From positions 3,690 to 67,689 of the forward strand of contig JBGVTF010000248.1 in the NCBI GenBank assembly GCA_041862415.1: a stretch of 64,000 nt of DNA, given 5' to 3'. Shown here piece after piece: positions 1 to 64,000 of the stretch (the first letter of the stretch is position 1; the number at the start of each line of letters is the position of its first letter). This DNA is from Anaerolineae bacterium (GTDB taxonomy: Bacteria > Chloroflexota > Anaerolineae > E26-bin7). The notes below the pieces were generated by a model. The model was not told the origin of the DNA, did not search any database, and saw nothing but the letters and a program-made list of their open reading frames with translations. A program made the position numbers and the translations under genes.

Positions 1-1662
1 CACCCCCAATCGGCCATGTACGTCTTCTACGTCTCGGCCATTTACTTCGCTTTTCGGGTCTACACCAACAGAGTGCGGTGGCAGCCAGCGGTGATGGCCT
101 TCGGGCTCTTTGCTCTGCTCGGTTTCGGCCTGGCTGCTGCGCAACTCCTGCCCAGTCTGGAATATATGCGCCTCTCCTCGCGAGCGCAGGCCAATTACAG
201 CGAGATGTCGGGCGGTTTCCCCCGCCAGGACCCCATCCAGTTGCTCCTGCCTGGTTCCGTCAGCATCATGTCGCCCCTGTACGTCGGCATTCTCCCCCTT
301 TTCCTGGCCTGTTTGGCCCCCCTCCTGAAGAGAAACCGGTACGAAAGTGTTCGTAGTGGCGGCTTCGGCCGCGAGGTGATCTTCTGGGCCTGTCTGGCCC
401 TCGGGGCGCTGCTCCTCTCCTTTGGGGGCAACACTTTCACCTACAGCCTTTTCTACCTTTTCGCGCCCGGCTTTGCTCTTTTCCGCTCTCAGGAGCGGGC
501 TGCTTTCGTCTTCAGCTTTTCCCTGGCCCTCTTGGCAGGCTATGGGGTGCGGTTGCTGATCCAGGCCATGCCTAAACCAGTCAAGGCCCGCTTCCGTGGT
601 TTCTACCGCTTCTTGATGTACCTGGGCTGGGGCGCTTTGGGTCTGGTGCTCCTCACCTTCTACGGTTTTGTGGACACCGGGCAGGTGACGGGCAGCGCCT
701 TCAGCGATGCCCTGGAACGCAGTATCCTGCTGGTGATTCTCCTGACTCTCAGCCTGGGCCTCCTCTACCTGCGACTGCGGCGCATTGTCAGAGAGCGGCT
801 CTTGGTGGGCCTTTTCGTCGTCCTGATCGTCTTCGACCTCTTCACCGTCAACTGGGATAACAACTTTCAGGAAACGCGGCCTGAAGAACAATACGGTCCC
901 ACGCTGCTGACCCAGATCTTGCAGGGCGACGAGGAGGTCTTCCGCGTCTACAATGAGTGGCGTCTGCCTGGCAACTATGGCTGCGTCTATGGCCTGGAGG
1001 ACATCTGGGGGGCGAGCCCCCTTTACGTGGGACGATATGAGGAACTGGTCTACAAGCTGCCCACTGAGCGGGTGTGGCAACTGCTGAACGTCAAATACGT
1101 CATCACCTGGCGCAAAGTGTTGGTCCCCGAGACGGAAGTGCTCTACGAAGAGCCCAAGGGGTTGGACAAGACCTATTTACATCGCCTCGATGAATACTGG
1201 CCCCGCGCCTTTGTCGTCCATCAGGTCGAGGTGATCGAGGACGGCGAGCAAGTTCTGGAGCGTCTAGGGGAGCCAGAGTTCGACCCCCGGCGGGTGGCCA
1301 TCCTGCCGCACAGTCCCGACCTGGCCCTGCCATCCCAGGTGGAAGGCGAATCACCGGTCGTGATCCTGGAGCGCCAGCCAGAGCGGATGGTGCTGGAAGT
1401 GGACATGGCCGCCGATGGGCTGCTGGTTCTGAGTGAGGTCTACTATCCCGGCTGGCGGGCCTACGCCGACGGGGAGGAAGTGCCCATCTACCGGGCTGAC
1501 CACGTGCTGCGGGCCATGCCGCTGAGGGCGGGACACCACCGGGTGGAGATGGTCTTTGACCCGTTGTGGCCCAAGGTGGGTCTGGCTGTCTCGGGCGTTA
1601 CCCTGCTCCTGGCAGCAGTCTTGATCGCTGTGGCTATGGCCAGACGCAAGGCGAAAGGTTGA
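1..1662 (+). CDS. YfhO-like polytopic membrane protein, 5' end outside window
   Basis: The frame of ORF 16..1662 is open back to base 1, so the true start lies upstream of the window. There are many hydrophobic helices. The C-terminal LSEVYYPGWRAYADGEEVPIYRADHVLRAMPLRAGHHRVEMVF resembles the conserved tail of YfhO-type membrane proteins. Confidence 0.55.
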   Translation, partial: HPQSAMYVFYVSAIYFAFRVYTNRVRWQPAVMAFGLFALLGFGLAAAQLLPSLEYMRLSSRAQANYSEMSGGFPRQDPIQLLLPGSVSIMSPLYVGILPLFLACLAPLLKRNRYESVRSGGFGREVIFWACLALGALLLSFGGNTFTYSLFYLFAPGFALFRSQERAAFVFSFSLALLAGYGVRLLIQAMPKPVKARFRGFYRFLMYLGWGALGLVLLTFYGFVDTGQVTGSAFSDALERSILLVILLTLSLGLLYLRLRRIVRERLLVGLFVVLIVFDLFTVNWDNNFQETRPEEQYGPTLLTQILQGDEEVFRVYNEWRLPGNYGCVYGLEDIWGASPLYVGRYEELVYKLPTERVWQLLNVKYVITWRKVLVPETEVLYEEPKGLDKTYLHRLDEYWPRAFVVHQVEVIEDGEQVLERLGEPEFDPRRVAILPHSPDLALPSQVEGESPVVILERQPERMVLEVDMAADGLLVLSEVYYPGWRAYADGEEVPIYRADHVLRAMPLRAGHHRVEMVFDPLWPKVGLAVSGVTLLLAAVLIAVAMARRKAKG

Positions 1663-1732
1663 GTAGGGAGACAGCAATAAAATAATGGTGACTATCTGGC
1701 CGTAAAGTTGTCTCTGTTCAGGAGGTTGAGCC

Positions 1733-2968
1733 ATGAATGGAAATGAAGCCAGACACCTGCAAGAATTGATCAGAGCCAAGAAAGACCGACTCCACCAGTT
1801 GGAGCTCAAGGAGGCCATGTTCGGATTGGACATTCCGCCCCACGTCCCCATTGAGATTGAGAAACTGCGCGGCGAGATTGCAGGTCTACAGGCTCAGCTA
1901 GCCGCGTTAGAGAAGGAGCAAAAGGCGGCTTCCCGACTTGAGGAGGCAAGGAGACAAGTGCCTGCTCCAGCCAGACCACGGCGGCCAATAAATTGGGAGA
2001 AGGTGGGGGCCATAGCCGGAGCGATGGCTTTGCTCATCGCTTTGGGTACATGGTTAGTGCCCAATGCGGCCGACTTCTTTTCCGCCTGGCTATCCGAGAC
2101 TCCTGCTGTGACACCAACCAGTAGCCCGACGCATACGCCTGTCATTTCCGCTGCCACGCCAGTGCCGCCAACTGATACGCCTACACCCATCCCACCCACA
2201 CCTGCGCCGGTGCTTCCAACCGAGACGCCGATTCCCTCTGCTCCGCCGGGCATGGTTCTGGTGCCTGCAGGCGAGTTCATCATGGGCTCCAGTGACAGCG
2301 ACCCAGATGCCGCTGATGATGAGAAGCCGCAGCACACGGTCTATCTGGACGCCTTTTACATTGATAAGTATGAGGTGACCAACGCCCAATACCGGGCATG
2401 TGTGGAGGCAGGCACATGTGCCGCGCCCGCGGATACCACCGACTATGACCATGCCGACTATGCCCAACACCCGGTGGTTTACGTGAGTTGGAACGACGCC
2501 GATACCTATTGCCGATGGGCGGGCAAGCGGCTGCCCACCGAGGCCGAGTGGGAAAAGGCGGCGCGGGGCATGGATGGGTGGATTTACCCATGGGGGAACG
2601 CCTTCGATGGGGGAAAATTGAACTTCTGCGACGCCAACTGCACATATGACTGGAAGGATGCATCGGCCAACGATGGCTATGCCGCAACTGCACCAGTGGG
2701 CAGGTTCCCAGCCGGGGCCAGTCCGTATGGGGCGCTGGACATGGCGGGCAACGTGTGGGAGTGGGTGGCCGACTGGTACGATTCAGGCTATTACAGCCAA
2801 TCGCCTGGGCGTAATCCACCCGGTCCCGATTCCGGGGAAGATCGGGTGCTGCGTGGCACTTCGTGGCTCAACAATCAGTGGGGTGCCCGCTGCACTGCCC
2901 GCTACAGGGACCTTCCCAGGCTCAGGAGCATCGTCGTGGGGTTTCGTTGCGTCAGGGGTTCTCCATAG
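1733..2968 (+). CDS. FGE-sulfatase (SUMF1/EgtB/PvdO-type) domain protein anchored by coiled coil + TM helix + Pro/Thr linker
   Basis: Motifs [58 protein letters not shown] and RVLRGTSW are the signature of this fold. The N-terminal segment is heptad-like, followed by the TM helix [17 protein letters not shown] and a PT-rich linker. Confidence 0.85.
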
Positions 2969-3022
2969 TGCTCCCTGTCCACTGTCCTCTGCTAACTGCT
3001 AACTAACCTTGAATCCCGCCGG

Positions 3023-3061
3023 CCTGTCCTGCCTGCCCTGAGCAAAGTCGAAGGGGTCTCG
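3023..3061. repeat. Copy of dispersed REP-like repeat family (CCTGAGC / GTCGAAGGG type)
   Basis: cctgtcctgcctgccctgagcaaagtcgaaggggtctcg closely matches the repeats at 37778-37900 and 19015-19192. Confidence 0.6.
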
Positions 3062-3240
3062 TTCTCTGCTGGCAGGGTGATTTGTCTGCCAGAAAGGAGA
3101 TTCTTCCCTTCGTGGTAAAGATCAACGTGCTGGGAAAAGTGTCCGGTAGTGAGTTTTCGCATAGTACTGTGAACTGGCCCCGGAATGCTTAAATTCGCTT
3201 CAAAATAACCCCAATTTTCCTTGTTATGTTGACTAAGGTA

Positions 3241-3269
3241 TTGAAATTTGATCAATTATGGTGTATAAT
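3241..3269 (+). promoter_or_regulatory. Sigma-70-type promoter for the first LysM gene
   Basis: TTGAAA (3241-3246), a 17-nt spacer, then TATAAT (3264-3269), about 95 nt upstream of ATG 3365. Confidence 0.65.
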
Positions 3270-3364
3270 AGGGGTATCTGACGTGGGTGTCTTGCTCCAC
3301 AGATCAAAAGGGGAGCCAACGCACCCACAAATGCACTCGCCTTTGGCAAAGGAGGACATCGGTT

Positions 3365-3754
3365 ATGAAGAGAATGACGATCATCTTGGCAGCCGTTTTG
3401 ATCCTAGGGTTGCTGACGACGGCTGTCAGCTATGCAGCCCCGCCCGCCTACGGGCCAATCTACCACTGTGTCAGGTATGGCGAGACTTTGTCCTCTATTG
3501 GACGTTTGTATGGGGTCAACCCCTACGCCATTGCCCGCGCCAACGGCCTCTGGAACCCTAACCGTATCTACGCCGGTCAGGTACTTCTCATCCCAGCCTG
3601 CTGTTCCTACGCCCGCATCCACATCGTCGCCTACGGTGAGACCCTCTTGTCCATAGCCAGGTGGTATGGGGTGAGTGCCTGGTCCATCGCCCAGGCCAAT
3701 GGCATTTGGAACCTCAACTGCATCTATGCTGGCCAGCGCCTGGTCATACCCTGA
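3365..3754 (+). CDS. Secreted protein with two LysM domains
   Basis: ATG 3365 is preceded by AAGGAGG, and the longer track ORF starts at 3287. It has a signal-like MKRMTIILAAVLILGLLTTAVSYA and two LysM repeats (YHCVRYGETLSSIGRLYGVNPYAIARANGL...; HIVAYGETLLSIARWYGVSAWSIAQANGI...). Confidence 0.85.
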   Translation: MKRMTIILAAVLILGLLTTAVSYAAPPAYGPIYHCVRYGETLSSIGRLYGVNPYAIARANGLWNPNRIYAGQVLLIPACCSYARIHIVAYGETLLSIARWYGVSAWSIAQANGIWNLNCIYAGQRLVIP

Positions 3755-3855
3755 CCGTTAGATTGCACTCTGATCGGCCTGCCAATGGCAGTGGCCTTGC
3801 TGGTGAGGTTAACCAGAATCTGCTGCCTGCACTTTGAACCACAAGGAGGGCACAA

Positions 3856-4209
3856 ATGAAAGGGAGAATCTGGAAGAAAGTGATGCTGCTGGTGGTCTGT
3901 CTGCTGGTGGCTCAACTGGTCATCGGGACGGCCACCGCGGCGGCGGCTCCGCCCACCTGGGGGCCAATCTACCACTACGTCAGATATGGGGAGACTTTGT
4001 CCTCGATTGGGCGCTTGTACGGGGTCAATCCCTACGCCATCGCCCGCGCCAACGGCCTTGCGAACCCGAACTGTATCTACGCTGGCCAGGTGCTTCTCAT
4101 TCCAAGCGGCTACTCTCCCTGCTACCGTCCTTGCTACTCCTCCTACCCTTGCTATTCCTCCTGCTACCCATACTACTATTGCTGGTCGTCCTGCTATCTC
4201 GATCCCTAA
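3856..4209 (+). CDS. Secreted single-LysM protein with Cys/Tyr-rich C-terminal tail
   Basis: An AAGGAGG RBS precedes the start. It has the signal peptide MKGRIWKKVMLLVVCLLVAQLVIGTATA and a LysM domain nearly identical to the first LysM of 3365..3754. The tail is SGYSPCYRPCYSSYPCYSSCYPYYYCWSSCYLDP. Confidence 0.8.
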   Translation: MKGRIWKKVMLLVVCLLVAQLVIGTATAAAAPPTWGPIYHYVRYGETLSSIGRLYGVNPYAIARANGLANPNCIYAGQVLLIPSGYSPCYRPCYSSYPCYSSCYPYYYCWSSCYLDP

Positions 4210-4731
4210 TAGTAGATAAAACGCGGGATACCGTGGGGGAAAGACCGGGGACGGTCGTCTCAACCTGAAATCGAGTCTGGGCTCTGCGAAGACGCATGAG
4301 AAAGAGGTTTGAAGGGCTGCTTCTGGCAGTTCTGCAAGCCCCTTTTCATATTCCTGCATCCGAAGGGAGCTCGAGCCTCCGCTATGTCGCACCCTTGCAA
4401 TTGCCGTATACAAGAATTTTGATGACTCTGCTCGGTCTGGTGGTCGCATGGCGTGTCTTGGTGGCAGCTTTGCTTTTGGCATAGGGGAAATAGCAAAGGC
4501 CGTATCATTCGTGTGGTACGGCCTTTGTGCGTCGCCTTACAATTCTTGACATGGTTCACGGTTGGTCAAAACACCTTGACAATTTGCTCTCGCTCCCGCC
4601 GGATCGCCAGATCCCGCACCAGCGATGACTATACTGCGTTACCCTGTGAACCATGCCCAATTCTTGTTGTCAAATGGCGACATGGAGGCGCTCCCAAGGG
4701 AACTCGGGCCACTGGCGCTGCTTGTGGTGTC

Positions 4732-5388
4732 TCAGGGGGTTGTAGGAGGGCCTGCCGGGGTCTTTACTGCGGTCGGCGGTGTGTCCGTGGCCGTGGGCGT
4801 GTCAGTGGGTGTGCTCGTGGCCGTGGGCGTGGTGGGGGTAGCGGTCGGCGAACTGGTTTCTGTAGGCGTGGCCGTGCCCGTCGCCGTGGCCGTGTCTGTG
4901 GGTGTAGCGGTGAGCGAGGCCGTGGGGGTGGGCGTGTCGGTGGCCGTGCTCGTGGCTGTGGGCGTGGCCGTGGGAGGCACGGTGCCTGTAGCAGTAGGTG
5001 TAGCGGTCAGTTCTGTGGTCGGGGTGTCAGTAATGGGCGGGGTTGTCGTGTCGGTAGGTGAAGGCAGAGACGTCGGGGTGTGGGTAGCCGTGGGCTGCGG
5101 CAGCGTCGGCGAAGGCCACGACTGGGTCGGTGTGGGCTGCAAAGTGGAAGTCGGTGACTCGAGGGCCGTGGGCGAGAGAGGCGGCCAGGTAGGCGCTGCC
5201 CCGGTGGAAGGCAGGGGTGTGGTGGGCACCGGGGGAGCGAGGGCCAAAGCCCCCAGGCCCAGGCAATAGCAAGGCACAGTCAAAATGATGATGGCACTGA
5301 GTAGCCCATAGGTCGTCCTCTGTTCGTCTGACAGAACGGCGTACCAGGCTGCCAGCTTCTCCAACACGATCCTCTCTCCCTCTGACAA
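4732..5388 (-). CDS. Membrane-anchored Pro/Thr-rich low-complexity protein with no globular domain
   Basis: The ORF has one TM helix ([23 protein letters not shown]) followed by about 170 aa of T/P/A repeats. The plus-strand ORFs over the same DNA are Gly/Val/Arg shadow frames. Confidence 0.45.
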
Positions 5389-5398
5389 ACATAGCGTA

Positions 5399-5427
5399 TG
5401 AAAAAGGGACGCCCCTATCAGCGTCCC
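5399..5427 (-). terminator. Rho-independent terminator of the 5452..5745 gene
   Basis: A 7-bp stem GGGACGC/GCGTCCC (5406-5412 / 5421-5427) is followed on the minus strand by a T5 tract (plus-strand AAAAA at 5401-5405). Confidence 0.7.
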
Positions 5428-5451
5428 ACCTCTGTTTTTATCCTCTCAGGT

Positions 5452-5745
5452 TCACAGGGCTTCCAGGGCCTCGATGATGGCCTCTCGGGTTGCCTCCAAA
5501 TAATCCAACTCCAGCAAATTGTCCCAGAGATTTTCTGTACTCTCCTCTCCCCAATACAAATGCTGCCAATCCTCTTCCGTATTCGCGTATTGTTGCGAGA
5601 GGAAAGAAATACGGGCCTCCAGGTGCCGTAACCGGTTTTGCAAATAGACCCTGAGGCTATCTTTTTTCAGGTGCTCAACATCTACGTCTGGCAGCGAAGC
5701 GAGAATGTAGTAGATGGGATCAAGGCCCCGGATCGCTCTGGCCAT
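5452..5745 (-). CDS. Hypothetical helical protein (97 aa)
   Basis: Clean ORF with its own terminator. I recognise no family. Confidence 0.5.
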   Translation of the reverse strand: MARAIRGLDPIYYILASLPDVDVEHLKKDSLRVYLQNRLRHLEARISFLSQQYANTEEDWQHLYWGEESTENLWDNLLELDYLEATREAIIEALEAL

Positions 5746-5943
5746 GTCGTCTCCTTGCCCGATGTTCTGGGATTTTGTTTATGATAGCACCTTTTCAGCC
5801 TGCTGTCAAAATTCCGCTGGTGGGAGTTGGGGGCCAAGCTTCAGGGCCGGCGAAGCAGCCACGGTCAGCAACGCCATGAGGTAGGCCGCCAGGCCGCTGG
5901 CCAAAGTGACGTTGAAACCATAGTTGATTCTCCCCCGAAGGGG

Positions 5944-6543
5944 TCACATCTCCCGCCGTCCTTCCAAAGCCCGCGTCAATGTGACCTCATCAGCGTATTC
6001 CAGATCGCCCCCCACGGGCAGTCCCCGTGCCAGGCGGGTGACGCGCAATTCCAAAGGGGCGATGAGACGCGCCACGTACATGGCTGTGGCCTCGCCCTCA
6101 AGATTAGGATTGGTGGCCAGGAGGACTTCTTTCACCGGTTCGACCTTCAGTCGCACCAGCAGTTCGTGTATCTTGAGTTCGTCAGGACCGATGCCTTCCA
6201 CAGGTGAGATGGCTCCATGCAAAACGTGATAGAGGCCCCTGTACTCTCGCGTGCGCTCTATGGCCAGCACGTCCAGGGGCTCCTCGACCACACAGATGAT
6301 GGAACGGTCGCGGCCTTTATCATTACAGATGGGGCAGGGACTGGCCTCGGCGATGTTGAAACAGATGGTGCAAAAGACCGTCCGCTCCCTGAGCTCCCGC
6401 AGGGCATCGGCCAGGTCCAGGGCCTGCTCCTTGGGCGCACGCAGCAAATAGAAGGTGAGCCGCGAGGCCGTCTTGGGGCCAATGCCTGGTAAACGGCTGA
6501 ATTCGTCAATCAGTCTGGCCACAGGCTCAGCGATGGTTCGCAC
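5944..6543 (-). CDS. recR: Recombination protein RecR
   Basis: Contains the HhH motif LPGIGPKTASRL, the zinc finger CTICFNIAEASPCPIC and a Toprim domain (IICVVEEPLDV...ATNPNLEGEATAMY). Confidence 0.95.
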   Translation of the reverse strand: MRTIAEPVARLIDEFSRLPGIGPKTASRLTFYLLRAPKEQALDLADALRELRERTVFCTICFNIAEASPCPICNDKGRDRSIICVVEEPLDVLAIERTREYRGLYHVLHGAISPVEGIGPDELKIHELLVRLKVEPVKEVLLATNPNLEGEATAMYVARLIAPLELRVTRLARGLPVGGDLEYADEVTLTRALEGRREM

Positions 6544-6554
6544 TGCACCCCTCT

Positions 6555-6908
6555 CTACGTCAGGCCGGGGATGCTCAGGCCGCCGGTCAGAGCCCCCAGC
6601 CGGTCGGCAGCCAGTTGTTGCGACTTGTCAATGGCCTCGTTGACGGCAGCCATGACCAGGTCCTGGAGCATCTCCACATCGTCGGGGGCCACGACCTCGG
6701 GTTCAATGGTGATGGATTGGATTTTCTGGTGGCCACTGATGACGACGGTAATGGCCCCGCCCCCGGCGGTGACAGTGACCGTCTCGTCGCCTAAGGCTTC
6801 CTGAGTTTGGACCATCTCCTCTTGCAGCTTCTGCAGTTGCTGGAGCATGGCCCCACCGCCGCCCCCAGGTGCCCTCATATATCCTTTTCTTCCTTTGCCT
6901 TTGCTCAC
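6555..6908 (-). CDS. ybaB: YbaB/EbfC nucleoid-associated protein
   Basis: The pattern LQQLQKLQEEMVQTQEAL...VTVTAGGGAITVVISGHQKIQSITIEPEVV..DDVEMLQDLVMAAVNEAI fits the family, as does its position between dnaX and recR. Confidence 0.9.
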   Translation of the reverse strand: MSKGKGRKGYMRAPGGGGGAMLQQLQKLQEEMVQTQEALGDETVTVTAGGGAITVVISGHQKIQSITIEPEVVAPDDVEMLQDLVMAAVNEAIDKSQQLAADRLGALTGGLSIPGLT

Positions 6909-6976
6909 GTTACAACCTGGTCCCTGAACCTACTTTTGCAGTTGTCGGGCTCAGGAACACCCTCCTTTCCCTTTTG

Positions 6977-8704
6977 TCACTGAACATCCACCACTTGCGC
7001 CCCGTACTTGTCCACAGCCGCTCTGACCACGGGGTCCTCGGCGATGGCCCGGTATTTATCCTCTTTCGTTTCTCTGTCCTTTCCATCCCCTGCCGCTGGT
7101 TCTGGTCGGGGTGTCTTCGGAGGTTGACGGGCGGTTGAGTTGCCTTTGGATACGAGTGTGCATTTGATGCGACAGGGATTGCCCAGTACCTGGCTGAAAA
7201 CTTGTTCCATCAGGGCCTGGCACTTGGGCTCTTCGACCCGCTCTTTGTGAAAGGCGTAGGGGAAAGCCAGGACCACGACGTTGCCTTCCACCGCCTCCGC
7301 GCGGCCGGATCGGAGCAGAGCCTCAGCCGACCGGTTGTGGGGCCTTATCTCGGACAGGATCCGGGCCCAGTTCAGGCGTACTTGCTCCAATGTTACCCCG
7401 GAAGCTGGTGGAGCGTCCCTGACTGCCGGAGTTTCCTCGGCAGAGGAGGGCTGCGGACTGGTATCCACGGCGACAGCTTGGGTCGTCCTGCTACCTGCCG
7501 CCGCAGCCTGGCTTTCCTGGAGAACGGTGGGCGAGGTGGCGGATGGAGGAGAGGCCGCTGTCACCTCCTGGCCTGCCCCCTGTTGCGCTTCTGAAACCGG
7601 CTCACTCTCTTTGCCTGAATTCTCACGCAGAGTGGCCTCGATGAAAGCCAGTTCCAGGGGCAACTGGGGCTGCAGGCTGGCCTTGAGGTCGAGGCCGGCT
7701 TGATTGAAGAGTCTCACCGTTCTGAGCAAGGCTTTGGTTGAGAGCTGCTGGGCCTGGTTCTCCATCTCTGCCAGGACCTCGGCGGTGATGTTGAGGAGGC
7801 TCGCTCCATTGCCAGCCTTGATCAGCAACAACCCCCGCAGGTACTCTACCAGTTCGCGGTTGAACTGGCGGGGGTCCACCCCATCGCCGACCACCTGGTT
7901 GATAAGATCGAGTCCACCAGCCACGTCCCGTTTCACCAGGTGATCCACCAGCTTTCCAATGGCCTGGGAAGAGACGGTCCCCAGCACGGCCTGCACCTGG
8001 GCCAGAGTGATCTCCTCGTCCCCGTAGGACGCCAGTTGATCCAACAGGCTCTCAGCGTCGCGGAAACTTCCAGTTGCGCTGCGGGCGATCAACTCCAGGG
8101 CAGCCGCCTCGACGGCGATCCCCTCTGACTCACAGATGAGGTTCAGCTTGCGGCGCAGGTCCTCCAGGGAGGCACGCCGGAAGTCGAATCGCTGGCAGCG
8201 GGAGAGGATAGTGGCCGGGATCTTGTGAGGTTCGGTGGTGGCCAGGACAAAGATGACGTGAGGTGGTGGCTCCTCCAGGGTCTTCAGGAGGGCGTTGAAG
8301 GCTTCGTTGGTGAGCATGTGGCTCTCATCTATGACGTAGACTTTGTACTGGGCTTCGTTAGGGCGAAAGCCCACCTTCTCGCGTAGGTCCCGGATTTCAT
8401 CAATGCCCCGGTTGGAAGCGGCGTCAATTTCAATCAAGTCCAGCAGGCGTCCCTCGTTGATAGCCTGACAGATGGAACATTGGTTGCAGGGTTTCTCGTC
8501 TCCTTCGGAGAGGCAGTTGACCGCCTTGGCCAGGAGGCGGGCCATGGTCGTCTTGCCCGTGCCGCGAGGTCCGGCAAAGAGGTAGGCGTGGGCGATGCGC
8601 CCGCCCAGCAAAGCGTTCCGCAGGGTGCGCGTCACATGCTCCTGACCGAGCACTTCTTCAAAGGTTTGCGAGCGCCATCGGCGATACAGGGCCTGGGCTG
8701 TCAT
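6977..8704 (-). CDS. dnaX: DNA polymerase III subunit gamma/tau
   Basis: Start is placed at ATG 8704 (GGAGG 5 nt upstream); the track ORF extends to 8749. Contains Walker A GPRGTGKTT, the zinc module CLSEGDEKPCNQCSICQ, DEsHML and the sensor SRCQRF. Confidence 0.93.
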   Translation of the reverse strand: MTAQALYRRWRSQTFEEVLGQEHVTRTLRNALLGGRIAHAYLFAGPRGTGKTTMARLLAKAVNCLSEGDEKPCNQCSICQAINEGRLLDLIEIDAASNRGIDEIRDLREKVGFRPNEAQYKVYVIDESHMLTNEAFNALLKTLEEPPPHVIFVLATTEPHKIPATILSRCQRFDFRRASLEDLRRKLNLICESEGIAVEAAALELIARSATGSFRDAESLLDQLASYGDEEITLAQVQAVLGTVSSQAIGKLVDHLVKRDVAGGLDLINQVVGDGVDPRQFNRELVEYLRGLLLIKAGNGASLLNITAEVLAEMENQAQQLSTKALLRTVRLFNQAGLDLKASLQPQLPLELAFIEATLRENSGKESEPVSEAQQGAGQEVTAASPPSATSPTVLQESQAAAAGSRTTQAVAVDTSPQPSSAEETPAVRDAPPASGVTLEQVRLNWARILSEIRPHNRSAEALLRSGRAEAVEGNVVVLAFPYAFHKERVEEPKCQALMEQVFSQVLGNPCRIKCTLVSKGNSTARQPPKTPRPEPAAGDGKDRETKEDKYRAIAEDPVVRAAVDKYGAQVVDVQ

Positions 8705-8760
8705 AGTCGCCTCCACATTTCTCAACGGGAAAGACCAGTATAGCACCACGGTGAGATTGA

Positions 8761-8835
8761 GGGGTCTGTCATTCTGAGCCGTAGCCCTGAGCGAAGCGAA
8801 GGGCTTCGGCTCACTCCTCAGAGTGACGGGTCTTC
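8761..8835. repeat. REP-like hairpin repeat (GTCATTCTGAGC ... GAGCGAAGCGAAGGG family)
   Basis: Inverted arms ctgtcattctgagc (8766-) and cctcagagtgacgg (-8829) enclose gagcgaagcgaagggcttcggctc. It belongs to the same family as 18083-18272. Confidence 0.65.
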
Positions 8836-8950
8836 AAAATCAGTGGTGTCGGAGTACTAGCCATAGTTTATCACTAATGGCTGATTTAGGCAAGTGTAGT
8901 TGCGAAGCATCCACCTCCGTCCTGTTCGCAAATGCCAAAAGGCTAACCAC

Positions 8951-9925
8951 TCACAGCCAAGCGCTCAGCAGGTAGGGGAAGTGGGGAAGCAAGAGCAGGT
9001 CCAGAAAATTATAACCAGCGTGGACCACAATACAGGCGGTGGTGTTGGTACGGCGGCGCATCAGGCCCAATACCAGGCCAACGACAAAGATTTCGACTAT
9101 GGCTGGGGAGAGGCCATAGTAGGCGTGGCCGACGGCGAAGAGGAGGCTGGTGAACACCAGGCCAAAACGGGGTTGCAAGGCCCCTCGGAAGAGCAGTTCC
9201 TCCCCGATGCCGGCTGAAAGGCCCACAGCCAACGCTGCCAGGGGCGTGGCCAGGTCGCCAAAAAGGTTGGTGGTGATGTCGCCCACCAGGGTGTGGCTGT
9301 CTGGCCAGAGTTGCTGCCAGAGCCAGAGCACGGTGTAGTCGAAGGCCAGGAACAAGAGGATGACGAGGATGGCCAGGCCCCATTGGCGAGTTGTCATCCA
9401 TCCCAGGCCCAGGCGTTCCAGGGTGGCCCTGAGGTCACGGCGCATGAGGAACCCAACGCCGGCCAGGGCCATCAGGGCCAGGGGTAAGGTGGTCGTCAGC
9501 ATGTCCAGTACGGATAGCCTTGCCTCAACTGAGGTCAGCTTTGATAGGTCGCCGATGAGGGCCACCTGGGCCAGGGTCAAACCCACAAAGTAGATGGCGA
9601 AAGCCAAGGCAGTGGTGTGCACACAAGAGGTAGGCTCGATCTTCAGCCAGCGGGCCAGGCCCCGCCGGACGGCCGGGACAAGGGGCAGAGCGGCCAGTAC
9701 GGCAGTGAGCCCTAGGGTGACGGCCAGCCCACCGTAGTTGGCTGGTGGCAAGGGATGGCCAGCCGTCAACAGCGGTGCAAGCATAGCCAGCAGCCCACCG
9801 CCCAACAGGACCAGGTCCAACAGCGCGAGCAGTGCGAAAGTGAGAAAGCGCAGCCCCTTGTTCTCCTCGCCAAGGTTAGCCAGCACGGCCAAACCAAGGA
9901 AAGGCAAGTACAGGTAGAAAGCCAT
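8951..9925 (-). CDS. CPBP-family (CAAX/Abi) intramembrane glutamic protease
   Basis: Contains the motifs GIGEELLFRGAL, FAVGHAYY and VVHAGYNFL. Start is set at ATG 9925 (AAGGAGG upstream), because the track start at 9946 lies inside the predicted -10 box. Confidence 0.85.
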   Translation of the reverse strand: MAFYLYLPFLGLAVLANLGEENKGLRFLTFALLALLDLVLLGGGLLAMLAPLLTAGHPLPPANYGGLAVTLGLTAVLAALPLVPAVRRGLARWLKIEPTSCVHTTALAFAIYFVGLTLAQVALIGDLSKLTSVEARLSVLDMLTTTLPLALMALAGVGFLMRRDLRATLERLGLGWMTTRQWGLAILVILLFLAFDYTVLWLWQQLWPDSHTLVGDITTNLFGDLATPLAALAVGLSAGIGEELLFRGALQPRFGLVFTSLLFAVGHAYYGLSPAIVEIFVVGLVLGLMRRRTNTTACIVVHAGYNFLDLLLLPHFPYLLSAWL

Positions 9926-9944
9926 GAGTCCTCCTTCTGTGAGC

Positions 9945-9973
9945 ATTATAACATCCTACCTGGCTCTTGGCAA
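9945..9973 (-). promoter_or_regulatory. Promoter of the CPBP protease gene
   Basis: On the minus strand: TTGCCA (9973-9968), a 17-nt spacer, then TATAAT (9950-9945). Confidence 0.6.
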
Positions 9974-10049
9974 CTTGGACAAGTTGCCAACTTGTCCTAC
10001 AACCAGGCTCCCATGCTTTGAACTCGTGATGCGCCCGAGAGTAGCGAAT

Positions 10050-10078
10050 TTGCCAGGCCGCATGGGTTGGGGTATAAT
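10050..10078 (+). promoter_or_regulatory. Promoter of the glmS leader
   Basis: TTGCCA (10050-10055), a 17-nt spacer, then TATAAT (10073-10078), about 55 nt upstream of the ribozyme core. Confidence 0.6.
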
Positions 10079-10127
10079 AGCAGCACGAAAGGGGGGATGC
10101 TATGGAAGGTTAAGTCGGAAAAGGGGA

Positions 10128-10525
10128 AGACAGCGCAAGGGCTGGGTCTGCAAGCTCAAGGCTGAAAGCTGATTCTCGGCATAGCTCATTCGACGTTCAA
10201 GATCAACATTCAGTATTGAGCAGTTCAGATCCCAGTTGACGAGGAGGAGGTTCCTCGCCGCGAGGTGGGGCTAACCGGTTGGCAGATGGCCGCTACGCGG
10301 GCCAGTAGCTAGCCTGGGAAAATCGAGAGATCAGCGGATGCCTCCAGGGATGGCCACGTCCCTCATCTTCCCCTCCTGGTCTGACCGATGGCCGATGGCA
10401 AATAGTGGATGGTGAACGATAGAGTCCCGTCAGTTATCGGTTTGAGTCAGATATCATATTTATGGAAAGCGCGCCCGTACAAAACCGCCGGGTGACCGGC
10501 GGGACAAAAGGGAAGCGCAGTGGCG
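10128..10525 (+). ncRNA. glmS ribozyme/riboswitch with large insertions
   Basis: It lies in the 5' leader of glmS and carries the core strings A|GCGC (10132/10133), GUUGACGAGGAGGAGG (10235-10250), AUCGAGAGAUCAGCGGAUGCCUCC (10322-10345) and AAAACCGCCGGGUGACCGGCGGGACAAAAGGGAAGC (10481-10516). These match my recollection of the Bacillus-type glmS ribozyme (GACGAGG..AUCGAGAUUUCGGCGGAUG..GGUGAC..GGACAAAGG). Confidence 0.8.
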
Positions 10526-10532
10526 GCTAGTC

Positions 10533-10628
10533 ATTAGCAGGTAGCTGATAGCGTATGGTTGAGGGAATAGCACTCTTTTTGTCCGGTGGGCCATCAGTCA
10601 TCAGCCATCGGCTATCTGCCATCAGCTA
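10533..10628. repeat. Short dispersed ATCAGC/GCTGATAGC-type repeat block
   Basis: Contains gcaggtagctgatagc ... ccatcagtcatcagccatcggctatctgccatcagc. The same motif family occurs at 21484-21551 and 10157-10175. Confidence 0.5.
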
Positions 10629-10649
10629 AAAACACAGGAGGGACACAAA

Positions 10650-12512
10650 ATGTGTGGAATTGTTGGTTACGTGGGCCCTCGGCAGGCGACGTCTATCGTC
10701 GTCGAGGGCCTTAAGCGTTTGGAGTACCGTGGTTACGATTCGGCTGGAGTGGCCGTGCTCCAGCCTGTACCCCCTCTGGGGGTGAATAGTCGCATCGCCC
10801 TGCGCCGCAGCGTAGGCAAACTGACCAAGCTGGTCAGTGCCCTGGAGACGGATCCGCTCAGCGGACACATCGGCATGGGCCACACCCGCTGGGCCACCCA
10901 CGGTGGAGTGACCGAGGCCAATGCTCATCCCCACACCGATTGCCGGGGAGAGATCGTAGTCATACAGAACGGCATCGTGGAGAACTATGTTGAATTGAAG
11001 GAGGAACTGCGGGCTGAGGGGCACACCTTCCGCTCGCAGACCGACACCGAGGTGATCTCCCACCTGGTGGAGAAGTATTACAGCCAGGAGGGTGATCTGG
11101 TCACCGCCGTGCGTCATGTCCTGAACCGAATGAGAGGCTTCAACGCTGTGGTCGTTCTGAGCTCCCATGAGCCTGATAAGCTGGTGGCCGCCCGCCTGGG
11201 CAGCGCCGGTGGGGTGGTGATCGGTCAGGGAGAAGGGGAGATGTTTCTGGCCTCTGATATGCCCGCTCTTCTCGATCACACTCAGCGGATGATCTTTCTC
11301 GAAAATCGGGAAATGGCTGTGGTCACCCAGACGGGAGCCAGTTTCTTCACTCTGGAGGGGGTGCCCATTCAAAAAGAAGTGCACGTCATCCCTCTGGACC
11401 CTGTGGCCGTGGCCAAGGGCGGATACAAGCACTTCATGCAGAAGGAAATCTACGAGCAGTCGCGCTCGGTCACCGATGCCATCCGGGGGCGCGTGGACTT
11501 TGATGAAGCCGTGATCCACCTGGAGGATATGCACGTTGACCCGGAGGTGCTGCGGCGGGCGAACAAAATCTATAGCGTGGCCTGCGGCACGGCCTGGCAC
11601 TCGGCCCTGGTGGGCAAGTTCATGATCGAGGAACTGGCCCGGGTGCGGGTTGAGGTGGATTATGGCTCCGAGTTCCGCTACCGCGATCCGCTTTTGGATA
11701 ACAGGACGCTGTTCCTGGCCGTGACCCAGTCAGGGGAGACGGTGGACACCCTGGCGGCTATGGATAAAGCCAGAAAGGCGGGCATCAAGACCCTGACCAT
11801 CGTCAACGTGATGGGCAGCGAAGCCAGCCGGGTGGCCGATGGAGTGATGTACATGCGCGCCGGGCTGGAGATCGGGGTGGCGGCCAGCAAGACCTTCACC
11901 TCCCAGATGATATTGCACTACCTGTTGGCGCTCTACCTGGGCCAGATACGGGGCACCATCAAGAAAGAACGCATGAGGAAGTTGCTGCACGATCTGGTGG
12001 AGCTGCCCAATCTGGTGGGACAGGTGTTGGAAGATGGCACCCATTACGAGGCCCTGGCCAACGAGTACTTTAAGCGGGAGAACTTTCTTTACCTGGGACG
12101 GGGGATCAACTACCCCATCGCTTTGGAGGGTGCTCTCAAGCTGAAGGAGATCAGCTACATCCATGCCGAGGGCTACCCAGCCGGCGAGATGAAGCACGGT
12201 CCCATCGCCTTGATTGACGAGCGCATGCCGGTGGTGGCCATCACTGTCAAAGACAACGTCTACGAGAAGATGATCAACAACATCGAGCAGGTCAAGGCGC
12301 GGGGGGGCACTGTCATCGCCCTGGCCACCGAGGGCGATGAAGGCATTGCCAGGAAGGCTGACCACGTCCTCTACATCCCGCAGACCTCGCCGCTTCTGAC
12401 GCCTGTGCTGGCCGTCATCCTTCTGCAACTGCTGGCTTACCACATTGCTGTGCGCCGTGGCTGCGACGTGGACCAGCCGAGGAATCTGGCTAAATCGGTG
12501 ACGGTAGAGTAG
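10650..12512 (+). CDS. glmS: Glutamine--fructose-6-phosphate aminotransferase
   Basis: Begins MCGIVGY (N-terminal nucleophile Cys), has two SIS domains and ends in the canonical C-terminus PRNLAKSVTVE. Confidence 0.98.
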   Translation: MCGIVGYVGPRQATSIVVEGLKRLEYRGYDSAGVAVLQPVPPLGVNSRIALRRSVGKLTKLVSALETDPLSGHIGMGHTRWATHGGVTEANAHPHTDCRGEIVVIQNGIVENYVELKEELRAEGHTFRSQTDTEVISHLVEKYYSQEGDLVTAVRHVLNRMRGFNAVVVLSSHEPDKLVAARLGSAGGVVIGQGEGEMFLASDMPALLDHTQRMIFLENREMAVVTQTGASFFTLEGVPIQKEVHVIPLDPVAVAKGGYKHFMQKEIYEQSRSVTDAIRGRVDFDEAVIHLEDMHVDPEVLRRANKIYSVACGTAWHSALVGKFMIEELARVRVEVDYGSEFRYRDPLLDNRTLFLAVTQSGETVDTLAAMDKARKAGIKTLTIVNVMGSEASRVADGVMYMRAGLEIGVAASKTFTSQMILHYLLALYLGQIRGTIKKERMRKLLHDLVELPNLVGQVLEDGTHYEALANEYFKRENFLYLGRGINYPIALEGALKLKEISYIHAEGYPAGEMKHGPIALIDERMPVVAITVKDNVYEKMINNIEQVKARGGTVIALATEGDEGIARKADHVLYIPQTSPLLTPVLAVILLQLLAYHIAVRRGCDVDQPRNLAKSVTVE

Positions 12513-12629
12513 GGAATTCCAAAGCTCCCAGCCCTCGTCCCCGAGGGCGTCGTGGGCGAGAACACTGCCTCAAAAGCGATCACCTGCTGCATAGAACGCC
12601 CCCGAGACGGTGGCTTCGAGCGTTTTGTA

Positions 12630-12660
12630 CCGAGAACTGGCTAAGAGCGTGACGGTGGAG
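12630..12660 (+). pseudogene. Relic of a second glmS 3' end
   Basis: ccgagaactggctaagagcgtgacggtggag encodes RELAKSVTVE, compared with PRNLAKSVTVE at the real glmS end 118 nt upstream. Weaker nucleotide similarity extends about 40 nt further 5'. There is no stop codon and no ORF context. Confidence 0.6.
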
Positions 12661-12749
12661 AGGCCATCATTTCTAGGTGAGCCACAAGCCACAGGACGCG
12701 CCTGGTTGACAGGACGAGGCTTGGCCGTCAAGCTCTAGGTGCGGCCCCA

Positions 12750-12790
12750 AAGGCTTGCCCTGAGGCGAAGCCGAAGGGTCAAGGGGACTG
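12750..12790. repeat. REP-like repeat copy
   Basis: gcttgccctgaggcgaagccgaagggtcaagggg belongs to the same CCTGAG/CGAAGGG family. Confidence 0.5.
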
Positions 12791-12899
12791 GCGACGCAAC
12801 CGCCCCCCGGGGCCGGGGTCCTTCTCTGGACAAAAGGGCCGAACTGTGCTAAACCTCTGGGTAGAGGCAGGCGCTTTCCTGGGCGCGAAAGGAGACGAA

Positions 12900-13901
12900 A
12901 TGGAAAAGGTAGAATCCCTTGAACCGATGACCGTTGATGCCAGTCTTCTTCCTGAACTTCCTGATATTAGTGGTATTGTTAGTTCTCCCAAGGCCAGAAA
13001 AGCTTTAGCAGGAGCCTTAGTGGCTTCCCAATTAGCTTTAGCTAGCTGTGGGCCAGATGTACAAACAAAGCCACACGCGCCGGAAACATTAACAGTAGAC
13101 GTATCTGATCAGGCTGCACCAAGGGAACCTCCAGCAACTCCAAAACCCACGGAGGTACCACCAACACCTAAACCAACTGAAAAACCACCGACTCCAACCC
13201 CAGAACCACCAACAGCTACCCCAACTCCTGTGCCACCTACAGAGACCCCAACTCCTGTGCCGCCGACCAAAACCTCCACCCCTGAACCAACAGCCACACC
13301 CGCACCGACCGAAACCCCCACCCCTGAACCGACGCCGGAGCCGACAGCGACGCCAATTGCGGAGACTTTACCTGGATTTAATGATTGGTGGAAAGAAAGA
13401 ATGGAACCCTGCGGAGAGAGTTTTTTCATTCCTGATTTAGGTATCTGGGAGAGTTCTTTTGAAACTTTTGCTGAAATTTTGGCCCAAAACAATTTTGAGT
13501 TGTGGTGGCAGATATATGGGCTTCGGGGGGTAGGCCCGATGGATAAGGGTTGGATAACAAGCACTAATGCCCAACGAATTTTTTTTATTGATAAAAACTG
13601 GAGAACAGTTGCTGCTGGTTATTATGGGCTTTCAGAAGATATATTTTATGACTCCTATACGGCTCAGGCCATTTTAATGAGTGGGGCTGTTCATGAATCT
13701 ACAGAGGGACATATGGGGAAGTCATCAGCCACTAGAGAAGAGGAAAGACTAGCTTATACTAAAGATAGAGATTTTCTAGAGGCTGCTGCTGCTCTACTTA
13801 GGGATAGAGGAACTTTAGTGTCAGCAGACAATGTACAGGCTATTAGCGATGCAACTACTAGAATGTTAAATGATAATTCTTTTTATGTTGCCTCGGAATA
13901 A
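12900..13901 (+). CDS. Putative lipoprotein with Pro/Thr linker and low-GC C-terminal domain of unknown function
   Basis: ATG 12900 follows AAAGGAG. There is a lipobox-like LALASC, a PTPEPT linker, and a C-terminal ~180 aa encoded by DNA that I counted at ~37% GC on a sample line. Confidence 0.6.
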   Translation: MEKVESLEPMTVDASLLPELPDISGIVSSPKARKALAGALVASQLALASCGPDVQTKPHAPETLTVDVSDQAAPREPPATPKPTEVPPTPKPTEKPPTPTPEPPTATPTPVPPTETPTPVPPTKTSTPEPTATPAPTETPTPEPTPEPTATPIAETLPGFNDWWKERMEPCGESFFIPDLGIWESSFETFAEILAQNNFELWWQIYGLRGVGPMDKGWITSTNAQRIFFIDKNWRTVAAGYYGLSEDIFYDSYTAQAILMSGAVHESTEGHMGKSSATREEERLAYTKDRDFLEAAAALLRDRGTLVSADNVQAISDATTRMLNDNSFYVASE

Positions 13902-14040
13902 TTCTGCTCGCCAGTTTTTCTCCAAGATTGCTAAAAATACCTCGCCTAATAAAACTTTTTTATTCCCCCTTGACGAACAATCTTTATTTGTAATAGAGTA
14001 TTAATAATGACATTCCTGTCCACAACTTCGAGGTTGTTAC

Positions 14041-14205
14041 TTGTTACTTGTTACTTTTCTGCTAGCAAAGCCGGCATTGGCCGCTTGTCCTTGTGGTCAA
14101 ACATGTGTTCCTGGGGCGGGAGGTCAGCCTTTTTGTTCGTGTAATCCTTGTCTGGAGCCACCCGGTCCCCCTCTATGTTTTCTTCCAGGAACGAAAGTGA
14201 TGGTA
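14041..14205 (+). pseudogene. Truncated secreted Cys-rich / Hint-like gene fragment
   Basis: It has the signal-like MLLVTFLLAKPALA, a Cys-rich stretch, then CFLPGTKVMV, which resembles the N-terminal Hint/intein motif C-F-x-x-G-T-x-V. The reading frame then runs into short tandem repeats (14205-14244). Confidence 0.25.
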
Positions 14206-14244
14206 ATCTCAAATGTCAAATCTCAAATGTCAAAGCTGAAAATC
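14205..14244. repeat. Short tandem repeat (TCAAATGTCAAATC type)
   Basis: aatctcaaatgtcaaatctcaaatgtcaaagctgaaaatc is related to the CAAATCC repeats inside the GT4 gene at 16211-16266. Confidence 0.6.
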
Positions 14245-14366
14245 TGGAAAACGCAAAAGCGGAGAAAAATGGTTCAATGGTTAAATGGTTTGGGGCAAGA
14301 AAAAACCGCCTCCCATGAAGCGGTTGATATGGCTGGTAAGCCAGCCGGTGAAGAACTACTTATCCT

Positions 14367-14425
14367 CTGGACGAGATCGGTGCTTGGTCACACGTGTTAG
14401 TCGCCCCGGGGACGGGGCTCGGAGC
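14367..14425. repeat. Direct repeat copy 1 (59 nt)
   Basis: ctggacgagatcggtgcttggtcacacgtgttagtcgccccggggacggggctcggagc matches copy 2 at 53 of 59 positions. Confidence 0.8.
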
Positions 14426-14484
14426 AGGTCGCAATAAGTTCCTTCGCCTTTTGCCTTGCTCGCAGCTACCGTCCTCGGGGGCGT

Positions 14485-14543
14485 CTGGACCAGATCGGCG
14501 CTTGGTAACACGTGTCCGTCGCCCCGGGGACGGGGCTCGGTGC
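14485..14543. repeat. Direct repeat copy 2 (59 nt)
   Basis: ctggaccagatcggcgcttggtaacacgtgtccgtcgccccggggacggggctcggtgc. It contains the palindrome ACACGTGT and the hairpin GCCCCG-GGGA-CGGGGC. Confidence 0.8.
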
Positions 14544-14852
14544 GATGTAGAAAGTGAAAAGAACTTTTCGCTACTTACATAGAGTGTTTGCCTTTGTTCG
14601 TTGTAACATACATAACTGAATCTCGATGTCAATGTCTGGGAGCCATGACCATGATGAGAAACGGCTAAGAGGACAGGGCCTACAGGCTCTTGTCCCGTTT
14701 TGTATAATGGGGTATAATGATCACAAGGAATATCACCTTTGTAAGCGCTCAGGGGACAGTCGGCAGTGTAGGCGATCCGCACCCACCTCACCCTGCCCGC
14801 TTCAAGATCGGCTATTGTGAGAGGTAAGGCAAAAACAATGAGGAGCGACAAG

Positions 14853-15137
14853 ATGACAACTGGGACAGCGACTGAGAAACAGGTTCTTGAAGAATTGCGG
14901 GGCCTTGAACCAGGTCGCTGGTTTGAGGTGCTTGATTTCATTGGTTACTTGAAACATCGTGCGACCCTGGAGCGTGCACAGCCTTCCCCACGAGAGTTGA
15001 CTGCCCGTGCCCTGTTGCAGTCGGAACTGGTGGGGCTGTGGGCCGACAGGGACGGAATCGGCGATAGCCTAGCATTCGCCCGTCAGCTCCGCCAACAGGC
15101 AGAACATCGCCGGAGAACCACCGATGATACTGGTTGA
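14853..15137 (+). CDS. Type II antitoxin candidate (DUF2281-like) paired with a PIN toxin
   Basis: ATG 14853 follows GAGGAG. The motif WFEVLDFIGYLK is typical of DUF2281-type antitoxins as I recall them. The stop overlaps the PIN start by 14 nt. Confidence 0.55.
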   Translation: MTTGTATEKQVLEELRGLEPGRWFEVLDFIGYLKHRATLERAQPSPRELTARALLQSELVGLWADRDGIGDSLAFARQLRQQAEHRRRTTDDTG

Positions 15138-15515
15138 CACCGACGTCATGTAGATGTTATGCGACGGTATGCCCCCGCCTTGGCCTGGCTGGACTCGCTA
15201 GACACTGAAGTGATAGGCATTCCCGGCCTGGTCGCGATGGAACTGCTCCAGGGGTGTCGCAATCGGGAGGAACAGCGGCGGGTAGAAAATGTGCTACGTT
15301 CCTACACCCTGTATTGGCCGGGCCGGGCGGATTGTGCGCGGGCCTTTGACGATTTCGCAGCATACCACCTGAGCCATGCCCTTGGCATCTTGGACGCGCT
15401 GGTCGCCGAAACAGCAGTTGGTTTGGGCAAGGGGCTCGCCACGTTCAACACGAAGCATTATCGCGTTGTGGGCGCACTGCAAACGATCCAACCCTATACG
15501 CGGGACGTCAAATAG
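15124..15515 (+). pseudogene. VapC-like PIN-domain toxin disrupted by a 1-nt frameshift
   Basis: ATG 15124 encodes MILVDTDVM and then TAG (15151-15153). The rest of the PIN domain (RRYAPALAWLDSL...ILDALVAETA...TFNTKHY) continues in another frame from 15159. Adding one base near 15150 gives MILVDTDVMVDVMRRYAP... Confidence 0.75.
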
Positions 15516-15633
15516 GTTACGATTCGGCCGGCCAGAAGATGGGGTTGGATTAGGCAGCTATGCCAGGGAATCTGAGGTTGCCCTATTCGAACGCCTCTTT
15601 GCCAAAGGTGCTGACGTTTGAGGAATTCACGGC

Positions 15634-16827
15634 ATGAGAGTTGTCTTCATTGGCCCCTTTGGCCTGCGGGTCAAGGGCACCATGAGCCGGCGCGCCATGC
15701 CCATGGCCAGGGCGCTGGCAGACAGAGGGCATGAGGTAGACATAATCCTTCCGCCCTGGGATTGCCCTGAGGACAGCGGGCGGGAATGGGAAGAGGAAGG
15801 CGTCGGTGTGCATAACATCGCCTTGCCACCGCACTTTCCTCTTCTGTTTCACCTGCTGGTCACCTGGCGGCTGGTCAGGCGAGCCCTGGCCCTCAAGCCT
15901 GATGTAGTCCATTGCTTCAAGCCCAAAGCCTACGCCGGGCTCTCGGCCACGGGCATCTGGTTTTTGCAGAGGTTGGGATTGACGAAGGCCAGGCTCGTCG
16001 TGGACAGCGACGACTGGGAAGGATGGGGGGGCTGGAACGAGTTCGGAGATTACACCTGGGCCCAGAAGCGCTTCTTTGCCTGGCAGGAAAGGTGGGGGCT
16101 GACCCACGGTGATGCCGTGACCGTGGCCAGCCGGGCCTTGCAGACCCTGGCCTGGAGCCTGGGGGTGGCACCGAAGCGGGTGTTCTACGTGCCCAATGGA
16201 GCAGATCTCAATTCTCAAATCCCAAATCCCAAATCCCAAATCTCCATTCTCCATTCTCCATTCTCAGTGCTGCTCTACACCCGTTTCTTTGAGTTCCAGG
16301 CAGAGCGCGTGGTCGAGGTCTTTGAGCGGGTAGCGGCTGAGGTGCCAGAAGTCCAGTTTCTGATTGTGGGCGCAGGGCTCGCCGGGGAGGAAGAGAAGCT
16401 ATTGCACCTGGCCAGTCAGCGGGGGTTGGCTGACAGGATTGTCTACGCCGGTTGGGTCGAGTCTACTGAATTGCCTCGCTACCTGGCTGCTGCAGATGTG
16501 GCCATGCACCCTCTCGACGACAATCTCCTCAATCGCGCCCGGTGCAGTGCCAAGCTCGTTGATCTCATGGCCGCCGGATTGGCCATCGTGGCCGAGGACG
16601 TGGGACAAAGCAGCGAGTACATCGAGCATGGCCGTTCCGGCCTCCTCGTCAGGGCCGGTGACATCGGAACCTTTGCCCGCTGCGTGGTCAGGTTGTTGCG
16701 GGATGAGAGTCTGCGAAGGGCCCTGGGAAACGAGGCGCGGCGGCGGGTGTGCGAAGAGTTCGCTTGGCGGAGGCTGGTCGAGGGAATCGAGAGCGCATAC
16801 CAAAGAGGGGGTGAGGTCAATGGGTGA
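15634..16827 (+). CDS. GT4-family (GT-B) glycosyltransferase
   Basis: It has the N-terminal MRVVFIGPFGLRVKG...ARALADRGHEV and a C-terminal Rossmann half with the EX7E-type region (EYIEHGRSGLLV). Confidence 0.85.
   Translation: MRVVFIGPFGLRVKGTMSRRAMPMARALADRGHEVDIILPPWDCPEDSGREWEEEGVGVHNIALPPHFPLLFHLLVTWRLVRRALALKPDVVHCFKPKAYAGLSATGIWFLQRLGLTKARLVVDSDDWEGWGGWNEFGDYTWAQKRFFAWQERWGLTHGDAVTVASRALQTLAWSLGVAPKRVFYVPNGADLNSQIPNPKSQISILHSPFSVLLYTRFFEFQAERVVEVFERVAAEVPEVQFLIVGAGLAGEEEKLLHLASQRGLADRIVYAGWVESTELPRYLAAADVAMHPLDDNLLNRARCSAKLVDLMAAGLAIVAEDVGQSSEYIEHGRSGLLVRAGDIGTFARCVVRLLRDESLRRALGNEARRRVCEEFAWRRLVEGIESAYQRGGEVNG
16211..16266. repeat. Tandem heptamer repeats (CAAATCC)n(TCCATTC)n inside the GT4 CDS
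   Basis: ttctcaaatcccaaatcccaaatcccaaatctccattctccattctccattctc is read in frame as NSQIPNPKSQISILHSPFS. Confidence 0.85.
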
Positions 16828-17287
16828 GGAGTCAACAAGTAATGGGTCAACAGGTGAGAAGGCAACAGGTAATGAGTCGACTGACAGACACATTGACTCG
16901 TTGCCCGTTAACTCTCTACTCCGCTATTGGCTGCCGCCGGTTCTCTGGATGGGCGCGATTTTCACCCTGTCCGCTCAGCCTACCCTGCCTCATCATCCTG
17001 ACGCCCTGTCCGACCTTATACTCAAGAAGGCGGGGCACATGGGCGAGTACGGCATCCTGGCCTTTCTGCTCTGGCGGGCGCTCTCGCGGGGGCGGGATAC
17101 TCTCTCACGGTCGGCTTTGGCCACTGCCTTCGTCGTCTCGGTCCTCTACGCCGCGTCAGACGAATATCACCAGACCTTTGTGCCGGGGCGGAATGGGACG
17201 CTGGTGGATGTGGGCATTGATGCTGTGGGAGCTCTGGTCTTTTTGCTCGTCGTGGGGAGATTGGGGAAGCAAGGGAGGCGGGAGTAG
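16820..17287 (+). CDS. VanZ-like family membrane protein
   Basis: ATG 16820 overlaps the GT4 stop (ATGGGTGA). The motifs KAGHMGEYGILAFLLWRAL and SDEYHQTFVPGRNGTLVDVGIDAVGA are VanZ-like. The longer track ORF 16364..17287 is a shadow of the GT4 gene upstream of 16820. Confidence 0.8.
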   Translation: MGEESTSNGSTGEKATGNESTDRHIDSLPVNSLLRYWLPPVLWMGAIFTLSAQPTLPHHPDALSDLILKKAGHMGEYGILAFLLWRALSRGRDTLSRSALATAFVVSVLYAASDEYHQTFVPGRNGTLVDVGIDAVGALVFLLVVGRLGKQGRRE

Positions 17288-17327
17288 ATTCTCCGCTCCT
17301 TGCCGTGGCGTTGTGGGGGGACTTGGA

Positions 17328-17996
17328 TTAAGGCTTCGCCTCCGGTGAGACCTTGGCGGTGATGATAATCTCGCCGAAAGCCCGCTCCTGTTGGACGTCT
17401 ACCCGCTGGCGTTTGATGAGCTCCAGGACGGCCAGGAAAGCGACGATGATCTCTACCCGCGAGGCTGCACGGGCCAGCAGGCGATTAAAGCTAACCCGGC
17501 CACGTCTGCGCAGCGCTGCCTCGATTTGTCTGATTTTGTCGGCAATGGTCACGGTCATGGGGGCGACCATGTTGGAGACAGACGGGGCCAGGGGGGTGAC
17601 CGCCAGAGCTTGCTCCACCGCTTTCAGTAGATCGTCTAGGGTGATGCCTTCCAGGTCAAGGGTAGGCTCCAACCTGGGCGGCGGAGCGACCCGCACGTAG
17701 GCCCGTAGCCCCATCTCCTCCCTTTGCCTCAGCTCCTGGGCTGCCTCTTTGAACTTTTTGTATTCAATGAGCTGCCGCACCAGTTCGTCGCCTACGTCCT
17801 CTTCCTCCTCTTCGATGGGTGGAGGTTGGGGTAGCAGCACCTGAGACTTGATCAGGAGCAGCTTGGCGGCGATGACCAGGAAATCAGCCAGAGCCGCAGC
17901 TTCCAGTTCGTGCAACAGGCTGATGTACTCCAGATACTGATCCGTCACCTGGGCCAGGGAGACTTTGGTGATGTCCAGTTCGCGTTTTTCGATCAA
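17328..17996 (-). CDS. scpA: Segregation and condensation protein A (kleisin), start uncertain
   Basis: It has ScpA-like sequence throughout. The first canonical start is TTG 17996, but the conserved N-terminal motif (YQVKLEAFEGPLDLLLQL) is encoded in frame upstream, as far as 18053. Confidence 0.85.
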   Translation of the reverse strand: MIEKRELDITKVSLAQVTDQYLEYISLLHELEAAALADFLVIAAKLLLIKSQVLLPQPPPIEEEEEDVGDELVRQLIEYKKFKEAAQELRQREEMGLRAYVRVAPPPRLEPTLDLEGITLDDLLKAVEQALAVTPLAPSVSNMVAPMTVTIADKIRQIEAALRRRGRVSFNRLLARAASRVEIIVAFLAVLELIKRQRVDVQQERAFGEIIITAKVSPEAKP

Positions 17997-18082
17997 CTGT
18001 AGTAAAAGGTCGAGAGGACCCTCAAAGGCCTCGAGTTTAACCTGGTACGGCGTTTTGGAACCTCCTTGAACGTACCGTAGCT

Positions 18083-18272
18083 GTTACTACTCAGGCTCCC
18101 TGTGATGTGTCATTCCGAGCGAGCGTAGCGAGTCGAGGAATCTCCATTTTGCAATGGCAAGAGTGGCCTCGGCATCGAGGTTCCTCGACTCCCTTCAGTC
18201 GCTGCGCTTCTTTCGGTCCCTTCGGCTTCGCTCAGGGCAGGCTGCTCGGAATGACGGTGGCTGAGTAGTAAC
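18083..18272. repeat. Composite nested-palindrome REP/MITE-like element
   Basis: Outer arms are gttactactcaggc / gctgagtagtaac, middle arms gtcattccgagc / gctcggaatgac, and inner arms gagtcgaggaa / ttcctcgactc. Confidence 0.75.
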
Positions 18273-18451
18273 CCGCAGCCTAATACAATTGACTGGTGGC
18301 AAGGGCTCAGACTCCTTATCCCTTATCCCCCAATTTGACCTGAAGATTATACCTCAAAAGAGAGGGGTTGTCCAAACCCGAGTGAATTCGATTGGAACTT
18401 TTTGTCTCGTCTTGCGTAATGGAAGTAGATGAAATCTAGGAGGTCAAGCAA

Positions 18452-18997
18452 ATGGCGAAGAGGAAAACAAAACCTGTTGAGGAGGCTCAAGGCCTGCCTG
18501 CGCCCAGCGAGGAAAAGCCACAAAGGGCCTTAACCCGGGATGAAATGACGATGGCCGCTTTGGCTCACGCCAGCGTCGTTTTGACTTTCGTTATCGCTCT
18601 GGGCAGTGGGGGATTGGGCTGTCTGTTGGGCCTTTTGGTGCCGCTCCTCATCTGGCTGACTTACAAGGAGAAATCTGCCTACGTCTCTTTTCAGGCTCTC
18701 CAGGCGACAGTCTTTCAAGCAGTGAGCATCCTGGTGATGGTTGTTGTGCTGGTGGTTTCAATTATCCTCATTGTCGGTGGCTGGACGGTCAGTGGCGCGC
18801 TGACGGCCATCCTGATTGGATTGTGCCTGATGCCCTTTGCCGTCTTGATCACCGTGGTCTTTGGCCTGCTGGTGCTGATACTCCCCTTGGCTCAGTTGGG
18901 TTATGGGCTTTACGCTGCCTACGAGACCTATCAGGGACGTGATTTCCGCTACTGGCTGATAGGCGAAACCCTTGAGAAAGAAATGGCCAAGCGCTAG
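18452..18997 (+). CDS. DUF4870-like integral membrane protein
   Basis: MAALAHASVVLTFV...LLIWLTYKEKSAYVSFQALQA matches the DUF4870 pattern as I recall it. It has four TM helices. Confidence 0.6.
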   Translation: MAKRKTKPVEEAQGLPAPSEEKPQRALTRDEMTMAALAHASVVLTFVIALGSGGLGCLLGLLVPLLIWLTYKEKSAYVSFQALQATVFQAVSILVMVVVLVVSIILIVGGWTVSGALTAILIGLCLMPFAVLITVVFGLLVLILPLAQLGYGLYAAYETYQGRDFRYWLIGETLEKEMAKR

Positions 18998-19014
18998 GGC
19001 GAGGATCCCGGTTC

Positions 19015-19192
19015 AGCGTCCTGAGTAGGCCGAAACTGCGTCCTGAGCCGCGTCCTGAGCTTGTCGAAGGGCTTGTCGAAGGCCGTAGTGGAGGCCGTAT
19101 CGAAGGGTGCGGGTTTGCGACAATTCGCCGCTTAAGCCGCACCCCTTTCGACGGGCTCAGGACAGGCTTCGATACGCTACACAACTCAGGAT
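19015..19192. repeat. REP-like repeat cluster (GCGTCCTGAG x3, CTTGTCGAAGG x2, plus inverted partners)
   Basis: Tandem gcgtcctgag and cttgtcgaagg units are present, along with the inverted pairs tcgaagggtgcgg/ccgcacccctttcga and cctgagc/gctcagg. Confidence 0.75.
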
Positions 19193-19299
19193 GCTTTTCG
19201 GCAATCTGTACTAGGGCGACTTCCCGTGCCCCCCACCTTGACCAAATGAACGAAGAGAGGTAAAATGTAGCTGGAAAATAGCTGGAGAAGGTGATAGCT

Positions 19300-19539
19300 A
19301 TGCCTATCTACGAATATTATTGTGACGATTGTGAGTGCAAGTTCGATGTCTTGCGGTCTATGAGCCAGGCCGATGATCCCATAGCCTGTGTCCAGTGTGA
19401 AGGGATGAACACCCATCGTGCTCTCTCCCTCTTCGCCGCCGTGAGCAAGGGTGATGGCGGAGAGACGCGCTCCGTGGCTGGCGCCGGCAGCGGTTGCAGC
19501 TCCTGCGCAGCTACCGGTTGTGCCACCTGCGGACACTGA
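19300..19539 (+). CDS. FmdB-family zinc-ribbon protein
   Basis: Begins MPIYEYYCDDCECKFDV...CVQCEG (CxxC...CxxC) and has a Cys-rich C-terminal tail. Confidence 0.85.
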   Translation: MPIYEYYCDDCECKFDVLRSMSQADDPIACVQCEGMNTHRALSLFAAVSKGDGGETRSVAGAGSGCSSCAATGCATCGH

Positions 19540-19755
19540 GAATAAGTACCAATCAAGGACGATTGAGAAGGGGCGGTAACCTTTTCTCCTGAGGATGCCG
19601 CCCCGTTCCCTTGTCCCGAAAATCACGCGGTCAGCGGCAGATTCCGGTGACCGTTTTCATTAGTATCAGACTCGGGCTCCCATGCTGCTTGTGGTATAAT
19701 CAGCGGAATTGGGAATCTCCCAATCCGGCAGCCCTGAACGCACAGATAGGAGGAT

Positions 19756-20958
19756 ATGAAACGAGTTAATTCCCTGACTACAGCGATTCTTCAGCGAGTC
19801 ATGTCGAAAGCTGGTTTGGCGGTTGTGGCCATCCTGGCGGTCCTGGCCCTGGTTATCTTTGGTCTGGCGAGGGGCCTTCAGCTATCGGATATGTCGTCGC
19901 TCTCATCTACCCCTCGGAGCACGGCTGCCGTCCGTGCGACACCTACAGCAACGTGGACATCTACGCCCACCCGCACACCGACTGCTACTCCATCGCCATC
20001 TCCGACGCCTACTTCTACTCCTACTCCCACTCCCACCCTTGACCTGACAAGCTGCACCATCCTGGGTTGTGGTTATGGTCCGGCCGATCCGGTTCCCACG
20101 GCCGCCGTTGGCCCTGCTCCCTATATCCCAGAGATTCCCCCCGCCCGGCGGGTGTGCCAGACCTGTCATGGGGGCGAACCGGTGGACAGCTCTCAGTTCC
20201 TCAGCCTGACCGATGTGGACGGAGCGACGATGCAGCAATTGCGGGATGCTGCCTGGTCGCAGCGGGCCTATCAGATTGCACCGGGTGTCGCCTATTTTGT
20301 CTACGACAGCGTCCACCACGTCGTCGTTGATCTACAAGAGCCGGGGATCGTCCTGCAAAACATCGTCCCACAGCGCGGCGAGAGAGGCACGTTGTTCACC
20401 CCCTCCTGCTGTGTGGCTCCCGATGCTTTAGTGATCACCGACGCCGACTATCACGGGCTGGACGGGTCAAACAAGGCCGACGGTCGGGAGTATTTCTTCC
20501 ACCAGGGACGGGCGGCGCTGTTCGTGCGCGGTGGCCGGTACGACATCGGAGTGATTCGCACCCACGAGGAGTACGAGCCAGTTACCACCTCGTGGGGAGG
20601 CGGGCCGATTTTCATCTGGGACGGGGAGTACAGTTTTAACCCCTTTGACGAGTGGTTCCATCCCGATATCCTGGAGTATTACCGCACCAGCCCCTGGGCC
20701 AAGCTGACGGCATCGGTGTCGGAGGACCGCAAGTACCTGGTGCTGTCCGCTTCCTATGGCCTGAAGCTGAAGGAGCACGCTGGAAACATCATCGCACTGG
20801 GCCGGCTGTGGGGCATCAAAATAGACCGGGCTGTGCGCTTTGATGGTGCCGAGAGTGCTTACCTGGGGTTGCGCATCGGACCTCACTTTGTCAGTGCGCT
20901 CGACATGCCGGAACCAAAGATCGTTAACTGCTTGGTGATACGGCGGCGGGGGGACTAA
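19756..20958 (+). CDS. Membrane-anchored protein with Pro/Thr linker, possibly a phosphodiester glycosidase-like (DUF2233) C-terminal domain
   Basis: A TM helix and PT linker are followed by a C-terminal region containing GGPIFIWDGEY and AVRFDGAESAYLGL, which is reminiscent of DUF2233. The domain assignment is from memory only. Confidence 0.4.
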   Translation: MKRVNSLTTAILQRVMSKAGLAVVAILAVLALVIFGLARGLQLSDMSSLSSTPRSTAAVRATPTATWTSTPTRTPTATPSPSPTPTSTPTPTPTLDLTSCTILGCGYGPADPVPTAAVGPAPYIPEIPPARRVCQTCHGGEPVDSSQFLSLTDVDGATMQQLRDAAWSQRAYQIAPGVAYFVYDSVHHVVVDLQEPGIVLQNIVPQRGERGTLFTPSCCVAPDALVITDADYHGLDGSNKADGREYFFHQGRAALFVRGGRYDIGVIRTHEEYEPVTTSWGGGPIFIWDGEYSFNPFDEWFHPDILEYYRTSPWAKLTASVSEDRKYLVLSASYGLKLKEHAGNIIALGRLWGIKIDRAVRFDGAESAYLGLRIGPHFVSALDMPEPKIVNCLVIRRRGD

Positions 20959-21006
20959 GCATCGCAGCCGGTAGCCCATGTGAGAGGTGAACGCATTAGG
21001 CATAGA

Positions 21007-21046
21007 AGGCCGACCTTTTCCGCAGGTTAGGAGGAGGTCGGCTTTT
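21007..21046 (+). terminator. Possible terminator after 19756..20958
   Basis: Stem GCCGACC/GGTCGGC (21009-21015 / 21036-21042) is followed by TTTT. The 20-nt loop is large, so confidence is low. Confidence 0.35.
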
Positions 21047-21069
21047 GGTGTCTTTGGATGAACCTTCAG

Positions 21070-21098
21070 TTGACAAGTGGGGATAATTATGCTATAGT
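21070..21098 (+). promoter_or_regulatory. Consensus promoter heading the ArsR cluster, embedded in AT-rich candidate operator DNA
   Basis: TTGACA (21070-21075), a 17-nt spacer, then TATAGT (21093-21098). The adjacent AT-rich ataattatgctatagttatattcgattattctaataag is atypical for this GC-rich genome. Confidence 0.7.
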
Positions 21099-21141
21099 TA
21101 TATTCGATTATTCTAATAAGGTTGCGAAGGGACGGTGGGAC

Positions 21142-21474
21142 ATGGAAACTCGTGCTTACAAGTGGCAGGCCAGAATGGCCAAAGCGCTGGCCCACCCCAC
21201 GCGCATCGCCATCCTGGAGATATTGCGTCGCGGGGAGATATGCGTCTGCGAGATGAGCCCCGAGTTGGGGGCCAGCCAGGCCAATGTCTCCCAGCACCTG
21301 GCTGTCCTGCGCGACAGCCACCTGGTGGCCGCGCAGCGCGAGGGCGCGCGGATGGTGTACCGTGTGACCGACGAGCGGGTGTTCCGAGTGCTGGACCTGA
21401 TGGGCTCCATCGCTCACAACCAGTTAGATGCGGCTCGCCAGGACCTTGCTGCCCTGGAAAGCGTTGCCGCTTGA
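21142..21474 (+). CDS. arsR: ArsR/SmtB-family metalloregulator with CVC motif
   Basis: LAHPTRIAILEILRRGEICVCEMSPELGASQANVSQHLAVLRDSHLV is a wHTH with the ELCVCDL-like type-1 As(III)/Sb(III) site. ATG 21142 is chosen over the longer track ORF. Confidence 0.88.
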   Translation: METRAYKWQARMAKALAHPTRIAILEILRRGEICVCEMSPELGASQANVSQHLAVLRDSHLVAAQREGARMVYRVTDERVFRVLDLMGSIAHNQLDAARQDLAALESVAA

Positions 21475-21483
21475 TAAATTAGC

Positions 21484-21551
21484 CATCAGCTATCAGCAAT
21501 CAGTCGTCAGCGATTAGACTGGTGCTGAAAGCTGACTGCTGATAGCTGAAT
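21484..21551. repeat. Inverted ATCAGC-type repeat (hairpin) after arsR
   Basis: atcagctatcagc (21485-) pairs with gctgatagctga (21538-). It belongs to the same motif family as 10533-10628. Confidence 0.6.
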
Positions 21552-21716
21552 GATTACTATTCGAGTAAACTTTCAACTGGAGGCAACCCAACAATGTCCA
21601 TTGCAGAATGGTTATTCCTGTTGTTCCAGTCAGGCTGGGTGAGCCTGCTGAACTAGTGGCCGCCCACGTGCTGTTGTGTCTGGTGCTGACCATCGCCGAT
21701 TGAAAAGGAGATTCAG

Positions 21717-21908
21717 GTGACTGAAGAGAAACAATGTAGTTGTATGAGGAACCCGTTTGCTGCTCTGCCGCCAGAAATGCAGCCCAAGCCCCAGAAGAAA
21801 AGTTCGCTGCGCAAAACGACCTGTCCTGGCTGTGGCCGCGAGTATTGGACTAATCGAAGCACTGACCTCTGTTTTGACTGCGAAAAGAAAGGCGTGAAAA
21901 CGCCGTAG
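21717..21908 (+). CDS. Small Cys-rich zinc-ribbon protein (63 aa)
   Basis: GTG start follows AAAGGAG. Contains CSC near the N-terminus and CPGCGREYWTNRSTDLCFDC. Confidence 0.55.
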   Translation: MTEEKQCSCMRNPFAALPPEMQPKPQKKSSLRKTTCPGCGREYWTNRSTDLCFDCEKKGVKTP

Positions 21909-21936
21909 TGCATCATGGCCGAGAGGGGAAGAAAGT

Positions 21937-23343
21937 TTGTCTGGCTCTTATGATCTTGTAATCCTGGGCGCAGGACCGGGCGGTTATGTGGCCGCGCTGC
22001 AGGCCGCCCAGCTCGATGCGCGCGTGGCTCTCGTCGAGAAAGATCGCGTAGGTGGGACGTGCCTGAACATCGGCTGCATCCCAACCAAGGCGCTGACGAC
22101 CTCTATGGATCTGTTCCTCAAGGCACGCCAGGCCAGCGAGTTCGGCGTGTCCATCCCGGACGCCCGACTTGACCTGCCGGCGCTGATGGTCTACAAACAG
22201 GCCGCTGTCAACAGGCTGGTGAACGGTGTGGAAGAACTGCTGAAGGAGCGCAAGGTCACGCTGGTGCGGGGTGAAGGTCACCTTGTCCGCCCGGACACGC
22301 TGCGCGTCACAGACGCTGCGGGGACTGCCGTAGAGATTTCAGCCCGGCACGTGGTCCTTGCGCCCGGTTCCGTCACGGCCCGACCGCCCATCCCTGGCCT
22401 GGATTTGCCAGGGGTGATGACCAGCACGGAGGCATTGGACATCACCGATGTCCCGGCACACCTGATCGTCATCGGTGGGGGCGTGATCGGGCTGGAATTT
22501 GCCTGCATTTACGAGGCGCTGGGCAGCCAGGTGACCGTCCTTGAGATGATGCCCACGCTGTTGCCCGGGGGGACAGATGAGGCGCTGGCCAAACGGCTGG
22601 CACTCCTCCTGCGGCGGCGTGGGCTGGCCATCCACACGGGCGCAACGGTGCAGGCTGTTGAACCGGCCGAAAATGGGTTGTGCGTTTCCTTTGACAAGGC
22701 CAAAGGTGAAGACTCTGTCGAAGGCGAGCGCGTCCTGGTGGCGATGGGCCGCTGGCCCAATACCGGTGACCTCGGGCTGGCCGAACTCGGCGTGAGAATG
22801 AATGGCCGCGCCATCGCTGTAGACGAGTACTTGAAGACAAACCTCCCCAATGTATGGGCCATCGGCGATGCGGTCGGTGGGATGATGTTGGCGCACAAGG
22901 CGATGGTTGATGGCCGTGTGGTGGCCGAGAACGTGACCGGTGGCCAGCGCGCGGTGGACTATCGCTCGGTGCCCAACGTAATCTTCGCCCGCCCCGAAGT
23001 CGCCAGTGTCGGCCTGACCGAAGCCCAAGCTCGCGCCCAGGGAGCGGACGTAAAAGTCACCAAGTTCCCGTTTTCGGCCAACCCGCGAGCCCAGACTCTG
23101 GGCGAGGCCGAAGGGCTGGTCAAACTGGTGTGTGAGGCCGGCAGCGGGCGCCTGCTGGGCGTCCACCTGATGGGGCCGCACGCCACCGACCTGATCGCTG
23201 AAGGCGCGCTGGCGGTGCAGGTGGGCGCTACGGCAGATGACCTGGCCTGGACCACGCACGCCCACCCGACCCTGCCAGAAGCTGTGCTGGAAGCCGCCCT
23301 CGGCTTCCGCGGCGCAATGATTCATTTTCACTCTCAGAGATAA
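21937..23343 (+). CDS. lpd: Dihydrolipoyl dehydrogenase (E3-type pyridine nucleotide-disulfide oxidoreductase)
   Basis: Contains the FAD motif GAGPGGY, the redox disulfide GGTCLNIGCIPTK and the C-terminal HAHPTLPEA His-Glu dyad. There is no MerA-type C-terminal CC. Confidence 0.92.
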   Translation: MSGSYDLVILGAGPGGYVAALQAAQLDARVALVEKDRVGGTCLNIGCIPTKALTTSMDLFLKARQASEFGVSIPDARLDLPALMVYKQAAVNRLVNGVEELLKERKVTLVRGEGHLVRPDTLRVTDAAGTAVEISARHVVLAPGSVTARPPIPGLDLPGVMTSTEALDITDVPAHLIVIGGGVIGLEFACIYEALGSQVTVLEMMPTLLPGGTDEALAKRLALLLRRRGLAIHTGATVQAVEPAENGLCVSFDKAKGEDSVEGERVLVAMGRWPNTGDLGLAELGVRMNGRAIAVDEYLKTNLPNVWAIGDAVGGMMLAHKAMVDGRVVAENVTGGQRAVDYRSVPNVIFARPEVASVGLTEAQARAQGADVKVTKFPFSANPRAQTLGEAEGLVKLVCEAGSGRLLGVHLMGPHATDLIAEGALAVQVGATADDLAWTTHAHPTLPEAVLEAALGFRGAMIHFHSQR

Positions 23344-23353
23344 GGAGACGATC

Positions 23354-23803
23354 ATGCCTGAGTTTCTTGAACTTACTGTAGACAAATTCACTTTCAGGAC
23401 CGCTACCGACCGGTACTACAACAGCGAAGGAGTGTGGGCGCTGGCCGAAAGCAACCGCGTTCGGATCGGCCTTTCGGACTTTTTGCAGCAAAGGAGCGGC
23501 GACGTAGCCTTCGCCGAGGTCAAGCCGGAAGGAACGGTGCTGGCTTTCGGTGACGAGGTGGCGGTGATCGAGACAATAAAAGCTGACGTTAGCCTGCCCT
23601 CACCGGTGGCCGGCAGGGTGGCCGAAGTTAACCCGGCCATGGATATGACGCCGGAGGCAATCAACCAGGACCCGTACGGCGAGGGCTGGCTGGCCGTGAT
23701 CGAGGCCAAGGATTGGGAATCCGACCGCGCCCGCCTGCTCGACCCGCAGGGCTATTTTGCCCTGGTGCAGGAACAGGCCGAGGAGGAGATGAAGAAGCTA
23801 TGA
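23354..23803 (+). CDS. gcvH: Glycine-cleavage H-like lipoyl carrier protein
   Basis: AAGGAG RBS. The lipoyl-lysine context VAVIETIKADVSLPSPVAGRV and the motif DPYGEGWL are present. No gcvT or gcvP lies nearby. Confidence 0.85.
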   Translation: MPEFLELTVDKFTFRTATDRYYNSEGVWALAESNRVRIGLSDFLQQRSGDVAFAEVKPEGTVLAFGDEVAVIETIKADVSLPSPVAGRVAEVNPAMDMTPEAINQDPYGEGWLAVIEAKDWESDRARLLDPQGYFALVQEQAEEEMKKL

Positions 23804-24222
23804 ATGATCGTAGACGAAAAGTCGTGATCGTGCCGTGCAGCGGCATCGGAAAAACCTACGGCACCGTGAGCCGCGAGGCGGCCTACGAGGTGACCGAGGA
23901 CATGCGCCCTGCCGACACGCAACTGGTGGCACTTTCCCTCCTGGTGTTGGGCGACGAGGAGGCGCGTGCGGCGGTGGCCGGGAACCCGGCGGTGACGATT
24001 GACGGCTGCAAGCTGGCCTGCGCGACCAAGATGGTGGAAGAGAGCGGCGGGACGGTGGCACAGGATTTGGCCGTGCTCGACGCTTACCGCCGCCATCGCC
24101 AGTTCAAGCCGCAGGGCATTGCCGAACTCAACGAGGGCGGGCAGAAACTGGCCCACGCGCTGGCGGAAGAAGTCGCCGCCGTCGTGGACAACCTTTCCGA
24201 AAATGGAGGAAAAGATGCCTGA
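23800..24222 (+). CDS. DGC-domain (putative zinc-binding) protein
   Basis: The start overlaps the gcvH stop (ATGA). Contains VVIVPCSGIGKTYG and TIDGCKLACA, the motif that names the DGC domain. Confidence 0.75.
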   Translation: MNDRRRKVVIVPCSGIGKTYGTVSREAAYEVTEDMRPADTQLVALSLLVLGDEEARAAVAGNPAVTIDGCKLACATKMVEESGGTVAQDLAVLDAYRRHRQFKPQGIAELNEGGQKLAHALAEEVAAVVDNLSENGGKDA

Positions 24223-24958
24223 TCTACCCAAGAAGAAAGTGGGAATCATAGCCTGTTCTGGTGAGGAGTTGCCGGAGGGCACTGTGACGCGAGTGGCCGC
24301 GTTGAAAGTCTTGGAGCAACTGCGCCCCGCCGACACGGTGACCATCTGCCTGCCGCTCTTTCTGGCCGGCGGGGAAGGGGATCGCGCTTTTGCTCGCTTC
24401 TATCCGACCGTTGCCGTGGACGGTTGCGACAAACGGTGCGCCGCCCGTGCTACCGAAATGTATTCCGGCAAACCGGCTGCCAGCGTCGTGGTGAGCGATC
24501 TGGTGGCCGAAAACGGGCTAGGGCGGATCGAGGGCAGCCGCACGTTGAACGAGGCCGGGCGAAAGGCCGCTGAGATCACGGCAGAACGGGTGGCGGGGCT
24601 AGTGGATGTGCTTCTGGGCAAACCGGCGGGCCGGTCCGCCGAGGCAGTCGTCGTGGAACCGGCCGAGGTGTCAGAACCGGAGGAAGAGGAGGCGGTGGTG
24701 GCCACCTGTGAGTGCGGGTCGGGCATCCCGGTGCAGAAGGTGGCCGTGAGCGGGCGGGTGGTCACGTTGATCGCCCTGCCGGCCATCTTCGAGCAGTTCC
24801 ACCAGGCCGGCAAACCGCCCGGTGACGGCACGGCACACGAGTTGCTGGAGGTGGTCAAGATCTACAACCCTATTCCTGGCGAAGAGGAGGAAGCGTACGC
24901 CAAGGCACTGCTGCGTGAATACGAGGCTTTCTACGAGAAACAGGAGGTCCCGGCATGA
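24215..24958 (+). CDS. DGC-domain protein fused to a C-terminal CxC module shared with 36030..36323
   Basis: Contains VGIIACSGEELPEG and VAVDGCDKRCA, then an acidic linker, then ATCECGSGIPVQKVAVSGRVVTLIALPAIFEQF...YAKALLREYEAFY. Confidence 0.75.
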   Translation: MPDLPKKKVGIIACSGEELPEGTVTRVAALKVLEQLRPADTVTICLPLFLAGGEGDRAFARFYPTVAVDGCDKRCAARATEMYSGKPAASVVVSDLVAENGLGRIEGSRTLNEAGRKAAEITAERVAGLVDVLLGKPAGRSAEAVVVEPAEVSEPEEEEAVVATCECGSGIPVQKVAVSGRVVTLIALPAIFEQFHQAGKPPGDGTAHELLEVVKIYNPIPGEEEEAYAKALLREYEAFYEKQEVPA

Positions 24959-25404
24959 GCCGCACCGCAACTTACCACACGACTGTCTCGTGGAAGGGGG
25001 AGCACTGGGGGCACATCGCCATGGGCAACGGTCCGGAGATGGATTTCTCCGCCCCGCCCGACGCCCAGGGCTACCCTGGCGTGCTGACCCCCGAAGACGC
25101 CTTCGTGGCCGCGGTCAACACTTGCATCATGATGATGTTCATCTGGGCCACGGAGCGGTTCAAGCTCAACCTGGTATCGTACACATGCCGTGCTGAGGGC
25201 ACCAAGTTGATCGAACTGGACCGGACGGAGATCTTTACCGACGTCCGCCTCTGGCCGGTTATCCAGGTTGCAGCGGGGGAGGAAGATCCAGCCGTCGTCG
25301 AAGCGCGTGTGCGTCGCGCCCTACAGGGAGCACAAAAGTACAGTCTGGTCGCTAATTCGATCAAGTCGGAGATCGTGGTCGAGCCGACGATCGAAGTGAA
25401 GTGA
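24955..25404 (+). CDS. OsmC/Ohr-family peroxiredoxin-like protein
   Basis: ATGA overlap with the upstream gene. Size and the motifs TPEDAFVAAVNTCIMMMF and AQKYSLVANSIK fit the OsmC fold. Confidence 0.7.
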   Translation: MSRTATYHTTVSWKGEHWGHIAMGNGPEMDFSAPPDAQGYPGVLTPEDAFVAAVNTCIMMMFIWATERFKLNLVSYTCRAEGTKLIELDRTEIFTDVRLWPVIQVAAGEEDPAVVEARVRRALQGAQKYSLVANSIKSEIVVEPTIEVK

Positions 25405-25433
25405 AAATCAATTCTATGATTAGGAGGCGTAAA

Positions 25434-25715
25434 TTGGCACTTAACATCAAGGTTCTGGGACCGGGGTGCATCAATTGTGAACGAGTTTCCCAAGTAGTGG
25501 TAGCTACTCTGGAGGAACTGGAAGCAGAGTTGGGCGATGATTGCCCCGAGGCTACCTTGCAACACGTTACCGACTTTGCTGAATTTGTGAGGTATGGCTT
25601 GATGTTCACGCCGGGACTGGTGGTCAACGAGAAGTTAGTCTGTGCCGGCCGCATCCCCACGCAAGCCGAGGTCCGGCAGTGGCTGACCTCAGCCGTGGCC
25701 GAAATCGAAGCCTGA
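25434..25715 (+). CDS. Thioredoxin_3-type small redox-active disulfide protein
   Basis: TTG 25434 lies 6 nt after AGGAGG, and an in-frame ATG at 25416 lacks an RBS. Contains NIKVLGPGCINCERV (CxxC) and GLMFTPGLVVNEKLVCAGRIP. Confidence 0.8.
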   Translation: MALNIKVLGPGCINCERVSQVVVATLEELEAELGDDCPEATLQHVTDFAEFVRYGLMFTPGLVVNEKLVCAGRIPTQAEVRQWLTSAVAEIEA

Positions 25716-25938
25716 AGGGTACAGGACACCGGGGGCAGCCGGGAAAGCGGGGAGAGCACAGTTGTCTTTGGTCTGTCCTGAGGACGCCATCAGCTTCCCG
25801 CCTAAGGAGCAGATCGTGGCTCTGGTCAAGGAACTGAGGGCGAAATACGTATCTGGATAAACGATGTGCCCCTGCCAGGTAAGCCCAGGGTTGGTAGTGG
25901 GTTCACCTGGTGGGGGCCGTCGCTGTGGGAGGTAAGCT

Positions 25939-26205
25939 ATGGACATCAAGGTGTTGGGGGATGGCTGCTATGGCTGCTTGCAGCTCGAGCTGCTGGTGGG
26001 TCAGGTGCTGGACGAGCTGGGACTCCCGACCTCGCTCCAGCGGGTAAGTGACCGCAAGGAGATGGATCGCTACCTGTTGAGCGAGCCGCCGGGCTTGGTC
26101 ATCAACGGCCAGTTGGTGATCGAGCGACGCCTGCCAACCAAAGAAGAACTGCATCGCTGGATCATGGACGCCCTAAGCTGGGAAGGACGTGTATGGGCGA
26201 CGTGA
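25939..26205 (+). CDS. Second thioredoxin_3-type small redox protein
   Basis: GGGAGG RBS. Contains MDIKVLGDGCYGCLQL (CxxC) and PPGLVINGQLV. Confidence 0.8.
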   Translation: MDIKVLGDGCYGCLQLELLVGQVLDELGLPTSLQRVSDRKEMDRYLLSEPPGLVINGQLVIERRLPTKEELHRWIMDALSWEGRVWAT

Positions 26206-27812
26206 GGAAAACTGCATTGCTGCTGACGCTGCTGTTGATCGGCGGAGGGCTTCTGTTGCCTGTGGCCCGGGCCGAGGAGCCGGTGGTCCGGGCTGTGCTG
26301 TTCTGGTCAAAGACCTGCCCCCACTGTCATGTGGTCATCAACGAGACGCTGCCGCCACTGCAAGCGAAGTATGGAGACCAATTGGAGATCGAGTTGATCC
26401 AGACCTCCGATCCAGCAGGGTATGAACTGTACCGGGCCACTCTGGAGGCGTATGGCGTCTCGCCTGACCGCCAGGGAGTGCCGGCGTTGTTCATCGGTGA
26501 TCACCACCTGATGGGTTCCGTGGAGATTCCCCAAATCCTGCCGGGACTGATCGAGCAATACCTGGCCGCTGGTGGGATGGACTACCCGGCCATTCCAGGG
26601 CTGGGGGCCGGGCCGAAGCTCATCCCCAATCATGCCGCCAACCCCACTCCGCGACCTACTCCGACCATCAAAGCTTGCCACATCTGTGATGAGGAAGAAC
26701 TGTCTTCCACGTCGATGCCAACTGCCGTGGCCGACGACGCACCGGCCATCCACCTGGCCTACTTCTACCAGCCTGGCTGCCGCGAGTGCGACCGGGTGCA
26801 ACTGGACCTGAACTACCTGCAACACCGTTACCCGCAGCTCGTCGTCCACGCCTTTGACGTCAAGGCGGAAGCGGCGCTGGCCGAATGGCTGGGAGAGCGG
26901 GCCGGATTCCCAGAAGAAGAGCGACTGACCGCCCCAGCGGTGTTCGTCAGCGACGAGGGATTGGTAGGCGAGGCGCTACACGCCCGCAGCTTGGAAGAGT
27001 TAATAGCCCGTCACGCCGCTACGGGCGCCGAGGCTGTGTGGGAGGGATGGGAGGCGGCCCGGAGCCAGGCAGCCGAGGGGATCATCGAGCGATTCCGCTC
27101 CTTCGGCCTACTGACGGTTCTAGCCGCCGGGCTGGTGGATGGGCTGAACCCCTGCGCCTTTGCCACTATCGTCTTTTTCATCTCGTACCTGGCCTTTGTG
27201 GGCCGCAAGGGACGGGAGATGCTGGCTGTGGGAGCCGCCTTTGCCCTGGCCGTGTTCCTGACCTATCTAGGCGTGGGGGTGGGGTTGCTCAAGTTCCTGG
27301 CGTCGCTGCCCTTCTTGGATGCCCTGAGCCGTTGGGTGTATGGACTGACGGCGACCCTGTGCCTGTTCCTGGCCCTCGGCAGCCTGCACGACTGGTGGCA
27401 GGCCCGTCGGGGCAAACCCGAGGAGATGCGCCTGAAACTGCCTGCCCACCTGCGACGCTGGATCAACCGGGTCATCCGGGAGGGGGCGGGGCTGCGGGCC
27501 TTCGTGCCGGTGGCCTTTGTCACCGGAGCGGTGATCTCGGTCATCGAGCTGGCCTGCACCGGCCAGGTCTACCTGCCGACCATCCTCTTTGTGTTGGGCG
27601 TGCCGGGTTTGCGGGTGCGGGCCAGGCTGTACTTGCTGCTCTACAACCTGATGTTCGTTCTGCCGCTGGTGGTGGTCTTCGTGCTGGCTTACTTTGGCAC
27701 CACCTCGCAGCAATTGGGCCAGTTCATCAACCGCCGGGCGGCGACGATCAAACTGGCCACGGCCGGGCTGTTCCTCTTGCTGGCCGGGTGGCTGGTGATG
27801 GCGTTGGTGTAA
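26193..27812 (+). CDS. Exported thioredoxin-like domains fused to a CcdA/DsbD-type transmembrane electron-transfer domain
   Basis: Signal peptide, then WSKTCPHCHVV and FYQPGCRECDRV CxxC motifs, then a 6-TM region with GLNPCAFATIVFFISYL and ELACTGQVYLP. Confidence 0.78.
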   Translation: MGDVRKTALLLTLLLIGGGLLLPVARAEEPVVRAVLFWSKTCPHCHVVINETLPPLQAKYGDQLEIELIQTSDPAGYELYRATLEAYGVSPDRQGVPALFIGDHHLMGSVEIPQILPGLIEQYLAAGGMDYPAIPGLGAGPKLIPNHAANPTPRPTPTIKACHICDEEELSSTSMPTAVADDAPAIHLAYFYQPGCRECDRVQLDLNYLQHRYPQLVVHAFDVKAEAALAEWLGERAGFPEEERLTAPAVFVSDEGLVGEALHARSLEELIARHAATGAEAVWEGWEAARSQAAEGIIERFRSFGLLTVLAAGLVDGLNPCAFATIVFFISYLAFVGRKGREMLAVGAAFALAVFLTYLGVGVGLLKFLASLPFLDALSRWVYGLTATLCLFLALGSLHDWWQARRGKPEEMRLKLPAHLRRWINRVIREGAGLRAFVPVAFVTGAVISVIELACTGQVYLPTILFVLGVPGLRVRARLYLLLYNLMFVLPLVVVFVLAYFGTTSQQLGQFINRRAATIKLATAGLFLLLAGWLVMALV

Positions 27813-27842
27813 GGAATGGGTAGTTGGAGAGGAGTATAACCT

Positions 27843-28376
27843 ATGAGTGTGCTGATTGAAAACTATGACCTGGAAGTGACCACGCCCCCTTGCGATCCGG
27901 GGGTTGAGCGGTTCAATGCCATTGCCCGCTTGGTCGTGGACATTAGCGAGGTACTGCCTTACTTGAATGCCACCTGGAAGGGGGCCATCTATGACCACGG
28001 TGCGCACATTCTGGTCTGGCGCATGGGTGGCCGGGCGGTGACGGTGCAGCCCTACGAAATCGCCGTCAGCCGCCTGGAAGACCGCGAGGAGGCGACCCAG
28101 GTCATCGAGCGGCTGGTGGGCATGATCAACCGCACCTGGGAACGGCGGGACGAGATCGAGCCTAGTACCGCCAGGCGAGAGCGACTGCGAGCGCTGGACG
28201 TGTACAAACTACTGCCCGGCACCAACTGCAAAGCCTGCGGCCAGCCGACTTGTTTCATCTTCGCCAACAAGCTGGCCGCCGGTGAGGTGGAGGTCGAACA
28301 ATGTACCCCGCTCTTCACCGATACCTATCGGGAGAAGCGGGAGCAACTCCTGGCTTTGATCCAGGCAACAGTCTAA
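27843..28376 (+). CDS. Fe-S cluster-binding protein (PF04060-like C-terminal CX2CX4CX16C) with an N-terminal domain of unknown function
   Basis: LPGTNCKACGQPTCFIFANKLAAGEVEVEQCTPL is the Fe-S motif seen at RnfB/CdhC N-termini. The N-terminal ~100 aa are paralogous to 29993..30307. Confidence 0.7.
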   Translation: MSVLIENYDLEVTTPPCDPGVERFNAIARLVVDISEVLPYLNATWKGAIYDHGAHILVWRMGGRAVTVQPYEIAVSRLEDREEATQVIERLVGMINRTWERRDEIEPSTARRERLRALDVYKLLPGTNCKACGQPTCFIFANKLAAGEVEVEQCTPLFTDTYREKREQLLALIQATV

Positions 28377-28388
28377 CGGAGGACTCAC

Positions 28389-28700
28389 ATGAAAGAAGCT
28401 CGGATCGCATCCGGCTGGGCTAGGCAGTACATTCGGGAGCGCGGTGGAATCATCAACATTGCCACCCGTATGACTGTGGTGGACTGATGAACGGCCTACG
28501 AGACCCCATCAGGTCTGATGGGCAAGCCTGAAAACGAGCAAGATTACATCCGATTTATGGCGGAAGACATCGAGGTCTACCTGTCTAAAGAGATCTGGGA
28601 AGGGTTGGACCCCAAGGCTACGGAACTGCGGTTTGCCATTCCGGGGTATGGTCGGTTCTACCTGAAGTTCAACCCCGCCCGGTCTCGAGTGGCTGGGTAG
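28389..28700 (+). CDS. Predicted 103-aa selenoprotein with tandem in-frame UGA-UGA (Sec-Sec) at codons 33-34, HesB-like 'CC/Se motif'-type small protein
   Basis: ATG 28389 follows GGAGG (28378-28382) with a 6-nt spacer. The same frame continues through TGA TGA (28485-28490) into track ORF 28518..28700, whose ATG has no RBS. A SECIS-like hairpin lies 14 nt downstream, and a paralogous 3' fragment lies at 41035-41208. Confidence 0.6.
28505..28522 (+). promoter_or_regulatory. Candidate bacterial SECIS hairpin
   Basis: A perfect 7-bp stem CCCAUCA/UGAUGGG carries the apical loop GGUC. CA-GGUC-UG is identical to the apex of the E. coli fdhF SECIS as I recall it. The loop begins 21 nt after the second UGA. 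Confidence 0.5.
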
Positions 28701-28770
28701 CCTTCAAGCGCCCCCAAGGGCGCAGACTATCTCAAGTTTACATCTACTCTACAAAATCTGAGGAGGTCAT

Positions 28771-29904
28771 TTGAAAATGTCACAAACAACAGCGAAAGTT
28801 GAAGTTCTGGACAGGGAAGTCAGTGTCGTCAAGCGGCTGTCGCTGCTGGACCGCTTCCTGCCCCTGTGGATCTTTCTGGCTATGGCCGTGGGGGTAGGAT
28901 TGGGCTACGTCTTCCCCGGCATCGCCACCGCCTTTGATGCCCTGCGCATTGACACGGTGTCGTTGCCCATCGCCATCGGCCTGCTGTGGATGATGTATCC
29001 CGTGCTGGCCGAGGTCAAGTACGAGGAACTGGGCAAAGTGGCCACAGCCTGGAAGATGTTCAGCGTCTCGGCCGTGCTGAACTGGGTCATCGGCCCGGTC
29101 ATTATGTTCATCCTGGCCTGGGCCTTCTTGCCTGATCTGCCCGAGTATCGCACCGGGCTGATCATCGTCGGGCTGGCCCGCTGCATCGCCATGGTGCTGA
29201 TCTGGAACATGCTGGCCGAGGGCGACGCCGAGTACTGCGCGGTGTTGGTGGCCCTCAACTCGGTGTTCCAGATCATCATGTACAGCCCGCTGGCCTATCT
29301 CTATCTGCGGGTGATACCGGGCTGGTTCGGGGCCGACACGGCCGCCGTGGGCGTGACCATGTGGGACATCGCCAAGAGCGTGCTCATCTTCCTGGGCATC
29401 CCGCTGGCGGCAGGTATCATCACTCGCTTCAGCCTGATCCGGCGGCGAGGGCAGGAGTGGTACGAGACCAGGTTCATGCCCAAGCTGGGGCCGACGGCCA
29501 TCATCGGGCTGCTGTTCACCATCATCGTCATGTTCAGCATGAAAGGCGAGGTGATCGTTACCCTGCCGCTGGACGTGCTGCGGATTGCCATCCCGTTGGT
29601 GGTTTACTTCGGGTTGATGTTTGCCGTGGCTTGGGTGGTCGCGTGGCTGTTCCGCTTCCCCTACGCCGACACGGCCACCCAAAGCTTTACGGCGGCCAGC
29701 AACAACTTTGAGCTGGCCATCGCCGTGGCCGTGGGAGCCTTTGGTATCGCTTCGGGGCAGGCGCTGGCCACGGTGGTCGGACCGCTGATCGAGGTGCCGG
29801 TGCTGATCGGGCTGGTGTACGTGGCGTTGTGGGCCAGGCGTTTCTTCTTCAGGCCGGATGGCACGGCGAAGCGAAAGCTGGCGGCCGCTGAGATAGCAAG
29901 CTAG
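28771..29904 (+). CDS. acr3: ACR3-family arsenite/antimonite efflux transporter
   Basis: Begins with LSLLDRFLPLWIFLAMAVGVGLGYVFP and has about 10 TM helices. The start may be TTG 28771 or ATG 28777. Confidence 0.9.
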   Translation: MKMSQTTAKVEVLDREVSVVKRLSLLDRFLPLWIFLAMAVGVGLGYVFPGIATAFDALRIDTVSLPIAIGLLWMMYPVLAEVKYEELGKVATAWKMFSVSAVLNWVIGPVIMFILAWAFLPDLPEYRTGLIIVGLARCIAMVLIWNMLAEGDAEYCAVLVALNSVFQIIMYSPLAYLYLRVIPGWFGADTAAVGVTMWDIAKSVLIFLGIPLAAGIITRFSLIRRRGQEWYETRFMPKLGPTAIIGLLFTIIVMFSMKGEVIVTLPLDVLRIAIPLVVYFGLMFAVAWVVAWLFRFPYADTATQSFTAASNNFELAIAVAVGAFGIASGQALATVVGPLIEVPVLIGLVYVALWARRFFFRPDGTAKRKLAAAEIAS

Positions 29905-29992
29905 TGAGCGCTGCGGTACGGAGGCAGCGCCGCACGCCGCAGGCCCAGCGGGCCAAACTGATGCGGATGGATTTCGGAGGAGTGGGAATGAT

Positions 29993-30307
29993 ATGCTACT
30001 GCATGGCTTCACTGTCACTCATGTCCTGGACTGCCTGGCCGACCCGAGCAAGGACCGGGTCATCGCCGAGCTCTCGGACGACGTGTCGCCAGTGTTTCCC
30101 TATCTCAACGCCGTCGTACCCAACTTGATGTACAATCCCGGTGCCAACTCGGTGACCGTGGAGCGAGAATGGCGCATCCTGACGTTCTACCCGCACGTGG
30201 CGGTGATGGACAAGGTGGATGGTAACGGGCTTCTGAAACTAGAGAGAGGAGATGCGCATGCCAAACAGACCAGGTACGGCAGGCAGCAGCCGCTGTGCCC
30301 GGAGTGA
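29993..30307 (+). CDS. Paralog of the N-terminal domain of 27843..28376, lacking the Fe-S module (possibly a decayed copy)
   Basis: AELSDDVSPVFPYLNAVVPNLMYNPGANSVTVEREWRILTFYPHVAV aligns with ARLVVDISEVLPYLNATWKGAIYDHGAHILVWRMGGRAVTVQPYEIAV. The C-terminus is unrelated. Confidence 0.5.
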   Translation: MLLHGFTVTHVLDCLADPSKDRVIAELSDDVSPVFPYLNAVVPNLMYNPGANSVTVEREWRILTFYPHVAVMDKVDGNGLLKLERGDAHAKQTRYGRQQPLCPE

Positions 30308-30338
30308 AAGAGGCGAAGGTAGCCTCACTCGATAAGGG

Positions 30339-31604
30339 GTGGGGTGCCTCATGGATGAAGCGGTGAAGATGATGGGCCAAATGACTGAACTGGGGCTAGA
30401 GAAGGCACAAGAAGTGCTGGTACAGGAATGCAGTTCCCTGGGGCTGATGGCCTCGCCCGAGGGCTACCCGCACGTCTGGGCGCGGGATAGTGTCATCACA
30501 GGCCTGGGGGCCATCCTGAGTCTAGGACATGAGAACTGCCTGCGCACATCCCTGCAGACTCTGGCCGGACAGCAATCGGAGTTGGGGGCCATCCCCAACA
30601 ACGTCAGCGTGGCTACGGGACGGCTGGACCACACCAACGCCGGTTCGGTGGACTCTAACCTGTGGTACATCGTCGGCCACTACGTCAACCATCGGATGAC
30701 GGGTGACACTGACTTTTTGCGAGCCCACTGGTCGTCACTGGAGCAGGCGCTATTGTGGCTGCGCTACCAGGATTCCAACGGCTGCGGCCTGTTGGAGGTG
30801 CACGAGGCCGCCGACTGGGCCGACCTGTTGGCCAACCGTTTCAACATCCTGTACGACAACGTGCTGTGGTACGCTGCCCTGAGGGCCATGGCGGCAATGG
30901 CCGCCACACTGAGGAAGAACGGGGCGCAGTACGACCAGATGGCATCGGACGTGCGGCACAAGCTGCGCATCGTACTGTGGGTGGGGCCGGAGAGCGCCGA
31001 CGAATGGGGGCCCACCTGCCCGGGTCACATGGAGTGGAAACACACCCTCAGCCAGGTGGACCCGGTGCTGGTCAAACGGCCCTTCTTCCTGCCCTACGTG
31101 GCTTTCCGTGACTACGGTGACTACTGCGACGTGTTGGGCAACCTGCTGGCGGTGTTGTTTGGGGTGGCCAACCCGGCCCAGGAGCGGCGTATCCTGGACT
31201 ACCTGTACCAGGTGGGCATGGCCGAGCCGTATCCGGTGCGGGTACTGCATCCACCCATTTACCCTGGTTCCAAGGACTGGCGGGAATATTACCGCAACAA
31301 CAACCTCAACCTGCCCGACCAGTACCACAACGGCGGCATCTGGCCCTTCGTAGGCGGCTTTTACGTGGCCGTCCTCGTAAAGACGGGGCGGCTGGAAGAG
31401 GCGCGGCGGCAACTGGAGAAGCTGGCCGAGGTCAACCGGCTGGGGATCAACGAGGAGTGGGAGTTCAACGAGTGGTGCCACGGTCGCACCGGTCGGCCGA
31501 TGGGCTATCCCCACCAGGCCTGGTCGGCGGGGATGTACGTCTACGCTCACCGTTGCGTGGCCAAGGGCCAGGTGCCAGTGTTCGGGGATGACATGTGGAG
31601 GTGA
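30339..31604 (+). CDS. GDE_C / GH100-like glycoside hydrolase (neutral invertase or debranching-enzyme-like)
   Basis: Contains GYPHVWARDSVITGLGA, NAGSVDSNLWYIVG, EAADWADLL, NILYDNVLWYAAL and YHNGGIWPFVGGFY. Confidence 0.6.
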   Translation: MGCLMDEAVKMMGQMTELGLEKAQEVLVQECSSLGLMASPEGYPHVWARDSVITGLGAILSLGHENCLRTSLQTLAGQQSELGAIPNNVSVATGRLDHTNAGSVDSNLWYIVGHYVNHRMTGDTDFLRAHWSSLEQALLWLRYQDSNGCGLLEVHEAADWADLLANRFNILYDNVLWYAALRAMAAMAATLRKNGAQYDQMASDVRHKLRIVLWVGPESADEWGPTCPGHMEWKHTLSQVDPVLVKRPFFLPYVAFRDYGDYCDVLGNLLAVLFGVANPAQERRILDYLYQVGMAEPYPVRVLHPPIYPGSKDWREYYRNNNLNLPDQYHNGGIWPFVGGFYVAVLVKTGRLEEARRQLEKLAEVNRLGINEEWEFNEWCHGRTGRPMGYPHQAWSAGMYVYAHRCVAKGQVPVFGDDMWR

Positions 31605-31605
31605 C

Positions 31606-32847
31606 ATGACGGAACTGTATCCCATGCTGAGCGTAGAAGAAGCCCTGGCGCGGGTGCTGGCTGCCTTCCAGCCGTTGCCGCCAGAGCGTGTGCCGGTGTT
31701 GGAGACGCTGGGCCAGGTGCTGGCCGAGGACGTCTATGCGGACATGGACATCCCGCCCCTGACCAACACGGCCATGGACGGCTATGCTGTGCAGGCGGCC
31801 GACACGGCTGGGGCCAGCGCCAAGCGCCCCGTGCGCCTGCGTATCGTCTATGACCTGGCCGCTGGCTACACCACCGATGTGACGGTGACGCCTGGCACGG
31901 CCATCCGCATCATGACCGGCGCGCCCATCCCGCCGGGGGCCGACGCCGTGGTGCGCTTCGAGGACACAGAACAAGACGGGGAATGGGTCACCATTCTCAA
32001 GGGTGTGCCGGTGGGTAAGAACGTGCGCCGGGCCGGCGAAGACGTGAAGAAGGGTGCGCTCATCCTGCCGCGGGGTACGGCGATCCGCCCGCAAGAGGTG
32101 GGCATGCTGGCCGCGCTGGGGCATAAGGAGGCCTGGGTCCACCGCCGGCCGCGGGTAGCCATCCTGGCCACCGGCGACGAGGTGATCGAGGTGGACGCCC
32201 CCTGGCAGCCGGGCAAGATCCGTAATGCCAACAGCTACTCCAACGCCGCCCAGGTATTGCGCTACGGCGGGGTGCCGGTGCTGCTGGGCATCGCCCGCGA
32301 CGACGTGGCGGAACTGACTGCTAAAATTCGGGCCGGGCTGGAGCAGGGGGCCGATCTCTTCCTCACCTCGGGCGGGGTATCGGTCGGCGACTTTGACGTG
32401 GTCAAGACAGTGCTGGCGGCCGAAGGGGAGATGGGCTTCTGGCGGGTGCGGATGAAGCCAGGCAAGCCGCTGGCCTTCGGCCAGATCCGGGGGGTGCCGC
32501 TACTGGGCTTGCCGGGCAACCCCGTATCAGCTATGGTCAGCTTTGAACTGTTCGCCCGCCCGGCCATCCTCAAGATGCTGGGCAAGACCCGGCTGGCAAA
32601 GCCGACGGTGGAGGCCATGCTACTCGATGATATCACGCGCAAGGACGACCGTCGTCACTACCTGCGGGTCATGCTCGAGGACAGGGAAGGAAAGTACTTG
32701 GCCCAGCTGACTGGCGACCAAGGTTCGGGCATTCTGCTCTCGATGGTACGAGCGCAGGGGCTGGCGGTGATCCCCGAAGACGTGGATCACCTGCCCGCCG
32801 GGGCGCGGGTGCAGGTCATGATGCTGGATTGGCCGGAACGTGGATGA
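31606..32847 (+). CDS. moeA: Molybdopterin molybdenumtransferase MoeA
   Basis: Contains SVEEALARVL, TNTAMDGYAV, IMTGAPIPPGADAVV, TSGGVSVGDFD and PGNPVSAMVSF. ATG 31606 is adjacent to GGAGGTGA. Confidence 0.92.
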   Translation: MTELYPMLSVEEALARVLAAFQPLPPERVPVLETLGQVLAEDVYADMDIPPLTNTAMDGYAVQAADTAGASAKRPVRLRIVYDLAAGYTTDVTVTPGTAIRIMTGAPIPPGADAVVRFEDTEQDGEWVTILKGVPVGKNVRRAGEDVKKGALILPRGTAIRPQEVGMLAALGHKEAWVHRRPRVAILATGDEVIEVDAPWQPGKIRNANSYSNAAQVLRYGGVPVLLGIARDDVAELTAKIRAGLEQGADLFLTSGGVSVGDFDVVKTVLAAEGEMGFWRVRMKPGKPLAFGQIRGVPLLGLPGNPVSAMVSFELFARPAILKMLGKTRLAKPTVEAMLLDDITRKDDRRHYLRVMLEDREGKYLAQLTGDQGSGILLSMVRAQGLAVIPEDVDHLPAGARVQVMMLDWPERG

Positions 32848-33148
32848 GATCACCTGCTGTCAGTACGAAGAGTTTGTGAAAGCCCTGGCCGACGAGACCC
32901 GCCAGGACATCCTGGAGTTGTTACAGGATCGGGAGATGAGCGTGGGCGAGATAGCGGCCTGCTTTAGACAGACGCAACCGACCATTTCCCATCATCTGGG
33001 TCTGTTACGCCGCGCGAGGGTGGTGCTGGCCCGGCGGGAAGGCAAGCAGGTATATTATACAGCCAACCGCTGTTGCCTGGACGCCTGCACCCGGCGACTG
33101 GTCGAGCAACTGACCGGAGAAGGGAACGAGCCATGCGAGAAATCATAA
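32840..33148 (+). CDS. ArsR-family regulator with N-terminal CC and C-terminal CCxxxC
   Basis: LADETRQDILELLQDREMSVGEIAACFRQTQPTISHHLGLLRRARVV is a wHTH. Cys pairs occur at ITCCQY and NRCCLDAC. The gene overlaps moeA and xdhC. Confidence 0.85.
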   Translation: MDEITCCQYEEFVKALADETRQDILELLQDREMSVGEIAACFRQTQPTISHHLGLLRRARVVLARREGKQVYYTANRCCLDACTRRLVEQLTGEGNEPCEKS

Positions 33149-33891
33149 CTGCTTTGAATGAAGCCCTTCAGCGCGACGAGCCCGTGGCCCTGGCCACCGT
33201 GGTGGAGGTGCAAGGCGCTTCTCCGGCCCAGGTGGGTTTCAAGCTGCTGGTACGGCCTGACGGCAGCGTCGTGGGCAACCTGGGCGGCGGGGCGCTGGAG
33301 CAGCGGGTACGGGAGGAGGCGGTGACCGCCTTGCGAGAGGGGCGGTCTCGCCTGGTCCACTACACCCTGCGCGAGGAGGGTCCCAACGCGGTGGGAATGC
33401 TGTGCGGCGGCGAGGTCACAGTGTTCGTCGAGGTCTACCGACCGGCTCCCATCCTGCTCATCGTCGGCGGGGGACACATCGGCCAGCCGCTGGCCGAGAT
33501 GGCCCGCATCGTCGGCTTCAACGTCCAAGTGATGGACGTGCGCCCGGAGCGGGCCACGGTGCCCCAACTCGACCCGGCAGCCATCACCCCGCAGACCTAT
33601 GTGGTGCTCATCACCGAGGATCACGTCACTGACGAGCAGGCGCTGCGCCAGGTGCTCGACACACCGGCGGCCTACGTGGGCATGATCGGCAGCCGGCGCA
33701 AGGCGAGCATTGTCTTCGATCACCTGCGGGCTGAGGGAGTGTCCGAGGAGCGGCTGGCTCGCGTCCACGCCCCCATCGGGCTGGACCTGGGTGGACGCTC
33801 GCCGGCCGAGATCGCCCTGGCCATTCTGGCCGAGGTGGTGCAGGTGCGCTATGGCGGGACAGGGACGTCGTGCATGTCGAAGGGGGGATAA
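33133..33891 (+). CDS. XdhC/CoxI-family molybdenum-hydroxylase accessory protein
   Basis: Contains ALATVVEVQGASPAQVGFKLLV..DGSVVGNLGGGALE, a Rossmann-like LLIVGGGHIGQPLA, GMIGSRRK and IHAPIGLDLGGRSPAEIALAILAE. Confidence 0.85.
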   Translation: MREIITALNEALQRDEPVALATVVEVQGASPAQVGFKLLVRPDGSVVGNLGGGALEQRVREEAVTALREGRSRLVHYTLREEGPNAVGMLCGGEVTVFVEVYRPAPILLIVGGGHIGQPLAEMARIVGFNVQVMDVRPERATVPQLDPAAITPQTYVVLITEDHVTDEQALRQVLDTPAAYVGMIGSRRKASIVFDHLRAEGVSEERLARVHAPIGLDLGGRSPAEIALAILAEVVQVRYGGTGTSCMSKGG

Positions 33892-33893
33892 CT

Positions 33894-34082
33894 ATGTGGC
33901 GAAACTATCTGTTTCCCGGCTCGGTAGAGGAAGCACCAGAGATGCTGACCACCTACGACGGCGGGGCTCACCTGATCGCTGGAGGCACCGACCTGATTCT
34001 GGAGCTAGCGGTGGGAGTGCGGCTGGAAAGGCTAGTGGCCACGGCGGAGAGGGTTCTGATGGAGATGAAACGACCTGGATAG
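33894..34082 (+). pseudogene. N-terminal fragment of a CoxM/XdhB-type FAD-binding subunit
   Basis: MWRNYLFPGSVEEAPEMLTTYDGGAHLIAGGTDLILEL matches the start of molybdopterin-dehydrogenase FAD-binding subunits. The ORF ends after 62 aa. Confidence 0.6.
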
Positions 34083-34156
34083 GCAAGCGGTCACTCTGCA
34101 TGTCGTTGGGTAATGGATTTCAGGTGAAGGCAAGGTGCGCGCACGTGGAGGATAAG

Positions 34157-35386
34157 ATGCTGGTGGGTAAGAGCGGCGATCTGCGGCTGCCGGAGGAATT
34201 ACGCCGTCGGTGGGGGCTGGCACCTAGCGCGGAGGTTCTGATTCGGGAAACGCCTGAGGGGTTGTTCCTACGTCCGGCAGACCCACCGCTGGCCAAAGTC
34301 TACGTCGAGCCAACCACAGCCTGCAACCTGCGCTGTCGCATTTGCGTGCGCAACTCCTGGAGTGAACCGGTGGGGTCTATGGAGATGGCGACATACCGAC
34401 GACTGCTAGACGGGCTGCGGGAAGTGCCGTCGCTGCGCAAAGTGGCCTTCTGGGGATTCGGTGAACCGCTGCTGCATCCCGACATCGTGGAGATGGTGGC
34501 GCTGGCCAAAGAACTGGGAGCAAAGACAGAGTTGATCACCAACGGCCTCTTGTTGGACAGGGAGATGGCTGAGGGGCTGGTCATGGCCGGGCTGGACACG
34601 CTCGTCGTCTCAGTGGATGGGACCTCGCCGGAATCCCACGCTGACATCAGGTCGGGCGCTGACTTTCGCCTGGTGCAGGAGAACGTGGAGGGCCTGCACG
34701 CCGTGCGTCGCGCGAACTCTCGTGACAACCCGGAGATTGGCCTCGAGTTCGTTGTCACGCGACGCAACGTATCCGAACTGCCGAACCTGCATCGCCTGGC
34801 CTACTCGTTGGAGGCGAGCTTTGTCGTCGTGACGAACGTGCTGCCCTACACCGAAGAGTTCAAAGAAGAGATTCTCTACTGGCTGGCGACTGGCAGTTAC
34901 CCGCTGGCGCGCTCCAAATGGTCCCCGGAGATCGTGCTACCACGGATAGACGCGCGTCGCGAGTACCTGGAACCGCTGCTGGGGCTGTTGCGGCAGGGCG
35001 GAGTCATTGACCCTCTGCCAAGGCGTTCTGACGGGGCAGAGGGCTATTGTCGCTTCGTGGGGGAAGGGGCAGTAGCCATCGCCTGGGATGGCGAGGTGAG
35101 TCCCTGCGTTGCACTGATGCACTCCTACACGTGCTACGTCCTGAGACGAGAGAAAGTGATTCGGCGCTACACACTGGGCAACGTCGGCCGGGAAGAGATC
35201 ACACGCATTTGGGATCGCGATGAGTACGTGCAGTTTCGGGCGCGGGTACAGCAGTTCGACTTTTCGCCGTGTGCCCACTGCGGCGGTTGCCAGTTGGCCG
35301 AATCCAACGAGGAGGACTGCTTTGGCAACCAGTTCCCGGTCTGCGGGGACTGTCTGTGGGCCAGAGGGATCATCCTGTGTCCCTGA
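34157..35386 (+). CDS. Radical SAM/SPASM-domain enzyme with N-terminal AbrB/SpoVT-like domain
   Basis: ATG 34157 follows GGAGG. It has an AbrB-like LRLPEELRRRWGLAPSAEVLIRETPEGLFLRP, the radical SAM motif CNLRCRIC, and a Cys-rich SPASM-like C-terminus (CVALMHSYTC ... CAHCGGCQLAESNEEDCFG ... CGDCLWARGIILCP). Confidence 0.85.
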   Translation: MLVGKSGDLRLPEELRRRWGLAPSAEVLIRETPEGLFLRPADPPLAKVYVEPTTACNLRCRICVRNSWSEPVGSMEMATYRRLLDGLREVPSLRKVAFWGFGEPLLHPDIVEMVALAKELGAKTELITNGLLLDREMAEGLVMAGLDTLVVSVDGTSPESHADIRSGADFRLVQENVEGLHAVRRANSRDNPEIGLEFVVTRRNVSELPNLHRLAYSLEASFVVVTNVLPYTEEFKEEILYWLATGSYPLARSKWSPEIVLPRIDARREYLEPLLGLLRQGGVIDPLPRRSDGAEGYCRFVGEGAVAIAWDGEVSPCVALMHSYTCYVLRREKVIRRYTLGNVGREEITRIWDRDEYVQFRARVQQFDFSPCAHCGGCQLAESNEEDCFGNQFPVCGDCLWARGIILCP

Positions 35387-35506
35387 GTGACTATCGTGCG
35401 TAGCTCCCGGTACTGTCGGATCAGCCTACTGGTCACTGCCGGCAGGAACGTGGCATCCCCTGAAGATGCCGTGAACTGCCCGAACCAGGTGAATCTGGAG
35501 AGAGTG

Positions 35507-35653
35507 ATGAAGAAAGCGTTAGTCGTGCCCTTGACCTATGAGGAATTGTTGGACCTGTGTCGCATCCTGCTTGACCGGGACGAGAAGGACGCCCTGCGTT
35601 TCTTGGACGAACACGTCAAGAAGCCAGCTAACGAGGTCGTGGAGGGCGGTTGA
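35507..35653 (+). CDS. 48-aa helical peptide of unknown function
   Basis: ATG 35507 follows GGAGAG. The product is MKKALVVPLTYEELLDLCRILLDRDEKDALRFLDEHVKKPANEVVEGG, ending in Gly-Gly. It lies directly 3' of the radical SAM gene. Confidence 0.4.
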   Translation: MKKALVVPLTYEELLDLCRILLDRDEKDALRFLDEHVKKPANEVVEGG

Positions 35654-35739
35654 AAGGTGCTCATCCAGGTGCCCGGGGCGGGCGTCAAGGAGGTCGCCGG
35701 GAGTCGCCTGTTTTGACTCTGGCAGCGGACGAAAGGTCT

Positions 35740-35958
35740 ATGTTGAAACCCGTGGAAATCTACACCAGGGAAGGCTGTCCGTATACACGAGTTCTGAAGC
35801 GAAAGCTGGAGCACGACGGCCTGTCCTACGTCACGTACGATGTGCTGGAAGACCCGACCCGAATGCAGGAGATGCTGGCCCTGAACGGGCAGCGGCGGGA
35901 GGTGCCGACCATCGTCTGGCCTGACAAGGGTGTGGAAGTCGGCTTCCACGGAACCTGA
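35740..35958 (+). CDS. Glutaredoxin-like protein with CPYT (CxxT) active-site motif
   Basis: MLKPVEIYTREGCPYTRVLKRKLE...REVPTIVWPDKGVEVGF is a Grx fold with the resolving Cys replaced by Thr. The track ORF from 35650 is an unlikely extension. Confidence 0.7.
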   Translation: MLKPVEIYTREGCPYTRVLKRKLEHDGLSYVTYDVLEDPTRMQEMLALNGQRREVPTIVWPDKGVEVGFHGT

Positions 35959-36029
35959 ACCGTGTAAGCGCGCCGACCGGCGGTCGGAAAAAGGTTGTAT
36001 AGAGGATAGATTTCGAAGGAGGTGGAACC

Positions 36030-36323
36030 ATGCCAGGAAGAGGACCGACGATGTGGCGGACGGCAGGGTGTTGCGGCGGCAGAGATGCCGAGGTGACCCA
36101 GGTAGCCATTGACGACAGGGGCTTCACCGTGGGCATCATAGGGCTGGAGCAGGTCTTTGAGCAACTCTATACTATGGGGCGCAAGCCCGAGGACGGGGTT
36201 CGTGATGAACTGCTGGCTATGGTCAAGAGCCGCAACTATGTCCCGCCCTCAGCAGAGGAACGATACAAAGCTGCGCTCTTGCGTGAATACGCTGCTTTCT
36301 GCACCTCCAAGGGGACGGAGTAG
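36030..36323 (+). CDS. 97-aa CC-motif protein, homologous to the C-terminal module of 24215..24958
   Basis: Strong GAAGGAGG RBS. AGCCGGRDAEVTQVAIDDRGFTVGIIGLEQVFEQL...RNYVPPSAEERYKAALLREYAAF aligns with ATCECGSGIPVQKVAVSGRVVTLIALPAIFEQF...YNPIPGEEEEAYAKALLREYEAF. Confidence 0.7.
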   Translation: MPGRGPTMWRTAGCCGGRDAEVTQVAIDDRGFTVGIIGLEQVFEQLYTMGRKPEDGVRDELLAMVKSRNYVPPSAEERYKAALLREYAAFCTSKGTE

Positions 36324-36616
36324 CGAGGCGCTGTGGAAAAGCCCCACTTTGGCAGAAATCTCCCACTGGTTCAGCATGGGGCGAGAGCGCCGGTCGAGTA
36401 GGAGCGAAGCGACGTATCGAGACCAAGTGGCTTGCGGAAGGTGCTCTCTTTGACAGAGAAAACGCTTGGTTTCCTTTGGCGCAATGTGTCACGATACGTT
36501 TCTCCGCTATCGCTCCGAAAGTACTCAACTGGCGTTTGCATTACAACCGGTGGAGCATTTATGCCATAACTGTACTGGTGGGTAGCTATCACCACAGGCC
36601 ATAATGGAGCAGGCAG

Positions 36617-37786
36617 ATGAGCCAACGCCGGGATTTTGAGTTCAACCTGCGGGAATTGGCAGGGTCCATGGGGGATTTCGGCACCCTGTTTCCCCTGTCC
36701 ATCGGCTTTATCGCCGTCAATGGTCTGGACCCGGCTGGCCTGTTCATCATGATGGGCCTCACCAACATCGCCATCGGGCTGGTCTACCGCCTGCCGATGC
36801 CACTGCAACCCAAGAAGGTCATCGCCGTGGCCGCCATCGCTCAACGGTGGCCACCCTCCAGGGTGTACGCTTCCGGCCTGGGGTTAGGGATCACCTGGTT
36901 CATCCTGGTTTTCACCGGCTTGCTGCGCAAGGTCATCGTGCTCACGCCGCTGTTTGTGGTGCGGGGCATCCAGTTGGCCCTAGGAGTGATGCTGGCCTGG
37001 GAGGGCCTCAAGATGATGCGGCCGGCTCCCTTGCTGGGGCTCGTGGCCATCGTCATTGTACTTACTCTGCGAGAGAACCGCTACGCGCCAGCGGCTATTG
37101 TTCTCATGGCCTTGGGGGTAGGGATCATCGCCTGGGAGGGCAAGTTAGGCCGTTCCCTGGACTTGGCGTTCACCCTGCCGCCGCTGACGATACCCCGCCT
37201 GGACGAAGTGGGGCAGGCGATGCTCCTGGCCGGTTTCGCCCAGATCCCTTTGTCTATCACCAACGCCGTCATCGCCACCGCCGCCCTGATCCGTGACTAT
37301 TTCCCGGAGAAGGCGGTCAGCGAGCGCAAGCTGATGCTGAACATGGGAATCATGAACGTGATCGGCGCTTTCTTTGGTGGGATGCCGATGTGCCACGGAG
37401 CGGGGGGACTGGCCGGGCAGTACTATTTCGGCGCGCGCACTGGCGGGGCCAGTATCCTAGAGGGGCTGATTGAGGTCTCGCTGGGACTTTTCCTTAGCAA
37501 ATCGGTAGCCAACCTGCTGAAAGCATTCCCCATGCCTTTGGTGGGTGGGATGATGCTGCTGGTGGGGATCGAACTGGGCAGGGTAGTGGTCAAGCTGCGG
37601 GGCTGGAAACTGTGGCTGGCGCTGGTCACCGCTGCCGTCTCGGTGGTCACCAACATGGCACTCGGTTTCGTGGCTGGCCTGGCGGTGGCCTACCTGGTTC
37701 GAGAGCTGAAGCATCGGCGACTGGTGTCCTGCGCCTGCCTTCCCTTGCAAGGAACTCCGACTGAGCGACCAAAGAGCCTGTCCTGA
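36617..37786 (+). CDS. MOT1-type putative molybdate/sulfate transporter
   Basis: Begins FEFNLRELAGSMGDFGTLFPLSIGFIAVNGLDPAG and contains QPKKVIAVAAIA, with about 10 TM helices. This matches the MFS_MOT1-like family as I recall it. Confidence 0.7.
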   Translation: MSQRRDFEFNLRELAGSMGDFGTLFPLSIGFIAVNGLDPAGLFIMMGLTNIAIGLVYRLPMPLQPKKVIAVAAIAQRWPPSRVYASGLGLGITWFILVFTGLLRKVIVLTPLFVVRGIQLALGVMLAWEGLKMMRPAPLLGLVAIVIVLTLRENRYAPAAIVLMALGVGIIAWEGKLGRSLDLAFTLPPLTIPRLDEVGQAMLLAGFAQIPLSITNAVIATAALIRDYFPEKAVSERKLMLNMGIMNVIGAFFGGMPMCHGAGGLAGQYYFGARTGGASILEGLIEVSLGLFLSKSVANLLKAFPMPLVGGMMLLVGIELGRVVVKLRGWKLWLALVTAAVSVVTNMALGFVAGLAVAYLVRELKHRRLVSCACLPLQGTPTERPKSLS

Positions 37787-37900
37787 GCGGAGCCTGCCCT
37801 GAGCCCTGTCGAAGGGTCGAAGGGGAGCGAAGAACCTCGTTCTTCGGTGAACGAGCCCCCTTCGAAAAGCTCGGGCAGGCTCTTCGCGTTCTGAGGAGGC
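37778..37900. repeat. REP-like repeat cluster
   Basis: cctgtcctgagcggagcctgccctgagccctgtcgaagggtcgaagggg...cccccttcgaaaagctcgggcaggc has inverted partners. It belongs to the same family as 3023, 19015 and 62965. Confidence 0.75.
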
Positions 37901-37999
37901 GAAGCGATGCAAATCTCTCGGCAAAGATGGCGTACTGTGCGGCTGCCAAAGCGGCCTTGGGAACAATGGGGCCTGTAGGCAGGGCCGAGATGCTCCTGC

Positions 38000-38028
38000 T
38001 GGACAAAGTACGGTGAATGCAGTACAAT
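38000..38028 (+). promoter_or_regulatory. Promoter of mgtC-like gene (copy 1 of a duplicated cassette)
   Basis: TGGACA (38000-38005), a 17-nt spacer, then TACAAT (38023-38028). A 37-nt block is repeated at 38840-38877. Confidence 0.55.
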
Positions 38029-38076
38029 ATGGGCACCTCACTTCCCCAAACTAATAATCTATAGGAGGTTGCAGTT

Positions 38077-38712
38077 ATGACGATTATGCTTGAAGATGTG
38101 ATCAAGCTACTTCTAGCGGTCATCATGGGCGGACTCATCGGTGCTGAGCGCGAATTCCGCGATAAGGCGGCGGGTTTCCGAACGATCATCTTTATCTGCG
38201 TCGGCGCAACCCTCTTTACGCTCTTTTCGCTCAAGCTCGGCGGCGACGAAGACCCGGTTCGCATCGCCGCGAATATCGTTAGCGGCGTCGGATTCCTCGG
38301 CGCTGGTGCGATCCTGCGCGATCGCGGTCGAGTCATGGGTCTGACGACGGCATCCACCATCTGGCTCGCCGCAGCGTTGGGCATGGGCATCGGTGGGGGG
38401 CATTACCTCTTTTCTAGCGTAGCGGTCGGCACCATTCTGATCGTCCTCTGGGTCTTCCCCAGGTTCGAAGAGTGGATTGACAACATTCGGGAGCGGCGAA
38501 CCTATCAGGTCGTCTGTCCAATCAACCGCGAGAAGTTTGGGCAGTTGGAAGGCATGTTTCGCCAGTGCGGCCTTCGTGTGAAAAGCCACCAACAAACAAA
38601 GCGCGGTGACGAAATGATCTGTACTTGGGAGGCTTCCGGATCGCCCAGAAATCATTGGCGACTTATGGAGATGCTCTTCGGCGACGCCGACGTGCAGGAG
38701 TTCCGTTTCTAG
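38077..38712 (+). CDS. mgtC: MgtC/SapB-family membrane protein
   Basis: Contains GGLIGAEREFRDKAAGFRT, GVGFLGAGAILR and GLTTASTIWLAAALGMGIGGG, with a C-terminal ACT-like domain. Confidence 0.88.
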   Translation: MTIMLEDVIKLLLAVIMGGLIGAEREFRDKAAGFRTIIFICVGATLFTLFSLKLGGDEDPVRIAANIVSGVGFLGAGAILRDRGRVMGLTTASTIWLAAALGMGIGGGHYLFSSVAVGTILIVLWVFPRFEEWIDNIRERRTYQVVCPINREKFGQLEGMFRQCGLRVKSHQQTKRGDEMICTWEASGSPRNHWRLMEMLFGDADVQEFRF

Positions 38713-38846
38713 ACACGCATTCCACCGCGGTTGATCAAGATGCCTTTTCGCGCCCCCAAGATCAAAGGTCCGCTTGCCCATATGAGGAAAACCGGGTTTC
38801 TCCATCCAAGTGTCTGGTAGCAAACCCTGGTCAAAAGTTGTCCTGC

Positions 38847-38875
38847 TGGACAAAGTACGGCGAATGGAGTAGAAT
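38847..38875 (+). promoter_or_regulatory. Promoter cassette copy 2
   Basis: TGGACA (38847-38852), a 17-nt spacer, then TAGAAT (38870-38875). About 33 of 37 positions match the block at 37993-38030. Confidence 0.5.
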
Positions 38876-39012
38876 AATAGGGCAGGTCTGGACGCCCCAG
38901 GCCCGCCCGGACTACGAAGCGACGCCGGATCAATCCGGCTAGCCCCATTCACGGGGCGTTGTCTTGTAGCCCGGCGACTTTCCGGCTCTGTGAACCGGCA
39001 AGGAGCCCCCAG

Positions 39013-39540
39013 ATGGTGATCCCGCTCAACCCCTACGTTGCCGGCAATCCCGTCGGCGATAGCCCCGCTTTTATCGGGCGGGCGGATGTGCTATGCGAGG
39101 TGCTGCGCGTCCTGCGCCGCTCCCAGGATAGCGCCATCGTGCTCTACGGCCAGCGGCGCATCGGCAAGACTTCCATCCTGCAACACCTGGCCGCCTGGCT
39201 CCCCCGCGAAGGGCCGTACCACCCTTTCTACTTTAAACTGCAAGACAAGGCCGACTGGTCCCTGGACCGCGTACTGCAGGACTTGGTCGGACCATGGCTC
39301 ACAGTCTGGGCCAGCCTGACTCCGACGACTCGACTGAGCTAAGTCCTGGGTCCCGATCCCGAAACCGCCTTCCGCCAGGAGTGGCTCGCCGCCGTCCTGG
39401 ACGGCTTGGCGGACGGTGCCCCCCTATGGGCTGTTGCTCATGGCCCGGACCGGCTTCGTGCTCGCTGCCACCTGGCCACGCTTCCCGCAGCGAGCGCTGG
39501 AGTTCATAGGTGGCATACGTGACCGTTCGCGGCGGCACTG
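39013..39540 (+). pseudogene. Decayed N-terminal fragment of a P-loop (AAA/STAND-like) ATPase
   Basis: AAGGAG RBS. NPYVAGNPVGDSPAFIGRADVL...LYGQRRIGKTSILQHL contains a Walker A motif. After about 95 codons the recognisable sequence continues in other frames (AHSLGQPDSDD; DPETAFRQEWLAAVLDGL) and then stops. Confidence 0.65.
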
Positions 39541-39592
39541 AATGGAGCAGCGCTGTCCGCCAATCCAGGCCACCTCTCACAGGAGCAGATCC

Positions 39593-39970
39593 ATGTTCAA
39601 CCAGAGGACGCAGGCAAACGCCGCAACGAACGCTGTGGCCGTACTGGTGTTGATGGCCGCCAATTTGTTCTTTAACGTCGTCGCCAACGCCAGCTTCAAG
39701 GTCTCGGCCACCAGCCCCAACTGGCGCAGCTTCCTGACCTGGCAGGTCATCGGTAACCTGGCTGGCCTTGTCACTGTGCTGACCCTGACTGGGCTGCTGC
39801 GCTTTGTCCCATTGCACGTCGCCTATCCCGTCACCGTCGGCTTGGCCGTGATTGGTGTCCAGGTGGGGGCCGTCCGGTGGCTGTTCCACGAGCCGGTCAC
39901 CCAGGCTCAATGGCTGGGCACGCTGCTCATCGCCGCTGGCATCCTGCTGGTCGCTGGTCGGCCTTCGTGA
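39593..39970 (+). CDS. Small 4-TM membrane protein (SMR/EamA-like)
   Basis: ATG 39593 follows AGGAG. It has four hydrophobic helices. The family assignment is tentative. Confidence 0.5.
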   Translation: MFNQRTQANAATNAVAVLVLMAANLFFNVVANASFKVSATSPNWRSFLTWQVIGNLAGLVTVLTLTGLLRFVPLHVAYPVTVGLAVIGVQVGAVRWLFHEPVTQAQWLGTLLIAAGILLVAGRPS

Positions 39971-40578
39971 CCAGCCTGCGCGGGCTCGTCCGTCTGTTCG
40001 ATGGGTTGCTACGGCGGGCCTGCGGCGTGGTCGAGTTCTGCGACGATCGGCAGTGCCTGCTGCGGGTTCAGTTAGCTTGCTGCCCCCGGCCGTTGCGCCT
40101 CTCGGATGGGACAGAGGTCCGGCGAGGCGAGTCGGCGCTGATGTTACACCTGTGGAACGAGCACATCCCGCCCATGGGTCCGGCTGGCCCCGATCTGCTC
40201 TGGGCGGCGGGGGTGCGCTGGCGGCTGATCCGTTCCCTCCGCCATGTGGCTGCGCTTGTGGCCACGGACCCACAACTGGCCAAGGTGCAGGCTGTAGGCG
40301 GCGTCACGGTGCTCTTCCCTCCGGATGACGAGGGCAGTCCGGCCCGGCTGATGAGGCGTCTAGGGTTTGATGTGATGCCCCGTCCCCTTGGCCGGCTGGG
40401 CCGCTTCGGTGAGTTCTGGGAGAACCTCTACGCCTGGGCGCTGATGTGGGCCTTCAACGCCCCCAGCCTGCGCCGCAAGCAGTTGCTACGGCTGCAAAGG
40501 ACCGAGGTATGGATGTCACGTCGGCGGCTGCTCGAGCGGTACGGCCATTGCCAAGACCACCGGGATGGAAACCGATGA
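39967..40578 (+). CDS. Conserved hypothetical protein (YkoP-like?)
   Basis: GTG 39967 overlaps the upstream stop (GTGA). CLLRVQLACCPRPLRLSDGTEVRRGESALMLHLWNEHIP resembles YkoP-type proteins from memory only. Confidence 0.4.
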   Translation: MTSLRGLVRLFDGLLRRACGVVEFCDDRQCLLRVQLACCPRPLRLSDGTEVRRGESALMLHLWNEHIPPMGPAGPDLLWAAGVRWRLIRSLRHVAALVATDPQLAKVQAVGGVTVLFPPDDEGSPARLMRRLGFDVMPRPLGRLGRFGEFWENLYAWALMWAFNAPSLRRKQLLRLQRTEVWMSRRRLLERYGHCQDHRDGNR

Positions 40579-40621
40579 GCGCAGCCAGAGGACGTGCTCA
40601 GCGTCCACAGCCTGCGGGCTC

Positions 40622-41032
40622 TCACGGAGTTTGCCATGCATCTGAAGCGTCAGCAACTCGTTCGAGAAGAAGAGACACGCCATCGCGCTGGATTTCACGC
40701 CAGAGGGTACTCCGATAGTGCACCTCTTCGTCCCAACGGGCCTGGTCGAGGATGTGAGCATTGAAAAGCACATCGTACTCCAGCGAACACTGGGCGGCTA
40801 TTTCGCGGATGCGCCAACGTGTTTCTGGTTGCAGGATTTTGAGTACTACCAGTAGGTCAATATCGGAATCGGGATCAAAATCTCCTCGCGACTTGGAGCC
40901 GAAGAACCACAGGCCTATAAGATTGTCGCCCAGTCTCAGGTGCAAACGGTTTACACAGTCGTCTAATGCCATCCGTTCGTGGAGTTTCAGGTAATTCAGC
41001 GTGTCTCTCATTTTATTCCAATTATACACCAC
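40622..41032 (-). CDS. Nucleotidyltransferase-domain protein (MNT/Pol-beta superfamily), solitary
   Basis: Contains GLWFFGSKSRGDFDPDSDIDLLVV (the GS...DxD motif). No HEPN partner is recognisable next to it. Confidence 0.75.
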   Translation of the reverse strand: MVYNWNKMRDTLNYLKLHERMALDDCVNRLHLRLGDNLIGLWFFGSKSRGDFDPDSDIDLLVVLKILQPETRWRIREIAAQCSLEYDVLFNAHILDQARWDEEVHYRSTLWREIQRDGVSLLLERVADASDAWQTP

Positions 41033-41034
41033 CT

Positions 41035-41208
41035 TTGCCAGAGGAGCAATTCTATTATTACAGGCTCAAATTTAGGGGAGGAGATATTGAGGTCTACCTG
41101 GCTAAACCGATCTGGAAGGGGGCGGACCCCAAGGCTGCGGAAATGCGTTTTGCCATTAAGGGGTATGGCTGGTTCTACCTAAAGTTTGACCCTGCGGATT
41201 GGCCTTGA
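41035..41208 (+). pseudogene. 3' fragment of a paralog of the 28389..28700 Sec-Sec protein
   Basis: PEEQFYYYRLKFRGGDIEVYLAKPIWKGADPKAAEMRFAIKGYGWFYLKFDPA aligns with PENEQDYIRFMAEDIEVYLSKEIWEGLDPKATELRFAIPGYGRFYLKFNPA. The N-terminal half, including the UU/CC position, is missing, and the fragment abuts the start of the NTase gene. Confidence 0.7.
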
Positions 41209-41481
41209 TCCGCAACCGACAATCCTTGGAAGAAAGCCTTCGCGAAAAGCAGGGGGCTTTTCTTTTGAGCCGCTTTCTGGTATGGGGCTTGCGCTGCAGG
41301 TCGCGAGGTGTAGGGGGTGTCCCTCCATAATTCTCTTTGCCCTCCCTCAGGCGAGGGATTGGCCCACCGAGCCGAGCCTTGACGGAGGAGAACCAGGAGC
41401 GAGGAGGCACGTCTCGACTGAGCTCGACGAAGTCCTCTCGTACGCAGCGGCTTTCGCTGCACAAGCTTGTCATGAATAAAG

Positions 41482-41510
41482 TTGACAATGTAATTGAAAG
41501 GTGCCATAAT
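41482..41510 (+). promoter_or_regulatory. Promoter of the 41608..42831 orphan gene
   Basis: TTGACA (41482-41487), a 17-nt spacer, then CATAAT (41505-41510). Confidence 0.6.
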
Positions 41511-41607
41511 AGTGATGGGATAAGCAGATGGTTGAGTTCGTTGCTGGAAGTGACAGTAACAGGAGGAATAGGGCCAGGGCCTGCATTGAAAATGATGGGA
41601 GGGAATT

Positions 41608-42831
41608 GTGGATATAGAATATCCTGATATCTTAGGAGAGGTTACCTCAGCCAGACAGCGTTATGAAGCGGGGGCAGTTCAATATGTGGGTTCATTCAGC
41701 CGCGAGGCAGTGGCCTCTGGAGAGGCGACAGAGTTGGTCCTCTTGTTGCAGAGCGCGGTGGATGTGCCTATGGACGTGACGCTCAAGCTGAGTGTGCCTG
41801 TGCGAACTGGCGGTCTACGCAGCAGGCCATCTCAGCTCAAGATCGGTGAGACAGAGACGACTGTGCCCATCAAACCAGCCGAGGTAGGCGAACTGAGAAT
41901 CCCCATCCAGACTTCCGCGGAAACACCCTCGGCTACTTACGAGATCAAGCTTGAGATCACGGGCACACCCAAGGCCAGTGCTAATCGTATTCGGGCTCAA
42001 CAGAGCAAGGGGCGCCTGGGTGAGACTATACTCAGGGACACAGTAGGGTTGAGCCTGGCTTCGACTATTGGCGTTGGCTTTGCAGCCAGGCCCGGCAACA
42101 AGCTCTCGTTCAAGTTCACAGTAACCGGCGAGGAGGGGAGCGCCCAGGAAATAGACCTCGCGCCTACACTCACTTCGCTCTGGACCCTGGAGGACTGGGA
42201 TCTTCAGTACCGGGCTGGTCGGGAGGTCAACGAGCGACGTGCCCATATCGTGCCTTACCTGGTCCCAGAGGCTATTTATGTGCCCCTGCTGGATGAGGGC
42301 AGGAAGAGGTTTGCTGATGCCGAGATCGTACTGCGTGTCGGAGAGGCCATCTCTCTGGCCAAAATCCTCACTCACACCGTTAGCTACTTCATGCGCAACG
42401 CTGACTTGCAAGATGGCCTGCTGATACCTATCTACATGCAGGCCTACCTTCACGATCTTCCGACCGACAACGCTACCTGGCTGGTGATCGAAGTCGGCTA
42501 CTCGCGCATCGTTCGCCTAGCTATCGCCCTGAGTTTTGCCCTGGTGGAAAGCGCGCTTAAAAGGCAGCCCTGGCTGCTGAATGAGCAGAGGGCCGTGGCG
42601 GATTTGGTAGTTGGCAACCTGGAATCAGGCCATTCCCTGCCCGTCGAATTCCTCTATTTGCCTCTCCTGATGGGCGGTGCGCTGGTGACGCGGGAAGTAG
42701 TGATGGAAGGTGAAGACCCCCAGCAGAGCTTGCAGATGCTGGCCCAGGCCAAAAAGGAACGGGCGCAGGATTTCACGGGTGAGGCGGCGGAGACGAGCGA
42801 GTTGTTTGACTCTTTGCTCGCCAGAGTGTGA
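41608..42831 (+). CDS. Hypothetical 407-aa protein (beta-rich N-terminal half, helical C-terminal half)
   Basis: GTG start follows GGAGGG. It is a long clean ORF with its own promoter. I recognise no family. Confidence 0.6.
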   Translation: MDIEYPDILGEVTSARQRYEAGAVQYVGSFSREAVASGEATELVLLLQSAVDVPMDVTLKLSVPVRTGGLRSRPSQLKIGETETTVPIKPAEVGELRIPIQTSAETPSATYEIKLEITGTPKASANRIRAQQSKGRLGETILRDTVGLSLASTIGVGFAARPGNKLSFKFTVTGEEGSAQEIDLAPTLTSLWTLEDWDLQYRAGREVNERRAHIVPYLVPEAIYVPLLDEGRKRFADAEIVLRVGEAISLAKILTHTVSYFMRNADLQDGLLIPIYMQAYLHDLPTDNATWLVIEVGYSRIVRLAIALSFALVESALKRQPWLLNEQRAVADLVVGNLESGHSLPVEFLYLPLLMGGALVTREVVMEGEDPQQSLQMLAQAKKERAQDFTGEAAETSELFDSLLARV

Positions 42832-42940
42832 TCTGAGAGCTACAGTCTGCAGCGCTCTGGCAGCCAGGGCCTGAACACAGCTTTCTGGCACTTTGATCAG
42901 AGGACCGAGACGGGACTCACTCTGGGCCCCGTCTGGCCTT

Positions 42941-43159
42941 CTACGCTGCGGGCGGGCGTTTGGCCGCCGCCAACCGCGCTTCCAGTTCTAGCCGTTGCTC
43001 GGCGGCGGCTTGCTTCGCTTCTTCGATGATTTCATTGATTCGCTCTCTGATCAGTTGCCTGGTCTCGGGCCCTGAGCGTGGGGCCAACAGCAGGCCCAAC
43101 GTCGCGCCTACCAAGCTACCAAACAACAAACCAACCACAAAGTCAATAACCTTCCTCAT
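42941..43159 (-). CDS. YtxH-domain protein
   Basis: ATG 43159 follows AAGGAGG. It has the TM helix FVVGLLFGSLVGATLGLLLAP, then RSGPETRQ and a coiled coil. Confidence 0.65.
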   Translation of the reverse strand: MRKVIDFVVGLLFGSLVGATLGLLLAPRSGPETRQLIRERINEIIEEAKQAAAEQRLELEARLAAAKRPPAA

Positions 43160-43256
43160 TGGTTTCCACCTCCTTTGATTGTGGGTTGTTGAGAGCAAAA
43201 GCTTCGTACCTTCACTATAGCACATTTTGCAGATATTAGCAAGGAGATTGAGAAAA

Positions 43257-44360
43257 ATGATCGAAAAACGCTTACAGGGATTGCGCCAGCAGCAAGCAGC
43301 CCACGGCCTGGACTGCGTGGCTCTGATGCCTGGTGCTAACCTCCGCTACTTGACGGGCCTGAATCTGGCTCTCTATGAACGCCCCCTCGTCTTTTTCTTC
43401 CCTCGGGAGGGACGCCCAGCCTCTATCCTGCCCACGCTGGAAGCGCCTCAGATTGAAGCCCACCTGGCCTTCGATGTAGAACTCTTCACCTATAGCGATG
43501 AAGAAGGCCATCCGCCGGCCTTCGAGCGAGTCTGCCAGGCTTTGAACCTGGCTGGCAAGCGCCTGGGTGTGGAATTCCTCAACATGCGTGTTCTGGAGTT
43601 GAAGCACCTGGAGCAGTGTGCTCCAGGATGCCAGACGCTGGACGCCGGGGGAATGCTCTCAGAGTTGCGCCTGATCAAAGGCGCGGAAGAAATCGAACAG
43701 ATGCGCCAGGCCATTCGCATCACCGAGCAGGCTCTTCAGGAAGTCGCTGACGCTATTCAGCCTGGCCGTACCGATCGGGAGATAGCAGCCGAGCTGAAAA
43801 TAGCCTTCCTCCGAGCGGGGGCCCAGAGAATGTCCTTTGAGCCCATCGTTGTCGTTGGCCCGGAGAGCGCCTCACCTCATGCTGTACCTTCGGGGCGGTG
43901 CATTGAGCCGGGTGATCTGATCGTCATAGACTGTGGAGTCACCTATCAGGGCTACGCCGCTGACATCACCCGCACCTTTGCCGTAGGTCCCATCGCCCCT
44001 CAGTTGGAGCGCGTGTATGAGATCGTGCAAGAAGCCAATGCCGCTGGTCGAGCCGCTGTGCGGCCGGGGGTGTCTGCCCAAGATGTGGACCGGATTACGC
44101 GCCAGGTCATCGCTCAGGCTGGCTATGAAGAGTACTTTGTGCATCGCACCGGACACGGGCTGGGGCTGGAGATCCACGAGCCACCCTACATCGTCGAGGG
44201 CAACGAGGAGTTGCTTCAGCCGGGCATGACTTTCACCATAGAGCCGGGCATCTACCTGCCGGGCCAGGGAGGAGTACGCATCGAGGATGATGTACTGGTT
44301 ACCCATCAGGGTGCGGAGACCTTGACCACCTTCCCACGGGATCAGTTAAGGCGTAAATGA
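43257..44360 (+). CDS. M24-family Xaa-Pro aminopeptidase/dipeptidase
   Basis: Contains the metal ligands in VIDCGVTYQGYAADITRT, HRTGHGLGLEIHEPP, FTIEPG and RIEDDV. Confidence 0.88.
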   Translation: MIEKRLQGLRQQQAAHGLDCVALMPGANLRYLTGLNLALYERPLVFFFPREGRPASILPTLEAPQIEAHLAFDVELFTYSDEEGHPPAFERVCQALNLAGKRLGVEFLNMRVLELKHLEQCAPGCQTLDAGGMLSELRLIKGAEEIEQMRQAIRITEQALQEVADAIQPGRTDREIAAELKIAFLRAGAQRMSFEPIVVVGPESASPHAVPSGRCIEPGDLIVIDCGVTYQGYAADITRTFAVGPIAPQLERVYEIVQEANAAGRAAVRPGVSAQDVDRITRQVIAQAGYEEYFVHRTGHGLGLEIHEPPYIVEGNEELLQPGMTFTIEPGIYLPGQGGVRIEDDVLVTHQGAETLTTFPRDQLRRK

Positions 44361-44560
44361 TAGGGGGACAAAGGGAAACGACGGTGGGTACTGACCCTAT
44401 AATCCCATACTCCTCCAGTTGTGGGTCTGTGCGATCGGACTTCCGAGGTCTCCGAGACTTCAGAAATCATGTTTATGGATGACAATCCGCGGACGATGTG
44501 TTATAATAGTTGACAGTGTATTTTCTGTCCTACAAAGTACTTACGTTTGGAGGTGTGATT

Positions 44561-45865
44561 TTGGCCGAGAACATTCGCATTGAGGACATCGCCAATTGGG
44601 AGGGCCAGGAGGTGACCATCAAGGGCTGGCTGTTCAACAAGACCGACAAGGGCCGGTTGCAGTTCCTGCTGGTGCGGGACGGCACCGGTCTGGTGCAAGG
44701 GGTGGTCTTTCAGAAAGAGGTCCCACCGGAGGTCTTTGAGGCGGCCAGCGGGATGACCCAGGAGTCGTCTCTCATCGTCACGGGCACGGTGCGTGCCGAC
44801 GAGCGAGCCCCCGGCACCCCGGGCGGGTATGAGCTATCCGTCAGGGACATCGAGATCGTGCAACTGGCCGAGGAGTATCCCATCACCCCCAAGGAGCACG
44901 GCGTTGACTTTCTGATGGATCGCCGCCATCTGTGGTTGCGCTCTTCGCGCCAGTGGGCCATCCTGCGGGTGCGCGCCGAGGTCATCCGTGCCATCCGCGA
45001 CTGGCTGGACGACAACGGTTTCCTCAACGTGGACACGCCCATCCTTACCCCTTCTGCCTGTGAGGACACCACCACCCTCTTTGCCACGGATTATTTCGGA
45101 GAACCGGCTTATCTGACCCAGAGCGGACAATTGTACAACGAGGCCAACATTATGTCCTTCGGGCGGGTCTACTGTTTCGGCCCCACGTTCCGCGCCGAGA
45201 AATCCAAAACCCGCCGTCACATGATGGAGTTCTGGATGGTTGAGCCGGAGATGGCCTACGCCGACCTGGACGAGTGCATGAGGGTGGGAGAAGAGTTCGT
45301 CAGCTACATCGTCCAGACCACGCTGAAGAACAGGGCCCCCGAGTTAAAGGTGTTAGAGCGCGACACGACGCTCCTGGAAAAAGTTGTACCCCCCTTCCCG
45401 CGCATCAGCTACGACGAAGCGGTGGAAATTTCGAACGAGAAGGGCGTACCCATCGAGTGGGGCGACGATTTCGGCGCTCCGCACGAGGTGGCCGTGGGCA
45501 ACCATTTCGAGAAGCCGGTCTTTGTGCACCACTATCCCACTCAATGCAAGGCTTTCTACATGGAGGAAGAACCAGGGCGGCCCGAGGTTTCCAAATCGGT
45601 GGATCTCCTGGCTCCTGAGGGCTATGGCGAGATCATCGGCGGCGGCCAGCGCACAGCCAGCTACGAGCTTTTGGAGCGGCGCATCGAGGAGCACAACCTG
45701 CCCCGTGAGGCCTACGAGTGGTATCTGGACTTGCGGAAATACGGCTCGGTGCCCCACTCTGGTTTTGGCCTGGGAGTGGAGCGGACCATCATGTGGATCT
45801 GCGGCATCCACCACATTCGCGAAACCATTCCCTTCCCGCGGCTGCTGGGGCGGATGTATCCGTGA
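44561..45865 (+). CDS. asnS: Asparagine--tRNA ligase
   Basis: TTG 44561 lies 7 nt after GGAGG. It has class II motifs, and [24 protein letters not shown] and GFGLGVERT are typical of AsnRS. Confidence 0.88.
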
Positions 45866-45893
45866 GAAGTCAGCATAGTACTGTGTAGCACAA

Positions 45894-45922
45894 AGCCCCT
45901 GGAAAACTCTCCAGGGGCTTTT
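45894..45922 (+). terminator. Rho-independent terminator of asnS
   Basis: A 9-bp stem AGCCCCTGG/CCAGGGGCT with an 8-nt loop is followed by TTTT. Confidence 0.8.
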
Positions 45923-46141
45923 CTCGAGTACACCCATCAAGTCAAGGGGTCTGCAATTGTGAAGGTGCCGGGGGTATGTGTTTATGAAGGTCTACAGCCG
46001 ACTTGTCCTACAACCGGGCTCCACGGTCTGAACTCGCGACAAGTTCTATATGCGCCCCACCCGGGCACGCTGGTCGGGGTCAAAGACCTGGCCACCGACA
46101 TTAGGCCGCTAGTCCTATCCCTCTCTGGGATGAAAGTACCA

Positions 46142-46171
46142 TTGACTCTCACCCCCTCCGACGGCTATAAT
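46142..46171 (+). promoter_or_regulatory. Promoter of the 46230 secreted-protein gene
   Basis: TTGACT (46142-46147), an 18-nt spacer, then TATAAT (46166-46171). Confidence 0.6.
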
Positions 46172-46229
46172 GGTCGTACAAACCAGGTCCCTTCAGGGGA
46201 CGCCGAAACGAGGGGGGATAGTCTGTCCA

Positions 46230-47942
46230 ATGAAGAAAACCTCACTGGCGCTGAGAATCGGGCTTATAGCTCCGTTGGTGTTTCTTGTTTCATCATCGCC
46301 AGGCTCTTTCTCTCCGCCTGCGCCCGCCCTGGCCGCCGGGTTCGTCAATTTCCTCACTAACCCAGGCCTCGAAACCTTCAACGCCCCTTACAGTTCCTAC
46401 AACGGCTACGAACTGAGAGTAGCCCAGAACTGGAACGCCTTTACTAAAAGTGGCGAAGACCCCAAATACATGACCAACGACGAATGGGCCAGGATGAGCG
46501 GCGGCGTAGCGGAGAAATTGGAAGGAGACCATTCCCAGATGTACTGGCAGACCGAACCCTTTGCCGCTGGCATCCGTCAGCAGGTGTCGGTCACGCCTGG
46601 CACGGACTATGCGGCCCAGGCCTCCATCCTGACCATCTGGGAGACCTCGGCCACCCGTACTGATTACAAAATGCTGAAGCAGGTGGGCATTGACCCCAGC
46701 GGCGGCATCAACCCCAATTCCCCGGACATTGTCTGGGGGCCGACAAGGGGGAAAGACGTCCAATGGGAAAGCGTTAAGACCTCGGCCACGGCCATCTCTT
46801 CGACGATCACCGTCTTCGTGCTGGTGACCAGCGAAGCCAGCTCCAGCCCGAGTTTGCGCAATCAGGTCTTTGTTGACGCTGTGGTGCTGACCGAGGCTCC
46901 CAGCGCCAGTGCCACCTCCCCCAACTTGAGCAGCAATCTATCCTTCGCTGTCGAGTGGAGCGGCACGCCAGCCTACGGCGGCAACCCCCTGGAGTACGAC
47001 GTCGAGTACAAGGTGGACGACGGCTCCTGGACTTTTTGGAAGGGCAAGACGGAAAGTACCTCGGCCACCTGCGGCCCCACCTCTCCGACCACCGTGGAGT
47101 ATGGCCACACCTACTACTTCCGCGCCCGGGCCTGGGAGGACTATGGTTATTACAACACCGTCAGGGTCAAACTGCCCGGTGTCTTTGCCGACGGCAATGG
47201 AGATACGTCTACATTTGTGGGTGGAATCTATGGCCACGTGCGGAACCACTACGATAGCCCTGTCGGAGGAGCCACGGTTGTCATCTCCGGCACCGGTTCG
47301 TCCACCAACACGGACAGCAGTGGCCGTTATGGCCTTCCCCTGCCTGCGGCGGGCAGCTACGAGGTGACCGCCAGCCACAGCGTATACAGTCCCCCGCCAG
47401 CTATCCTCATTGACGTCTATAGTACTACCACCACCATTCCCCTCACCTTCACCCTGCGCCCGCCCGACGACGTGGTCATCAACGGCGATTTCGAGGGCAA
47501 TCTGGACGGCTGGACGACTACAGGTACAGCACTCACTGTCGTCACCAGCCCCCTGCGTAGTGGGGACTATAGCCTGGCCATGGGTGGCACATCAGGGATA
47601 ACCCAGACCGATTCCCTGGTTGGGATGCACGAGCCCACCCTGTCCTTCTGGTACAAGATCGTCACCAGCGAGACGGACGGTGATGATTCTTTCCAAGCCT
47701 GCCTCTACCAGAATGATCCCTCAGACTGTGTAGCCACCTTCGCTGTCACCCCCACCGCCGACGTGGATTGGACCCATCAGTGGCTGGCCCTGGGCGTGGG
47801 CGAGGTCTACACCGGCCCGCTGGGCATCTCCTTCGATCTTCAGTGGAACGGCTCTGGGACAATAGTCTATCTGGACGAGGTCAGCCTGGGCCAAGGGCCA
47901 TACAAAATCTACTTGCCGCTCGCGGTAAAGGGGTATCACTAG
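46230..47942 (+). CDS. Secreted multidomain protein (CBM-like jelly-roll x2, FN3-like, carboxypeptidase-regulatory-like domain)
   Basis: It has the signal peptide MKKTSLALRIGLIAPLVFLVSS...ALA. GATVVISGTGSSTNTDSSGRYGLPLPAGSYEVTA is CarboxypepD_reg-like, and the GDFEGNLDGW modules are CBM-like. Confidence 0.65.
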   Translation: MKKTSLALRIGLIAPLVFLVSSSPGSFSPPAPALAAGFVNFLTNPGLETFNAPYSSYNGYELRVAQNWNAFTKSGEDPKYMTNDEWARMSGGVAEKLEGDHSQMYWQTEPFAAGIRQQVSVTPGTDYAAQASILTIWETSATRTDYKMLKQVGIDPSGGINPNSPDIVWGPTRGKDVQWESVKTSATAISSTITVFVLVTSEASSSPSLRNQVFVDAVVLTEAPSASATSPNLSSNLSFAVEWSGTPAYGGNPLEYDVEYKVDDGSWTFWKGKTESTSATCGPTSPTTVEYGHTYYFRARAWEDYGYYNTVRVKLPGVFADGNGDTSTFVGGIYGHVRNHYDSPVGGATVVISGTGSSTNTDSSGRYGLPLPAAGSYEVTASHSVYSPPPAILIDVYSTTTTIPLTFTLRPPDDVVINGDFEGNLDGWTTTGTALTVVTSPLRSGDYSLAMGGTSGITQTDSLVGMHEPTLSFWYKIVTSETDGDDSFQACLYQNDPSDCVATFAVTPTADVDWTHQWLALGVGEVYTGPLGISFDLQWNGSGTIVYLDEVSLGQGPYKIYLPLAVKGYH

Positions 47943-48070
47943 ATCACGATTTTGGAGCAGAGCGGGCTCCCATGCCTGCGAACCGGCGGCGTGGGAGCCG
48001 CCTCTGCTGGGAATCTGTGATCTACTGGGTATGGGGCTTAGCGGGTTGCTCAATCGCAAATACATCACAA

Positions 48071-48092
48071 GGGGGGACAACAGCGTCCCCCC
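48071..48092. terminator. Bidirectional hairpin between convergent genes
   Basis: An 8-bp stem GGGGGGAC/GTCCCCCC with a 6-nt loop has T-rich flanks on both strands. Confidence 0.55.
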
Positions 48093-48129
48093 TTCGACTT
48101 GCGGTGATATCTCCTTCACGATCCACAAC

Positions 48130-49179
48130 CTAGCCCCAGGCCGTCTCCGCCCTCCGACGCCTGTGTCTGGCCCGCAGGAGATCGAGATAGCGGGGCATGA
48201 GCACGGTGTAGGCCCAACAGAGGGACCGCGACACGGGATAATCGTAAGCGCCGATGTGACGCACAAACTGTCCGCCAAAGCCCTCTTTGAACCGGTAAAC
48301 CCCCCACATCGGATTGTCTTCGCTCAGAACGTCGGGAGCGCCCCACATGTCGTAGACGGTGCAGCCCGCGCCTTTGGCCCAGCGAATGGCCTCCCACTGC
48401 AAGAGGTGATTGGGCATCAGGTTGCGGTGCTTTTCCGTCGAAGCTCCGTACATGTACCAGGCCCTCTGGCCAAAGCGAAAGGCGATAAGTCCGGCCAAAG
48501 GCTCTCCCTCGTATTCGGCCAGAAACAGGCAGGCCAGGCCTGCCTCAATGAAAGCACCCCAGGCATCACGGTAATAGGCGAAGGGGCGGATGATGAAATC
48601 GTCGCGCCTGCCGGTCTCTGCGTACATCTCGTAAAATAGAGGTAGATCATCGGGACGGCCCACACGCACCCGCACCCCTCTCCTCGCCGCCAGCCGAATG
48701 TTGTAGCGCGTCTTGGCCTTCATGCTGGCCAGGAGCTCGTCTTCGCTTTGCTGCAAGTCAACGAGGATGGTGTTGCGGAATTGGATTTGCTCAGAGGATG
48801 AACGCCAGCCGCGACCCCGCAGAGTCTCACTGACTTTCTCCTCCAGGCGCACGTCGGGGTCAATTTTGACAAAGATGGCCCGTTGAGCCCTGGCCAGTTC
48901 TTCCAGAGAGGCGAGGACGCGGCTCAAAAGTTGGCCATCGCTATAGTCCAGGAGGGGTCCCTTGGGCACGTACATCACGCGGAGCGGGAAACGGGGGAGT
49001 TGGCGGCACAGCACTGAAGCTGCGGCCCGCACCTGGTTACCCTCTTCGAAAAGAAGACGGGTCGGCCTCCAGCCGTATTTGGCCTTGAACTCGCCCCACT
49101 CGAAGGATTGAAGCACGTGGCTGCAGGGAAGTTGAGCCACGACCTCGTTCCAACGACTGCGATCAGTGACTTCTCTCAC
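48130..49179 (-). CDS. FemAB-family peptidoglycan interpeptide-bridge aminoacyltransferase
   Basis: Contains HVLQSFEWGEFKAKYGW, TRYNIRLA and LMPNHLLQWEAIRWAKGAGCTVYDMWG. Confidence 0.85.
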   Translation of the reverse strand: MREVTDRSRWNEVVAQLPCSHVLQSFEWGEFKAKYGWRPTRLLFEEGNQVRAAASVLCRQLPRFPLRVMYVPKGPLLDYSDGQLLSRVLASLEELARAQRAIFVKIDPDVRLEEKVSETLRGRGWRSSSEQIQFRNTILVDLQQSEDELLASMKAKTRYNIRLAARRGVRVRVGRPDDLPLFYEMYAETGRRDDFIIRPFAYYRDAWGAFIEAGLACLFLAEYEGEPLAGLIAFRFGQRAWYMYGASTEKHRNLMPNHLLQWEAIRWAKGAGCTVYDMWGAPDVLSEDNPMWGVYRFKEGFGGQFVRHIGAYDYPVSRSLCWAYTVLMPRYLDLLRARHRRRRAETAWG

Positions 49180-49183
49180 TACT

Positions 49184-49298
49184 AGTTCCTCATTCCAATG
49201 CCGCTAACTTTTGCTCCAGCCGGGTCCGTGACCCGGCGACTTTTGGCAAAAACGCTGGTCACGGACCAGCTTCGAGCGAAAAGTTAGTGCCATTGAGT
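49184..49298. mobile_element. MITE-like 89-bp palindromic element flanked by a 13-bp direct repeat
   Basis: The direct repeat AGTTCCTCATTCC occurs at 49184-49196 and 49286-49298. The terminal inverted repeats are AATGCCGCTAACTTTTGCTC / GAGCGAAAAGTTAGTGCCATT, with inner arms GGTCCGTGACC / GGTCACGGACC. Confidence 0.75.
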
Positions 49299-49377
49299 TC
49301 CTCATTCCCAAAGAAAGTGGCACGGCAGATCGCCGTCCCGCTGCCATGCCACCGGACTTGACCAAAACAGTGCGGCG

Positions 49378-50760
49378 TTATTTGAATATGTAGTACGTTG
49401 CTCTTTTGTCTCCGATCTTCAGCAACAGGTTCTTGTCCACCAGGTCAGCCAGGTCACGGCGGATGGTCTCGGCGCTGACGTCGGGGCATAGCTCCTGATA
49501 TTCGCGGTTGGTGATGCGCCCCTGTTCGGACAGGTAGGCCAGGGCCTGCTCCTGGCGCTCGTTCAGATGCAGGTGGCGCCAGCGACGGGCATCAAATTCA
49601 TCGCTGATCAGAGCCTCACCGTGGCCGTAGAGGGTCACCTGAAAACCGTTGGCCGTCTCCTGGAAGACAGGGGCCGGCAAACCGTGGTCGAGCATCAACT
49701 GGATCATGCGGTCAATGCCGTAGCCCAGCCGTTCGATGAAGCCCATGTCGGCCAGAACCTGCACGATGACCTCGTTGCGGGAGAACCGCTCCTCGACGAT
49801 GTTATCCAGGGTGACGTGACCGGGCAGTCGGCCAGGGCTGTAGAATTCGATGCGATCGCTGAACATGAGGATGCGGATGCCCTCGCCCCGGATGCTGTAG
49901 TCGCGGTGAGCCACAGCATTGACGATAGCCTCGCGCACGGCTTCGACCGGGTACTCTGTCCGCTCCTCGCGCTCCAGCCTCACCAGGCGAACCCCTTTGC
50001 TCATGTTGCTGACCAGGAAGCTTTCAGCCCGGCGGACTTGCTCGGGCAGGCTATCACGGATGTCCTCTCGCAGAAACTCGTCGCTCATCTCCCGCCCGGC
50101 GTAGCGCACCACGATGATTTCATTGGCACGAAAGAAGCGCTCCGGTTCCTGGCCAAAAAGGAGCAGGCCGGCGTTGGTTGGCCGATAGCGGTTGCCCTTT
50201 TTCGTCAAGCAGCCACGCTTGAATAGAGCCTCTTTAGCCGTCTGGCCAGGGACGCTTTCCAGGGGGACAAGATACTTCTCCACTTTCTCCCAGTCTATGT
50301 CTTCCAAGGTAGCGCCTGGGGTGTCCAACGACTCGAAGCTGACCTCGCCGCGTTCCATCATCAGTTGCCGCACCTGGCGGGAGGTCATGGGCGTGTCACG
50401 TCGGCCGTCGCGCATCAGGTAGCGGCCCTTCAGGTTATAGACGTGGGGCAGCCCTGGCGGTACGGTAACGACCAGGATTTCCGCCCCGTCCAGGTTGACT
50501 AATTCGGGCAGAGGGATAATGAGAGGCGGATCGGCCAGAAGGGCAGCTTTCAGGGCTTTGTCCCGTGCTGCCTCGACGTCCTTGAGCCCCGTCGGTTTGG
50601 CGTCTCTCGTGCTCACGCCCAGCAGGACAGTGCCCCCGGTGCTGTTGGCCAGGGCGACGAGGGATTGAGCCAACTTGGTTGGGGTTGTGCTCTCTGGTTT
50701 AAGGTCCGTCTCCTGGCCCTTGCCTCGCTCGTAGATGGCCCGCACTTCGTCTTCTGTCAA
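49378..50760 (-). CDS. AlbA_2 / HATPase_c_4 / wHTH protein (RecG-like putative transcriptional regulator)
   Basis: Contains LVALANSTGGTVLLGV, AVREAIVNAVAHRDYS..GIRILMFSDRIEFYSPG and a C-terminal wHTH (GRITNREYQELCPDVSAETIRRDL). Confidence 0.8.
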   Translation of the reverse strand: MTEDEVRAIYERGKGQETDLKPESTTPTKLAQSLVALANSTGGTVLLGVSTRDAKPTGLKDVEAARDKALKAALLADPPLIIPLPELVNLDGAEILVVTVPPGLPHVYNLKGRYLMRDGRRDTPMTSRQVRQLMMERGEVSFESLDTPGATLEDIDWEKVEKYLVPLESVPGQTAKEALFKRGCLTKKGNRYRPTNAGLLLFGQEPERFFRANEIIVVRYAGREMSDEFLREDIRDSLPEQVRRAESFLVSNMSKGVRLVRLEREERTEYPVEAVREAIVNAVAHRDYSIRGEGIRILMFSDRIEFYSPGRLPGHVTLDNIVEERFSRNEVIVQVLADMGFIERLGYGIDRMIQLMLDHGLPAPVFQETANGFQVTLYGHGEALISDEFDARRWRHLHLNERQEQALAYLSEQGRITNREYQELCPDVSAETIRRDLADLVDKNLLLKIGDKRATYYIFK

Positions 50761-50774
50761 GGCCCTTCACCCCA

Positions 50775-51137
50775 CTAGACCAGCGAAAGCGCCAACGATA
50801 TCTCAGGTAGAATGCCCTCTCCGAATAGCATGTAGCCCGCCACAACTGCTATCAGGCAGCAGCAGCAAAGCAGAATGAGCACCACAGCTATAATAACTAT
50901 GGTGTTACGGCCACCCTTTTCACCCTCCAGGGGCGGCGCAGTGGGGTAAGTTGGTGGAGCAGAAGGGGGCTCGTAAGCCGTGGGCGGCATGTGGCTGATG
51001 AGGGTCTCATCTGGAGGTGGCTGTGTTGGGGGCGGCATGCGGCTGATGATAGTCTCCTCCACTCCCAGGTCCGCTCCGCAGCCAGGGCAAAAGCGATCAG
51101 CAGCCGATATCGGGTTACCGCAGTGTGGGCAGTTCAT
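50775..51137 (-). CDS. Zinc-ribbon membrane protein
   Basis: ATG 51137 follows AAGGAG. It has MNCPHCGNPISAADRFCPGCGADL, a Pro-rich linker and a C-terminal TM helix containing CCCC. Confidence 0.7.
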   Translation of the reverse strand: MNCPHCGNPISAADRFCPGCGADLGVEETIISRMPPPTQPPPDETLISHMPPTAYEPPSAPPTYPTAPPLEGEKGGRNTIVIIAVVLILLCCCCLIAVVAGYMLFGEGILPEISLALSLV

Positions 51138-51210
51138 AAATGATGCTCCTTTCGCAGTTTTGTCATCTGAGTCGGGGAAGATTGTGAGAGACAATCCTCC
51201 ACTGAGCGGG

Positions 51211-52311
51211 TTAGCTCGTGGGCGTTATCATAAGGTCCAGTTTCCAGCCGGGTTTCGCCACGTCCTCGCCAGGAGATTCCCAAACCACTTCCCAGGTCAC
51301 ATCACGGGCTGGGTCCTCGCCGTCACTGGTCACGCTGGCCACGGAAACGGTCACCCGGACCGGTTCATGCCTTTCCTCTTTTTCCCCGTTGGGGGTATAG
51401 ATGATGCGTTTGACCAGGACTTTCTGGATCTGATCACCGCTGGCTGCTGTTCCAAAGCTGTCGGACCCCACTGCGTTCTTCAGCCCACTCCGCTCGCTCA
51501 GGTAGGTTTGGGCCAGAGGATCGTTTTGGCCCAGGGCCAGGTAGAAGGCCAGGACAACTTTTTCGGGATAGGGAGATTGGGCCACATCCCCGGGTACACC
51601 GAAGGTAAACTCGATGCCAGTTTCTTCAGGCGGCCATAGCTCCTTTCCCCCCGGCTGGAAGTAGCTGCCCATCTTGACATTGTAGACCTTCTTTCTGGAC
51701 AACTGGCTGCGCTCTTCGGTGCGCTCTTTGACAGTGACCCTGGACTCAACAAGTGTTATCCCGCCGCTGCCGTGGAAGAAACCCAGGCACTCATAGCCTT
51801 GCCGTTCTTCGCCAGGGTTTTTCGACAGATCTTCCTTGTCGTGGTCATACCACTGAAAGACACTCAGATCCACCACCAGGCCCTCCTCAGCGAAACATTT
51901 CACCAGCACTTCCTGCTCCTGGTTGGTTGTGATGGGATCTCCCAGCTCTGCTACGCAGTTCTTTTCACCAAGGTAGACCCTGTCAGGGGGATGCAACTCG
52001 TAAGGAAAAACCACGGGAGGGTCACCGTGATCGTCGTTGTAGACAGCAGCGCCGATGGGGCTGAATTGGCGCCCGGTGGCCCCCTCGACCAGGTCGAATT
52101 GGTAGAATACGATCCACTCGTCCTTGACGTCGCCGTCGGCATCGAGAAGTTGCACCTCTTGGGGGCGTTTGGTCTCAGGCAAGATTCGGGTAAAGTCCAG
52201 CTTGTTGTCCGGCTGGCGCAACGCTTCCCCTGGGCCGCAACCAGCCACCAGACTGAGCACTATCCACAGAAGAGGGGACAGCTTCCTAAGGGGTGACATC
52301 GTGGTTGACAT
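51211..52311 (-). CDS. Hypothetical lipoprotein
   Basis: It has a signal peptide with the lipobox LVAGC. I recognise no family. Confidence 0.6.
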   Translation of the reverse strand: MSTTMSPLRKLSPLLWIVLSLVAGCGPGEALRQPDNKLDFTRILPETKRPQEVQLLDADGDVKDEWIVFYQFDLVEGATGRQFSPIGAAVYNDDHGDPPVVFPYELHPPDRVYLGEKNCVAELGDPITTNQEQEVLVKCFAEEGLVVDLSVFQWYDHDKEDLSKNPGEERQGYECLGFFHGSGGITLVESRVTVKERTEERSQLSRKKVYNVKMGSYFQPGGKELWPPEETGIEFTFGVPGDVAQSPYPEKVVLAFYLALGQNDPLAQTYLSERSGLKNAVGSDSFGTAASGDQIQKVLVKRIIYTPNGEKEERHEPVRVTVSVASVTSDGEDPARDVTWEVVWESPGEDVAKPGWKLDLMITPTS

Positions 52312-52585
52312 GGTATCCGGCCTCTTTTCAACTTGACCTGTTAGGGCGTTTCTCCGCTCTCGTCGGACGGTAGTCTCCCCTTTGATGTTGCTGTCCCACC
52401 TGCTCCGGCGGGATCACCAGATCCGCCGCCAATCCCCTGGATCTGGCGATCCAGGAAGAGCAGGGTAGCGCAGGTAGTGGCTGGCAAACCAGCAACACTC
52501 GAGAGGGGGACTATCCGTCGGACAAAATGCCGTCTTGTCCTACAAGATACGAACAACTGGTAAGCAGGGGCCAGGTCCTTACTCC

Positions 52586-55015
52586 TTACCCCCTATCCCT
52601 CTGCCTTGAAGATGCCTTGCCCTTGGAGGGTTTGTGGCTCAAAGCGACCGGCAAGACCTCTTCCATTCTCTCTACGAAAACAAAGTTCAAATCCCGCTTG
52701 ACTTTTTTGGGGATCTCGATCATGTCTTTCTTGTTTTTCTTGGGTATCAGGATAGTCTTCAAGCCGGCCCGGTGGGCAGCCAGCACTTTCTCCTTGAATC
52801 CTCCAATGGGCAACACCCTCCCGCGGAGGGTTATCTCACCGGTCATGCCCACTTCGTGGTGCACAGGCCGGCGGGCCAGGGCCGAGATGAGAGCCGTGGC
52901 GATGGTGACGCCAGCCGATGGACCGTCTTTAGGAATGGCCCCCTCGGGCACGTGGACGTGGATGTCCAGCTTATCAAATTCGTAGTTTACGATGCCCAGC
53001 TCTTTGGCATGAGAGCGGGCGTAACTGAGGGCAGCCTGGGCTGATTCTTGCATCACATCGCCCAGTTGGCCAGTTAAAATGAGTCCCCCCTTACCGTCCA
53101 TCAATGTCACTTCCACGTTGAGGAGGTCGCCGCCAGCCTCGGTCCAGGCAATGCCCGTAGCCACCCCTATCTCGTCTTCCTTTTCAGCCAGACCAAAGGT
53201 GAACTGGGGTGGCCCCAGGTACTTGACCAATGATTGGATGGTGACGTGGTGGGGAGCCTTCTTCTCCTCGGCTATTCGTCTGGCCACCTTGCGGCAGATG
53301 TTGGCGATCTCCCGCTCCAGATTGCGCACCCCAGCCTCATAGGTATATTCACGGATGATGTGACGGATAGCCTTTTCCGAAAACCCAAGTCTCTCTGGGG
53401 TAAGACCATTTTCTTCCAGTTGTCTGGGGATGAGGAACTGTTTGGCGATGTGGATCTTTTCCTCTTCGATGTAGCCGGGGAAGTAGATGACTTCCATGCG
53501 ATCGCGCAGGGCTGGTGGCACAGGATCCAGAATGTTGGCCGTGGTGATGAACATAACCTGGGACAGGTTGTAGGACACATCCAGGTAATGGTCGGAGAAG
53601 GCGTGGTTCTGCTCAGGGTCCAACACTTCCAGGAGAGCAGCCGAAGGGTCGCCCCGGAAATCCGCGCCCAGCTTGTCAATCTCATCCAGCATGAAGAGAG
53701 GGTTGATGGTCTCAGCCCGGCGCATGGTCTGGATGATACGCCCCGGCAACGCGCCAATGTAGGTACGACGGTGACCTCTGATCTCTGCTTCGTCGTGGAT
53801 GCCTCCCAGGCTAACGCGCACAAATTTCCTCCCCAGAGCCTCAGCGATGGACTTGCCCAGTGAGGTCTTGCCAGTGCCTGGCGGACCCACGAAGCATAGG
53901 ATGGGACTGCGCATTTTGTCAGCAGCCAATTTCCGCACGGCAATGTATTCCAGGATGCGTTCCTTCGCTTTGGGAAGGCCATAGTGCTTGGCATCCAGGA
54001 TTTTGGCCGCGTGGGCGATGTCCATGTTGTCTTCGCTAGCCTGACTCCAGGGCAGCTCAATCAGCCAGTCAATGTAGTTGCGGATGATAGGCGCTTCAGG
54101 GGCGATGGGAGGCATGGCCGCCAACCGGCTGAGCTCCTTCTCGGTCTTCTCACGCACCTCATCAGGCATCTCCGTGGCAGCGATTTTCTCCCGGAGTTCG
54201 TTGATCTCCTGGGTTTGACCGTCCATCTCACCCAGTTCACTCTGAATGACCTTCATCTGCTCTCGCAGGAAATACTCACGCTGCGTTTTATCCACCTCTT
54301 GCTGCACCTTGCTCTGAATGCGGTTCTCTAGCTCCAAGACATCCAATTCCTCAGCCAGGAGGATGCTCAACCGCTGCAAGCGCAATGTTGGATCAACAGT
54401 CTCCAGCATCTCCTGGCGCTTTTCCACCTCCAGGTTGAGGGTAGAAGTCACCAGGTCAGATAACCAGCCAGGCTCGTCAATGTTCATGGCGGCGACGTAA
54501 GCATCTTCGGGAAGGTTGCGATTCAACTGCACGCATTTCTCAAAGAGAGCCAGGATGGCGCGCATCATGGCCTCGGTGGGAAGAGACTTCTCGGTCGGCT
54601 CGTAGATGGGCCTCACTTCGACCTTGATGTAAGGATCGGTTTGCACAAACTTGACGATTCTGACACGCTGCTTGCCCTGGCCCAGGATGCTGATGGTGCC
54701 GTCAGGCATGCGCAATGTACGGCCAATGACCACTTCAGTGCCGATGGTGTAAAGGTCCTCGATGCTTGGGTCCTGGATTTCAGGCTCTGTCTGTGCCACG
54801 ACGACGATGGTGCTATCGTCGTCTGTAGCCGCCTCCACAGCCTTGATGGAACGATCCCGTCCCACAAAAAGGGGAGTCACCATGTGGGGGAAGACAACCG
54901 TGTCACGCACGGGCAGCAAAGGATACTCCAGCCAATCTGTCTCTTTCATTATTTTTTTATCTATATCCTCATCCGATAGCTCTGTCAGGATGTCTTTTTT
55001 CTCTGCCATTGTCAA
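52586..55015 (-). CDS. lon: ATP-dependent Lon protease
   Basis: It has a LON N-domain, Walker [10 protein letters not shown], and the protease Ser-Lys dyad context [10 protein letters not shown] ... [11 protein letters not shown]. Confidence 0.97.
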
Positions 55016-55085
55016 TCACGCCCTCCATCCATTGAGGCTCAATGTCCACCATAAATATACCACATTTTCCCGATTTTTGGAAACT

Positions 55086-57089
55086 CTAAGCGGAATCAAG
55101 CTCTACCTCTATAGTTTCCCCGTAAGGCACGATGCTCTCTCCCTCCGGGCGGTACATCCCTATCTCTATCCGGGCAGTACCTTCCGGTAAGACAAAGACA
55201 TCACGCACGGTCTGCCCCACCTCCCACTCAGAAGTGCTCATGTGCAGCACCTCCAGGTCGTCGGCAGGCTTGTCCTGCTGGCCAATGGGCTCCCCGTTAT
55301 CGTCAAAGAAACGGACAAAGGTGCCATAGTCCTGATCCAGGGGCTGGCTTGCCTGCCAATAGAGGTGAAGTTCCTTTCCCCTCACCTCGTAGCCCACCAG
55401 AACCACGCTGGAGCCGACATTCCGGTCAAGGCGATGGGAGGGGATGGGATCATCAGGCACGACCCGCACAACCCCCTCTGCCTCCTTCGCCAGACTGATG
55501 TCAGCCTCGGTGCGGGTGTTGACAGAGAGGGGCTGGCGGATCACGTAGAGGGAGCGGCTGGCCGTCACGGGGTAGCGCACAATGGCACTCAGGTGATAGA
55601 TGCGTCGGGGCCGCCGCCCGGCCAGTATCTCCTCAAGCAAAACGTAATCGTAGCGGCGGGAAAGGTTAATGGGCAGAATCTCCAAGTCTGGCCTCACGCC
55701 TTCCACCGCCTGGCGGTACTGCAAGGCATAAGCCATACCCCAGTCCACCAAAACAGTGGAATCCCTTTCATAAGGGTAACTGAACATCTCATCAGCAGTC
55801 TGGGCTATAGAACGGCTCAAAGGCGGGATGTCCTTGACCCGGACGTCAATCCTGTCCACCGCCAGTTGATTGTAGCCATTCCAGAGAGACCAGGCCAGAG
55901 CAGGCAAGAGTAGAACCACAGCCACGACGGAGCCGATCCTAGCGCTGATCGCCTTATCTAAAGTCTGCCAGCCCAGGCCAACCCAGGGGGCGAAAAGCAG
56001 GTAGAAGGGCAGGAGAAAGACTTCAACGTCGAAAGCCTGATAAAACAGGCCGAAGAGAGCGTTGCAGAGCCCAGCCACCAACAGCATGACGGCGCAGGGG
56101 CGGTACCGGCGAGGTAGAGTCACAAAGCTGGCCACCAAGCCCCAGGCTCCCAGGATGGTGGCCCAACCGTACTGCCGGGCCAGAAGCACGAAGAACTTGC
56201 CCACCACGGCCACCGTCGGCCACTCGAACTCTACTCCGAAGCTGGTCCCCAACAGGTTGTCGAGGATCTGGTCGTGGAAGACGGGTGGGTATAACTGCCA
56301 TATCCTGAGAGGGGCATAGAGGTAGAGCAGAAGAGGTGAGAACCCCAATGCAGCTATCTTCAACAACAGCCTGGCATTGGTGAACACCTCTCGGTCGGTC
56401 AGCCAGACGAAGAGAGCCAAAGCGGGCAGGAAGATGATGATCCCCCGGTGGTGGGTGAGGCTCAAACCGTAGACAAAGGCAGCCAGCAGCAAATCTCTGG
56501 CAGACGGTTTGGCTGCTTCCCACCTGAGCAGTAAATAGATCACCAGAACCACAAAGGCGGTGTTGAGAGTGTACACCTCGGCCACGATGGCCTGCATCCA
56601 GAAAGTGGGCGAGAGGGCGAGGAGGACAGCGGCCAACAAAGCAGGGGCGTGGCGTGAAGTGAGGTGCTGGACGATCAGGTACAGCACTGCCGCCGTCGAG
56701 GCTCCCAGGACTGCCGAGAGCAAATTCATGCGGTAAGCCACGTCACCGACCACCACCCCATGGGTCCACAGCCAGCCCAGGAGGGTGTAGAGCGGATAGC
56801 CAGTGGGGTGGGCGACGCCCAGAATGTAGGGAATGTACTGAAGTTCGCCCGAATCGCCCCCCAGCACTCCGGGAGCCAGGGTAAGGACATATATCGCCAG
56901 GCACAACCCAAAGACACCGGTCGCCATCCAAAGCTGGGGCCTGTCTCTGGCCAGGCTTCGCCGTGAGCGCCCCTCGCCTTGAGACTTCGTCGAGCCTTCG
57001 GGCCGAGCCTCAGGCTGAGGGCTCAGTCGAGACGCGGGATGAAGGGCTCGGGACGAAGGCTCAGCCGAACGGTCAGCCAATCGGATCAT
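55086..57089 (-). CDS. DUF2723 / GT-C-fold (TMEM260-like) membrane glycosyltransferase
   Basis: GGDSGELQYIPYILGVAHPTGYPLYTLLG is the DUF2723 signature. It has more than 10 TM helices and a soluble C-terminal domain. Confidence 0.72.
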   Translation of the reverse strand: MIRLADRSAEPSSRALHPASRLSPQPEARPEGSTKSQGEGRSRRSLARDRPQLWMATGVFGLCLAIYVLTLAPGVLGGDSGELQYIPYILGVAHPTGYPLYTLLGWLWTHGVVVGDVAYRMNLLSAVLGASTAAVLYLIVQHLTSRHAPALLAAVLLALSPTFWMQAIVAEVYTLNTAFVVLVIYLLLRWEAAKPSARDLLLAAFVYGLSLTHHRGIIIFLPALALFVWLTDREVFTNARLLLKIAALGFSPLLLYLYAPLRIWQLYPPVFHDQILDNLLGTSFGVEFEWPTVAVVGKFFVLLARQYGWATILGAWGLVASFVTLPRRYRPCAVMLLVAGLCNALFGLFYQAFDVEVFLLPFYLLFAPWVGLGWQTLDKAISARIGSVVAVVLLLPALAWSLWNGYNQLAVDRIDVRVKDIPPLSRSIAQTADEMFSYPYERDSTVLVDWGMAYALQYRQAVEGVRPDLEILPINLSRRYDYVLLEEILAGRRPRRIYHLSAIVRYPVTASRSLYVIRQPLSVNTRTEADISLAKEAEGVVRVVPDDPIPSHRLDRNVGSSVVLVGYEVRGKELHLYWQASQPLDQDYGTFVRFFDDNGEPIGQQDKPADDLEVLHMSTSEWEVGQTVRDVFVLPEGTARIEIGMYRPEGESIVPYGETIEVELDSA

Positions 57090-57116
57090 TTTCCACTCGC
57101 CCCCCGGTCTGGGCCT

Positions 57117-58178
57117 TTAAATTTCGGCCAGGCGCTGCTTCAGGTAGTCCACCACTTTGAGAGAAGTGGGGTCTACACCATAGAGCATGGCCAGGTAGAA
57201 ACTGACATAGTCGCCGAAGTGGATGGCGGAGAGCATTTGCGCTAGACGGCTCGAACCCCGGGCCTCTACCATTTCACAGGAGACTCCCCGCTGGCTGAAG
57301 ATTTCCTGGGTTATCTGGAAGCGCACCGTGGTCCGGGGATGATCCAGTGGTGAGGTCAGCATGACGGCGACAATCTTCTCGGCCAAGTCGGCCGGAAACT
57401 CGGTGCCAGCCAGGGCGTTGTGGTTCATCTCCGGCAACTGCTCGAAGAAGGCCCAGGACTTGGCGTTCTCATTGAACTGCCCCTTCCAGCGACGGGCTAC
57501 CTCGGAGAGATGCCCCGCCCCGTAGACCACAGACAGGTGCTCGTGCAGTTTCACTGCCAGCTTCTTGGCCGCGTTTTCGGCCAGAGGGACCGTTTCGTTG
57601 ATCTCTCTCTGCCACGATTCCATCGCTGAGATAGCTTCATCTAGGTCGGCCGCCTTGTCACTGACGAGGCCCAGCTGGCACACGATGCTTATCAGGGCCA
57701 CGATGGAATGGCCCAGAGCGGCTCGCGGCTGAGCACGATAGTCAAAGGTCAGGAGCGGGGCGTTCAACTCCCGGGCCCGTGCGGCCAGTTTCCCACCGGT
57801 GGCAATGGCCAGAAGCATAGCCCCTGCCTGGCGGGCCGCCTCAAGAGCAGCCAGGGTCTCCTCGGTATCTCCGGAGTAGCTGGAGGCGATGGCCAGAGTC
57901 CGCCCGTTGACAAAGGCCGGGACGGTGTAGTCACGGCTGACGACGATGGGCACCGGGCACTCGCTTTCCACTAGGGTGCGCAGAAGGTCACCGCCGATGG
58001 CCGAACCGCCCATGCCCAGAATGACCACCGCTTCGGCCTGACGGTACCCCCCAGGCAATTCCAAGCTCTGGGCATTAGCCCAAGCATCACGGCACTGCTG
58101 AGGCAGCTCTGAGATGCGGGCCAACATGTCGTGGGGGTCCGTCTCGCGGAAGAGCTGAGGTTTGTCCAGATCGGTCAC
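57117..58178 (-). CDS. Bifunctional phosphoglucose/phosphomannose isomerase (SIS domains)
   Basis: Contains VVILGMGGSAIGGDLL, ASSYSGDTEET and the C-terminal bifunctional PGI/PMI pattern. Confidence 0.78.
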   Translation of the reverse strand: MTDLDKPQLFRETDPHDMLARISELPQQCRDAWANAQSLELPGGYRQAEAVVILGMGGSAIGGDLLRTLVESECPVPIVVSRDYTVPAFVNGRTLAIASSYSGDTEETLAALEAARQAGAMLLAIATGGKLAARARELNAPLLTFDYRAQPRAALGHSIVALISIVCQLGLVSDKAADLDEAISAMESWQREINETVPLAENAAKKLAVKLHEHLSVVYGAGHLSEVARRWKGQFNENAKSWAFFEQLPEMNHNALAGTEFPADLAEKIVAVMLTSPLDHPRTTVRFQITQEIFSQRGVSCEMVEARGSSRLAQMLSAIHFGDYVSFYLAMLYGVDPTSLKVVDYLKQRLAEI

Positions 58179-58211
58179 TTTTGGATCCTCCTGTGATTTG
58201 TTTGATAGGGG

Positions 58212-59060
58212 TCAGCTCTCATCCACCGCCACTTTGTAGACTTGACGGCGGGACCAGCGGGCGGCCTTTGCCACCCGTTTGATGGCTTCCTTTTTGTCCA
58301 GGCCCTCGCTCAATAGCTCTGCCAACGCTGATCTGACCTGCTCTTCGTCCCACGCAGCCTGCGCCTCATCCTCGGCCCCGGCGATGACCAGGGTGAATTC
58401 GCCCCGGGGCGGGTTCTGCTCAAAGTGCTTCAGAGCCTGGCTGAGGCTCCCCCGCCAGACCTCTTCATGGATTTTGGTCAACTCGCGGGCCACAGCGATC
58501 TGCCTGTCTCCCAGCACATCGGCCAGGTCGGCCAGACTCTTCCGCAGACGATGTGGAGCCTCGAAGGCCACCAGGGTGCGCTTCTCCCTGGCCAGCGAGC
58601 TCAGGAGCCGCCGTCGCTCACCCTGTCGCCGTGGAAGGAAGCCCAGGTAGACAAAGCTGTCGGTGGGCAGGCCGGAGATGGCCAGAGCGGTCACCAGAGC
58701 CGAGGGGCCTGGGACTGGCACCACAGGGATACCACGGGCGATGGTGGCCTTGATCAGCTCGTAGCCGGGGTCGGAGATGCCTGGCATCCCCGCCTCGGAG
58801 ACCAGGGCCACATCCTTCTCCTCCAGGGTGGTGAGGATGTAGTCCAGCTTGGCCAGCTTGTTGTGCTCGTAGTAACTGGTCAGGGGTGTCGTGATTTCGT
58901 AGCGAGTCAGGAGCTTGCGCGTTTGGCGGGTGTCCTCGGCAGCGATGAGGGCCACTTCCTTGAGGGTGCGCAAGGCCCGCAGTGAGATGTCTTCCAGGTT
59001 GCCAAGCGGCGTACCGACTAGGTACAGAGTGCCCATCTGTTGTAAGCGTTTAGCCATCAA
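58212..59060 (-). CDS. rsmI: 16S rRNA (cytidine1402-2'-O)-methyltransferase
   Basis: Contains LYLVGTPLGNLEDISLRALRTL..IAAEDTR and SEAGMPGISDPG. Confidence 0.92.
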   Translation of the reverse strand: MMAKRLQQMGTLYLVGTPLGNLEDISLRALRTLKEVALIAAEDTRQTRKLLTRYEITTPLTSYYEHNKLAKLDYILTTLEEKDVALVSEAGMPGISDPGYELIKATIARGIPVVPVPGPSALVTALAISGLPTDSFVYLGFLPRRQGERRRLLSSLAREKRTLVAFEAPHRLRKSLADLADVLGDRQIAVARELTKIHEEVWRGSLSQALKHFEQNPPRGEFTLVIAGAEDEAQAAWDEEQVRSALAELLSEGLDKKEAIKRVAKAARWSRRQVYKVAVDES

Positions 59061-59749
59061 CTCTCAGCTTTCGGCCCTTGCATCGCCGCTCTGACGGGCG
59101 CGTAGGAGAAACGATGGATGGGAGAAGGGCCCAGACGATCCAGAGCTGCACGGTGTTGGGGAGTGCCATAACCCTTGTGGCTGGCGAAACCGTAGCCGGG
59201 ATACTGGCTATCCAGTGCGATCATGAACCGATCCCGCGACACCTTGGCTATGATGGAAGCAGCAGCAATGGAGAGAGACAAAGCATCGCCGTGGACGATG
59301 CTCTTCTGGGGGTAGTTTAGCCGGGGCAAACCGAGGAAGTCAACGAGCAGAAAATGGGGGGTGGAAGGCAGTCGGGCAATGGCCAGAGCCATGGCCTCTT
59401 TGGTGGCGGGGACAATTCCCAGTTTGTCAATCTGACCGGGAGGCACTATACCCACTCCCACAGCCAACGCTTCGGTCTGGATGACATTGTACAGCCGCTC
59501 GCGTTCCAATGGGCTGAGTTCCTTGGAGTCGCGCACTCCATCCAGAGCCTGTGCCAACCCGTCATGGCCCAAGGGCAAGATCACCGCTCCGGCCACCACT
59601 GGGCCGGCCCACGAGCCGCGGCCTGCCTCGTCCAGGCCAGCCACCAGGCGATAGCCCCGCCTGTAAAGGGCCATCTCTTCTCGCAAATCAGGCCTTAGCA
59701 GCGCCATCGAGTCACCTCGCAGCGGATGGGTCATCTCTTCAGAGAGCAT
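59057..59749 (-). CDS. rnhB: Ribonuclease HII
   Basis: Contains GLDEAGRGSWAGPVVAGAV, DSKELS and ASIIAKVSRD. The exact start is uncertain. Confidence 0.92.
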   Translation of the reverse strand: MLSEEMTHPLRGDSMALLRPDLREEMALYRRGYRLVAGLDEAGRGSWAGPVVAGAVILPLGHDGLAQALDGVRDSKELSPLERERLYNVIQTEALAVGVGIVPPGQIDKLGIVPATKEAMALAIARLPSTPHFLLVDFLGLPRLNYPQKSIVHGDALSLSIAAASIIAKVSRDRFMIALDSQYPGYGFASHKGYGTPQHRAALDRLGPSPIHRFSYAPVRAAMQGPKAES

Positions 59750-59852
59750 AAACCAAAAGGCGTAAGTGTCTTAACCTACGCCCTGGGATTTCCGCTGTCT
59801 TCCTTGTCAGGGCCTCTGCCAGAACCCGTGTCAGCCGGCTATTGGCTTTCCC

Positions 59853-60212
59853 CTAGTGCCGCTTCTCCCTCAGGCGGGCTGCTTTGCCGCGGCGACCACG
59901 CAAGTAGTAGAGTTGGGCGCGTCTCACGTGGGCACGACGCACAATCTCCACTTTCTCTACCCGTGGTGAGTGCAGCAAGAAGGTCCTCTCCACGCCAATG
60001 CCATGAGCAGCGATACGCCGCACGGTGAAATTGGCCTTGATGCCTCCCTTGCGCAAGCGCATCACCGTGCCTTGAAAAACCTGAACCCGTTCCCGGTCGC
60101 CCTCAACGATCCGGTTATGCACGCGCACCGTATCCCCTGGCCGGAGCTCCGGGATGTCGGGATTGGGCTCGACTCTTTCAACTGTTTTCAACAAGTCTGC
60201 CATTTCTCTCAC
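59853..60212 (-). CDS. rplS: 50S ribosomal protein L19
   Basis: Contains [10 protein letters not shown]-type [29 protein letters not shown] and RRAQLYYLR. Confidence 0.96.
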
Positions 60213-60238
60213 CGTTTCCTATCATCTAGCGGATTATA

Positions 60239-61021
60239 CTACAAGTTACTCCCATTAGCAAATCTGGGTTCTTCCTTCTCCTCTTCCAGTTGACGCAGGA
60301 AAGCCTTGTCGGCCTCCGATAGTCTGGCCTTGCTCAGCAAATCCGGGCGGCGCTCCCAAGTACGGCGTAGGGTCTGCTGGCGTCGCCAACGGATGACTGC
60401 CGCGTGGTCTCCCGAGAGGAGCACCTCAGGCACTTTGTGCCCCCGGAAGACCGGCGGTCGTGTATAGTGCGGGTATTCCAGAAGCCCCTCAGCGTGAGAG
60501 TCCTCGAAGGTGGCCCCGGGGTCGCCCAGCACGCCGGGCATAAGGCGCGTGACCGCTTCGACGATGACCAGGGCCGGCACCTCGCCCCCTGTCAGGACGT
60601 AGTCGCCGATGGATATCTCATCGGTGGCCAGGACCTGTCGTACTCGTTCATCTACCCCTTCGTAATGTCCGCAGATGAGAATGAGAAGGGGGTGTTTGGA
60701 GAGTTCTCTGGCTATCTCCTGGGTGAAAAGACGGCCCTGAGGGCTGAGCAGGATGATAGGGGGCGAGGGATGATCCACCCCCAGTCCCCTATCCTTTAGT
60801 ATCGCCTCGACGGCAGCGAAAATGGGCTCCGGCTTCATGATCATGCCCCCACCGCCGCCGTAGGGAGTGTCGTCGGTAGTGCGATGCCTGTCGGTGGCAT
60901 AGTCGCGGATGTTGTGCAGGGCAATCGAAATCAGGCCCGCCTCACAGGCACGTTTGATGATACTCTGACTGAGAGGGCTCTCAAAGAACGAGGGAAACAG
61001 GGTCAGGATGTCAAAGTGCAC
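60239..61021 (-). CDS. trmD: tRNA (guanine37-N1)-methyltransferase
   Basis: GTG 61021 follows GGAGG. Contains [22 protein letters not shown] and [11 protein letters not shown]. Confidence 0.95.
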
Positions 61022-61041
61022 AATCACTACCTCCAAGTGGA

Positions 61042-62221
61042 TCAGGCGCTGGAGAAGGGCGCTTCAGCCAGAGTATGGACCACGGTATCAACCTCTTCTT
61101 CGGTGTTGAAGTAGTGCACCGAGGCCCTCACGATTTCGCCCACACCCCAATCCTGCATGTCCAGCAGTGCGTTCTCGGCCCCCACGGTGTAAACGTTGAT
61201 CTTGCGCTCCCTCAGGTATTCCTTCACCTTGAGAGGCGGAATACCCTCCAGGGTAAATGCTACGATACCGGAAAGGGTCTGGCCCCGGTCGTGCACCTTC
61301 GCGCCCGGCAATTCCCTCAACCGCTGGCGCAGATAGCGGGCCAGTTCCTGCACCCTCTGCCAGATGGCCTCGAGGCCCACATTCTGGGCGTAGATGGCGG
61401 CCTCCCCCAATGCCAAGGTTGCGGCGGGGTTTGGACTCCCAGGTTTCAAAGGCCCGCGCGTCGGGGGGCCAGCAGAAGCGATAGGGTTCCTCCCACACTG
61501 CCGCCCGCACGTCGGGGAAGGGTGGGTTCAGTTGCTCCATAAACTCACCTCTGACGTAGAGCATGCCCAGGCCCCGTGGCCCCCGCAGCCATTTGCGGCT
61601 GGTGGAGCACAGCAGGTCGCAGCCAATTGCCTCCACGTTGAGGGGATAGACGCCCAGGGATTGGGTGGCGTTCAGGAAGTAGATGAGGCCGTGCTCTCTG
61701 GCGATGCGCCCCACGGCCTCGGCTGGCTGCACGCTGCCGGTGTGGGTGGGGATGTGGGTGAGGACGATGAGCCTGGCCCGGCTATCAATGGCCCGCTCCA
61801 GGCGTTCCAGGTCTATGACGCCCTGCCCGTCTTCGGGGACGACCTCGATTTCTATCCCCGCCTCGCGGCGTTGAAGCAGATTCGTGAAGACGGTCACGTA
61901 TTCCAGGCGCGAGGTCAGGATTTTGTGGCCCGGTTCCAGGGGCAGGGCATTGAGGCCGAATTGAAAGGCCCGCGAGGCGCTGCCCACCAGCGCCAGCTCT
62001 GAGGGCCGGGCGCCGATGAAATCGGCCAGCCTGCGGTAGGCTGCCTTGATCTGCGGCTGGTGCCCTGCCTGGGCTTCGTAACCCCCCATTTCCTTCTCGC
62101 GCTGGAGGTAGGTGATGAGCCGCTCGTAGACTGGCTGCGGCATAGGTGAAGCGCCAGCGTTGTTGAAGTGGATGACGTTTCGGCAGAGCGAAGTTTCCTC
62201 TCGGAGTCCGGCGATGTCCAT
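61042..62221 (-). pseudogene. Class V aminotransferase (cysteine desulfurase / selenocysteine lyase-like) with a 1-nt frameshift
   Basis: The N-terminal 260 aa lie in track ORF 61088..62326 (from ATG 62221: MDIAGLREE...FETWES) and the C-terminal 130 aa in track ORF 61042..61449 (NPAATLALGEAAIY...). The frames join at the TTT run 61430-61432. Confidence 0.75.
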
Positions 62222-62234
62222 TGTCCGTCCTGCC

Positions 62235-63782
62235 CTATGGAACGCCGGTCGAAAACGGCTTGCCGTCCTGGTGGCAGAGGATTTGCACCACGTGGCGGCC
62301 CGAATAGAGACACGGAGGAACACCACCGCCCGGCGTCACCCACTGGCCGGCCATGTAAAAGTTGGCCAGGCCGGGTAGGGTCCTTTTCACCCGCGTATTG
62401 ATCACTTCCGGAGTTGGCAGCCAACCCATGTAGGCCCCTTGGTAATTCCGGGTGTAGCGCCAGGCAGTGTAGGGCGTGGCCACGTCGGTCATCTCCACCT
62501 GCGACGAGAGGCCGGGGTAGTATGCTTCCAGCCGCGCCAGCACTTCTGTCGCCACTCGCTCCTTCTCGGCCTCGTAGCGCGGCCGGTCCTTTTGCATCTC
62601 GTTCCAAAAGTCCCACTCCGTCTCGAACGAGACCTGAACCACCGTCTTGCCCGGCGGGGCAAACCTGGGGCTGTAGTTGAAGAGGCGCAATATGAGCCCG
62701 TCAATGGTCTGGTTGCCTGCGGTGAAGGGGCGCTCTAGCTTGATGATACTCAGCCATGGTTCACCTTTGAATTCACGGGCCACCCCGAAACTGACCATGA
62801 CCAGGGGGCGAATCAGTTTCCAATTCTTGTATCGGTTCTCGATCTTTTCGTCCACGTAGCGCCCGCTCAGCATCTTGAAGATGGTGCTGCAGCCATCGGC
62901 GGCAGAGACCACGACGTCGGCACGGTGCTGGCTGCCATCGGCCAGGCGCACGCCCACGGCGCGGTCATCCCTTCGGCTTCCCCTTCGGCTGCGCTCAGGG
63001 GATGGCTCAGGGCAGGCTTCCACCAGGATCTCCTCGACGGTGGCCTTGTAAGTCACCCGCCCGCCCAGTTCCTTGTAGCGTTTCTCGATAGGCAAGACAA
63101 AGTTGAGCGATCCGCCTTCCAGCAGCCCCATTTGCCCGTCTGCCAGCAGTCCCAGAACCATGAAGATCAACCAGACCGGCACCTCTGGCAGGAACAGGTT
63201 CCTGATACACTCACGCAGCCAGGGGTCATGAATGTCTCGCGCATAGTCGGCGACGGACCTGGCGTACTTGCCGGTGAAGTATTTGAACACCCGGCGCATT
63301 CCCCACATTTCCTTGAGTTGGTCCAGGGGGCCTATCAACTCGGGAGGCTTGCTCATCCCTACCTCGCTCATGTCGAGCCCCTGCATGGCGCGGGCGCCGG
63401 CGATCAACTCGTCAATGACCTGGGCATCGGCCGGTGAGAGTACCCTCAAGTCACGGGCCAGGCGGTCCAGGTCTTGGGTGACCTCCATGCTGTGCCCGCT
63501 GGCTTCGTCAATGAAGCGGCCGTAAGTGGTCAGGTCGAGGAAGCGGTTGGCCTGGGCGGTGCCCAGTTCGCGGTACACCTCGTGGAGCGCTGTGCCTGGC
63601 TTGTGACTCATGATAAAGTGGATACCACCGTCAATGGTATAACCCTTGCGTTTCCAGGTGGCTGCCACCCCGCCGGGCACGGTATGGTGCTCGAAGATGT
63701 GGCTTTGATAGCCGTTCATCTGGGCGTAGCAGCCAGTGGAAAGACCGGCCAGTCCGGCTCCAATGATGATCATGGATTTCAC
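62235..63782 (-). CDS. CrtI/phytoene-desaturase-family FAD-dependent oxidoreductase
   Basis: Contains MIIIGAGLAGLSTG, HTVPGGVAATW and C-terminal FYMAGQWVTPGGGVP. It carries an in-frame REP-derived insertion (see findings). Confidence 0.85.
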   Translation of the reverse strand: MKSMIIIGAGLAGLSTGCYAQMNGYQSHIFEHHTVPGGVAATWKRKGYTIDGGIHFIMSHKPGTALHEVYRELGTAQANRFLDLTTYGRFIDEASGHSMEVTQDLDRLARDLRVLSPADAQVIDELIAGARAMQGLDMSEVGMSKPPELIGPLDQLKEMWGMRRVFKYFTGKYARSVADYARDIHDPWLRECIRNLFLPEVPVWLIFMVLGLLADGQMGLLEGGSLNFVLPIEKRYKELGGRVTYKATVEEILVEACPEPSPERSRRGSRRDDRAVGVRLADGSQHRADVVVSAADGCSTIFKMLSGRYVDEKIENRYKNWKLIRPLVMVSFGVAREFKGEPWLSIIKLERPFTAGNQTIDGLILRLFNYSPRFAPPGKTVVQVSFETEWDFWNEMQKDRPRYEAEKERVATEVLARLEAYYPGLSSQVEMTDVATPYTAWRYTRNYQGAYMGWLPTPEVINTRVKRTLPGLANFYMAGQWVTPGGGVPPCLYSGRHVVQILCHQDGKPFSTGVP

Positions 63783-63804
63783 AAGTAGGATCCCCCGAGA
63801 GGCG

Positions 63805-63999
63805 TCAGCGTTTCAGCAGGCGAATGATCACGTTCAAAACGATGGTCAACAAGATGCTCAGGACGATGGAAGTGACGATGGGGAAGTAGCAAGAGAATCC
63901 TTCGCGCTGGATGGCGATGTCACCAGGCAGACGGCCCACGTAAGGAATCTTGCCGGCGAAGGTCAGGATCAACCCGATGACGAAAATGAGCCCTCCCAG
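63805..63999 (-). CDS. DUF2905-family small membrane protein, 5' end outside window
   Basis: It is not in the ORF track because there is no start inside the window. The minus-strand translation is LGGLIFVIGLILTFAGKIPYVGRLPGDIAIQREGFSCYFPIVTSIVLSILLTIVLNVIIRLLKR*, with its stop at 63805-63807. Confidence 0.7.
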   Translation of the reverse strand: MGGLIFVIGLILTFAGKIPYVGRLPGDIAIQREGFSCYFPIVTSIVLSILLTIVLNVIIRLLKR

Positions 64000-64000
64000 A

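What the first reader, a model, noticed from the sequence alone, without database searches (positions are those of the whole stretch)
21058..30307. ArsR-headed cluster combining Lpd, a GcvH-like lipoyl carrier, two DGC proteins, OsmC, three thioredoxin-like proteins, an Fe-S protein, the Sec-Sec protein and ACR3: a candidate undescribed lipoyl/dithiol relay for metalloid or peroxide stress
What the sequence shows: a near-consensus promoter in AT-rich DNA (21070-21098) precedes a CVC-type ArsR. Fourteen same-strand genes then run to an ACR3 exporter and a truncated paralog, several translationally coupled (ATGA overlaps at 23800-23803 and 24955-24958, and 8-nt overlaps at 24215-24222). There is no arsC, arsA/D or arsB, and no gcvT/gcvP or 2-oxoacid dehydrogenase E1/E2 that would explain Lpd + GcvH. 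Established knowledge: CVC ArsR proteins sense As(III)/Sb(III). ACR3 exports arsenite. As(III) toxicity is largely through vicinal dithiols such as dihydrolipoamide. Lpd reduces lipoyl-H protein. Ohr/OsmC-family peroxidases have been reported to use lipoylated proteins as reductants. CcdA/DsbD domains move reducing equivalents across the membrane. Inference: this looks like a self-contained NAD(P)H -> Lpd -> lipoyl-GcvH -> (DGC / OsmC / Trx-like / Sec-Sec protein) thiol relay, coupled to export of reducing power and of arsenite. I do not recognise that architecture as a described ars or ohr system.
Basis: partly seen in the sequence, partly recalled or inferred. Interest (0 to 1): 0.8.

Follow-up and report, generated by a model that had tools for sequence, protein, structure and literature searches.

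The report
Lipoyl-carrier thiol module in arsenic operons
An arsenic-sensor-headed gene cluster contains an undescribed four-gene unit (a lipoic-acid carrier protein, two cysteine-cluster "DGC" proteins and an atypical OsmC-like protein) that keeps the same order in about 80 uncultured species from several phyla, usually next to arsenic-resistance genes, so it looks like an unstudied part of arsenic detoxification.

Summary
In detail: promoter, ArsR, 13 further same-strand genes, overlapping stop/start codons, ACR3 and a Sec-Sec protein are all present.

- **Conserved core.** In 80 species-level genomes (Chloroflexota, Aminicenantes, Armatimonadota and a few other bins) the core is GcvH-like / DGC1 / DGC2 / OsmC-like. 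GcvH is present in 71/71 testable loci, DGC1 in 70/71 and OsmC in 74/78. An ArsR lies upstream in 49/67, and 46 of those 49 carry CxC. A Thioredoxin_3/ArsE-family protein lies nearby in 44/49.
- **Arsenic context.** ACR3 and/or a thioredoxin-type ArsC lie within 5 kb in 30/49. ArsM, ArsA or ArsP flank remote variants.
- **Accessory genes.** Lpd occurs in only 11/80 loci. The membrane Trx protein, the Fe-S protein and the Sec-Sec protein are also lineage-specific.
- **Conserved residues and fusions.** The lipoyl lysine and all cluster cysteines are invariant. DGC::DGC and DGC2::Thioredoxin_3 fusions exist.
- **OsmC-like protein.** It lacks the canonical resolving Cys, so a peroxidase role is doubtful.

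The best reading is an arsenic-induced lipoyl/cysteine disulfide relay that feeds Trx3-dependent arsenic enzymes. Direct As(III) capture by the lipoyl arm is not excluded. I found no description of this module in the searched literature, and NCBIfam has no model for either DGC protein.

The parts
21005..21046 (+). Intrinsic terminator of the upstream gene. It isolates the cluster's promoter.
   Evidence: 17-pair stem followed by a T-rich tail.
21070..21098 (+). Sigma-70-type promoter, TTGACA-17-TATAGT, with a TG extension.
   Evidence: 11 of 12 consensus positions. The -35 hexamer is invariant and the -10 is largely conserved (TATAAT in three of the four relatives).
21100..21119 (+). Candidate ArsR operator, ATATTCGA-TTAT-TCTAATAA (consensus ATATTCGATTATyCTAATAT), directly after the -10 hexamer.
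   Evidence: Columns 21100-21118 are identical in five species apart from one T/C column (21112), while the flanks diverge. The 8-4-8 imperfect inverted repeat was read by eye. The repeat finder with seed 6 missed it.
21142..21474 (+). ArsR/SmtB repressor with a CVC motif (110 aa).
   Evidence: HTH_5 53.3 bits; NF033788 96 bits against a cut-off of 55. 46 of 49 ArsR proteins upstream of the module in related loci carry CxC.
21717..21908 (+). Small Cys-rich protein (63 aa; CSC, CPGC, CFDC). Function unknown.
   Evidence: No family hit. Homologs in 12/80 loci.
21937..23343 (+). Dihydrolipoyl dehydrogenase (Lpd). Accessory to the module.
   Evidence: TIGR01350 510.7 bits against 408.8. GGTCLNIGCIP and HAHPTLPE motifs in the translation. 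Present in 11/80 loci, directly upstream of GcvH in 9.
23354..23803 (+). GcvH-like lipoyl carrier protein. Core gene 1.
   Evidence: PF01597 100.9 bits, below the gcvH equivalog cut-offs (89.6 < 115.85; 105.8 < 117). Lys76 in ETIK is invariant in 75 sequences. Adjacent to the DGC genes in 71/71 loci.
23800..24222 (+). DGC1, a single-domain DGC protein. Core gene 2.
   Evidence: PF08859 56 bits. Cys13, Cys70 and Cys74 invariant in 80 sequences, Arg25 invariant in the 12-sequence alignment. ATGA overlap with gcvH-like.
24215..24958 (+). DGC2, a DGC domain plus a CxC C-terminal domain. Core gene 3.
   Evidence: PF08859 56.1 bits. 40% identical to DGC1. Cys14, 45, 71, 75, 165 and 167 invariant. 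AF2 model mean pLDDT 79, two domains joined by a disordered linker. No PDB relative. 8-nt overlap with DGC1.
24955..25404 (+). Atypical OsmC-like protein. Core gene 4.
   Evidence: PF02566 38.2 bits. Closest structures are Ta0195 (2onf) and VCA0330 (2d7v). Cys57 and Cys78 invariant, with Ser at the canonical resolving-Cys position. ATGA overlap.
25401..25715 (+). Thioredoxin_3 / MTH895-ArsE family thioredoxin-like protein (Trx3a).
   Evidence: PF13192 75.7 bits; TIGR00412 73.8 bits against 62. A Trx3 gene lies within 5 kb in 44/49 loci. Fused to DGC2 in P0124.
25939..26205 (+). Second Thioredoxin_3-family protein (Trx3b).
   Evidence: PF13192 52.9 bits; TIGR00412 57.1 bits, below the cut-off of 62.
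26193..27812 (+). Protein with a hydrophobic N-terminal segment, two Trx/Grx-like domains (CPHC, CREC) and a polytopic membrane domain with NPC and ACTG motifs. A CcdA-like role is unconfirmed.
   Evidence: Glutaredoxin 29-32 bits. No Pfam hit for the membrane part. ArsG 22.5 bits against a cut-off of 200. Homologs in only 4/80 loci.
27843..28376 (+). Fe-S protein: an unknown N-terminal domain plus a CFeSP/RnfB-type [4Fe-4S] domain.
   Evidence: PF04060 50.1 bits. Matches the N-terminal domain of the corrinoid Fe-S protein large subunit, E = 5e-9. Present in 17/80 loci.
28389..28700 (+). CC/Se-motif selenoprotein with tandem in-frame UGA UGA (codons 33-34).
   Evidence: NF041239 40.9 bits against a cut-off of 40. 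The tandem stops are conserved, with protein similarity on both sides, in 8 homologs down to 37% identity. Downstream hairpin of -16.4 kcal/mol, z = -1.2.
28771..29904 (+). ACR3 arsenite efflux permease.
   Evidence: TIGR00832 441.6 bits against 282.8.
29993..30307 (+). Truncated paralog of the Fe-S protein's N-terminal domain. It has no Fe-S domain.
   Evidence: 32% identity to residues 17-79 of the Fe-S protein. No family hit.

Best explanation
The cluster is an ArsR-repressed arsenic-stress operon. Its conserved heart is a four-protein unit: a lipoylated GcvH-like carrier, a DGC1/DGC2 pair with clustered cysteines, and an atypical OsmC-like thiol protein. This unit works together with a Thioredoxin_3 (ArsE-family) protein.

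**Proposed mechanism**
1. As(III) binds the CVC site of ArsR, which leaves the operator at 21100-21119.
2. The translationally coupled genes are made in fixed proportions and assemble into a complex.
3. The lipoyl arm of the GcvH-like protein is reduced. In this window the reductant is the co-encoded Lpd using NADH. In most other genomes it would be housekeeping Lpd or a ferredoxin/Fe-S partner.
4. The dihydrolipoyl group passes reducing equivalents through the DGC1/DGC2 cysteine clusters to Trx3 and the OsmC-like protein.
5. Trx3 then keeps the disulfide-cycling arsenic enzymes (thioredoxin-type ArsC, ArsM) and arsenic-damaged dithiols reduced, while ACR3 exports As(III).

**Shown:** gene content, conserved synteny, conserved residues, gene fusions, and the promoter with its conserved operator-like element.

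**Inferred:** induction by As(III), lipoylation, complex formation, the direction of electron flow and the final acceptor.
For: - **Synteny.** GcvH-DGC1-DGC2-OsmC is colinear in 80 species-level genomes at 42-89% DGC2 identity, across Chloroflexota, Aminicenantes, Armatimonadota and a few other bins. GcvH 71/71, DGC1 70/71, OsmC 74/78.
- **Shuffled variant.** The same parts recur in a different order with ArsR and ArsC in L084.
- **Arsenic context.** ArsR lies within 3 kb upstream in 49/67 loci, 46 of them with CxC. Trx3 44/49, ACR3 23-25/49, LMW-PTP ArsC 23-25/49, either of the two 30/49. ArsM (NF008823, 342-360 bits) lies next to DGC genes in L089 and L091. ArsA and ArsP are in Lpd-type locus L054. 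An arsR-arsP-arsE-DGC operon is reported in P. mercurii.
- **Lipoyl link.** Lys76 is invariant. A bona fide Lpd sits directly upstream in 9 loci. A remote DGC::DGC fusion at 29% identity still sits next to a GcvH and an ArsR.
- **Physical coupling.** Stop/start overlaps run from gcvH-like through trx3a. DGC::DGC fusions exist (P0156, P0256, P0259), and a DGC2::Thioredoxin_3 fusion is seen on two independent contigs.
- **Redox-type residues.** Three or four invariant Cys in each DGC protein lie at the C-terminal ends of the beta-strands in the AF2 model. Cys57 and Cys78 are invariant in the OsmC-like protein.
- **Other redox neighbours.** AhpD-type CxxC proteins (11/80) and ferredoxin/Fe-S proteins recur nearby.
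- **Promoter and operator.** Both are conserved in five species.
Against: - No experiment or expression data are available, so everything downstream of the gene content is inference.
- Lpd is absent from 69/80 loci. The 8 Lpd-type loci with full flanks lack ACR3 and ArsC within 5 kb.
- 19/49 loci have neither ACR3 nor ArsC within 5 kb.
- A four-protein chain is more than a simple lipoyl-to-thioredoxin transfer needs.
- The OsmC-like protein has no assigned role in this scheme.
- The clustered Cys in the DGC proteins could just as well bind Zn, an Fe-S cluster or As(III).
- The CVC motif also occurs in Cd/Pb sensors of the family (own knowledge).
- The loci are related MAGs and not independent samples. 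Some are nanopore assemblies with frameshifts.
Confidence: 0.4

Rival explanations
1. **Arsenic capture and hand-off (chaperone or sink).** The dihydrolipoyl arm of the GcvH-like protein acts as a decoy dithiol that chelates As(III) or methylarsenite. It passes the metalloid to the three- or four-cysteine sites of DGC1/DGC2 (and to the CxC domain and the Sec-Sec protein) and on to ACR3 or ArsP. Lpd and Trx3 only keep the thiols reduced.
For: - The invariant lipoyl lysine sits under a CxC ArsR.
- DGC1 in Anaerolineae keeps exactly three invariant Cys. The Cys lie together at one edge of the sheet in the AF2 model.
- DGC genes sit beside ACR3, ArsP and ArsM in unrelated lineages.
- Proteins with CxC, CC or Sec-Sec motifs accumulate in the island, and the Sec-Sec gene lies directly upstream of ACR3 here and in L028.
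- From own knowledge: trivalent arsenicals bind dihydrolipoyl groups tightly, and three-sulfur sites are typical of ArsR, ArsD and ArsA.
Against: - ACR3 is within 5 kb in only about half of the loci.
- The DGC2::Thioredoxin_3 fusion and the neighbouring AhpD-type and ferredoxin genes point to redox turnover rather than passive binding.
- The four-Cys form of DGC1 in other phyla fits a metal or Fe-S site.
- There is no homology to ArsD.
Confidence: 0.22
2. **The reader's version: a lipoyl-dependent hydroperoxide reductase.** NADH -> Lpd -> lipoyl-GcvH -> (DGC adaptors) -> OsmC-like peroxidase, switched on because arsenic causes oxidative stress.
For: - Lpd, a lipoyl protein and an OsmC-family protein are encoded together.
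- Ohr/OsmC enzymes are Cys-based peroxidases, and the cited papers discuss lipoylated proteins in connection with them (PMC5384416 and PMC5962072, found). That lipoylated proteins reduce Ohr is from own knowledge.
- The first (peroxidatic-position) Cys57 and the Glu ten residues before it are kept.
- AhpD-type proteins follow OsmC in some loci.
Against: - The canonical resolving Cys is Ser in all 74 sequences, while both nearest solved relatives keep Cys there.
- No conserved Arg is evident at the catalytic position (alignment by eye).
- The score to a peroxiredoxin-named NCBIfam model is only 26 bits against a cut-off of 166.
- The carriers are mostly anaerobic lineages (own knowledge).
- This reading does not explain two DGC proteins or the link to ArsC, ArsM and ACR3.
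Confidence: 0.13
3. **Sulfane-sulfur, sulfite or selenium handling rather than arsenic.** A lipoate-binding protein plus DsrE-like carriers under an ArsR-type sulfur-responsive repressor, analogous to sHdr-LbpA systems.
For: - sHdr-LbpA systems combine GcvH-like lipoate-binding proteins with DsrE/TusA sulfur transferases and are controlled by ArsR-type repressors (PMC6067878, PMC11094781 and PMC12423496, found).
- TauE-family exporters occur in 9 loci and replace ACR3 in the closest relative.
- DsbD-like proteins and families that often contain selenocysteine are nearby.
- Pfam is recalled to relate DGC to DsrE (own knowledge, not tested here).
Against: - No hdr genes, TusA or rhodanese appear among the conserved neighbours.
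- The GcvH-like protein scores far below the LbpA-like and GcvH-related models (46 bits against 150).
- The regulator has the adjacent CVC motif and scores only 57.7 bits against 155 for BigR.
- Foldseek found no DsrE/TusD-like structure among the 50 hits listed.
- ArsC, ACR3, ArsM, ArsA and ArsP dominate the context.
Confidence: 0.12
4. **No common function.** The genes are simply inherited together in related genomes, with GcvH as a housekeeping gene and the DGC proteins as generic zinc proteins.
For: - Most loci come from one class (Anaerolineae), so shared ancestry inflates the counts.
- No functional data exist.
Against: - Order is kept down to 42% identity and across phyla while the flanks are reshuffled: ACR3 and ArsC occur upstream, downstream or on the opposite strand.
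- Start/stop overlaps.
- Independent gene fusions and a shuffled variant that keeps all the parts.
- The GcvH-like protein scores below the housekeeping cut-offs, and no gcvT/gcvP were seen among the conserved neighbour clusters inspected.
Confidence: 0.05

Closest known systems
Mycobacterium tuberculosis Lpd-SucB(lipoyl)-AhpD-AhpC relay, and lipoyl-dependent Ohr/OsmC peroxidases (own knowledge; PMC5384416 and PMC5962072)
   Same: - A flavoprotein Lpd, a lipoylated carrier and small Cys proteins are encoded or work together as an NADH-driven thiol relay.
- An OsmC-family protein is present.
- AhpD-type CxxC proteins occur in some related loci.
   Different: - The carrier is a dedicated GcvH-like protein, not an E2 subunit.
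- The adaptors are two DGC-domain proteins with no solved or characterised relative.
- The OsmC-like protein lacks the resolving Cys.
- The unit sits under ArsR in arsenic operons, and Lpd is usually absent.
sHdr-LbpA sulfur-oxidation system (PMC6067878, PMC11094781, PMC12423496)
   Same: - A GcvH-like lipoate-binding protein is used outside glycine cleavage.
- It is accompanied by small Cys-carrier proteins.
- Regulation is by an ArsR-type repressor.
   Different: - There are no Hdr-like genes, TusA, rhodanese or dedicated lipoate ligase/LipS genes.
- The regulator has the CVC metalloid-type motif.
- The neighbours are ArsC, ACR3, ArsM, ArsA and ArsP.
ars operons that carry their own thioredoxin system (arsT/arsX), and the ArsD-ArsA chaperone pair (own knowledge)
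   Same: Accessory genes under ArsR either supply reductant to thioredoxin-type ArsC or hand As(III) to the pump through three-Cys sites.
   Different: - There is no thioredoxin reductase and no ArsD/ArsA in this window.
- The proposed reductant source is a lipoyl protein.
- None of the four core proteins is homologous to ArsT, ArsX, ArsD or ArsC (HHalign of DGC against LMW-PTP ArsC gives probability 0.09).
arsR-arsP-arsE-DGC operon of Pseudodesulfovibrio mercurii ND132 (bioRxiv 10.1101/2022.10.17.512643)
   Same: A PF08859 (DGC) gene lies next to a PF13192 (ArsE) gene under an ArsR, and its function is stated there to be unknown.
   Different: That operon has a single DGC gene and no GcvH-like or OsmC-like partner. 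It pairs with ArsP rather than ACR3.

Membership tests
ArsR-controlled arsenic resistance (ars) operon | ArsR/SmtB repressor with a metalloid-binding Cys motif at the head of the operon | tested here: met
   NF033788 96 bits against a cut-off of 55; CVC in helix 3. The promoter and a conserved operator-like element are present. Metal specificity itself cannot be tested with these tools.
ArsR-controlled arsenic resistance (ars) operon | Arsenite efflux permease (ACR3 or ArsB) | tested here: met
   TIGR00832 441.6 bits against 282.8. In related loci, 23-25 of 49 have one within 5 kb.
ArsR-controlled arsenic resistance (ars) operon | Arsenate reductase ArsC | tested here: not met
   No LMW-PTP ArsC in the 64-kb window by tblastn. 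Grx-type ArsC was not searched. LMW-PTP ArsC is present in 23-25 of 49 related loci.
Glycine cleavage system protein H (GcvH) | H-protein fold with the lipoyl-lysine motif | tested here: met
   PF01597 100.9 bits. Thermus GcvH (1onl) matches at E = 3e-28. Lys76 is invariant in 75 sequences.
Glycine cleavage system protein H (GcvH) | Score above the equivalog cut-off, and neighbourhood with gcvT/gcvP | tested here: not met
   TIGR00527 89.6 < 115.85 and NF002270 105.8 < 117. No gcvT/gcvP-like cluster appears among the conserved neighbours or the window ORFs, by inspection only.
Dihydrolipoyl dehydrogenase (Lpd/E3) | Equivalog score, the CxxxxC redox disulfide and the C-terminal His-Glu pair | tested here: met
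   TIGR01350 510.7 bits against 408.8. GGTCLNIGC and HAHPTLPE are in the translation.
OsmC/Ohr thiol peroxidase | OsmC fold with the peroxidatic Cys on the long helix | tested here: met
   PF02566 38.2 bits against 27.5. Cys57 is invariant in 74 sequences.
OsmC/Ohr thiol peroxidase | Resolving Cys on the C-terminal helix | tested here: not met
   Ser (KYSLVANS) sits where 2onf and 2d7v have Cys. Cys57 and Cys78 are the only Cys in the window protein and both are invariant.
OsmC/Ohr thiol peroxidase | Catalytic Arg and peroxidase activity | tested here: inconclusive
   No conserved Arg at the expected position, by by-eye alignment to E. coli OsmC recalled from memory. Activity cannot be tested here.
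DGC domain family (PF08859) | Domain match with a DGC motif and four conserved Cys | tested here: met
   Both proteins score 56 bits against 27. DGC2 has all four Cys. DGC1 has three in Anaerolineae and four in other phyla. There is no NCBIfam model and no PDB relative.
sHdr-LbpA lipoate-dependent sulfur oxidation | hdr-like genes, TusA/DsrE3/rhodanese, and an LbpA-type lipoate-binding protein | tested here: not met
   No such genes among the conserved neighbours. NF045810 46.4 bits against 150 and TIGR03077 52.8 against 144.
CcdA/DsbD transmembrane thiol-disulfide transporter | DsbD-type membrane domain with two essential Cys | tested here: inconclusive
   No Pfam hit for residues 294-539. 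No BLASTP similarity to a DsbD-like neighbour protein. ArsG 22.5 bits against 200. Only the NPC and ACTG motifs, read by eye, point this way.
CC/Se motif (seleno)protein (NF041239) | Family match and a Sec-Sec (or Cys-Cys) pair at the motif position | tested here: met
   40.9 bits against a cut-off of 40. The tandem in-frame stops are conserved in 8 homologs. The SECIS hairpin is not significant on its own (z = -1.2).

The most novel reading that the evidence does not exclude
The lipoyl group itself is the arsenic-handling cofactor. A dedicated, arsenic-induced H-protein uses its dihydrolipoyl arm as a built-in BAL-like chelator. It strips As(III) or methylarsenite from cellular dithiols and passes it through the three- or four-cysteine sites of DGC1/DGC2 (and the Sec-Sec protein) to the efflux pump. 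That would be the first cofactor-based metalloid chaperone pathway, and the first function for the DGC domain family.
Probability: 0.2. Interest if true: 0.85.

Novelty: new variant of a known kind. Interest (0 to 1): 0.68.

Why it matters
Arsenic resistance operons are among the best-studied bacterial stress systems. This four-gene unit is nevertheless absent from the arsenic literature I could search, and NCBIfam has no model for either DGC protein. It recurs in about 80 species-level genomes held here (114 genomes matched the scan, and thousands of metagenomic proteins), in lineages common in sediments, aquifers and sludge.

If it is a lipoyl-driven reductant supply or an arsenic hand-off route, several things would follow:
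- It would explain how many anaerobes keep thioredoxin-type ArsC and ArsM running, or protect their dithiols, under arsenic stress.
- It would give a first function to the DGC domain family and to an OsmC subfamily.
- It would add a third non-canonical job for H-protein-like lipoyl carriers, after sulfur oxidation and lipoyl relay.

It is directly testable with five small soluble proteins and a simple reporter.

Tried and rejected
- **DGC as a hidden LMW-PTP-type arsenate reductase.** The idea came from one Cys after strand 1 and two Cys about 60 residues later. HHalign probability is 0.09, so there is no homology.
- **Structural relatives of DGC2.** The best Foldseek hit against PDB has E = 0.047, and only generic flavodoxin-like folds appear. 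No DsrE-like structure is among the 50 hits listed. phmmer and profile searches of PDB found nothing.
- **Cultured or plasmid-borne copies.** tblastn of DGC2 against 72,556 plasmids gave no match.
- **A lipoate ligase next to a DGC::DGC fusion (L088).** It is a biotin ligase (TIGR00121, 129 bits), so it gives no support for lipoylation.
- **Selenocysteine variants of the cluster cysteines.** None: all are Cys.
- **Remnant of the cation-diffusion transporter that lies between arsR and the small gene in relatives.** tblastn found nothing in the 243-nt gap.
- **Rfam over 20500-31000.** Only a chance miRNA-model match to the hairpin.
- **The repeat finder on the promoter region.** It found no inverted repeat. 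The operator candidate came from the five-species alignment instead.
- **Literature.** Ten full-text searches gave no description of the module.
- **DGC1-DGC2 fusion P0096.** It comes from a long-read assembly that may have indels, so I rely on the other fusions.

Full report
**1. What is in the sequence**

The finding covers a run of + strand genes that starts after a strong terminator (21005-21046). A promoter follows, TTGACA-17-TATAGT at 21070-21098, matching 11 of 12 consensus positions with a TG extension. The ArsR gene must begin at 21142, because the longer ORF from 21058 would include its own promoter. ArsR is a clear ArsR/SmtB protein (HTH_5 53 bits; NF033788 96 bits) with ICVCE in helix 3.

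The following genes are:
- a 63-aa Cys-rich protein with no family hit (21717-21908);
- Lpd (21937-23343; TIGR01350 510.7 bits against a cut-off of 408.8);
- a GcvH-like protein (23354-23803);
- DGC1 (23800-24222) and DGC2 (24215-24958), both PF08859 at 56 bits;
- an OsmC-like protein (24955-25404);
- two Thioredoxin_3 / MTH895-ArsE family proteins (25401-25715 and 25939-26205);
- a 539-aa protein with two Trx/Grx-like domains and a membrane domain (26193-27812);
- a PF04060 Fe-S protein (27843-28376);
- a CC/Se-motif selenoprotein with tandem UGA UGA (28389-28700);
- ACR3 (28771-29904; TIGR00832 441.6 bits);
- a 104-aa truncated paralog of the Fe-S protein's N-terminal half (29993-30307).

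Stop/start overlaps join gcvH-like, DGC1, DGC2, osmC-like and trx3a. tblastn finds no LMW-PTP arsC, arsA, arsD or arsP anywhere in the 64-kb window.

**2. Regulatory region**

I aligned the region upstream of arsR from the window and four related species. The -35 hexamer is invariant and the -10 is largely conserved (TATAAT in three of the four relatives). A stretch directly after the -10 (window 21100-21119, consensus ATATTCGATTATyCTAATAT) is nearly invariant: columns 21100-21118 are identical in all five apart from one T/C column, while the flanks diverge. It reads as an 8-4-8 imperfect inverted repeat and is the obvious operator candidate.

The 243-nt spacer after arsR holds a very stable hairpin (-39.4 kcal/mol, z = -5.2). 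The hairpin is not conserved in the closest relative and has no T tract. No convincing + strand terminator lies inside the cluster.

**3. What is conserved elsewhere**

A scan of one genome per species with DGC2 gave 114 genomes, of which 80 loci were kept. tblastn with all window proteins shows that GcvH-DGC1-DGC2-OsmC is colinear in essentially all of them:
- GcvH in 71/71 testable loci, DGC1 in 70/71, OsmC in 74/78;
- DGC2 identity from 89% down to 42%;
- record titles naming Anaerolineae, Caldilineae, Dehalococcoidia, Limnocylindrales, Aminicenantes and Armatimonadota, plus a few archaeal or other bins.

Around this core:

| Neighbour | Count |
|---|---|
| ArsR within 3 kb upstream | 49/67 (46 of the 49 with CxC) |
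| Thioredoxin_3 protein within 5 kb | 44/49 |
| ACR3 (at least 45% identity) within 5 kb | 23-25/49 |
| LMW-PTP ArsC within 5 kb | 23-25/49 |
| ACR3 or ArsC within 5 kb | 30/49 |
| Lpd | 11/80 |
| Membrane Trx protein | 4/80 |
| Fe-S protein | 17/80 |
| Sec-Sec protein | 8/80 |

All 8 Lpd-type loci with full flanks lack ACR3 and ArsC within 5 kb. One of them (L054) has ArsA and ArsP 6-9 kb away. The window's combination of Lpd and ACR3 is therefore unusual. Other recurrent neighbours are a radical SAM/SPASM protein (23/80), AhpD-type CxxC proteins (11/80), DsbD-like proteins, TauE, ArsA/ArsD and ArsP.

**4. Remote variants and fusions**

A search of 1.84 billion cluster representatives found 553 clusters at E <= 0.001 and 82 at <= 1e-30, so this is a small family. 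Among these:
- **P0124** is DGC2 fused to a Thioredoxin_3 domain and occurs on two independent contigs. Its locus reads ArsR / DGC1 / DGC2::Trx3 / two small genes / ferredoxin / GcvH / OsmC / ArsR / Trx3-like / LMW-PTP ArsC-like. All the parts are kept but the order is shuffled.
- **P0156, P0256 and P0259** are DGC::DGC fusions.
- **P0259**, at 29% identity, still sits between a ferredoxin and a GcvH, with a divergent ArsR.
- **P0156** sits in GcvH / DGC::DGC / OsmC / ArsR, next to ArsC, two Trx3 genes and a bona fide ArsM.
- Another single DGC gene is followed by ArsM.

A published note lists an arsR-arsP-arsE-DGC operon in P. mercurii, with the DGC gene of unknown function. Together these results link the DGC proteins to each other, to Trx3, to a GcvH-like protein and to arsenic genes, independently of shared ancestry.

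**5. The proteins**

- **GcvH-like.** It is close to Thermus GcvH (E = 3e-28) but scores below both gcvH cut-offs. Lys76 in ETIK is invariant.
- **DGC1.** Cys13, Cys70 and Cys74 are invariant. A fourth Cys is present in Aminicenantes and Armatimonadota but not in Anaerolineae.
- **DGC2.** Cys14, 45, 71 and 75 are invariant, as is a CxC pair (165/167) in a C-terminal domain. Most Aminicenantes lack that domain.
- **AF2 model of DGC2.** Mean pLDDT is 79. It shows an alpha/beta domain with the four Cys at the C-terminal ends of strands 1-3 and the start of the next helix, a disordered linker, and a small beta-hairpin plus helix domain.
- **Structural relatives of DGC.** No PDB relative was found by sequence, profile or fold.
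- **OsmC-like.** It is nearest to Ta0195 and VCA0330. It keeps Cys57 but has Ser where both of those have the second Cys, and it has a new invariant Cys78.
- **Selenocysteine.** None of the cluster cysteines is ever replaced by an in-frame stop.
- **Sec-Sec protein.** The reading is supported by tandem stops conserved in 8 homologs down to 37% identity.

**6. Interpretation**

The evidence supports a functional unit tied to arsenic operons and built around a lipoyl carrier and cysteine clusters. It does not fix the chemistry.

I favour (0.4) an arsenic-induced disulfide relay: reduced lipoyl-GcvH, then DGC1/DGC2, then Trx3 and the OsmC-like protein. This relay would serve the thioredoxin-dependent arsenic enzymes. 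Three observations fit it: the DGC2::Trx3 fusion, the frequent ArsC, ArsM and AhpD-type neighbours, and the alternative electron donors (Lpd in some loci, ferredoxin/Fe-S proteins in others).

The rivals are:
- direct As(III) capture and hand-off (0.22);
- sulfur or selenium handling by analogy with sHdr-LbpA (0.12), weakened by the absence of hdr, TusA and rhodanese genes and by the CVC regulator;
- no common function (0.05).

**7. Novelty**

Ten full-text searches found no description of the module, and NCBIfam has no model for either DGC protein. The nearest known systems are lipoyl-dependent thiol relays (Lpd-SucB-AhpD-AhpC, and Ohr) and the sHdr-LbpA system. I rate the module as a new variant of a known kind.

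**Caveats**
- All related loci are MAG contigs and many share ancestry.
- Neighbour calls rest on tblastn and a limited number of HMM scans.
- Paywalled literature was not searched.

Noticed in passing
window 32840-37786: A second ArsR-headed same-strand run follows the cluster. It contains ArsR2 (CC motifs), XdhC, a radical SAM/SPASM protein with an AbrB-like N-terminus (TIGR04317 tungsten-cofactor-maturase-like, 327 bits, below the cut-off of 380), a Uxx-star glutaredoxin-like protein (Cys form) and a MOT1 molybdate transporter. MoeA lies just upstream at 31588-32847. The closest relative has CobW, the same rSAM, a tungsten aldehyde:ferredoxin oxidoreductase and ThiS/MoaD-like genes there. 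The rSAM/SPASM gene accompanies the module in 23/80 loci. Its role is unexplained.
   Followed up: partly
window 36030-36323: A 97-aa protein is 44% identical to the C-terminal domain of DGC2 (residues 162-239) but has a CC pair instead of CxC. This domain therefore also exists as a stand-alone protein. It has no Pfam or NCBIfam hit.
   Followed up: partly
window 21484-21552: A very stable hairpin sits in the arsR-to-small-gene spacer (-39.4 kcal/mol, z = -5.2). It has no T tract and is not conserved in the closest relative. Rfam gives only a chance miRNA-model match. It could be an inserted palindromic element or an mRNA-processing or stability site.
   Followed up: partly
window 41038-41196: A fragment is 62% identical to the C-terminal half of the CC/Se selenoprotein. 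No N-terminal part or Sec-Sec motif lies upstream, so it is a likely pseudogene or remnant.
   Followed up: partly
window 12846-14400: A low-GC patch (GC 0.46 against about 0.60, with third-codon-position GC of 0.34-0.39) holds two ORFs of unknown function. It may be foreign DNA.
   Followed up: no
L007 5881-7404, L014, L015, L005 (related loci): In several close relatives a cation-diffusion-facilitator gene lies between arsR and the small Cys-rich gene. The window and L002 lack it, and no remnant is detectable. This hints that the regulator's lineage may also control a divalent-metal exporter.
   Followed up: partly
L092 14480-15235 (closest relative, = L002): The closest relative has a TauE-family exporter where the window has ACR3, directly after the Sec-Sec gene. 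The terminal exporter of this island is therefore interchangeable.
   Followed up: no
L082 and L083 (long-read assemblies): Genes of the module appear split (L082) or fused (P0096 in L083) in nanopore-derived contigs. These are probably indel artefacts and were not used as evidence.
   Followed up: yes

What the first reader, a model, noticed from the sequence alone, without database searches (positions are those of the whole stretch)
28389..28700. ORF split in the track reads as one small protein with two adjacent in-frame UGA codons (Sec-Sec) plus a SECIS-like hairpin
The track lists only 28518..28700 (60 aa). An ATG at 28389 with a GGAGG Shine-Dalgarno (28378-28382, 6-nt spacer) opens the same frame, runs 32 sense codons and reaches TGA TGA (28485-28490). 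It then continues in frame through ATG 28518 (which has no SD) to the TAG at 28698-28700. Fourteen nt after the second UGA there is a perfect hairpin CCCAUCA-GGUC-UGAUGGG (28505-28522), and its apex CA-GGUC-UG is identical to the apex of the E. coli fdhF SECIS as I remember it. The composite 103-aa product is MKEARIASGWARQYIRERGGIINIATRMTVVD-U-U-TAYETPSGLMGKPENEQDYIRFMAEDIEVYL... Its layout is that of HesB-like small proteins in which a CC pair sits at exactly this position. I recall an NCBI family named 'CC/Se motif family (seleno)protein' but cannot verify membership here. The gene lies inside a thiol-redox/arsenic cluster. Tandem Sec residues are rare, and two adjacent UGAs served by one SECIS would be mechanistically interesting.
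Basis: partly seen in the sequence, partly recalled or inferred. Interest (0 to 1): 0.85.

Follow-up and report, generated by a model that had tools for sequence, protein, structure and literature searches.

The report
Tandem-selenocysteine gene in arsenic operon
What is annotated as a 60-aa ORF is very probably one 103-aa protein read through two adjacent UGA codons as selenocysteine-selenocysteine, and the same arrangement recurs in every relative found across several phyla, usually inside arsenic-resistance operons.

Summary
With U→C the product passes NCBIfam NF041239 (40.9 vs 40 bits); neither half does. All 72 unique relatives whose DNA I read (33-96% identity; Chloroflexota, Bacillota-like and others) have TGA TGA at the same position. 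The hairpin is always 14 nt downstream and shows covariation (A-U/G-U/G-C, no A·C). Purifying selection runs through the linker in one frame. Eight lineages have no start codon that could make the C-terminal half on its own. A sister Anaerolineae genome carries a canonical Sec-FdhA 3 kb from its copy. No Cys form was found. The predicted fold is IscA/HesB-like, with the UU pair at a β-hairpin tip. The gene travels with Acr3, ArsR, ArsD/ArsA and ArsE-type thioredoxins. Not shown: Sec machinery in this genome, and selenium in the protein. The family is catalogued, but the accessible literature lists it with one Sec and lists no bacterial UU motif.

The parts
28378..28382 (+). Shine-Dalgarno GGAGG, 6 nt upstream of the start codon
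   Evidence: Read directly. GGAGG/GAGG-type sequences precede the start in relatives.
28389..28700 (+). Full coding sequence of the 103-aa tandem-Sec protein (MKEARIASGWARQYIRERGGIINIATRMTVVD-U-U-TAYETPSGLMGKPEN...RVAG, stop TAG)
   Evidence: Translation. NF041239 scores 40.9 bits across residues 11-70 only when the two halves are joined. One-frame purifying selection: pN/pS is 0.17 (N-terminal part), 0.21 (linker), 0.13 (C-terminal part).
28485..28487 (+). First in-frame UGA (codon 33), proposed Sec
   Evidence: Invariant in 72 unique relatives. C at this position adds 3.9-4.7 bits to the NF041239 score.
28488..28490 (+). Second in-frame UGA (codon 34), proposed Sec
   Evidence: Invariant in 72 unique relatives. 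C here adds 1.4-2.2 bits.
28491..28504 (+). 14-nt spacer between the second UGA and the hairpin (codons T-A-Y-E and the start of T39)
   Evidence: The length is invariant in all 68 unique 84-nt segments. Synonymous third-position changes occur in frame.
28505..28522 (+). SECIS-like hairpin: 5' arm 28505-28511 CCCAUCA, loop 28512-28515 GGUC, 3' arm 28516-28522 UGAUGGG; translated as (T)PSGLMG
   Evidence: Free energy -9.9 kcal/mol. It meets all four published bSECIS criteria for both UGAs, with the loop 21 and 24 nt away. 96.3% of cells are paired versus 29-41% in slid controls; pair 4 is AU 45/GU 12/GC 8. RNAalifold recovers the core. The apex 8-mer is identical to E. coli fdhF.
28518..28700 (+). 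The 60-aa ORF that gene callers report; it is the C-terminal part of the protein, and its ATG lies inside the 3' arm of the hairpin
   Evidence: The equivalent codon is ACG (not a start) in 9 unique relatives.
27843..28376 (+). Upstream neighbour: 177-aa protein with a PF04060 Fe-S domain; co-occurs with the UU gene in 33 loci
28771..29904 (+). Downstream neighbour: ACR3 arsenite efflux transporter
   Evidence: TIGR00832 441.6 bits vs cutoff 282.8. An Acr3-like gene lies next to the UU gene in 40 loci.
21058..27812 (+). Rest of the co-directional cluster: ArsR 21058-21474, dihydrolipoyl-dehydrogenase/MerA-like flavoprotein 21937-23343, GcvH-like 23354-23803, two DGC-domain proteins (about 23800-24222 and 24215-24958), OsmC 24955-25404, two MTH895/ArsE thioredoxin-like proteins 25401-25715 and 25939-26205, and a 539-aa Grx/Trx membrane protein 26193-27812
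   Evidence: The same genes are syntenic with the UU gene in other contigs.

Best explanation
Window 28389-28700 is a single gene for a small (103-aa) selenoprotein with two adjacent selenocysteines at positions 33-34.

Proposed mechanism:
1. Translation starts at AUG 28389 behind a GGAGG Shine-Dalgarno (shown by sequence).
2. When UGA-33 reaches the A site, the hairpin at 28505-28522 lies 17 nt downstream (loop 24 nt). It is still folded outside the ribosome and presents its GGUC loop to SelB·GTP·Sec-tRNA(Sec), which inserts Sec (inferred by analogy with E. coli fdhF).
3. After a 3-nt translocation, UGA-34 is in the A site with the same hairpin 14 nt away (loop 21 nt). A second SelB ternary complex must load on the same SECIS and insert the second Sec (inferred). 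The absolutely invariant spacing across the family suggests that this 21/24-nt window is what allows one element to serve both codons.
4. The ribosome then melts the hairpin and reads it as P-S-G-L-M-G.

The product has a predicted IscA/HesB-like fold, with the Sec-Sec dyad at the tip of a β-hairpin. Because the gene is embedded across phyla in ars operons (ArsR, Acr3 or ArsP, ArsD/ArsA, ArsE-type thioredoxins), the most likely role is a vicinal diselenol/diselenide site. It would bind arsenite or another soft metalloid, or relay reducing equivalents, for the resistance system. This would be functionally analogous to the Cys12-Cys13 pair of ArsD or the C-terminal CC of MerA.

My confidence is about 0.85 for 'one polypeptide made by Sec-Sec recoding' and about 0.45 for the arsenic-binding role.
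For: Sequence anatomy is exact.

One polypeptide:
- The joined product passes NF041239 at 40.9 vs 40 bits, aligned across the UGAs. The halves alone give no hit and 19.5 bits.
- TGA TGA is invariant in 14 close sequences, including 9 species-level Anaerolineae/Chloroflexota genomes. It is also invariant in 73 metagenome loci down to 33% identity, in two distant loci found independently by protein search, and in L110 and L112.
- pN/pS is 0.17 / 0.21 / 0.13 for the N-terminal part, linker and C-terminal part in one frame.
- In 8 of 72 unique sequences no start codon exists before codon 63.

RNA element:
- Codons 41-44 are invariant at the nucleotide level among the close relatives. Family-wide, TCA/GGT/CTG are strongly preferred over their synonymous alternatives.
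- The hairpin position is invariant. The loop is GGUC in 57 of 68 and always GGNN.
- At pair 4 there are no A·C combinations: the Pro codon's silent base covaries with a Met→Thr change (Fisher 6e-6, not corrected for phylogeny).
- 58 of 68 members meet all four published bSECIS criteria for both UGAs.

Genetic code and Sec use:
- UGA is an ordinary stop here: 34 of 65 ORFs in my rough gene map end in TGA, including full-length AsnRS, DnaX and GcvH.
- Sec decoding occurs in the lineage: L032 has FdhA with ...CARL-U-HAPT..., TIGR01591 904.8 bits, and a GGUCU-loop hairpin 18 nt after the UGA, 3 kb from its UU gene.
- Chloroflexota include very selenoprotein-rich genomes (PMC13326102).

Fold: AF2 pLDDT 88.8. 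The top 9 PDB matches are all IscA/SufA/HesB-like/DsrR.

Context.
Against: - No selA, selB, selC or selD was seen in the window or in 590 kb of related loci, so Sec capacity of this particular genome is not shown.
- No Cys-containing homolog (CC, CU or UC) was found in three protein searches and one exhaustive search. The usual Cys/Sec pairing that validates a selenoprotein is therefore missing for this clade.
- The NF041239 score is marginal, and relatives scatter from 18.8 to 50.7 bits.
- The model's Cys columns are offset by one residue from UU.
- Covariation rests on one fully compensatory pair plus two wobble pairs. The hairpin overlaps a conserved peptide, so RNA and protein constraints are partly confounded.
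- Ten AT-rich members fail the -7.5 kcal/mol criterion in my simple implementation.
- From my own knowledge of the E. coli system, Sec insertion competes poorly with RF2 and is sensitive to spacing. Two successive insertions from one element are therefore not obviously efficient.
- The arsenic role rests on gene neighbourhood only.
Confidence: 0.85

Rival explanations
1. These are two independent small genes (32 aa and about 60 aa). A genuine tandem stop ends the first, and the second is translated by re-initiation or coupling at ATG 28518.
For: This is how every gene caller annotates it. Tandem stops are a known fail-safe. ATG 28518 exists, and ATG or GTG is common at codons 35 or 44 in relatives.
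Against: There is no SD before 28518, and that ATG is buried in the hairpin's 3' arm. The 9-codon linker between the stops and 28518 is conserved as protein in the same frame (pN/pS 0.21), with silent third-base changes. It contains the most conserved peptide of the whole family, AYxxPSGLxGKPE. Codon 44 is ACG in 9 unique sequences, and 8 of 72 have no possible start before codon 63. The family HMM aligns across the junction, and neither half reaches the cutoff alone.
Confidence: 0.03
2. The two UGAs are read through as a standard amino acid (Trp, Cys, Gly or Arg), either by a reassigned genetic code or by hairpin-stimulated near-cognate suppression, and not as Sec.
For: Some public gene calls translate relatives as ...GWW... 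using a TGA=Trp table (P0070-P0076 and P0051). One relative is labelled as from the Patescibacteria group. No Cys forms are known, so chemistry at the site is unconstrained by comparison.
Against: In this window TGA terminates about half of the ORFs, including full-length housekeeping genes. The family spans GC-rich Chloroflexota and AT-rich Bacillota-like contigs that use standard stops. The WW calls are artefacts of code choice on short contigs: L110 and L035 do not translate to those proteins under table 11. The conserved element has the SelB-type GGUC/GGNN loop at bSECIS spacing and shares its apex with fdhF. A relative's genome uses the same kind of element for a bona fide Sec in FdhA.
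Confidence: 0.05
3. The tandem UGA acts mainly as a selenium-gated attenuator. Most ribosomes terminate and release a 32-aa peptide, and the full-length protein is made only when Sec-tRNA is abundant, so the biologically important output is the switch rather than the diselenol.
For: From my knowledge of the E. coli system, each Sec insertion competes with RF2, so two in a row should multiply the loss. The first UGA is necessarily followed by U, a strong termination context in E. coli. The N-terminal 32 residues are themselves well conserved (pN/pS 0.17).
Against: This is a variant of the main explanation and not exclusive of it, since it still requires Sec-Sec decoding. The predicted fold needs both halves: strand 20-30 pairs with strand 34-43 in one β-hairpin, so a free 32-mer is unlikely to be a folded product. 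There is no evidence on yields.
Confidence: 0.05
4. The gene is a decaying pseudogene, or the TGA TGA results from a sequencing or assembly error.
For: On a single sequence, an internal double stop in a small ORF looks like decay.
Against: The identical feature appears in independent assemblies from JGI, ENA, Logan and NCBI, across 33-96% identity, and with purifying selection on both sides.
Confidence: 0.01

Closest known systems
[quoted passage not shown]
   Same: Both are small proteins of about 90-100 aa. The window product (U→C) scores 40.9 bits vs cutoff 40, aligned over residues 11-70. Relatives carry the precomputed PF28096 label. The Cys/Sec motif lies in the same loop.
   Different: The 2026 review lists this family with one Sec and motif CxxU (PMC13188914 Table 1). 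Here there are two adjacent Sec in every member examined, and no Cys form was found. The clade straddles the model cutoff at 18.8-50.7 bits. The model's Cys columns align to residues 32-33, one residue off the UU pair. I could not read the NCBIfam or Pfam curators' text, so they may already note UU.
E. coli fdhF SECIS / SelB-dependent UGA recoding
   Same: Both have a hairpin in the coding region just downstream of the UGA, a GGUC tetraloop, and an identical apex 8-mer CAGGUCUG. Both fit the published bSECIS model.
   Different: fdhF has one UGA with the loop 18 nt away and a bulged U in the stem. Here two adjacent UGAs are 24 and 21 nt from the loop of a perfect 7-bp stem without a bulge, and one element would have to be used twice in succession.
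A-type Fe-S carrier fold (IscA/SufA/HesB; and the HesB-like selenoprotein family TIGR01911)
   Same: The top nine Foldseek PDB matches to the AF2 model are IscA, SufA, HesB-like AQ_1857 and HI1723, and DsrR (prob 0.98-0.47, TM 0.43-0.45). hhalign gives a collinear 69-column alignment that puts the first Sec on IscA Cys35 within ...SGCSGMAY... / ...GUU-xAY.... HesB-like proteins are an established selenoprotein family with Sec in this region (PMC13188914 Table 1).
   Different: There is no significant sequence similarity: no Pfam hit, no PDB sequence hit, and hhalign E = 0.21. The C-terminal CxC cluster ligands of IscA are absent. The genomic context is arsenic resistance, not Fe-S assembly.
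ArsD arsenic metallochaperone and other vicinal-cysteine metal sites (MerA C-terminal CC; CC/CU motifs of the SAO/HgcAB systems)
   Same: All use an adjacent chalcogen pair as a soft-metal or metalloid ligand. The UU gene sits directly beside arsD-arsA-arsA in L112 and beside Acr3 or ArsP elsewhere. Haft & Gwadz argue that CC/CU motifs mark heavy-metal handling (bioRxiv 10.1101/2022.07.06.499078).
   Different: No homology to ArsD was detected. The pair here is Se-Se rather than S-S or S-Se. The comparison is functional analogy by inference only, and the ArsD Cys12/Cys13 statement is from my own knowledge.

Membership tests
NCBIfam NF041239 CC/Se motif family (seleno)protein | Whole-protein HMM score at or above the curated cutoff (40 bits) | tested here: met
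   40.9 bits, E 1.6e-10, residues 11-70 on profile 9-68/91, with U→C. This is marginal. Relatives score 50.7 (L035), 36.3 (P0076), 35.0 (L091), 30.1 (L062) and 18.8 (L036).
NCBIfam NF041239 CC/Se motif family (seleno)protein | The Cys-Cys (or Sec-containing) motif coincides with the model's conserved Cys columns | tested here: inconclusive
   Cys scan on an AA background (34.8 bits): C32 +7.1, C33 +3.9, C34 +1.4, other positions about +1. A CC shifted one residue left scores +3.8/+3.9 in two different members. The first U lies on a Cys column and the second does not, unless there is a one-residue indel at the hairpin tip.
NCBIfam NF041239 CC/Se motif family (seleno)protein | Small single-domain protein of about 90 aa | tested here: met
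   103 aa versus a 91-position model.
Pfam PF28096 CC_Se_fam | Match to the Pfam model | not testable with these tools
   The model is absent from the local Pfam copy: there is no hit for the composite or for P0024. Precomputed labels exist for relatives P0024, P0051, P0070-76 and others.
Bacterial SelB/SECIS-dependent selenoprotein | In-frame UGA conserved in homologs, with coding conservation on both sides | tested here: met
   TGA TGA is present in 72 of 72 unique sequences. pN/pS is 0.13-0.21 on both sides and in the linker.
Bacterial SelB/SECIS-dependent selenoprotein | [quoted passage not shown] 2A) | tested here: met
   In the window the loop is GGUC, the stem 7 bp, the spacing 21 and 24 nt, and the energy -9.9 kcal/mol. 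58 of 68 unique family members pass for both UGAs.
Bacterial SelB/SECIS-dependent selenoprotein | Cys-containing homologs with Cys aligned to the UGA | tested here: not met
   No CC, CU or UC form appears among 26 + 44 + 68 protein hits or 85 DNA loci. The only indirect support is the Cys preference of the NF041239 profile. The metagenome scan pattern overlapped the hairpin and would be biased against Cys forms; the protein searches were not biased in this way.
Bacterial SelB/SECIS-dependent selenoprotein | selA, selB, selC (tRNA-Sec) and selD in the same genome | not testable with these tools
   None is in the 64-kb window or the fetched loci. Indirect evidence: a Sec-FdhA on the same contig as the UU gene in sister MAG L032.
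Bacterial SelB/SECIS-dependent selenoprotein | Selenium demonstrated in the protein | not testable with these tools
   This needs an experiment.
HesB/IscA A-type carrier family (PF01521; TIGR01911 for the selenoprotein form) | Significant sequence match to the family model | tested here: not met
   There is no Pfam or NCBIfam hit other than NF041239. A profile search of PDB sequences finds no IscA. hhalign vs E. coli IscA gives E = 0.21.
HesB/IscA A-type carrier family (PF01521; TIGR01911 for the selenoprotein form) | Same fold | tested here: inconclusive
   The nine best Foldseek matches all belong to this fold, with probability up to 0.98. However, E is 4e-3 at best and TM is 0.43-0.45. The model is confident (pLDDT 88.8).
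HesB/IscA A-type carrier family (PF01521; TIGR01911 for the selenoprotein form) | Three conserved cluster-ligand cysteines (Cys35 and the C-terminal CxC of E. coli IscA) | tested here: not met
   The family alignment has no conserved C-terminal Cys. Only the UU pair is invariant.

The most novel reading that the evidence does not exclude
This is an obligate Sec-Sec protein family. One SECIS hairpin, held at an invariant distance, recodes two consecutive UGA codons. The resulting vicinal diselenol, on an IscA-like scaffold, is a dedicated arsenite-binding (or other soft-metalloid-binding) or redox component of ars operons in anaerobes of several phyla. That would be both a natural case of back-to-back SelB-dependent recoding and a direct molecular link between selenium and arsenic resistance. 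Neither appears in the accessible literature, which lists the family with a single Sec and unknown function.
Probability: 0.4. Interest if true: 0.85.

Novelty: new variant of a known kind. Interest (0 to 1): 0.72.

Why it matters
Mechanism: bacterial Sec insertion is understood as one SECIS serving one UGA at a tuned distance. A natural, conserved UGA-UGA pair served by one hairpin makes several questions directly testable. How fast does SelB reload on a SECIS? How much spacing tolerance does the system have? How is release-factor competition beaten twice in a row?

Chemistry: adjacent Sec residues would give a vicinal diselenol/diselenide, a very low-potential and very thiophilic site. The 2026 inventory of 119 prokaryotic selenoprotein families lists none with a UU motif.

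Biology: the tight and phylum-spanning association with Acr3, ArsP, ArsD-ArsA, ArsR and ArsE-type thioredoxins points to an unrecognised selenium-dependent component of arsenic resistance in anoxic sediments, digesters and similar habitats.

Annotation: the gene is systematically split into a 32-aa and a roughly 60-aa 'hypothetical protein', or mistranslated as WW, in public MAGs and protein collections. The family and its abundance are therefore largely invisible.

Tried and rejected
- The search of protein representatives and structure prediction refuse edited sequences, so the U→C composite could not be submitted. I worked around this with the exact 69-aa post-UGA segment and with the database's own 'WW' full-length calls.
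- Rfam finds no family at gathering or permissive thresholds.
- ARAGORN finds no tRNA or tRNA-Sec in the window or in 49 loci.
- SelD and SelB probes, taken from my memory of the E. coli sequences, give no tblastn hit in 590 kb. Size-matched window ORFs turned out to be GlmS, Lon, a FemAB-like protein and others.
- Word-indexed protein searches with the window composite and with its clade profile found only close, truncated relatives.
- Alignment A2 was too diverse for pattern derivation.
- The profile from A2 lost the N-terminal half and gave only spurious PDB hits. The full-length profile A7 gave no PDB or Pfam relation.
- The window-only MFE fold (a nested structure, z = -1.17) was rejected because the E→V substitution breaks it in other lineages.
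- Literature searches for tandem UGA, Sec-Sec or adjacent Sec in bacteria, and for ars-operon selenoproteins, found nothing relevant. Haft & Tolstoy 2025 (PMC12013261) is not held. BSepDB has no supplements held.
- A second candidate read-through in the window, the radical-SAM/SPASM gene 33710-35386 followed by an in-frame ORF, was rejected. The protein ends with a canonical SPASM C-terminus and there is no hairpin (z = 0.06).
- Frameshift or bypass was considered and rejected. The +1 frame runs into UGA inside the hairpin, and the codon before the UGAs varies (GAC, GGU, GGG, GGC, GAU, ACC and others), so no take-off/landing pair is conserved.
Full report
**1. The observation**

- GGAGG lies at 28378-28382, followed by a 6-nt spacer and ATG at 28389.
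- There are 32 sense codons, then TGA TGA at 28485-28490.
- The frame stays open to TAG at 28698-28700.
- A perfect hairpin, CCCAUCA-GGUC-UGAUGGG, lies at 28505-28522 and begins 14 nt after the second TGA.
- Mechanical ORF listing reports only 28518..28700 (60 aa).

The fdhF sequence matches 5,419 E. coli genomes at 100% within fdhF, and it shares the apex 8-mer CAGGTCTG, including the GGUC loop, with the window.

Taken alone, the window hairpin is only moderately unusual. In this window 7 of 2,009 UGA triplets have an equally strict hairpin, and 7.1% pass the generic bacterial SECIS model. The minimum-free-energy fold of the isolated window sequence is also a different, nested structure. The case therefore rests on comparison with relatives.

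**2. One gene, not two**

With U written as C, the joined 103-aa product hits NCBIfam NF041239, 'CC/Se motif family (seleno)protein'. It scores 40.9 bits against a curated cutoff of 40, and the alignment runs from residue 11 to 70, across the two UGAs. The N-terminal half alone gives nothing and the C-terminal half alone gives 19.5 bits.

In a 5.8-billion-protein collection, all close relatives are called as 56-62-aa C-terminal pieces or 32-aa N-terminal pieces. I read their DNA.
- Fourteen unique close sequences all have TGA TGA in frame. They include nine species-representative Anaerolineae/Chloroflexota MAGs.
- Codon-level comparison shows purifying selection in a single frame through all three segments. 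pN/pS is 0.17 for codons 2-26, 0.21 for the linker (codons 35-43) and 0.13 for codons 47-90.
- Synonymous divergence is depressed around the UGAs and the hairpin (pS 0.15-0.22, against 0.33-0.48 elsewhere).
- Codons 41-44 (TCA GGT CTG ATG) are invariant at the nucleotide level in this close set.

**3. The feature is family-wide**

An exhaustive HMMER search with the exact 69-aa post-UGA segment found 44 more distant relatives at 36-60% identity. Nearly all are 50-77 aa long, and many start at the residue right after the second UGA (M/V-AY-xx-PSGL...).

DNA for two of them again shows TGA TGA. L036 is GC-rich and sits next to a rhodanese gene. L035 is AT-rich.

A metagenome scan returned 73 loci spanning 33-96% identity, and every one has TGA TGA at the same aligned position.

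A last protein search seeded with AT-rich members gave 68 hits. The seven 'full-length' ones read ...GWW.... These are TGA TGA translated with a TGA=Trp table, which I verified on L110.

No CC, CU or UC form was found anywhere. My metagenome pattern (PSGLxGKP) overlaps the hairpin and would be biased against SECIS-less Cys forms. The protein searches were not biased in this way.

**4. The RNA element**

In 68 unique 84-nt segments the hairpin always starts 14 nt after the second UGA.
- The loop is GGUC in 57, GGAU in 8, and GGCU, GGCC and GGUU once each.
- Stem pair 4 is A-U in 47, G-U in 12 and G-C in 9, and never A·C.
- In coding terms, the silent third base of the Pro codon (CCA/CCG) covaries with a Met→Thr replacement (AUG/ACG). 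Fisher p = 6e-6, not corrected for phylogeny.
- On the 65-sequence alignment, 96.3% of cells are paired, against 29-41% when partners are slid by 1-3 columns. One pair has double changes in 8 sequences and two pairs have wobble changes.
- RNAalifold independently predicts the 5-bp core.

[quoted passage not shown] The window element passes for both UGAs, with the loop 21 and 24 nt away and dG -9.9 kcal/mol. So do 58 of 68 unique family members. The failures are an AT-rich clade with a 5-bp stem and two sequences with a wobble or mismatch.

**5. Rival readings**

*Re-initiation at Met44.* This fails across the family. Codon 44 is ACG in nine unique sequences. In 8 of 72 there is no in-frame ATG, GTG or TTG until codon 63 or later. 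Yet residues 35-62 include the most conserved peptide of the family.

*Code reassignment.* This fails because TGA ends 34 of the 65 ORFs in my rough gene map, including full-length AsnRS, DnaX and GcvH.

*Pseudogene or assembly error.* This is excluded by recurrence in independent assemblies under purifying selection.

*Frameshifting or bypass.* This has no conserved substrate. The codon before the UGAs varies, and the +1 frame hits a UGA inside the hairpin.

**6. Sec-decoding capacity**

The window has no tRNA genes and no Rfam hit. Its size-matched ORFs are not SelA, SelB or SelD. SelD and SelB probes find nothing in 590 kb of fetched sequence. For this genome the point is therefore untestable here.

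A scan of the larger loci for other interrupted genes did find one in L032, an Anaerolineae MAG whose UU protein is 84% identical to the window's.
- About 3 kb downstream of the UU gene lies a 135 + 561-aa ORF interrupted by TGA at ...NNVDHCARL-U-HAPTVAGL....
- With U→C it is a full-length formate dehydrogenase alpha (TIGR01591, 904.8 bits against a cutoff of 666).
- It has a GUGGCC-GGUCU-GGCCAC hairpin whose loop starts 18 nt after the UGA, the same spacing as E. coli fdhF.

So at least a sister species decodes Sec and uses the same loop type. Chloroflexota are also documented to include very selenoprotein-rich genomes (PMC13326102).

**7. What the protein is**

AlphaFold2 was run on the database's own full-length call P0070 (WW in place of UU) with a 34-row alignment. 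The model is confident (pLDDT 88.8, pTM 0.78). The dyad sits at the tip of a β-hairpin between strands 20-30 and 34-43.

The nine best PDB matches all belong to one fold: IscA, SufA, HesB-like AQ_1857 and HI1723, and DsrR. Probability reaches 0.98, but E is 4e-3 at best and TM is 0.43-0.45.

Sequence methods do not see the relationship. hhalign against E. coli IscA (sequence verified) is not significant (E = 0.21). The C-terminal CxC ligands of IscA are absent.

**8. Relation to NF041239**

The clade straddles the model's cutoff: L035 50.7, window 40.9, P0076 36.3, L091 35.0, L062 30.1 and L036 18.8 bits.

Mutational probing of the profile shows strong Cys preference at window positions 32 (+7.1 bits) and 33 (+3.9 bits), and little at 34 (+1.4 bits). 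In HMMER's ungapped alignment the family's CC therefore overlaps the UU pair with a one-residue offset. The cause is either a one-residue indel at the hairpin tip or a real shift of the dyad.

[quoted passage not shown] It gives the motif as CxxU with one Sec. None of its 119 families has a UU motif; the multi-Sec entries are UxxU, UxxxxU, or separate CU sites (PMC13188914 Table 1). I could not read the curators' own family descriptions, so they may already know of UU members.

**9. Context and likely function**

In the window the gene lies between a PF04060 Fe-S protein and an ACR3 arsenite efflux transporter (TIGR00832, 441.6 bits). It is at the end of a co-directional cluster of ArsR, a dihydrolipoyl-dehydrogenase/MerA-like flavoprotein, a GcvH-like protein, two DGC-domain proteins, OsmC, two MTH895/ArsE thioredoxin-like proteins and a Grx/Trx membrane protein.

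Across the fetched loci the UU gene co-occurs with the following:

| Neighbour | Loci |
|---|---|
| ArsE-type thioredoxins | 57 |
| Acr3 | 40 |
| PF04060 Fe-S protein | 33 |
| OsmC | 32 |
| ArsR | 28 |
| DGC-domain proteins | 27 |

The AT-rich clade keeps ArsR-Acr3-UU. L110 has ArsR-ArsP-UU-thioredoxin. L112, from NCBI assembly GCA_021083345.1, has ArsR-Acr3-phosphoesterase-UU-ArsD-ArsA-ArsA.

I infer a vicinal diselenol/diselenide site that binds arsenite or a similar soft metalloid, or relays electrons, for the resistance system. This is by analogy with vicinal Cys pairs in ArsD and MerA (my own knowledge) and with the CC/CU motifs Haft & Gwadz link to heavy-metal handling. This step is inference from neighbourhood only.

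**10. Verdict**

What is really there is a member of a widespread, systematically mis-annotated family in which two adjacent UGAs and one SECIS at fixed spacing are invariant, embedded in arsenic-resistance operons. It belongs, marginally, to a catalogued family and uses a known recoding mechanism. The obligate tandem Sec, the apparent absence of Cys forms and the ars association are not in the accessible literature. I therefore rate it a new variant of a known kind, with high but not top interest. The main gaps are direct evidence for Sec machinery in this genome and for selenium in the protein.

Noticed in passing
L032:13403-15496 (+), TGA at 13808: A canonical Sec-containing formate dehydrogenase alpha (..DHCARL-U-HAPTVAGL.., TIGR01591 904.8 bits). 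It is split by gene callers into 135-aa and 557-aa ORFs, has a GGUCU-loop SECIS 18 nt after the UGA, and lies 3 kb from the UU gene in an Anaerolineae MAG.
   Followed up: yes
window 29993-30307 (+): A 104-aa ORF that resembles the N-terminal domain of the upstream PF04060 Fe-S protein (27843-28376) but lacks the Fe-S motif. It has no family hit. Similar sequences co-occur with the UU gene in 16 loci. It may be a paralogous partner domain or a remnant.
   Followed up: partly
Public protein ids P0070-P0076 and P0051; loci L035, L110, L111: Gene callers applied a TGA=Trp table to short AT-rich contigs. As a result, public protein collections hold 'full-length' members of this family with WW where the DNA has TGA TGA. 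This annotation artefact could mislead homology-based work.
   Followed up: yes
window 33710-35958 (+): A radical-SAM/SPASM protein with an N-terminal AbrB/MazE-like domain ends in TGA and is followed in frame by an open stretch. I checked it as a possible second selenoprotein and rejected it (canonical SPASM C-terminus, no hairpin). Just downstream is a glutaredoxin-like protein whose active-site motif reads CPYT rather than CPYC.
   Followed up: partly
window 21937-24958 (+) and syntenic loci (L001, L062, L065, L068): A GcvH-like lipoyl-carrier protein, a dihydrolipoyl-dehydrogenase/MerA-like flavoprotein and two DGC-domain proteins form a conserved module upstream of the ars/thioredoxin genes. 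This may be a lipoyl-based reductant supply for the cluster. Its function is unexplored.
   Followed up: no
window 12846-13901 (+) and 19756-20958 (+): Two proteins with long Pro/Thr-rich (PTPT...) linkers. The first was missed by my composition-based gene map and left an apparent 2.3-kb gap.
   Followed up: partly
window 57117-59060 (-): Two adjacent ORFs (282 and 364 codons, the second counted from just after the TGA) are in the same frame and separated by a TGA. My first interrupted-gene scan flagged them, but they did not pass the SECIS filter. They are probably just neighbouring genes.
   Followed up: no
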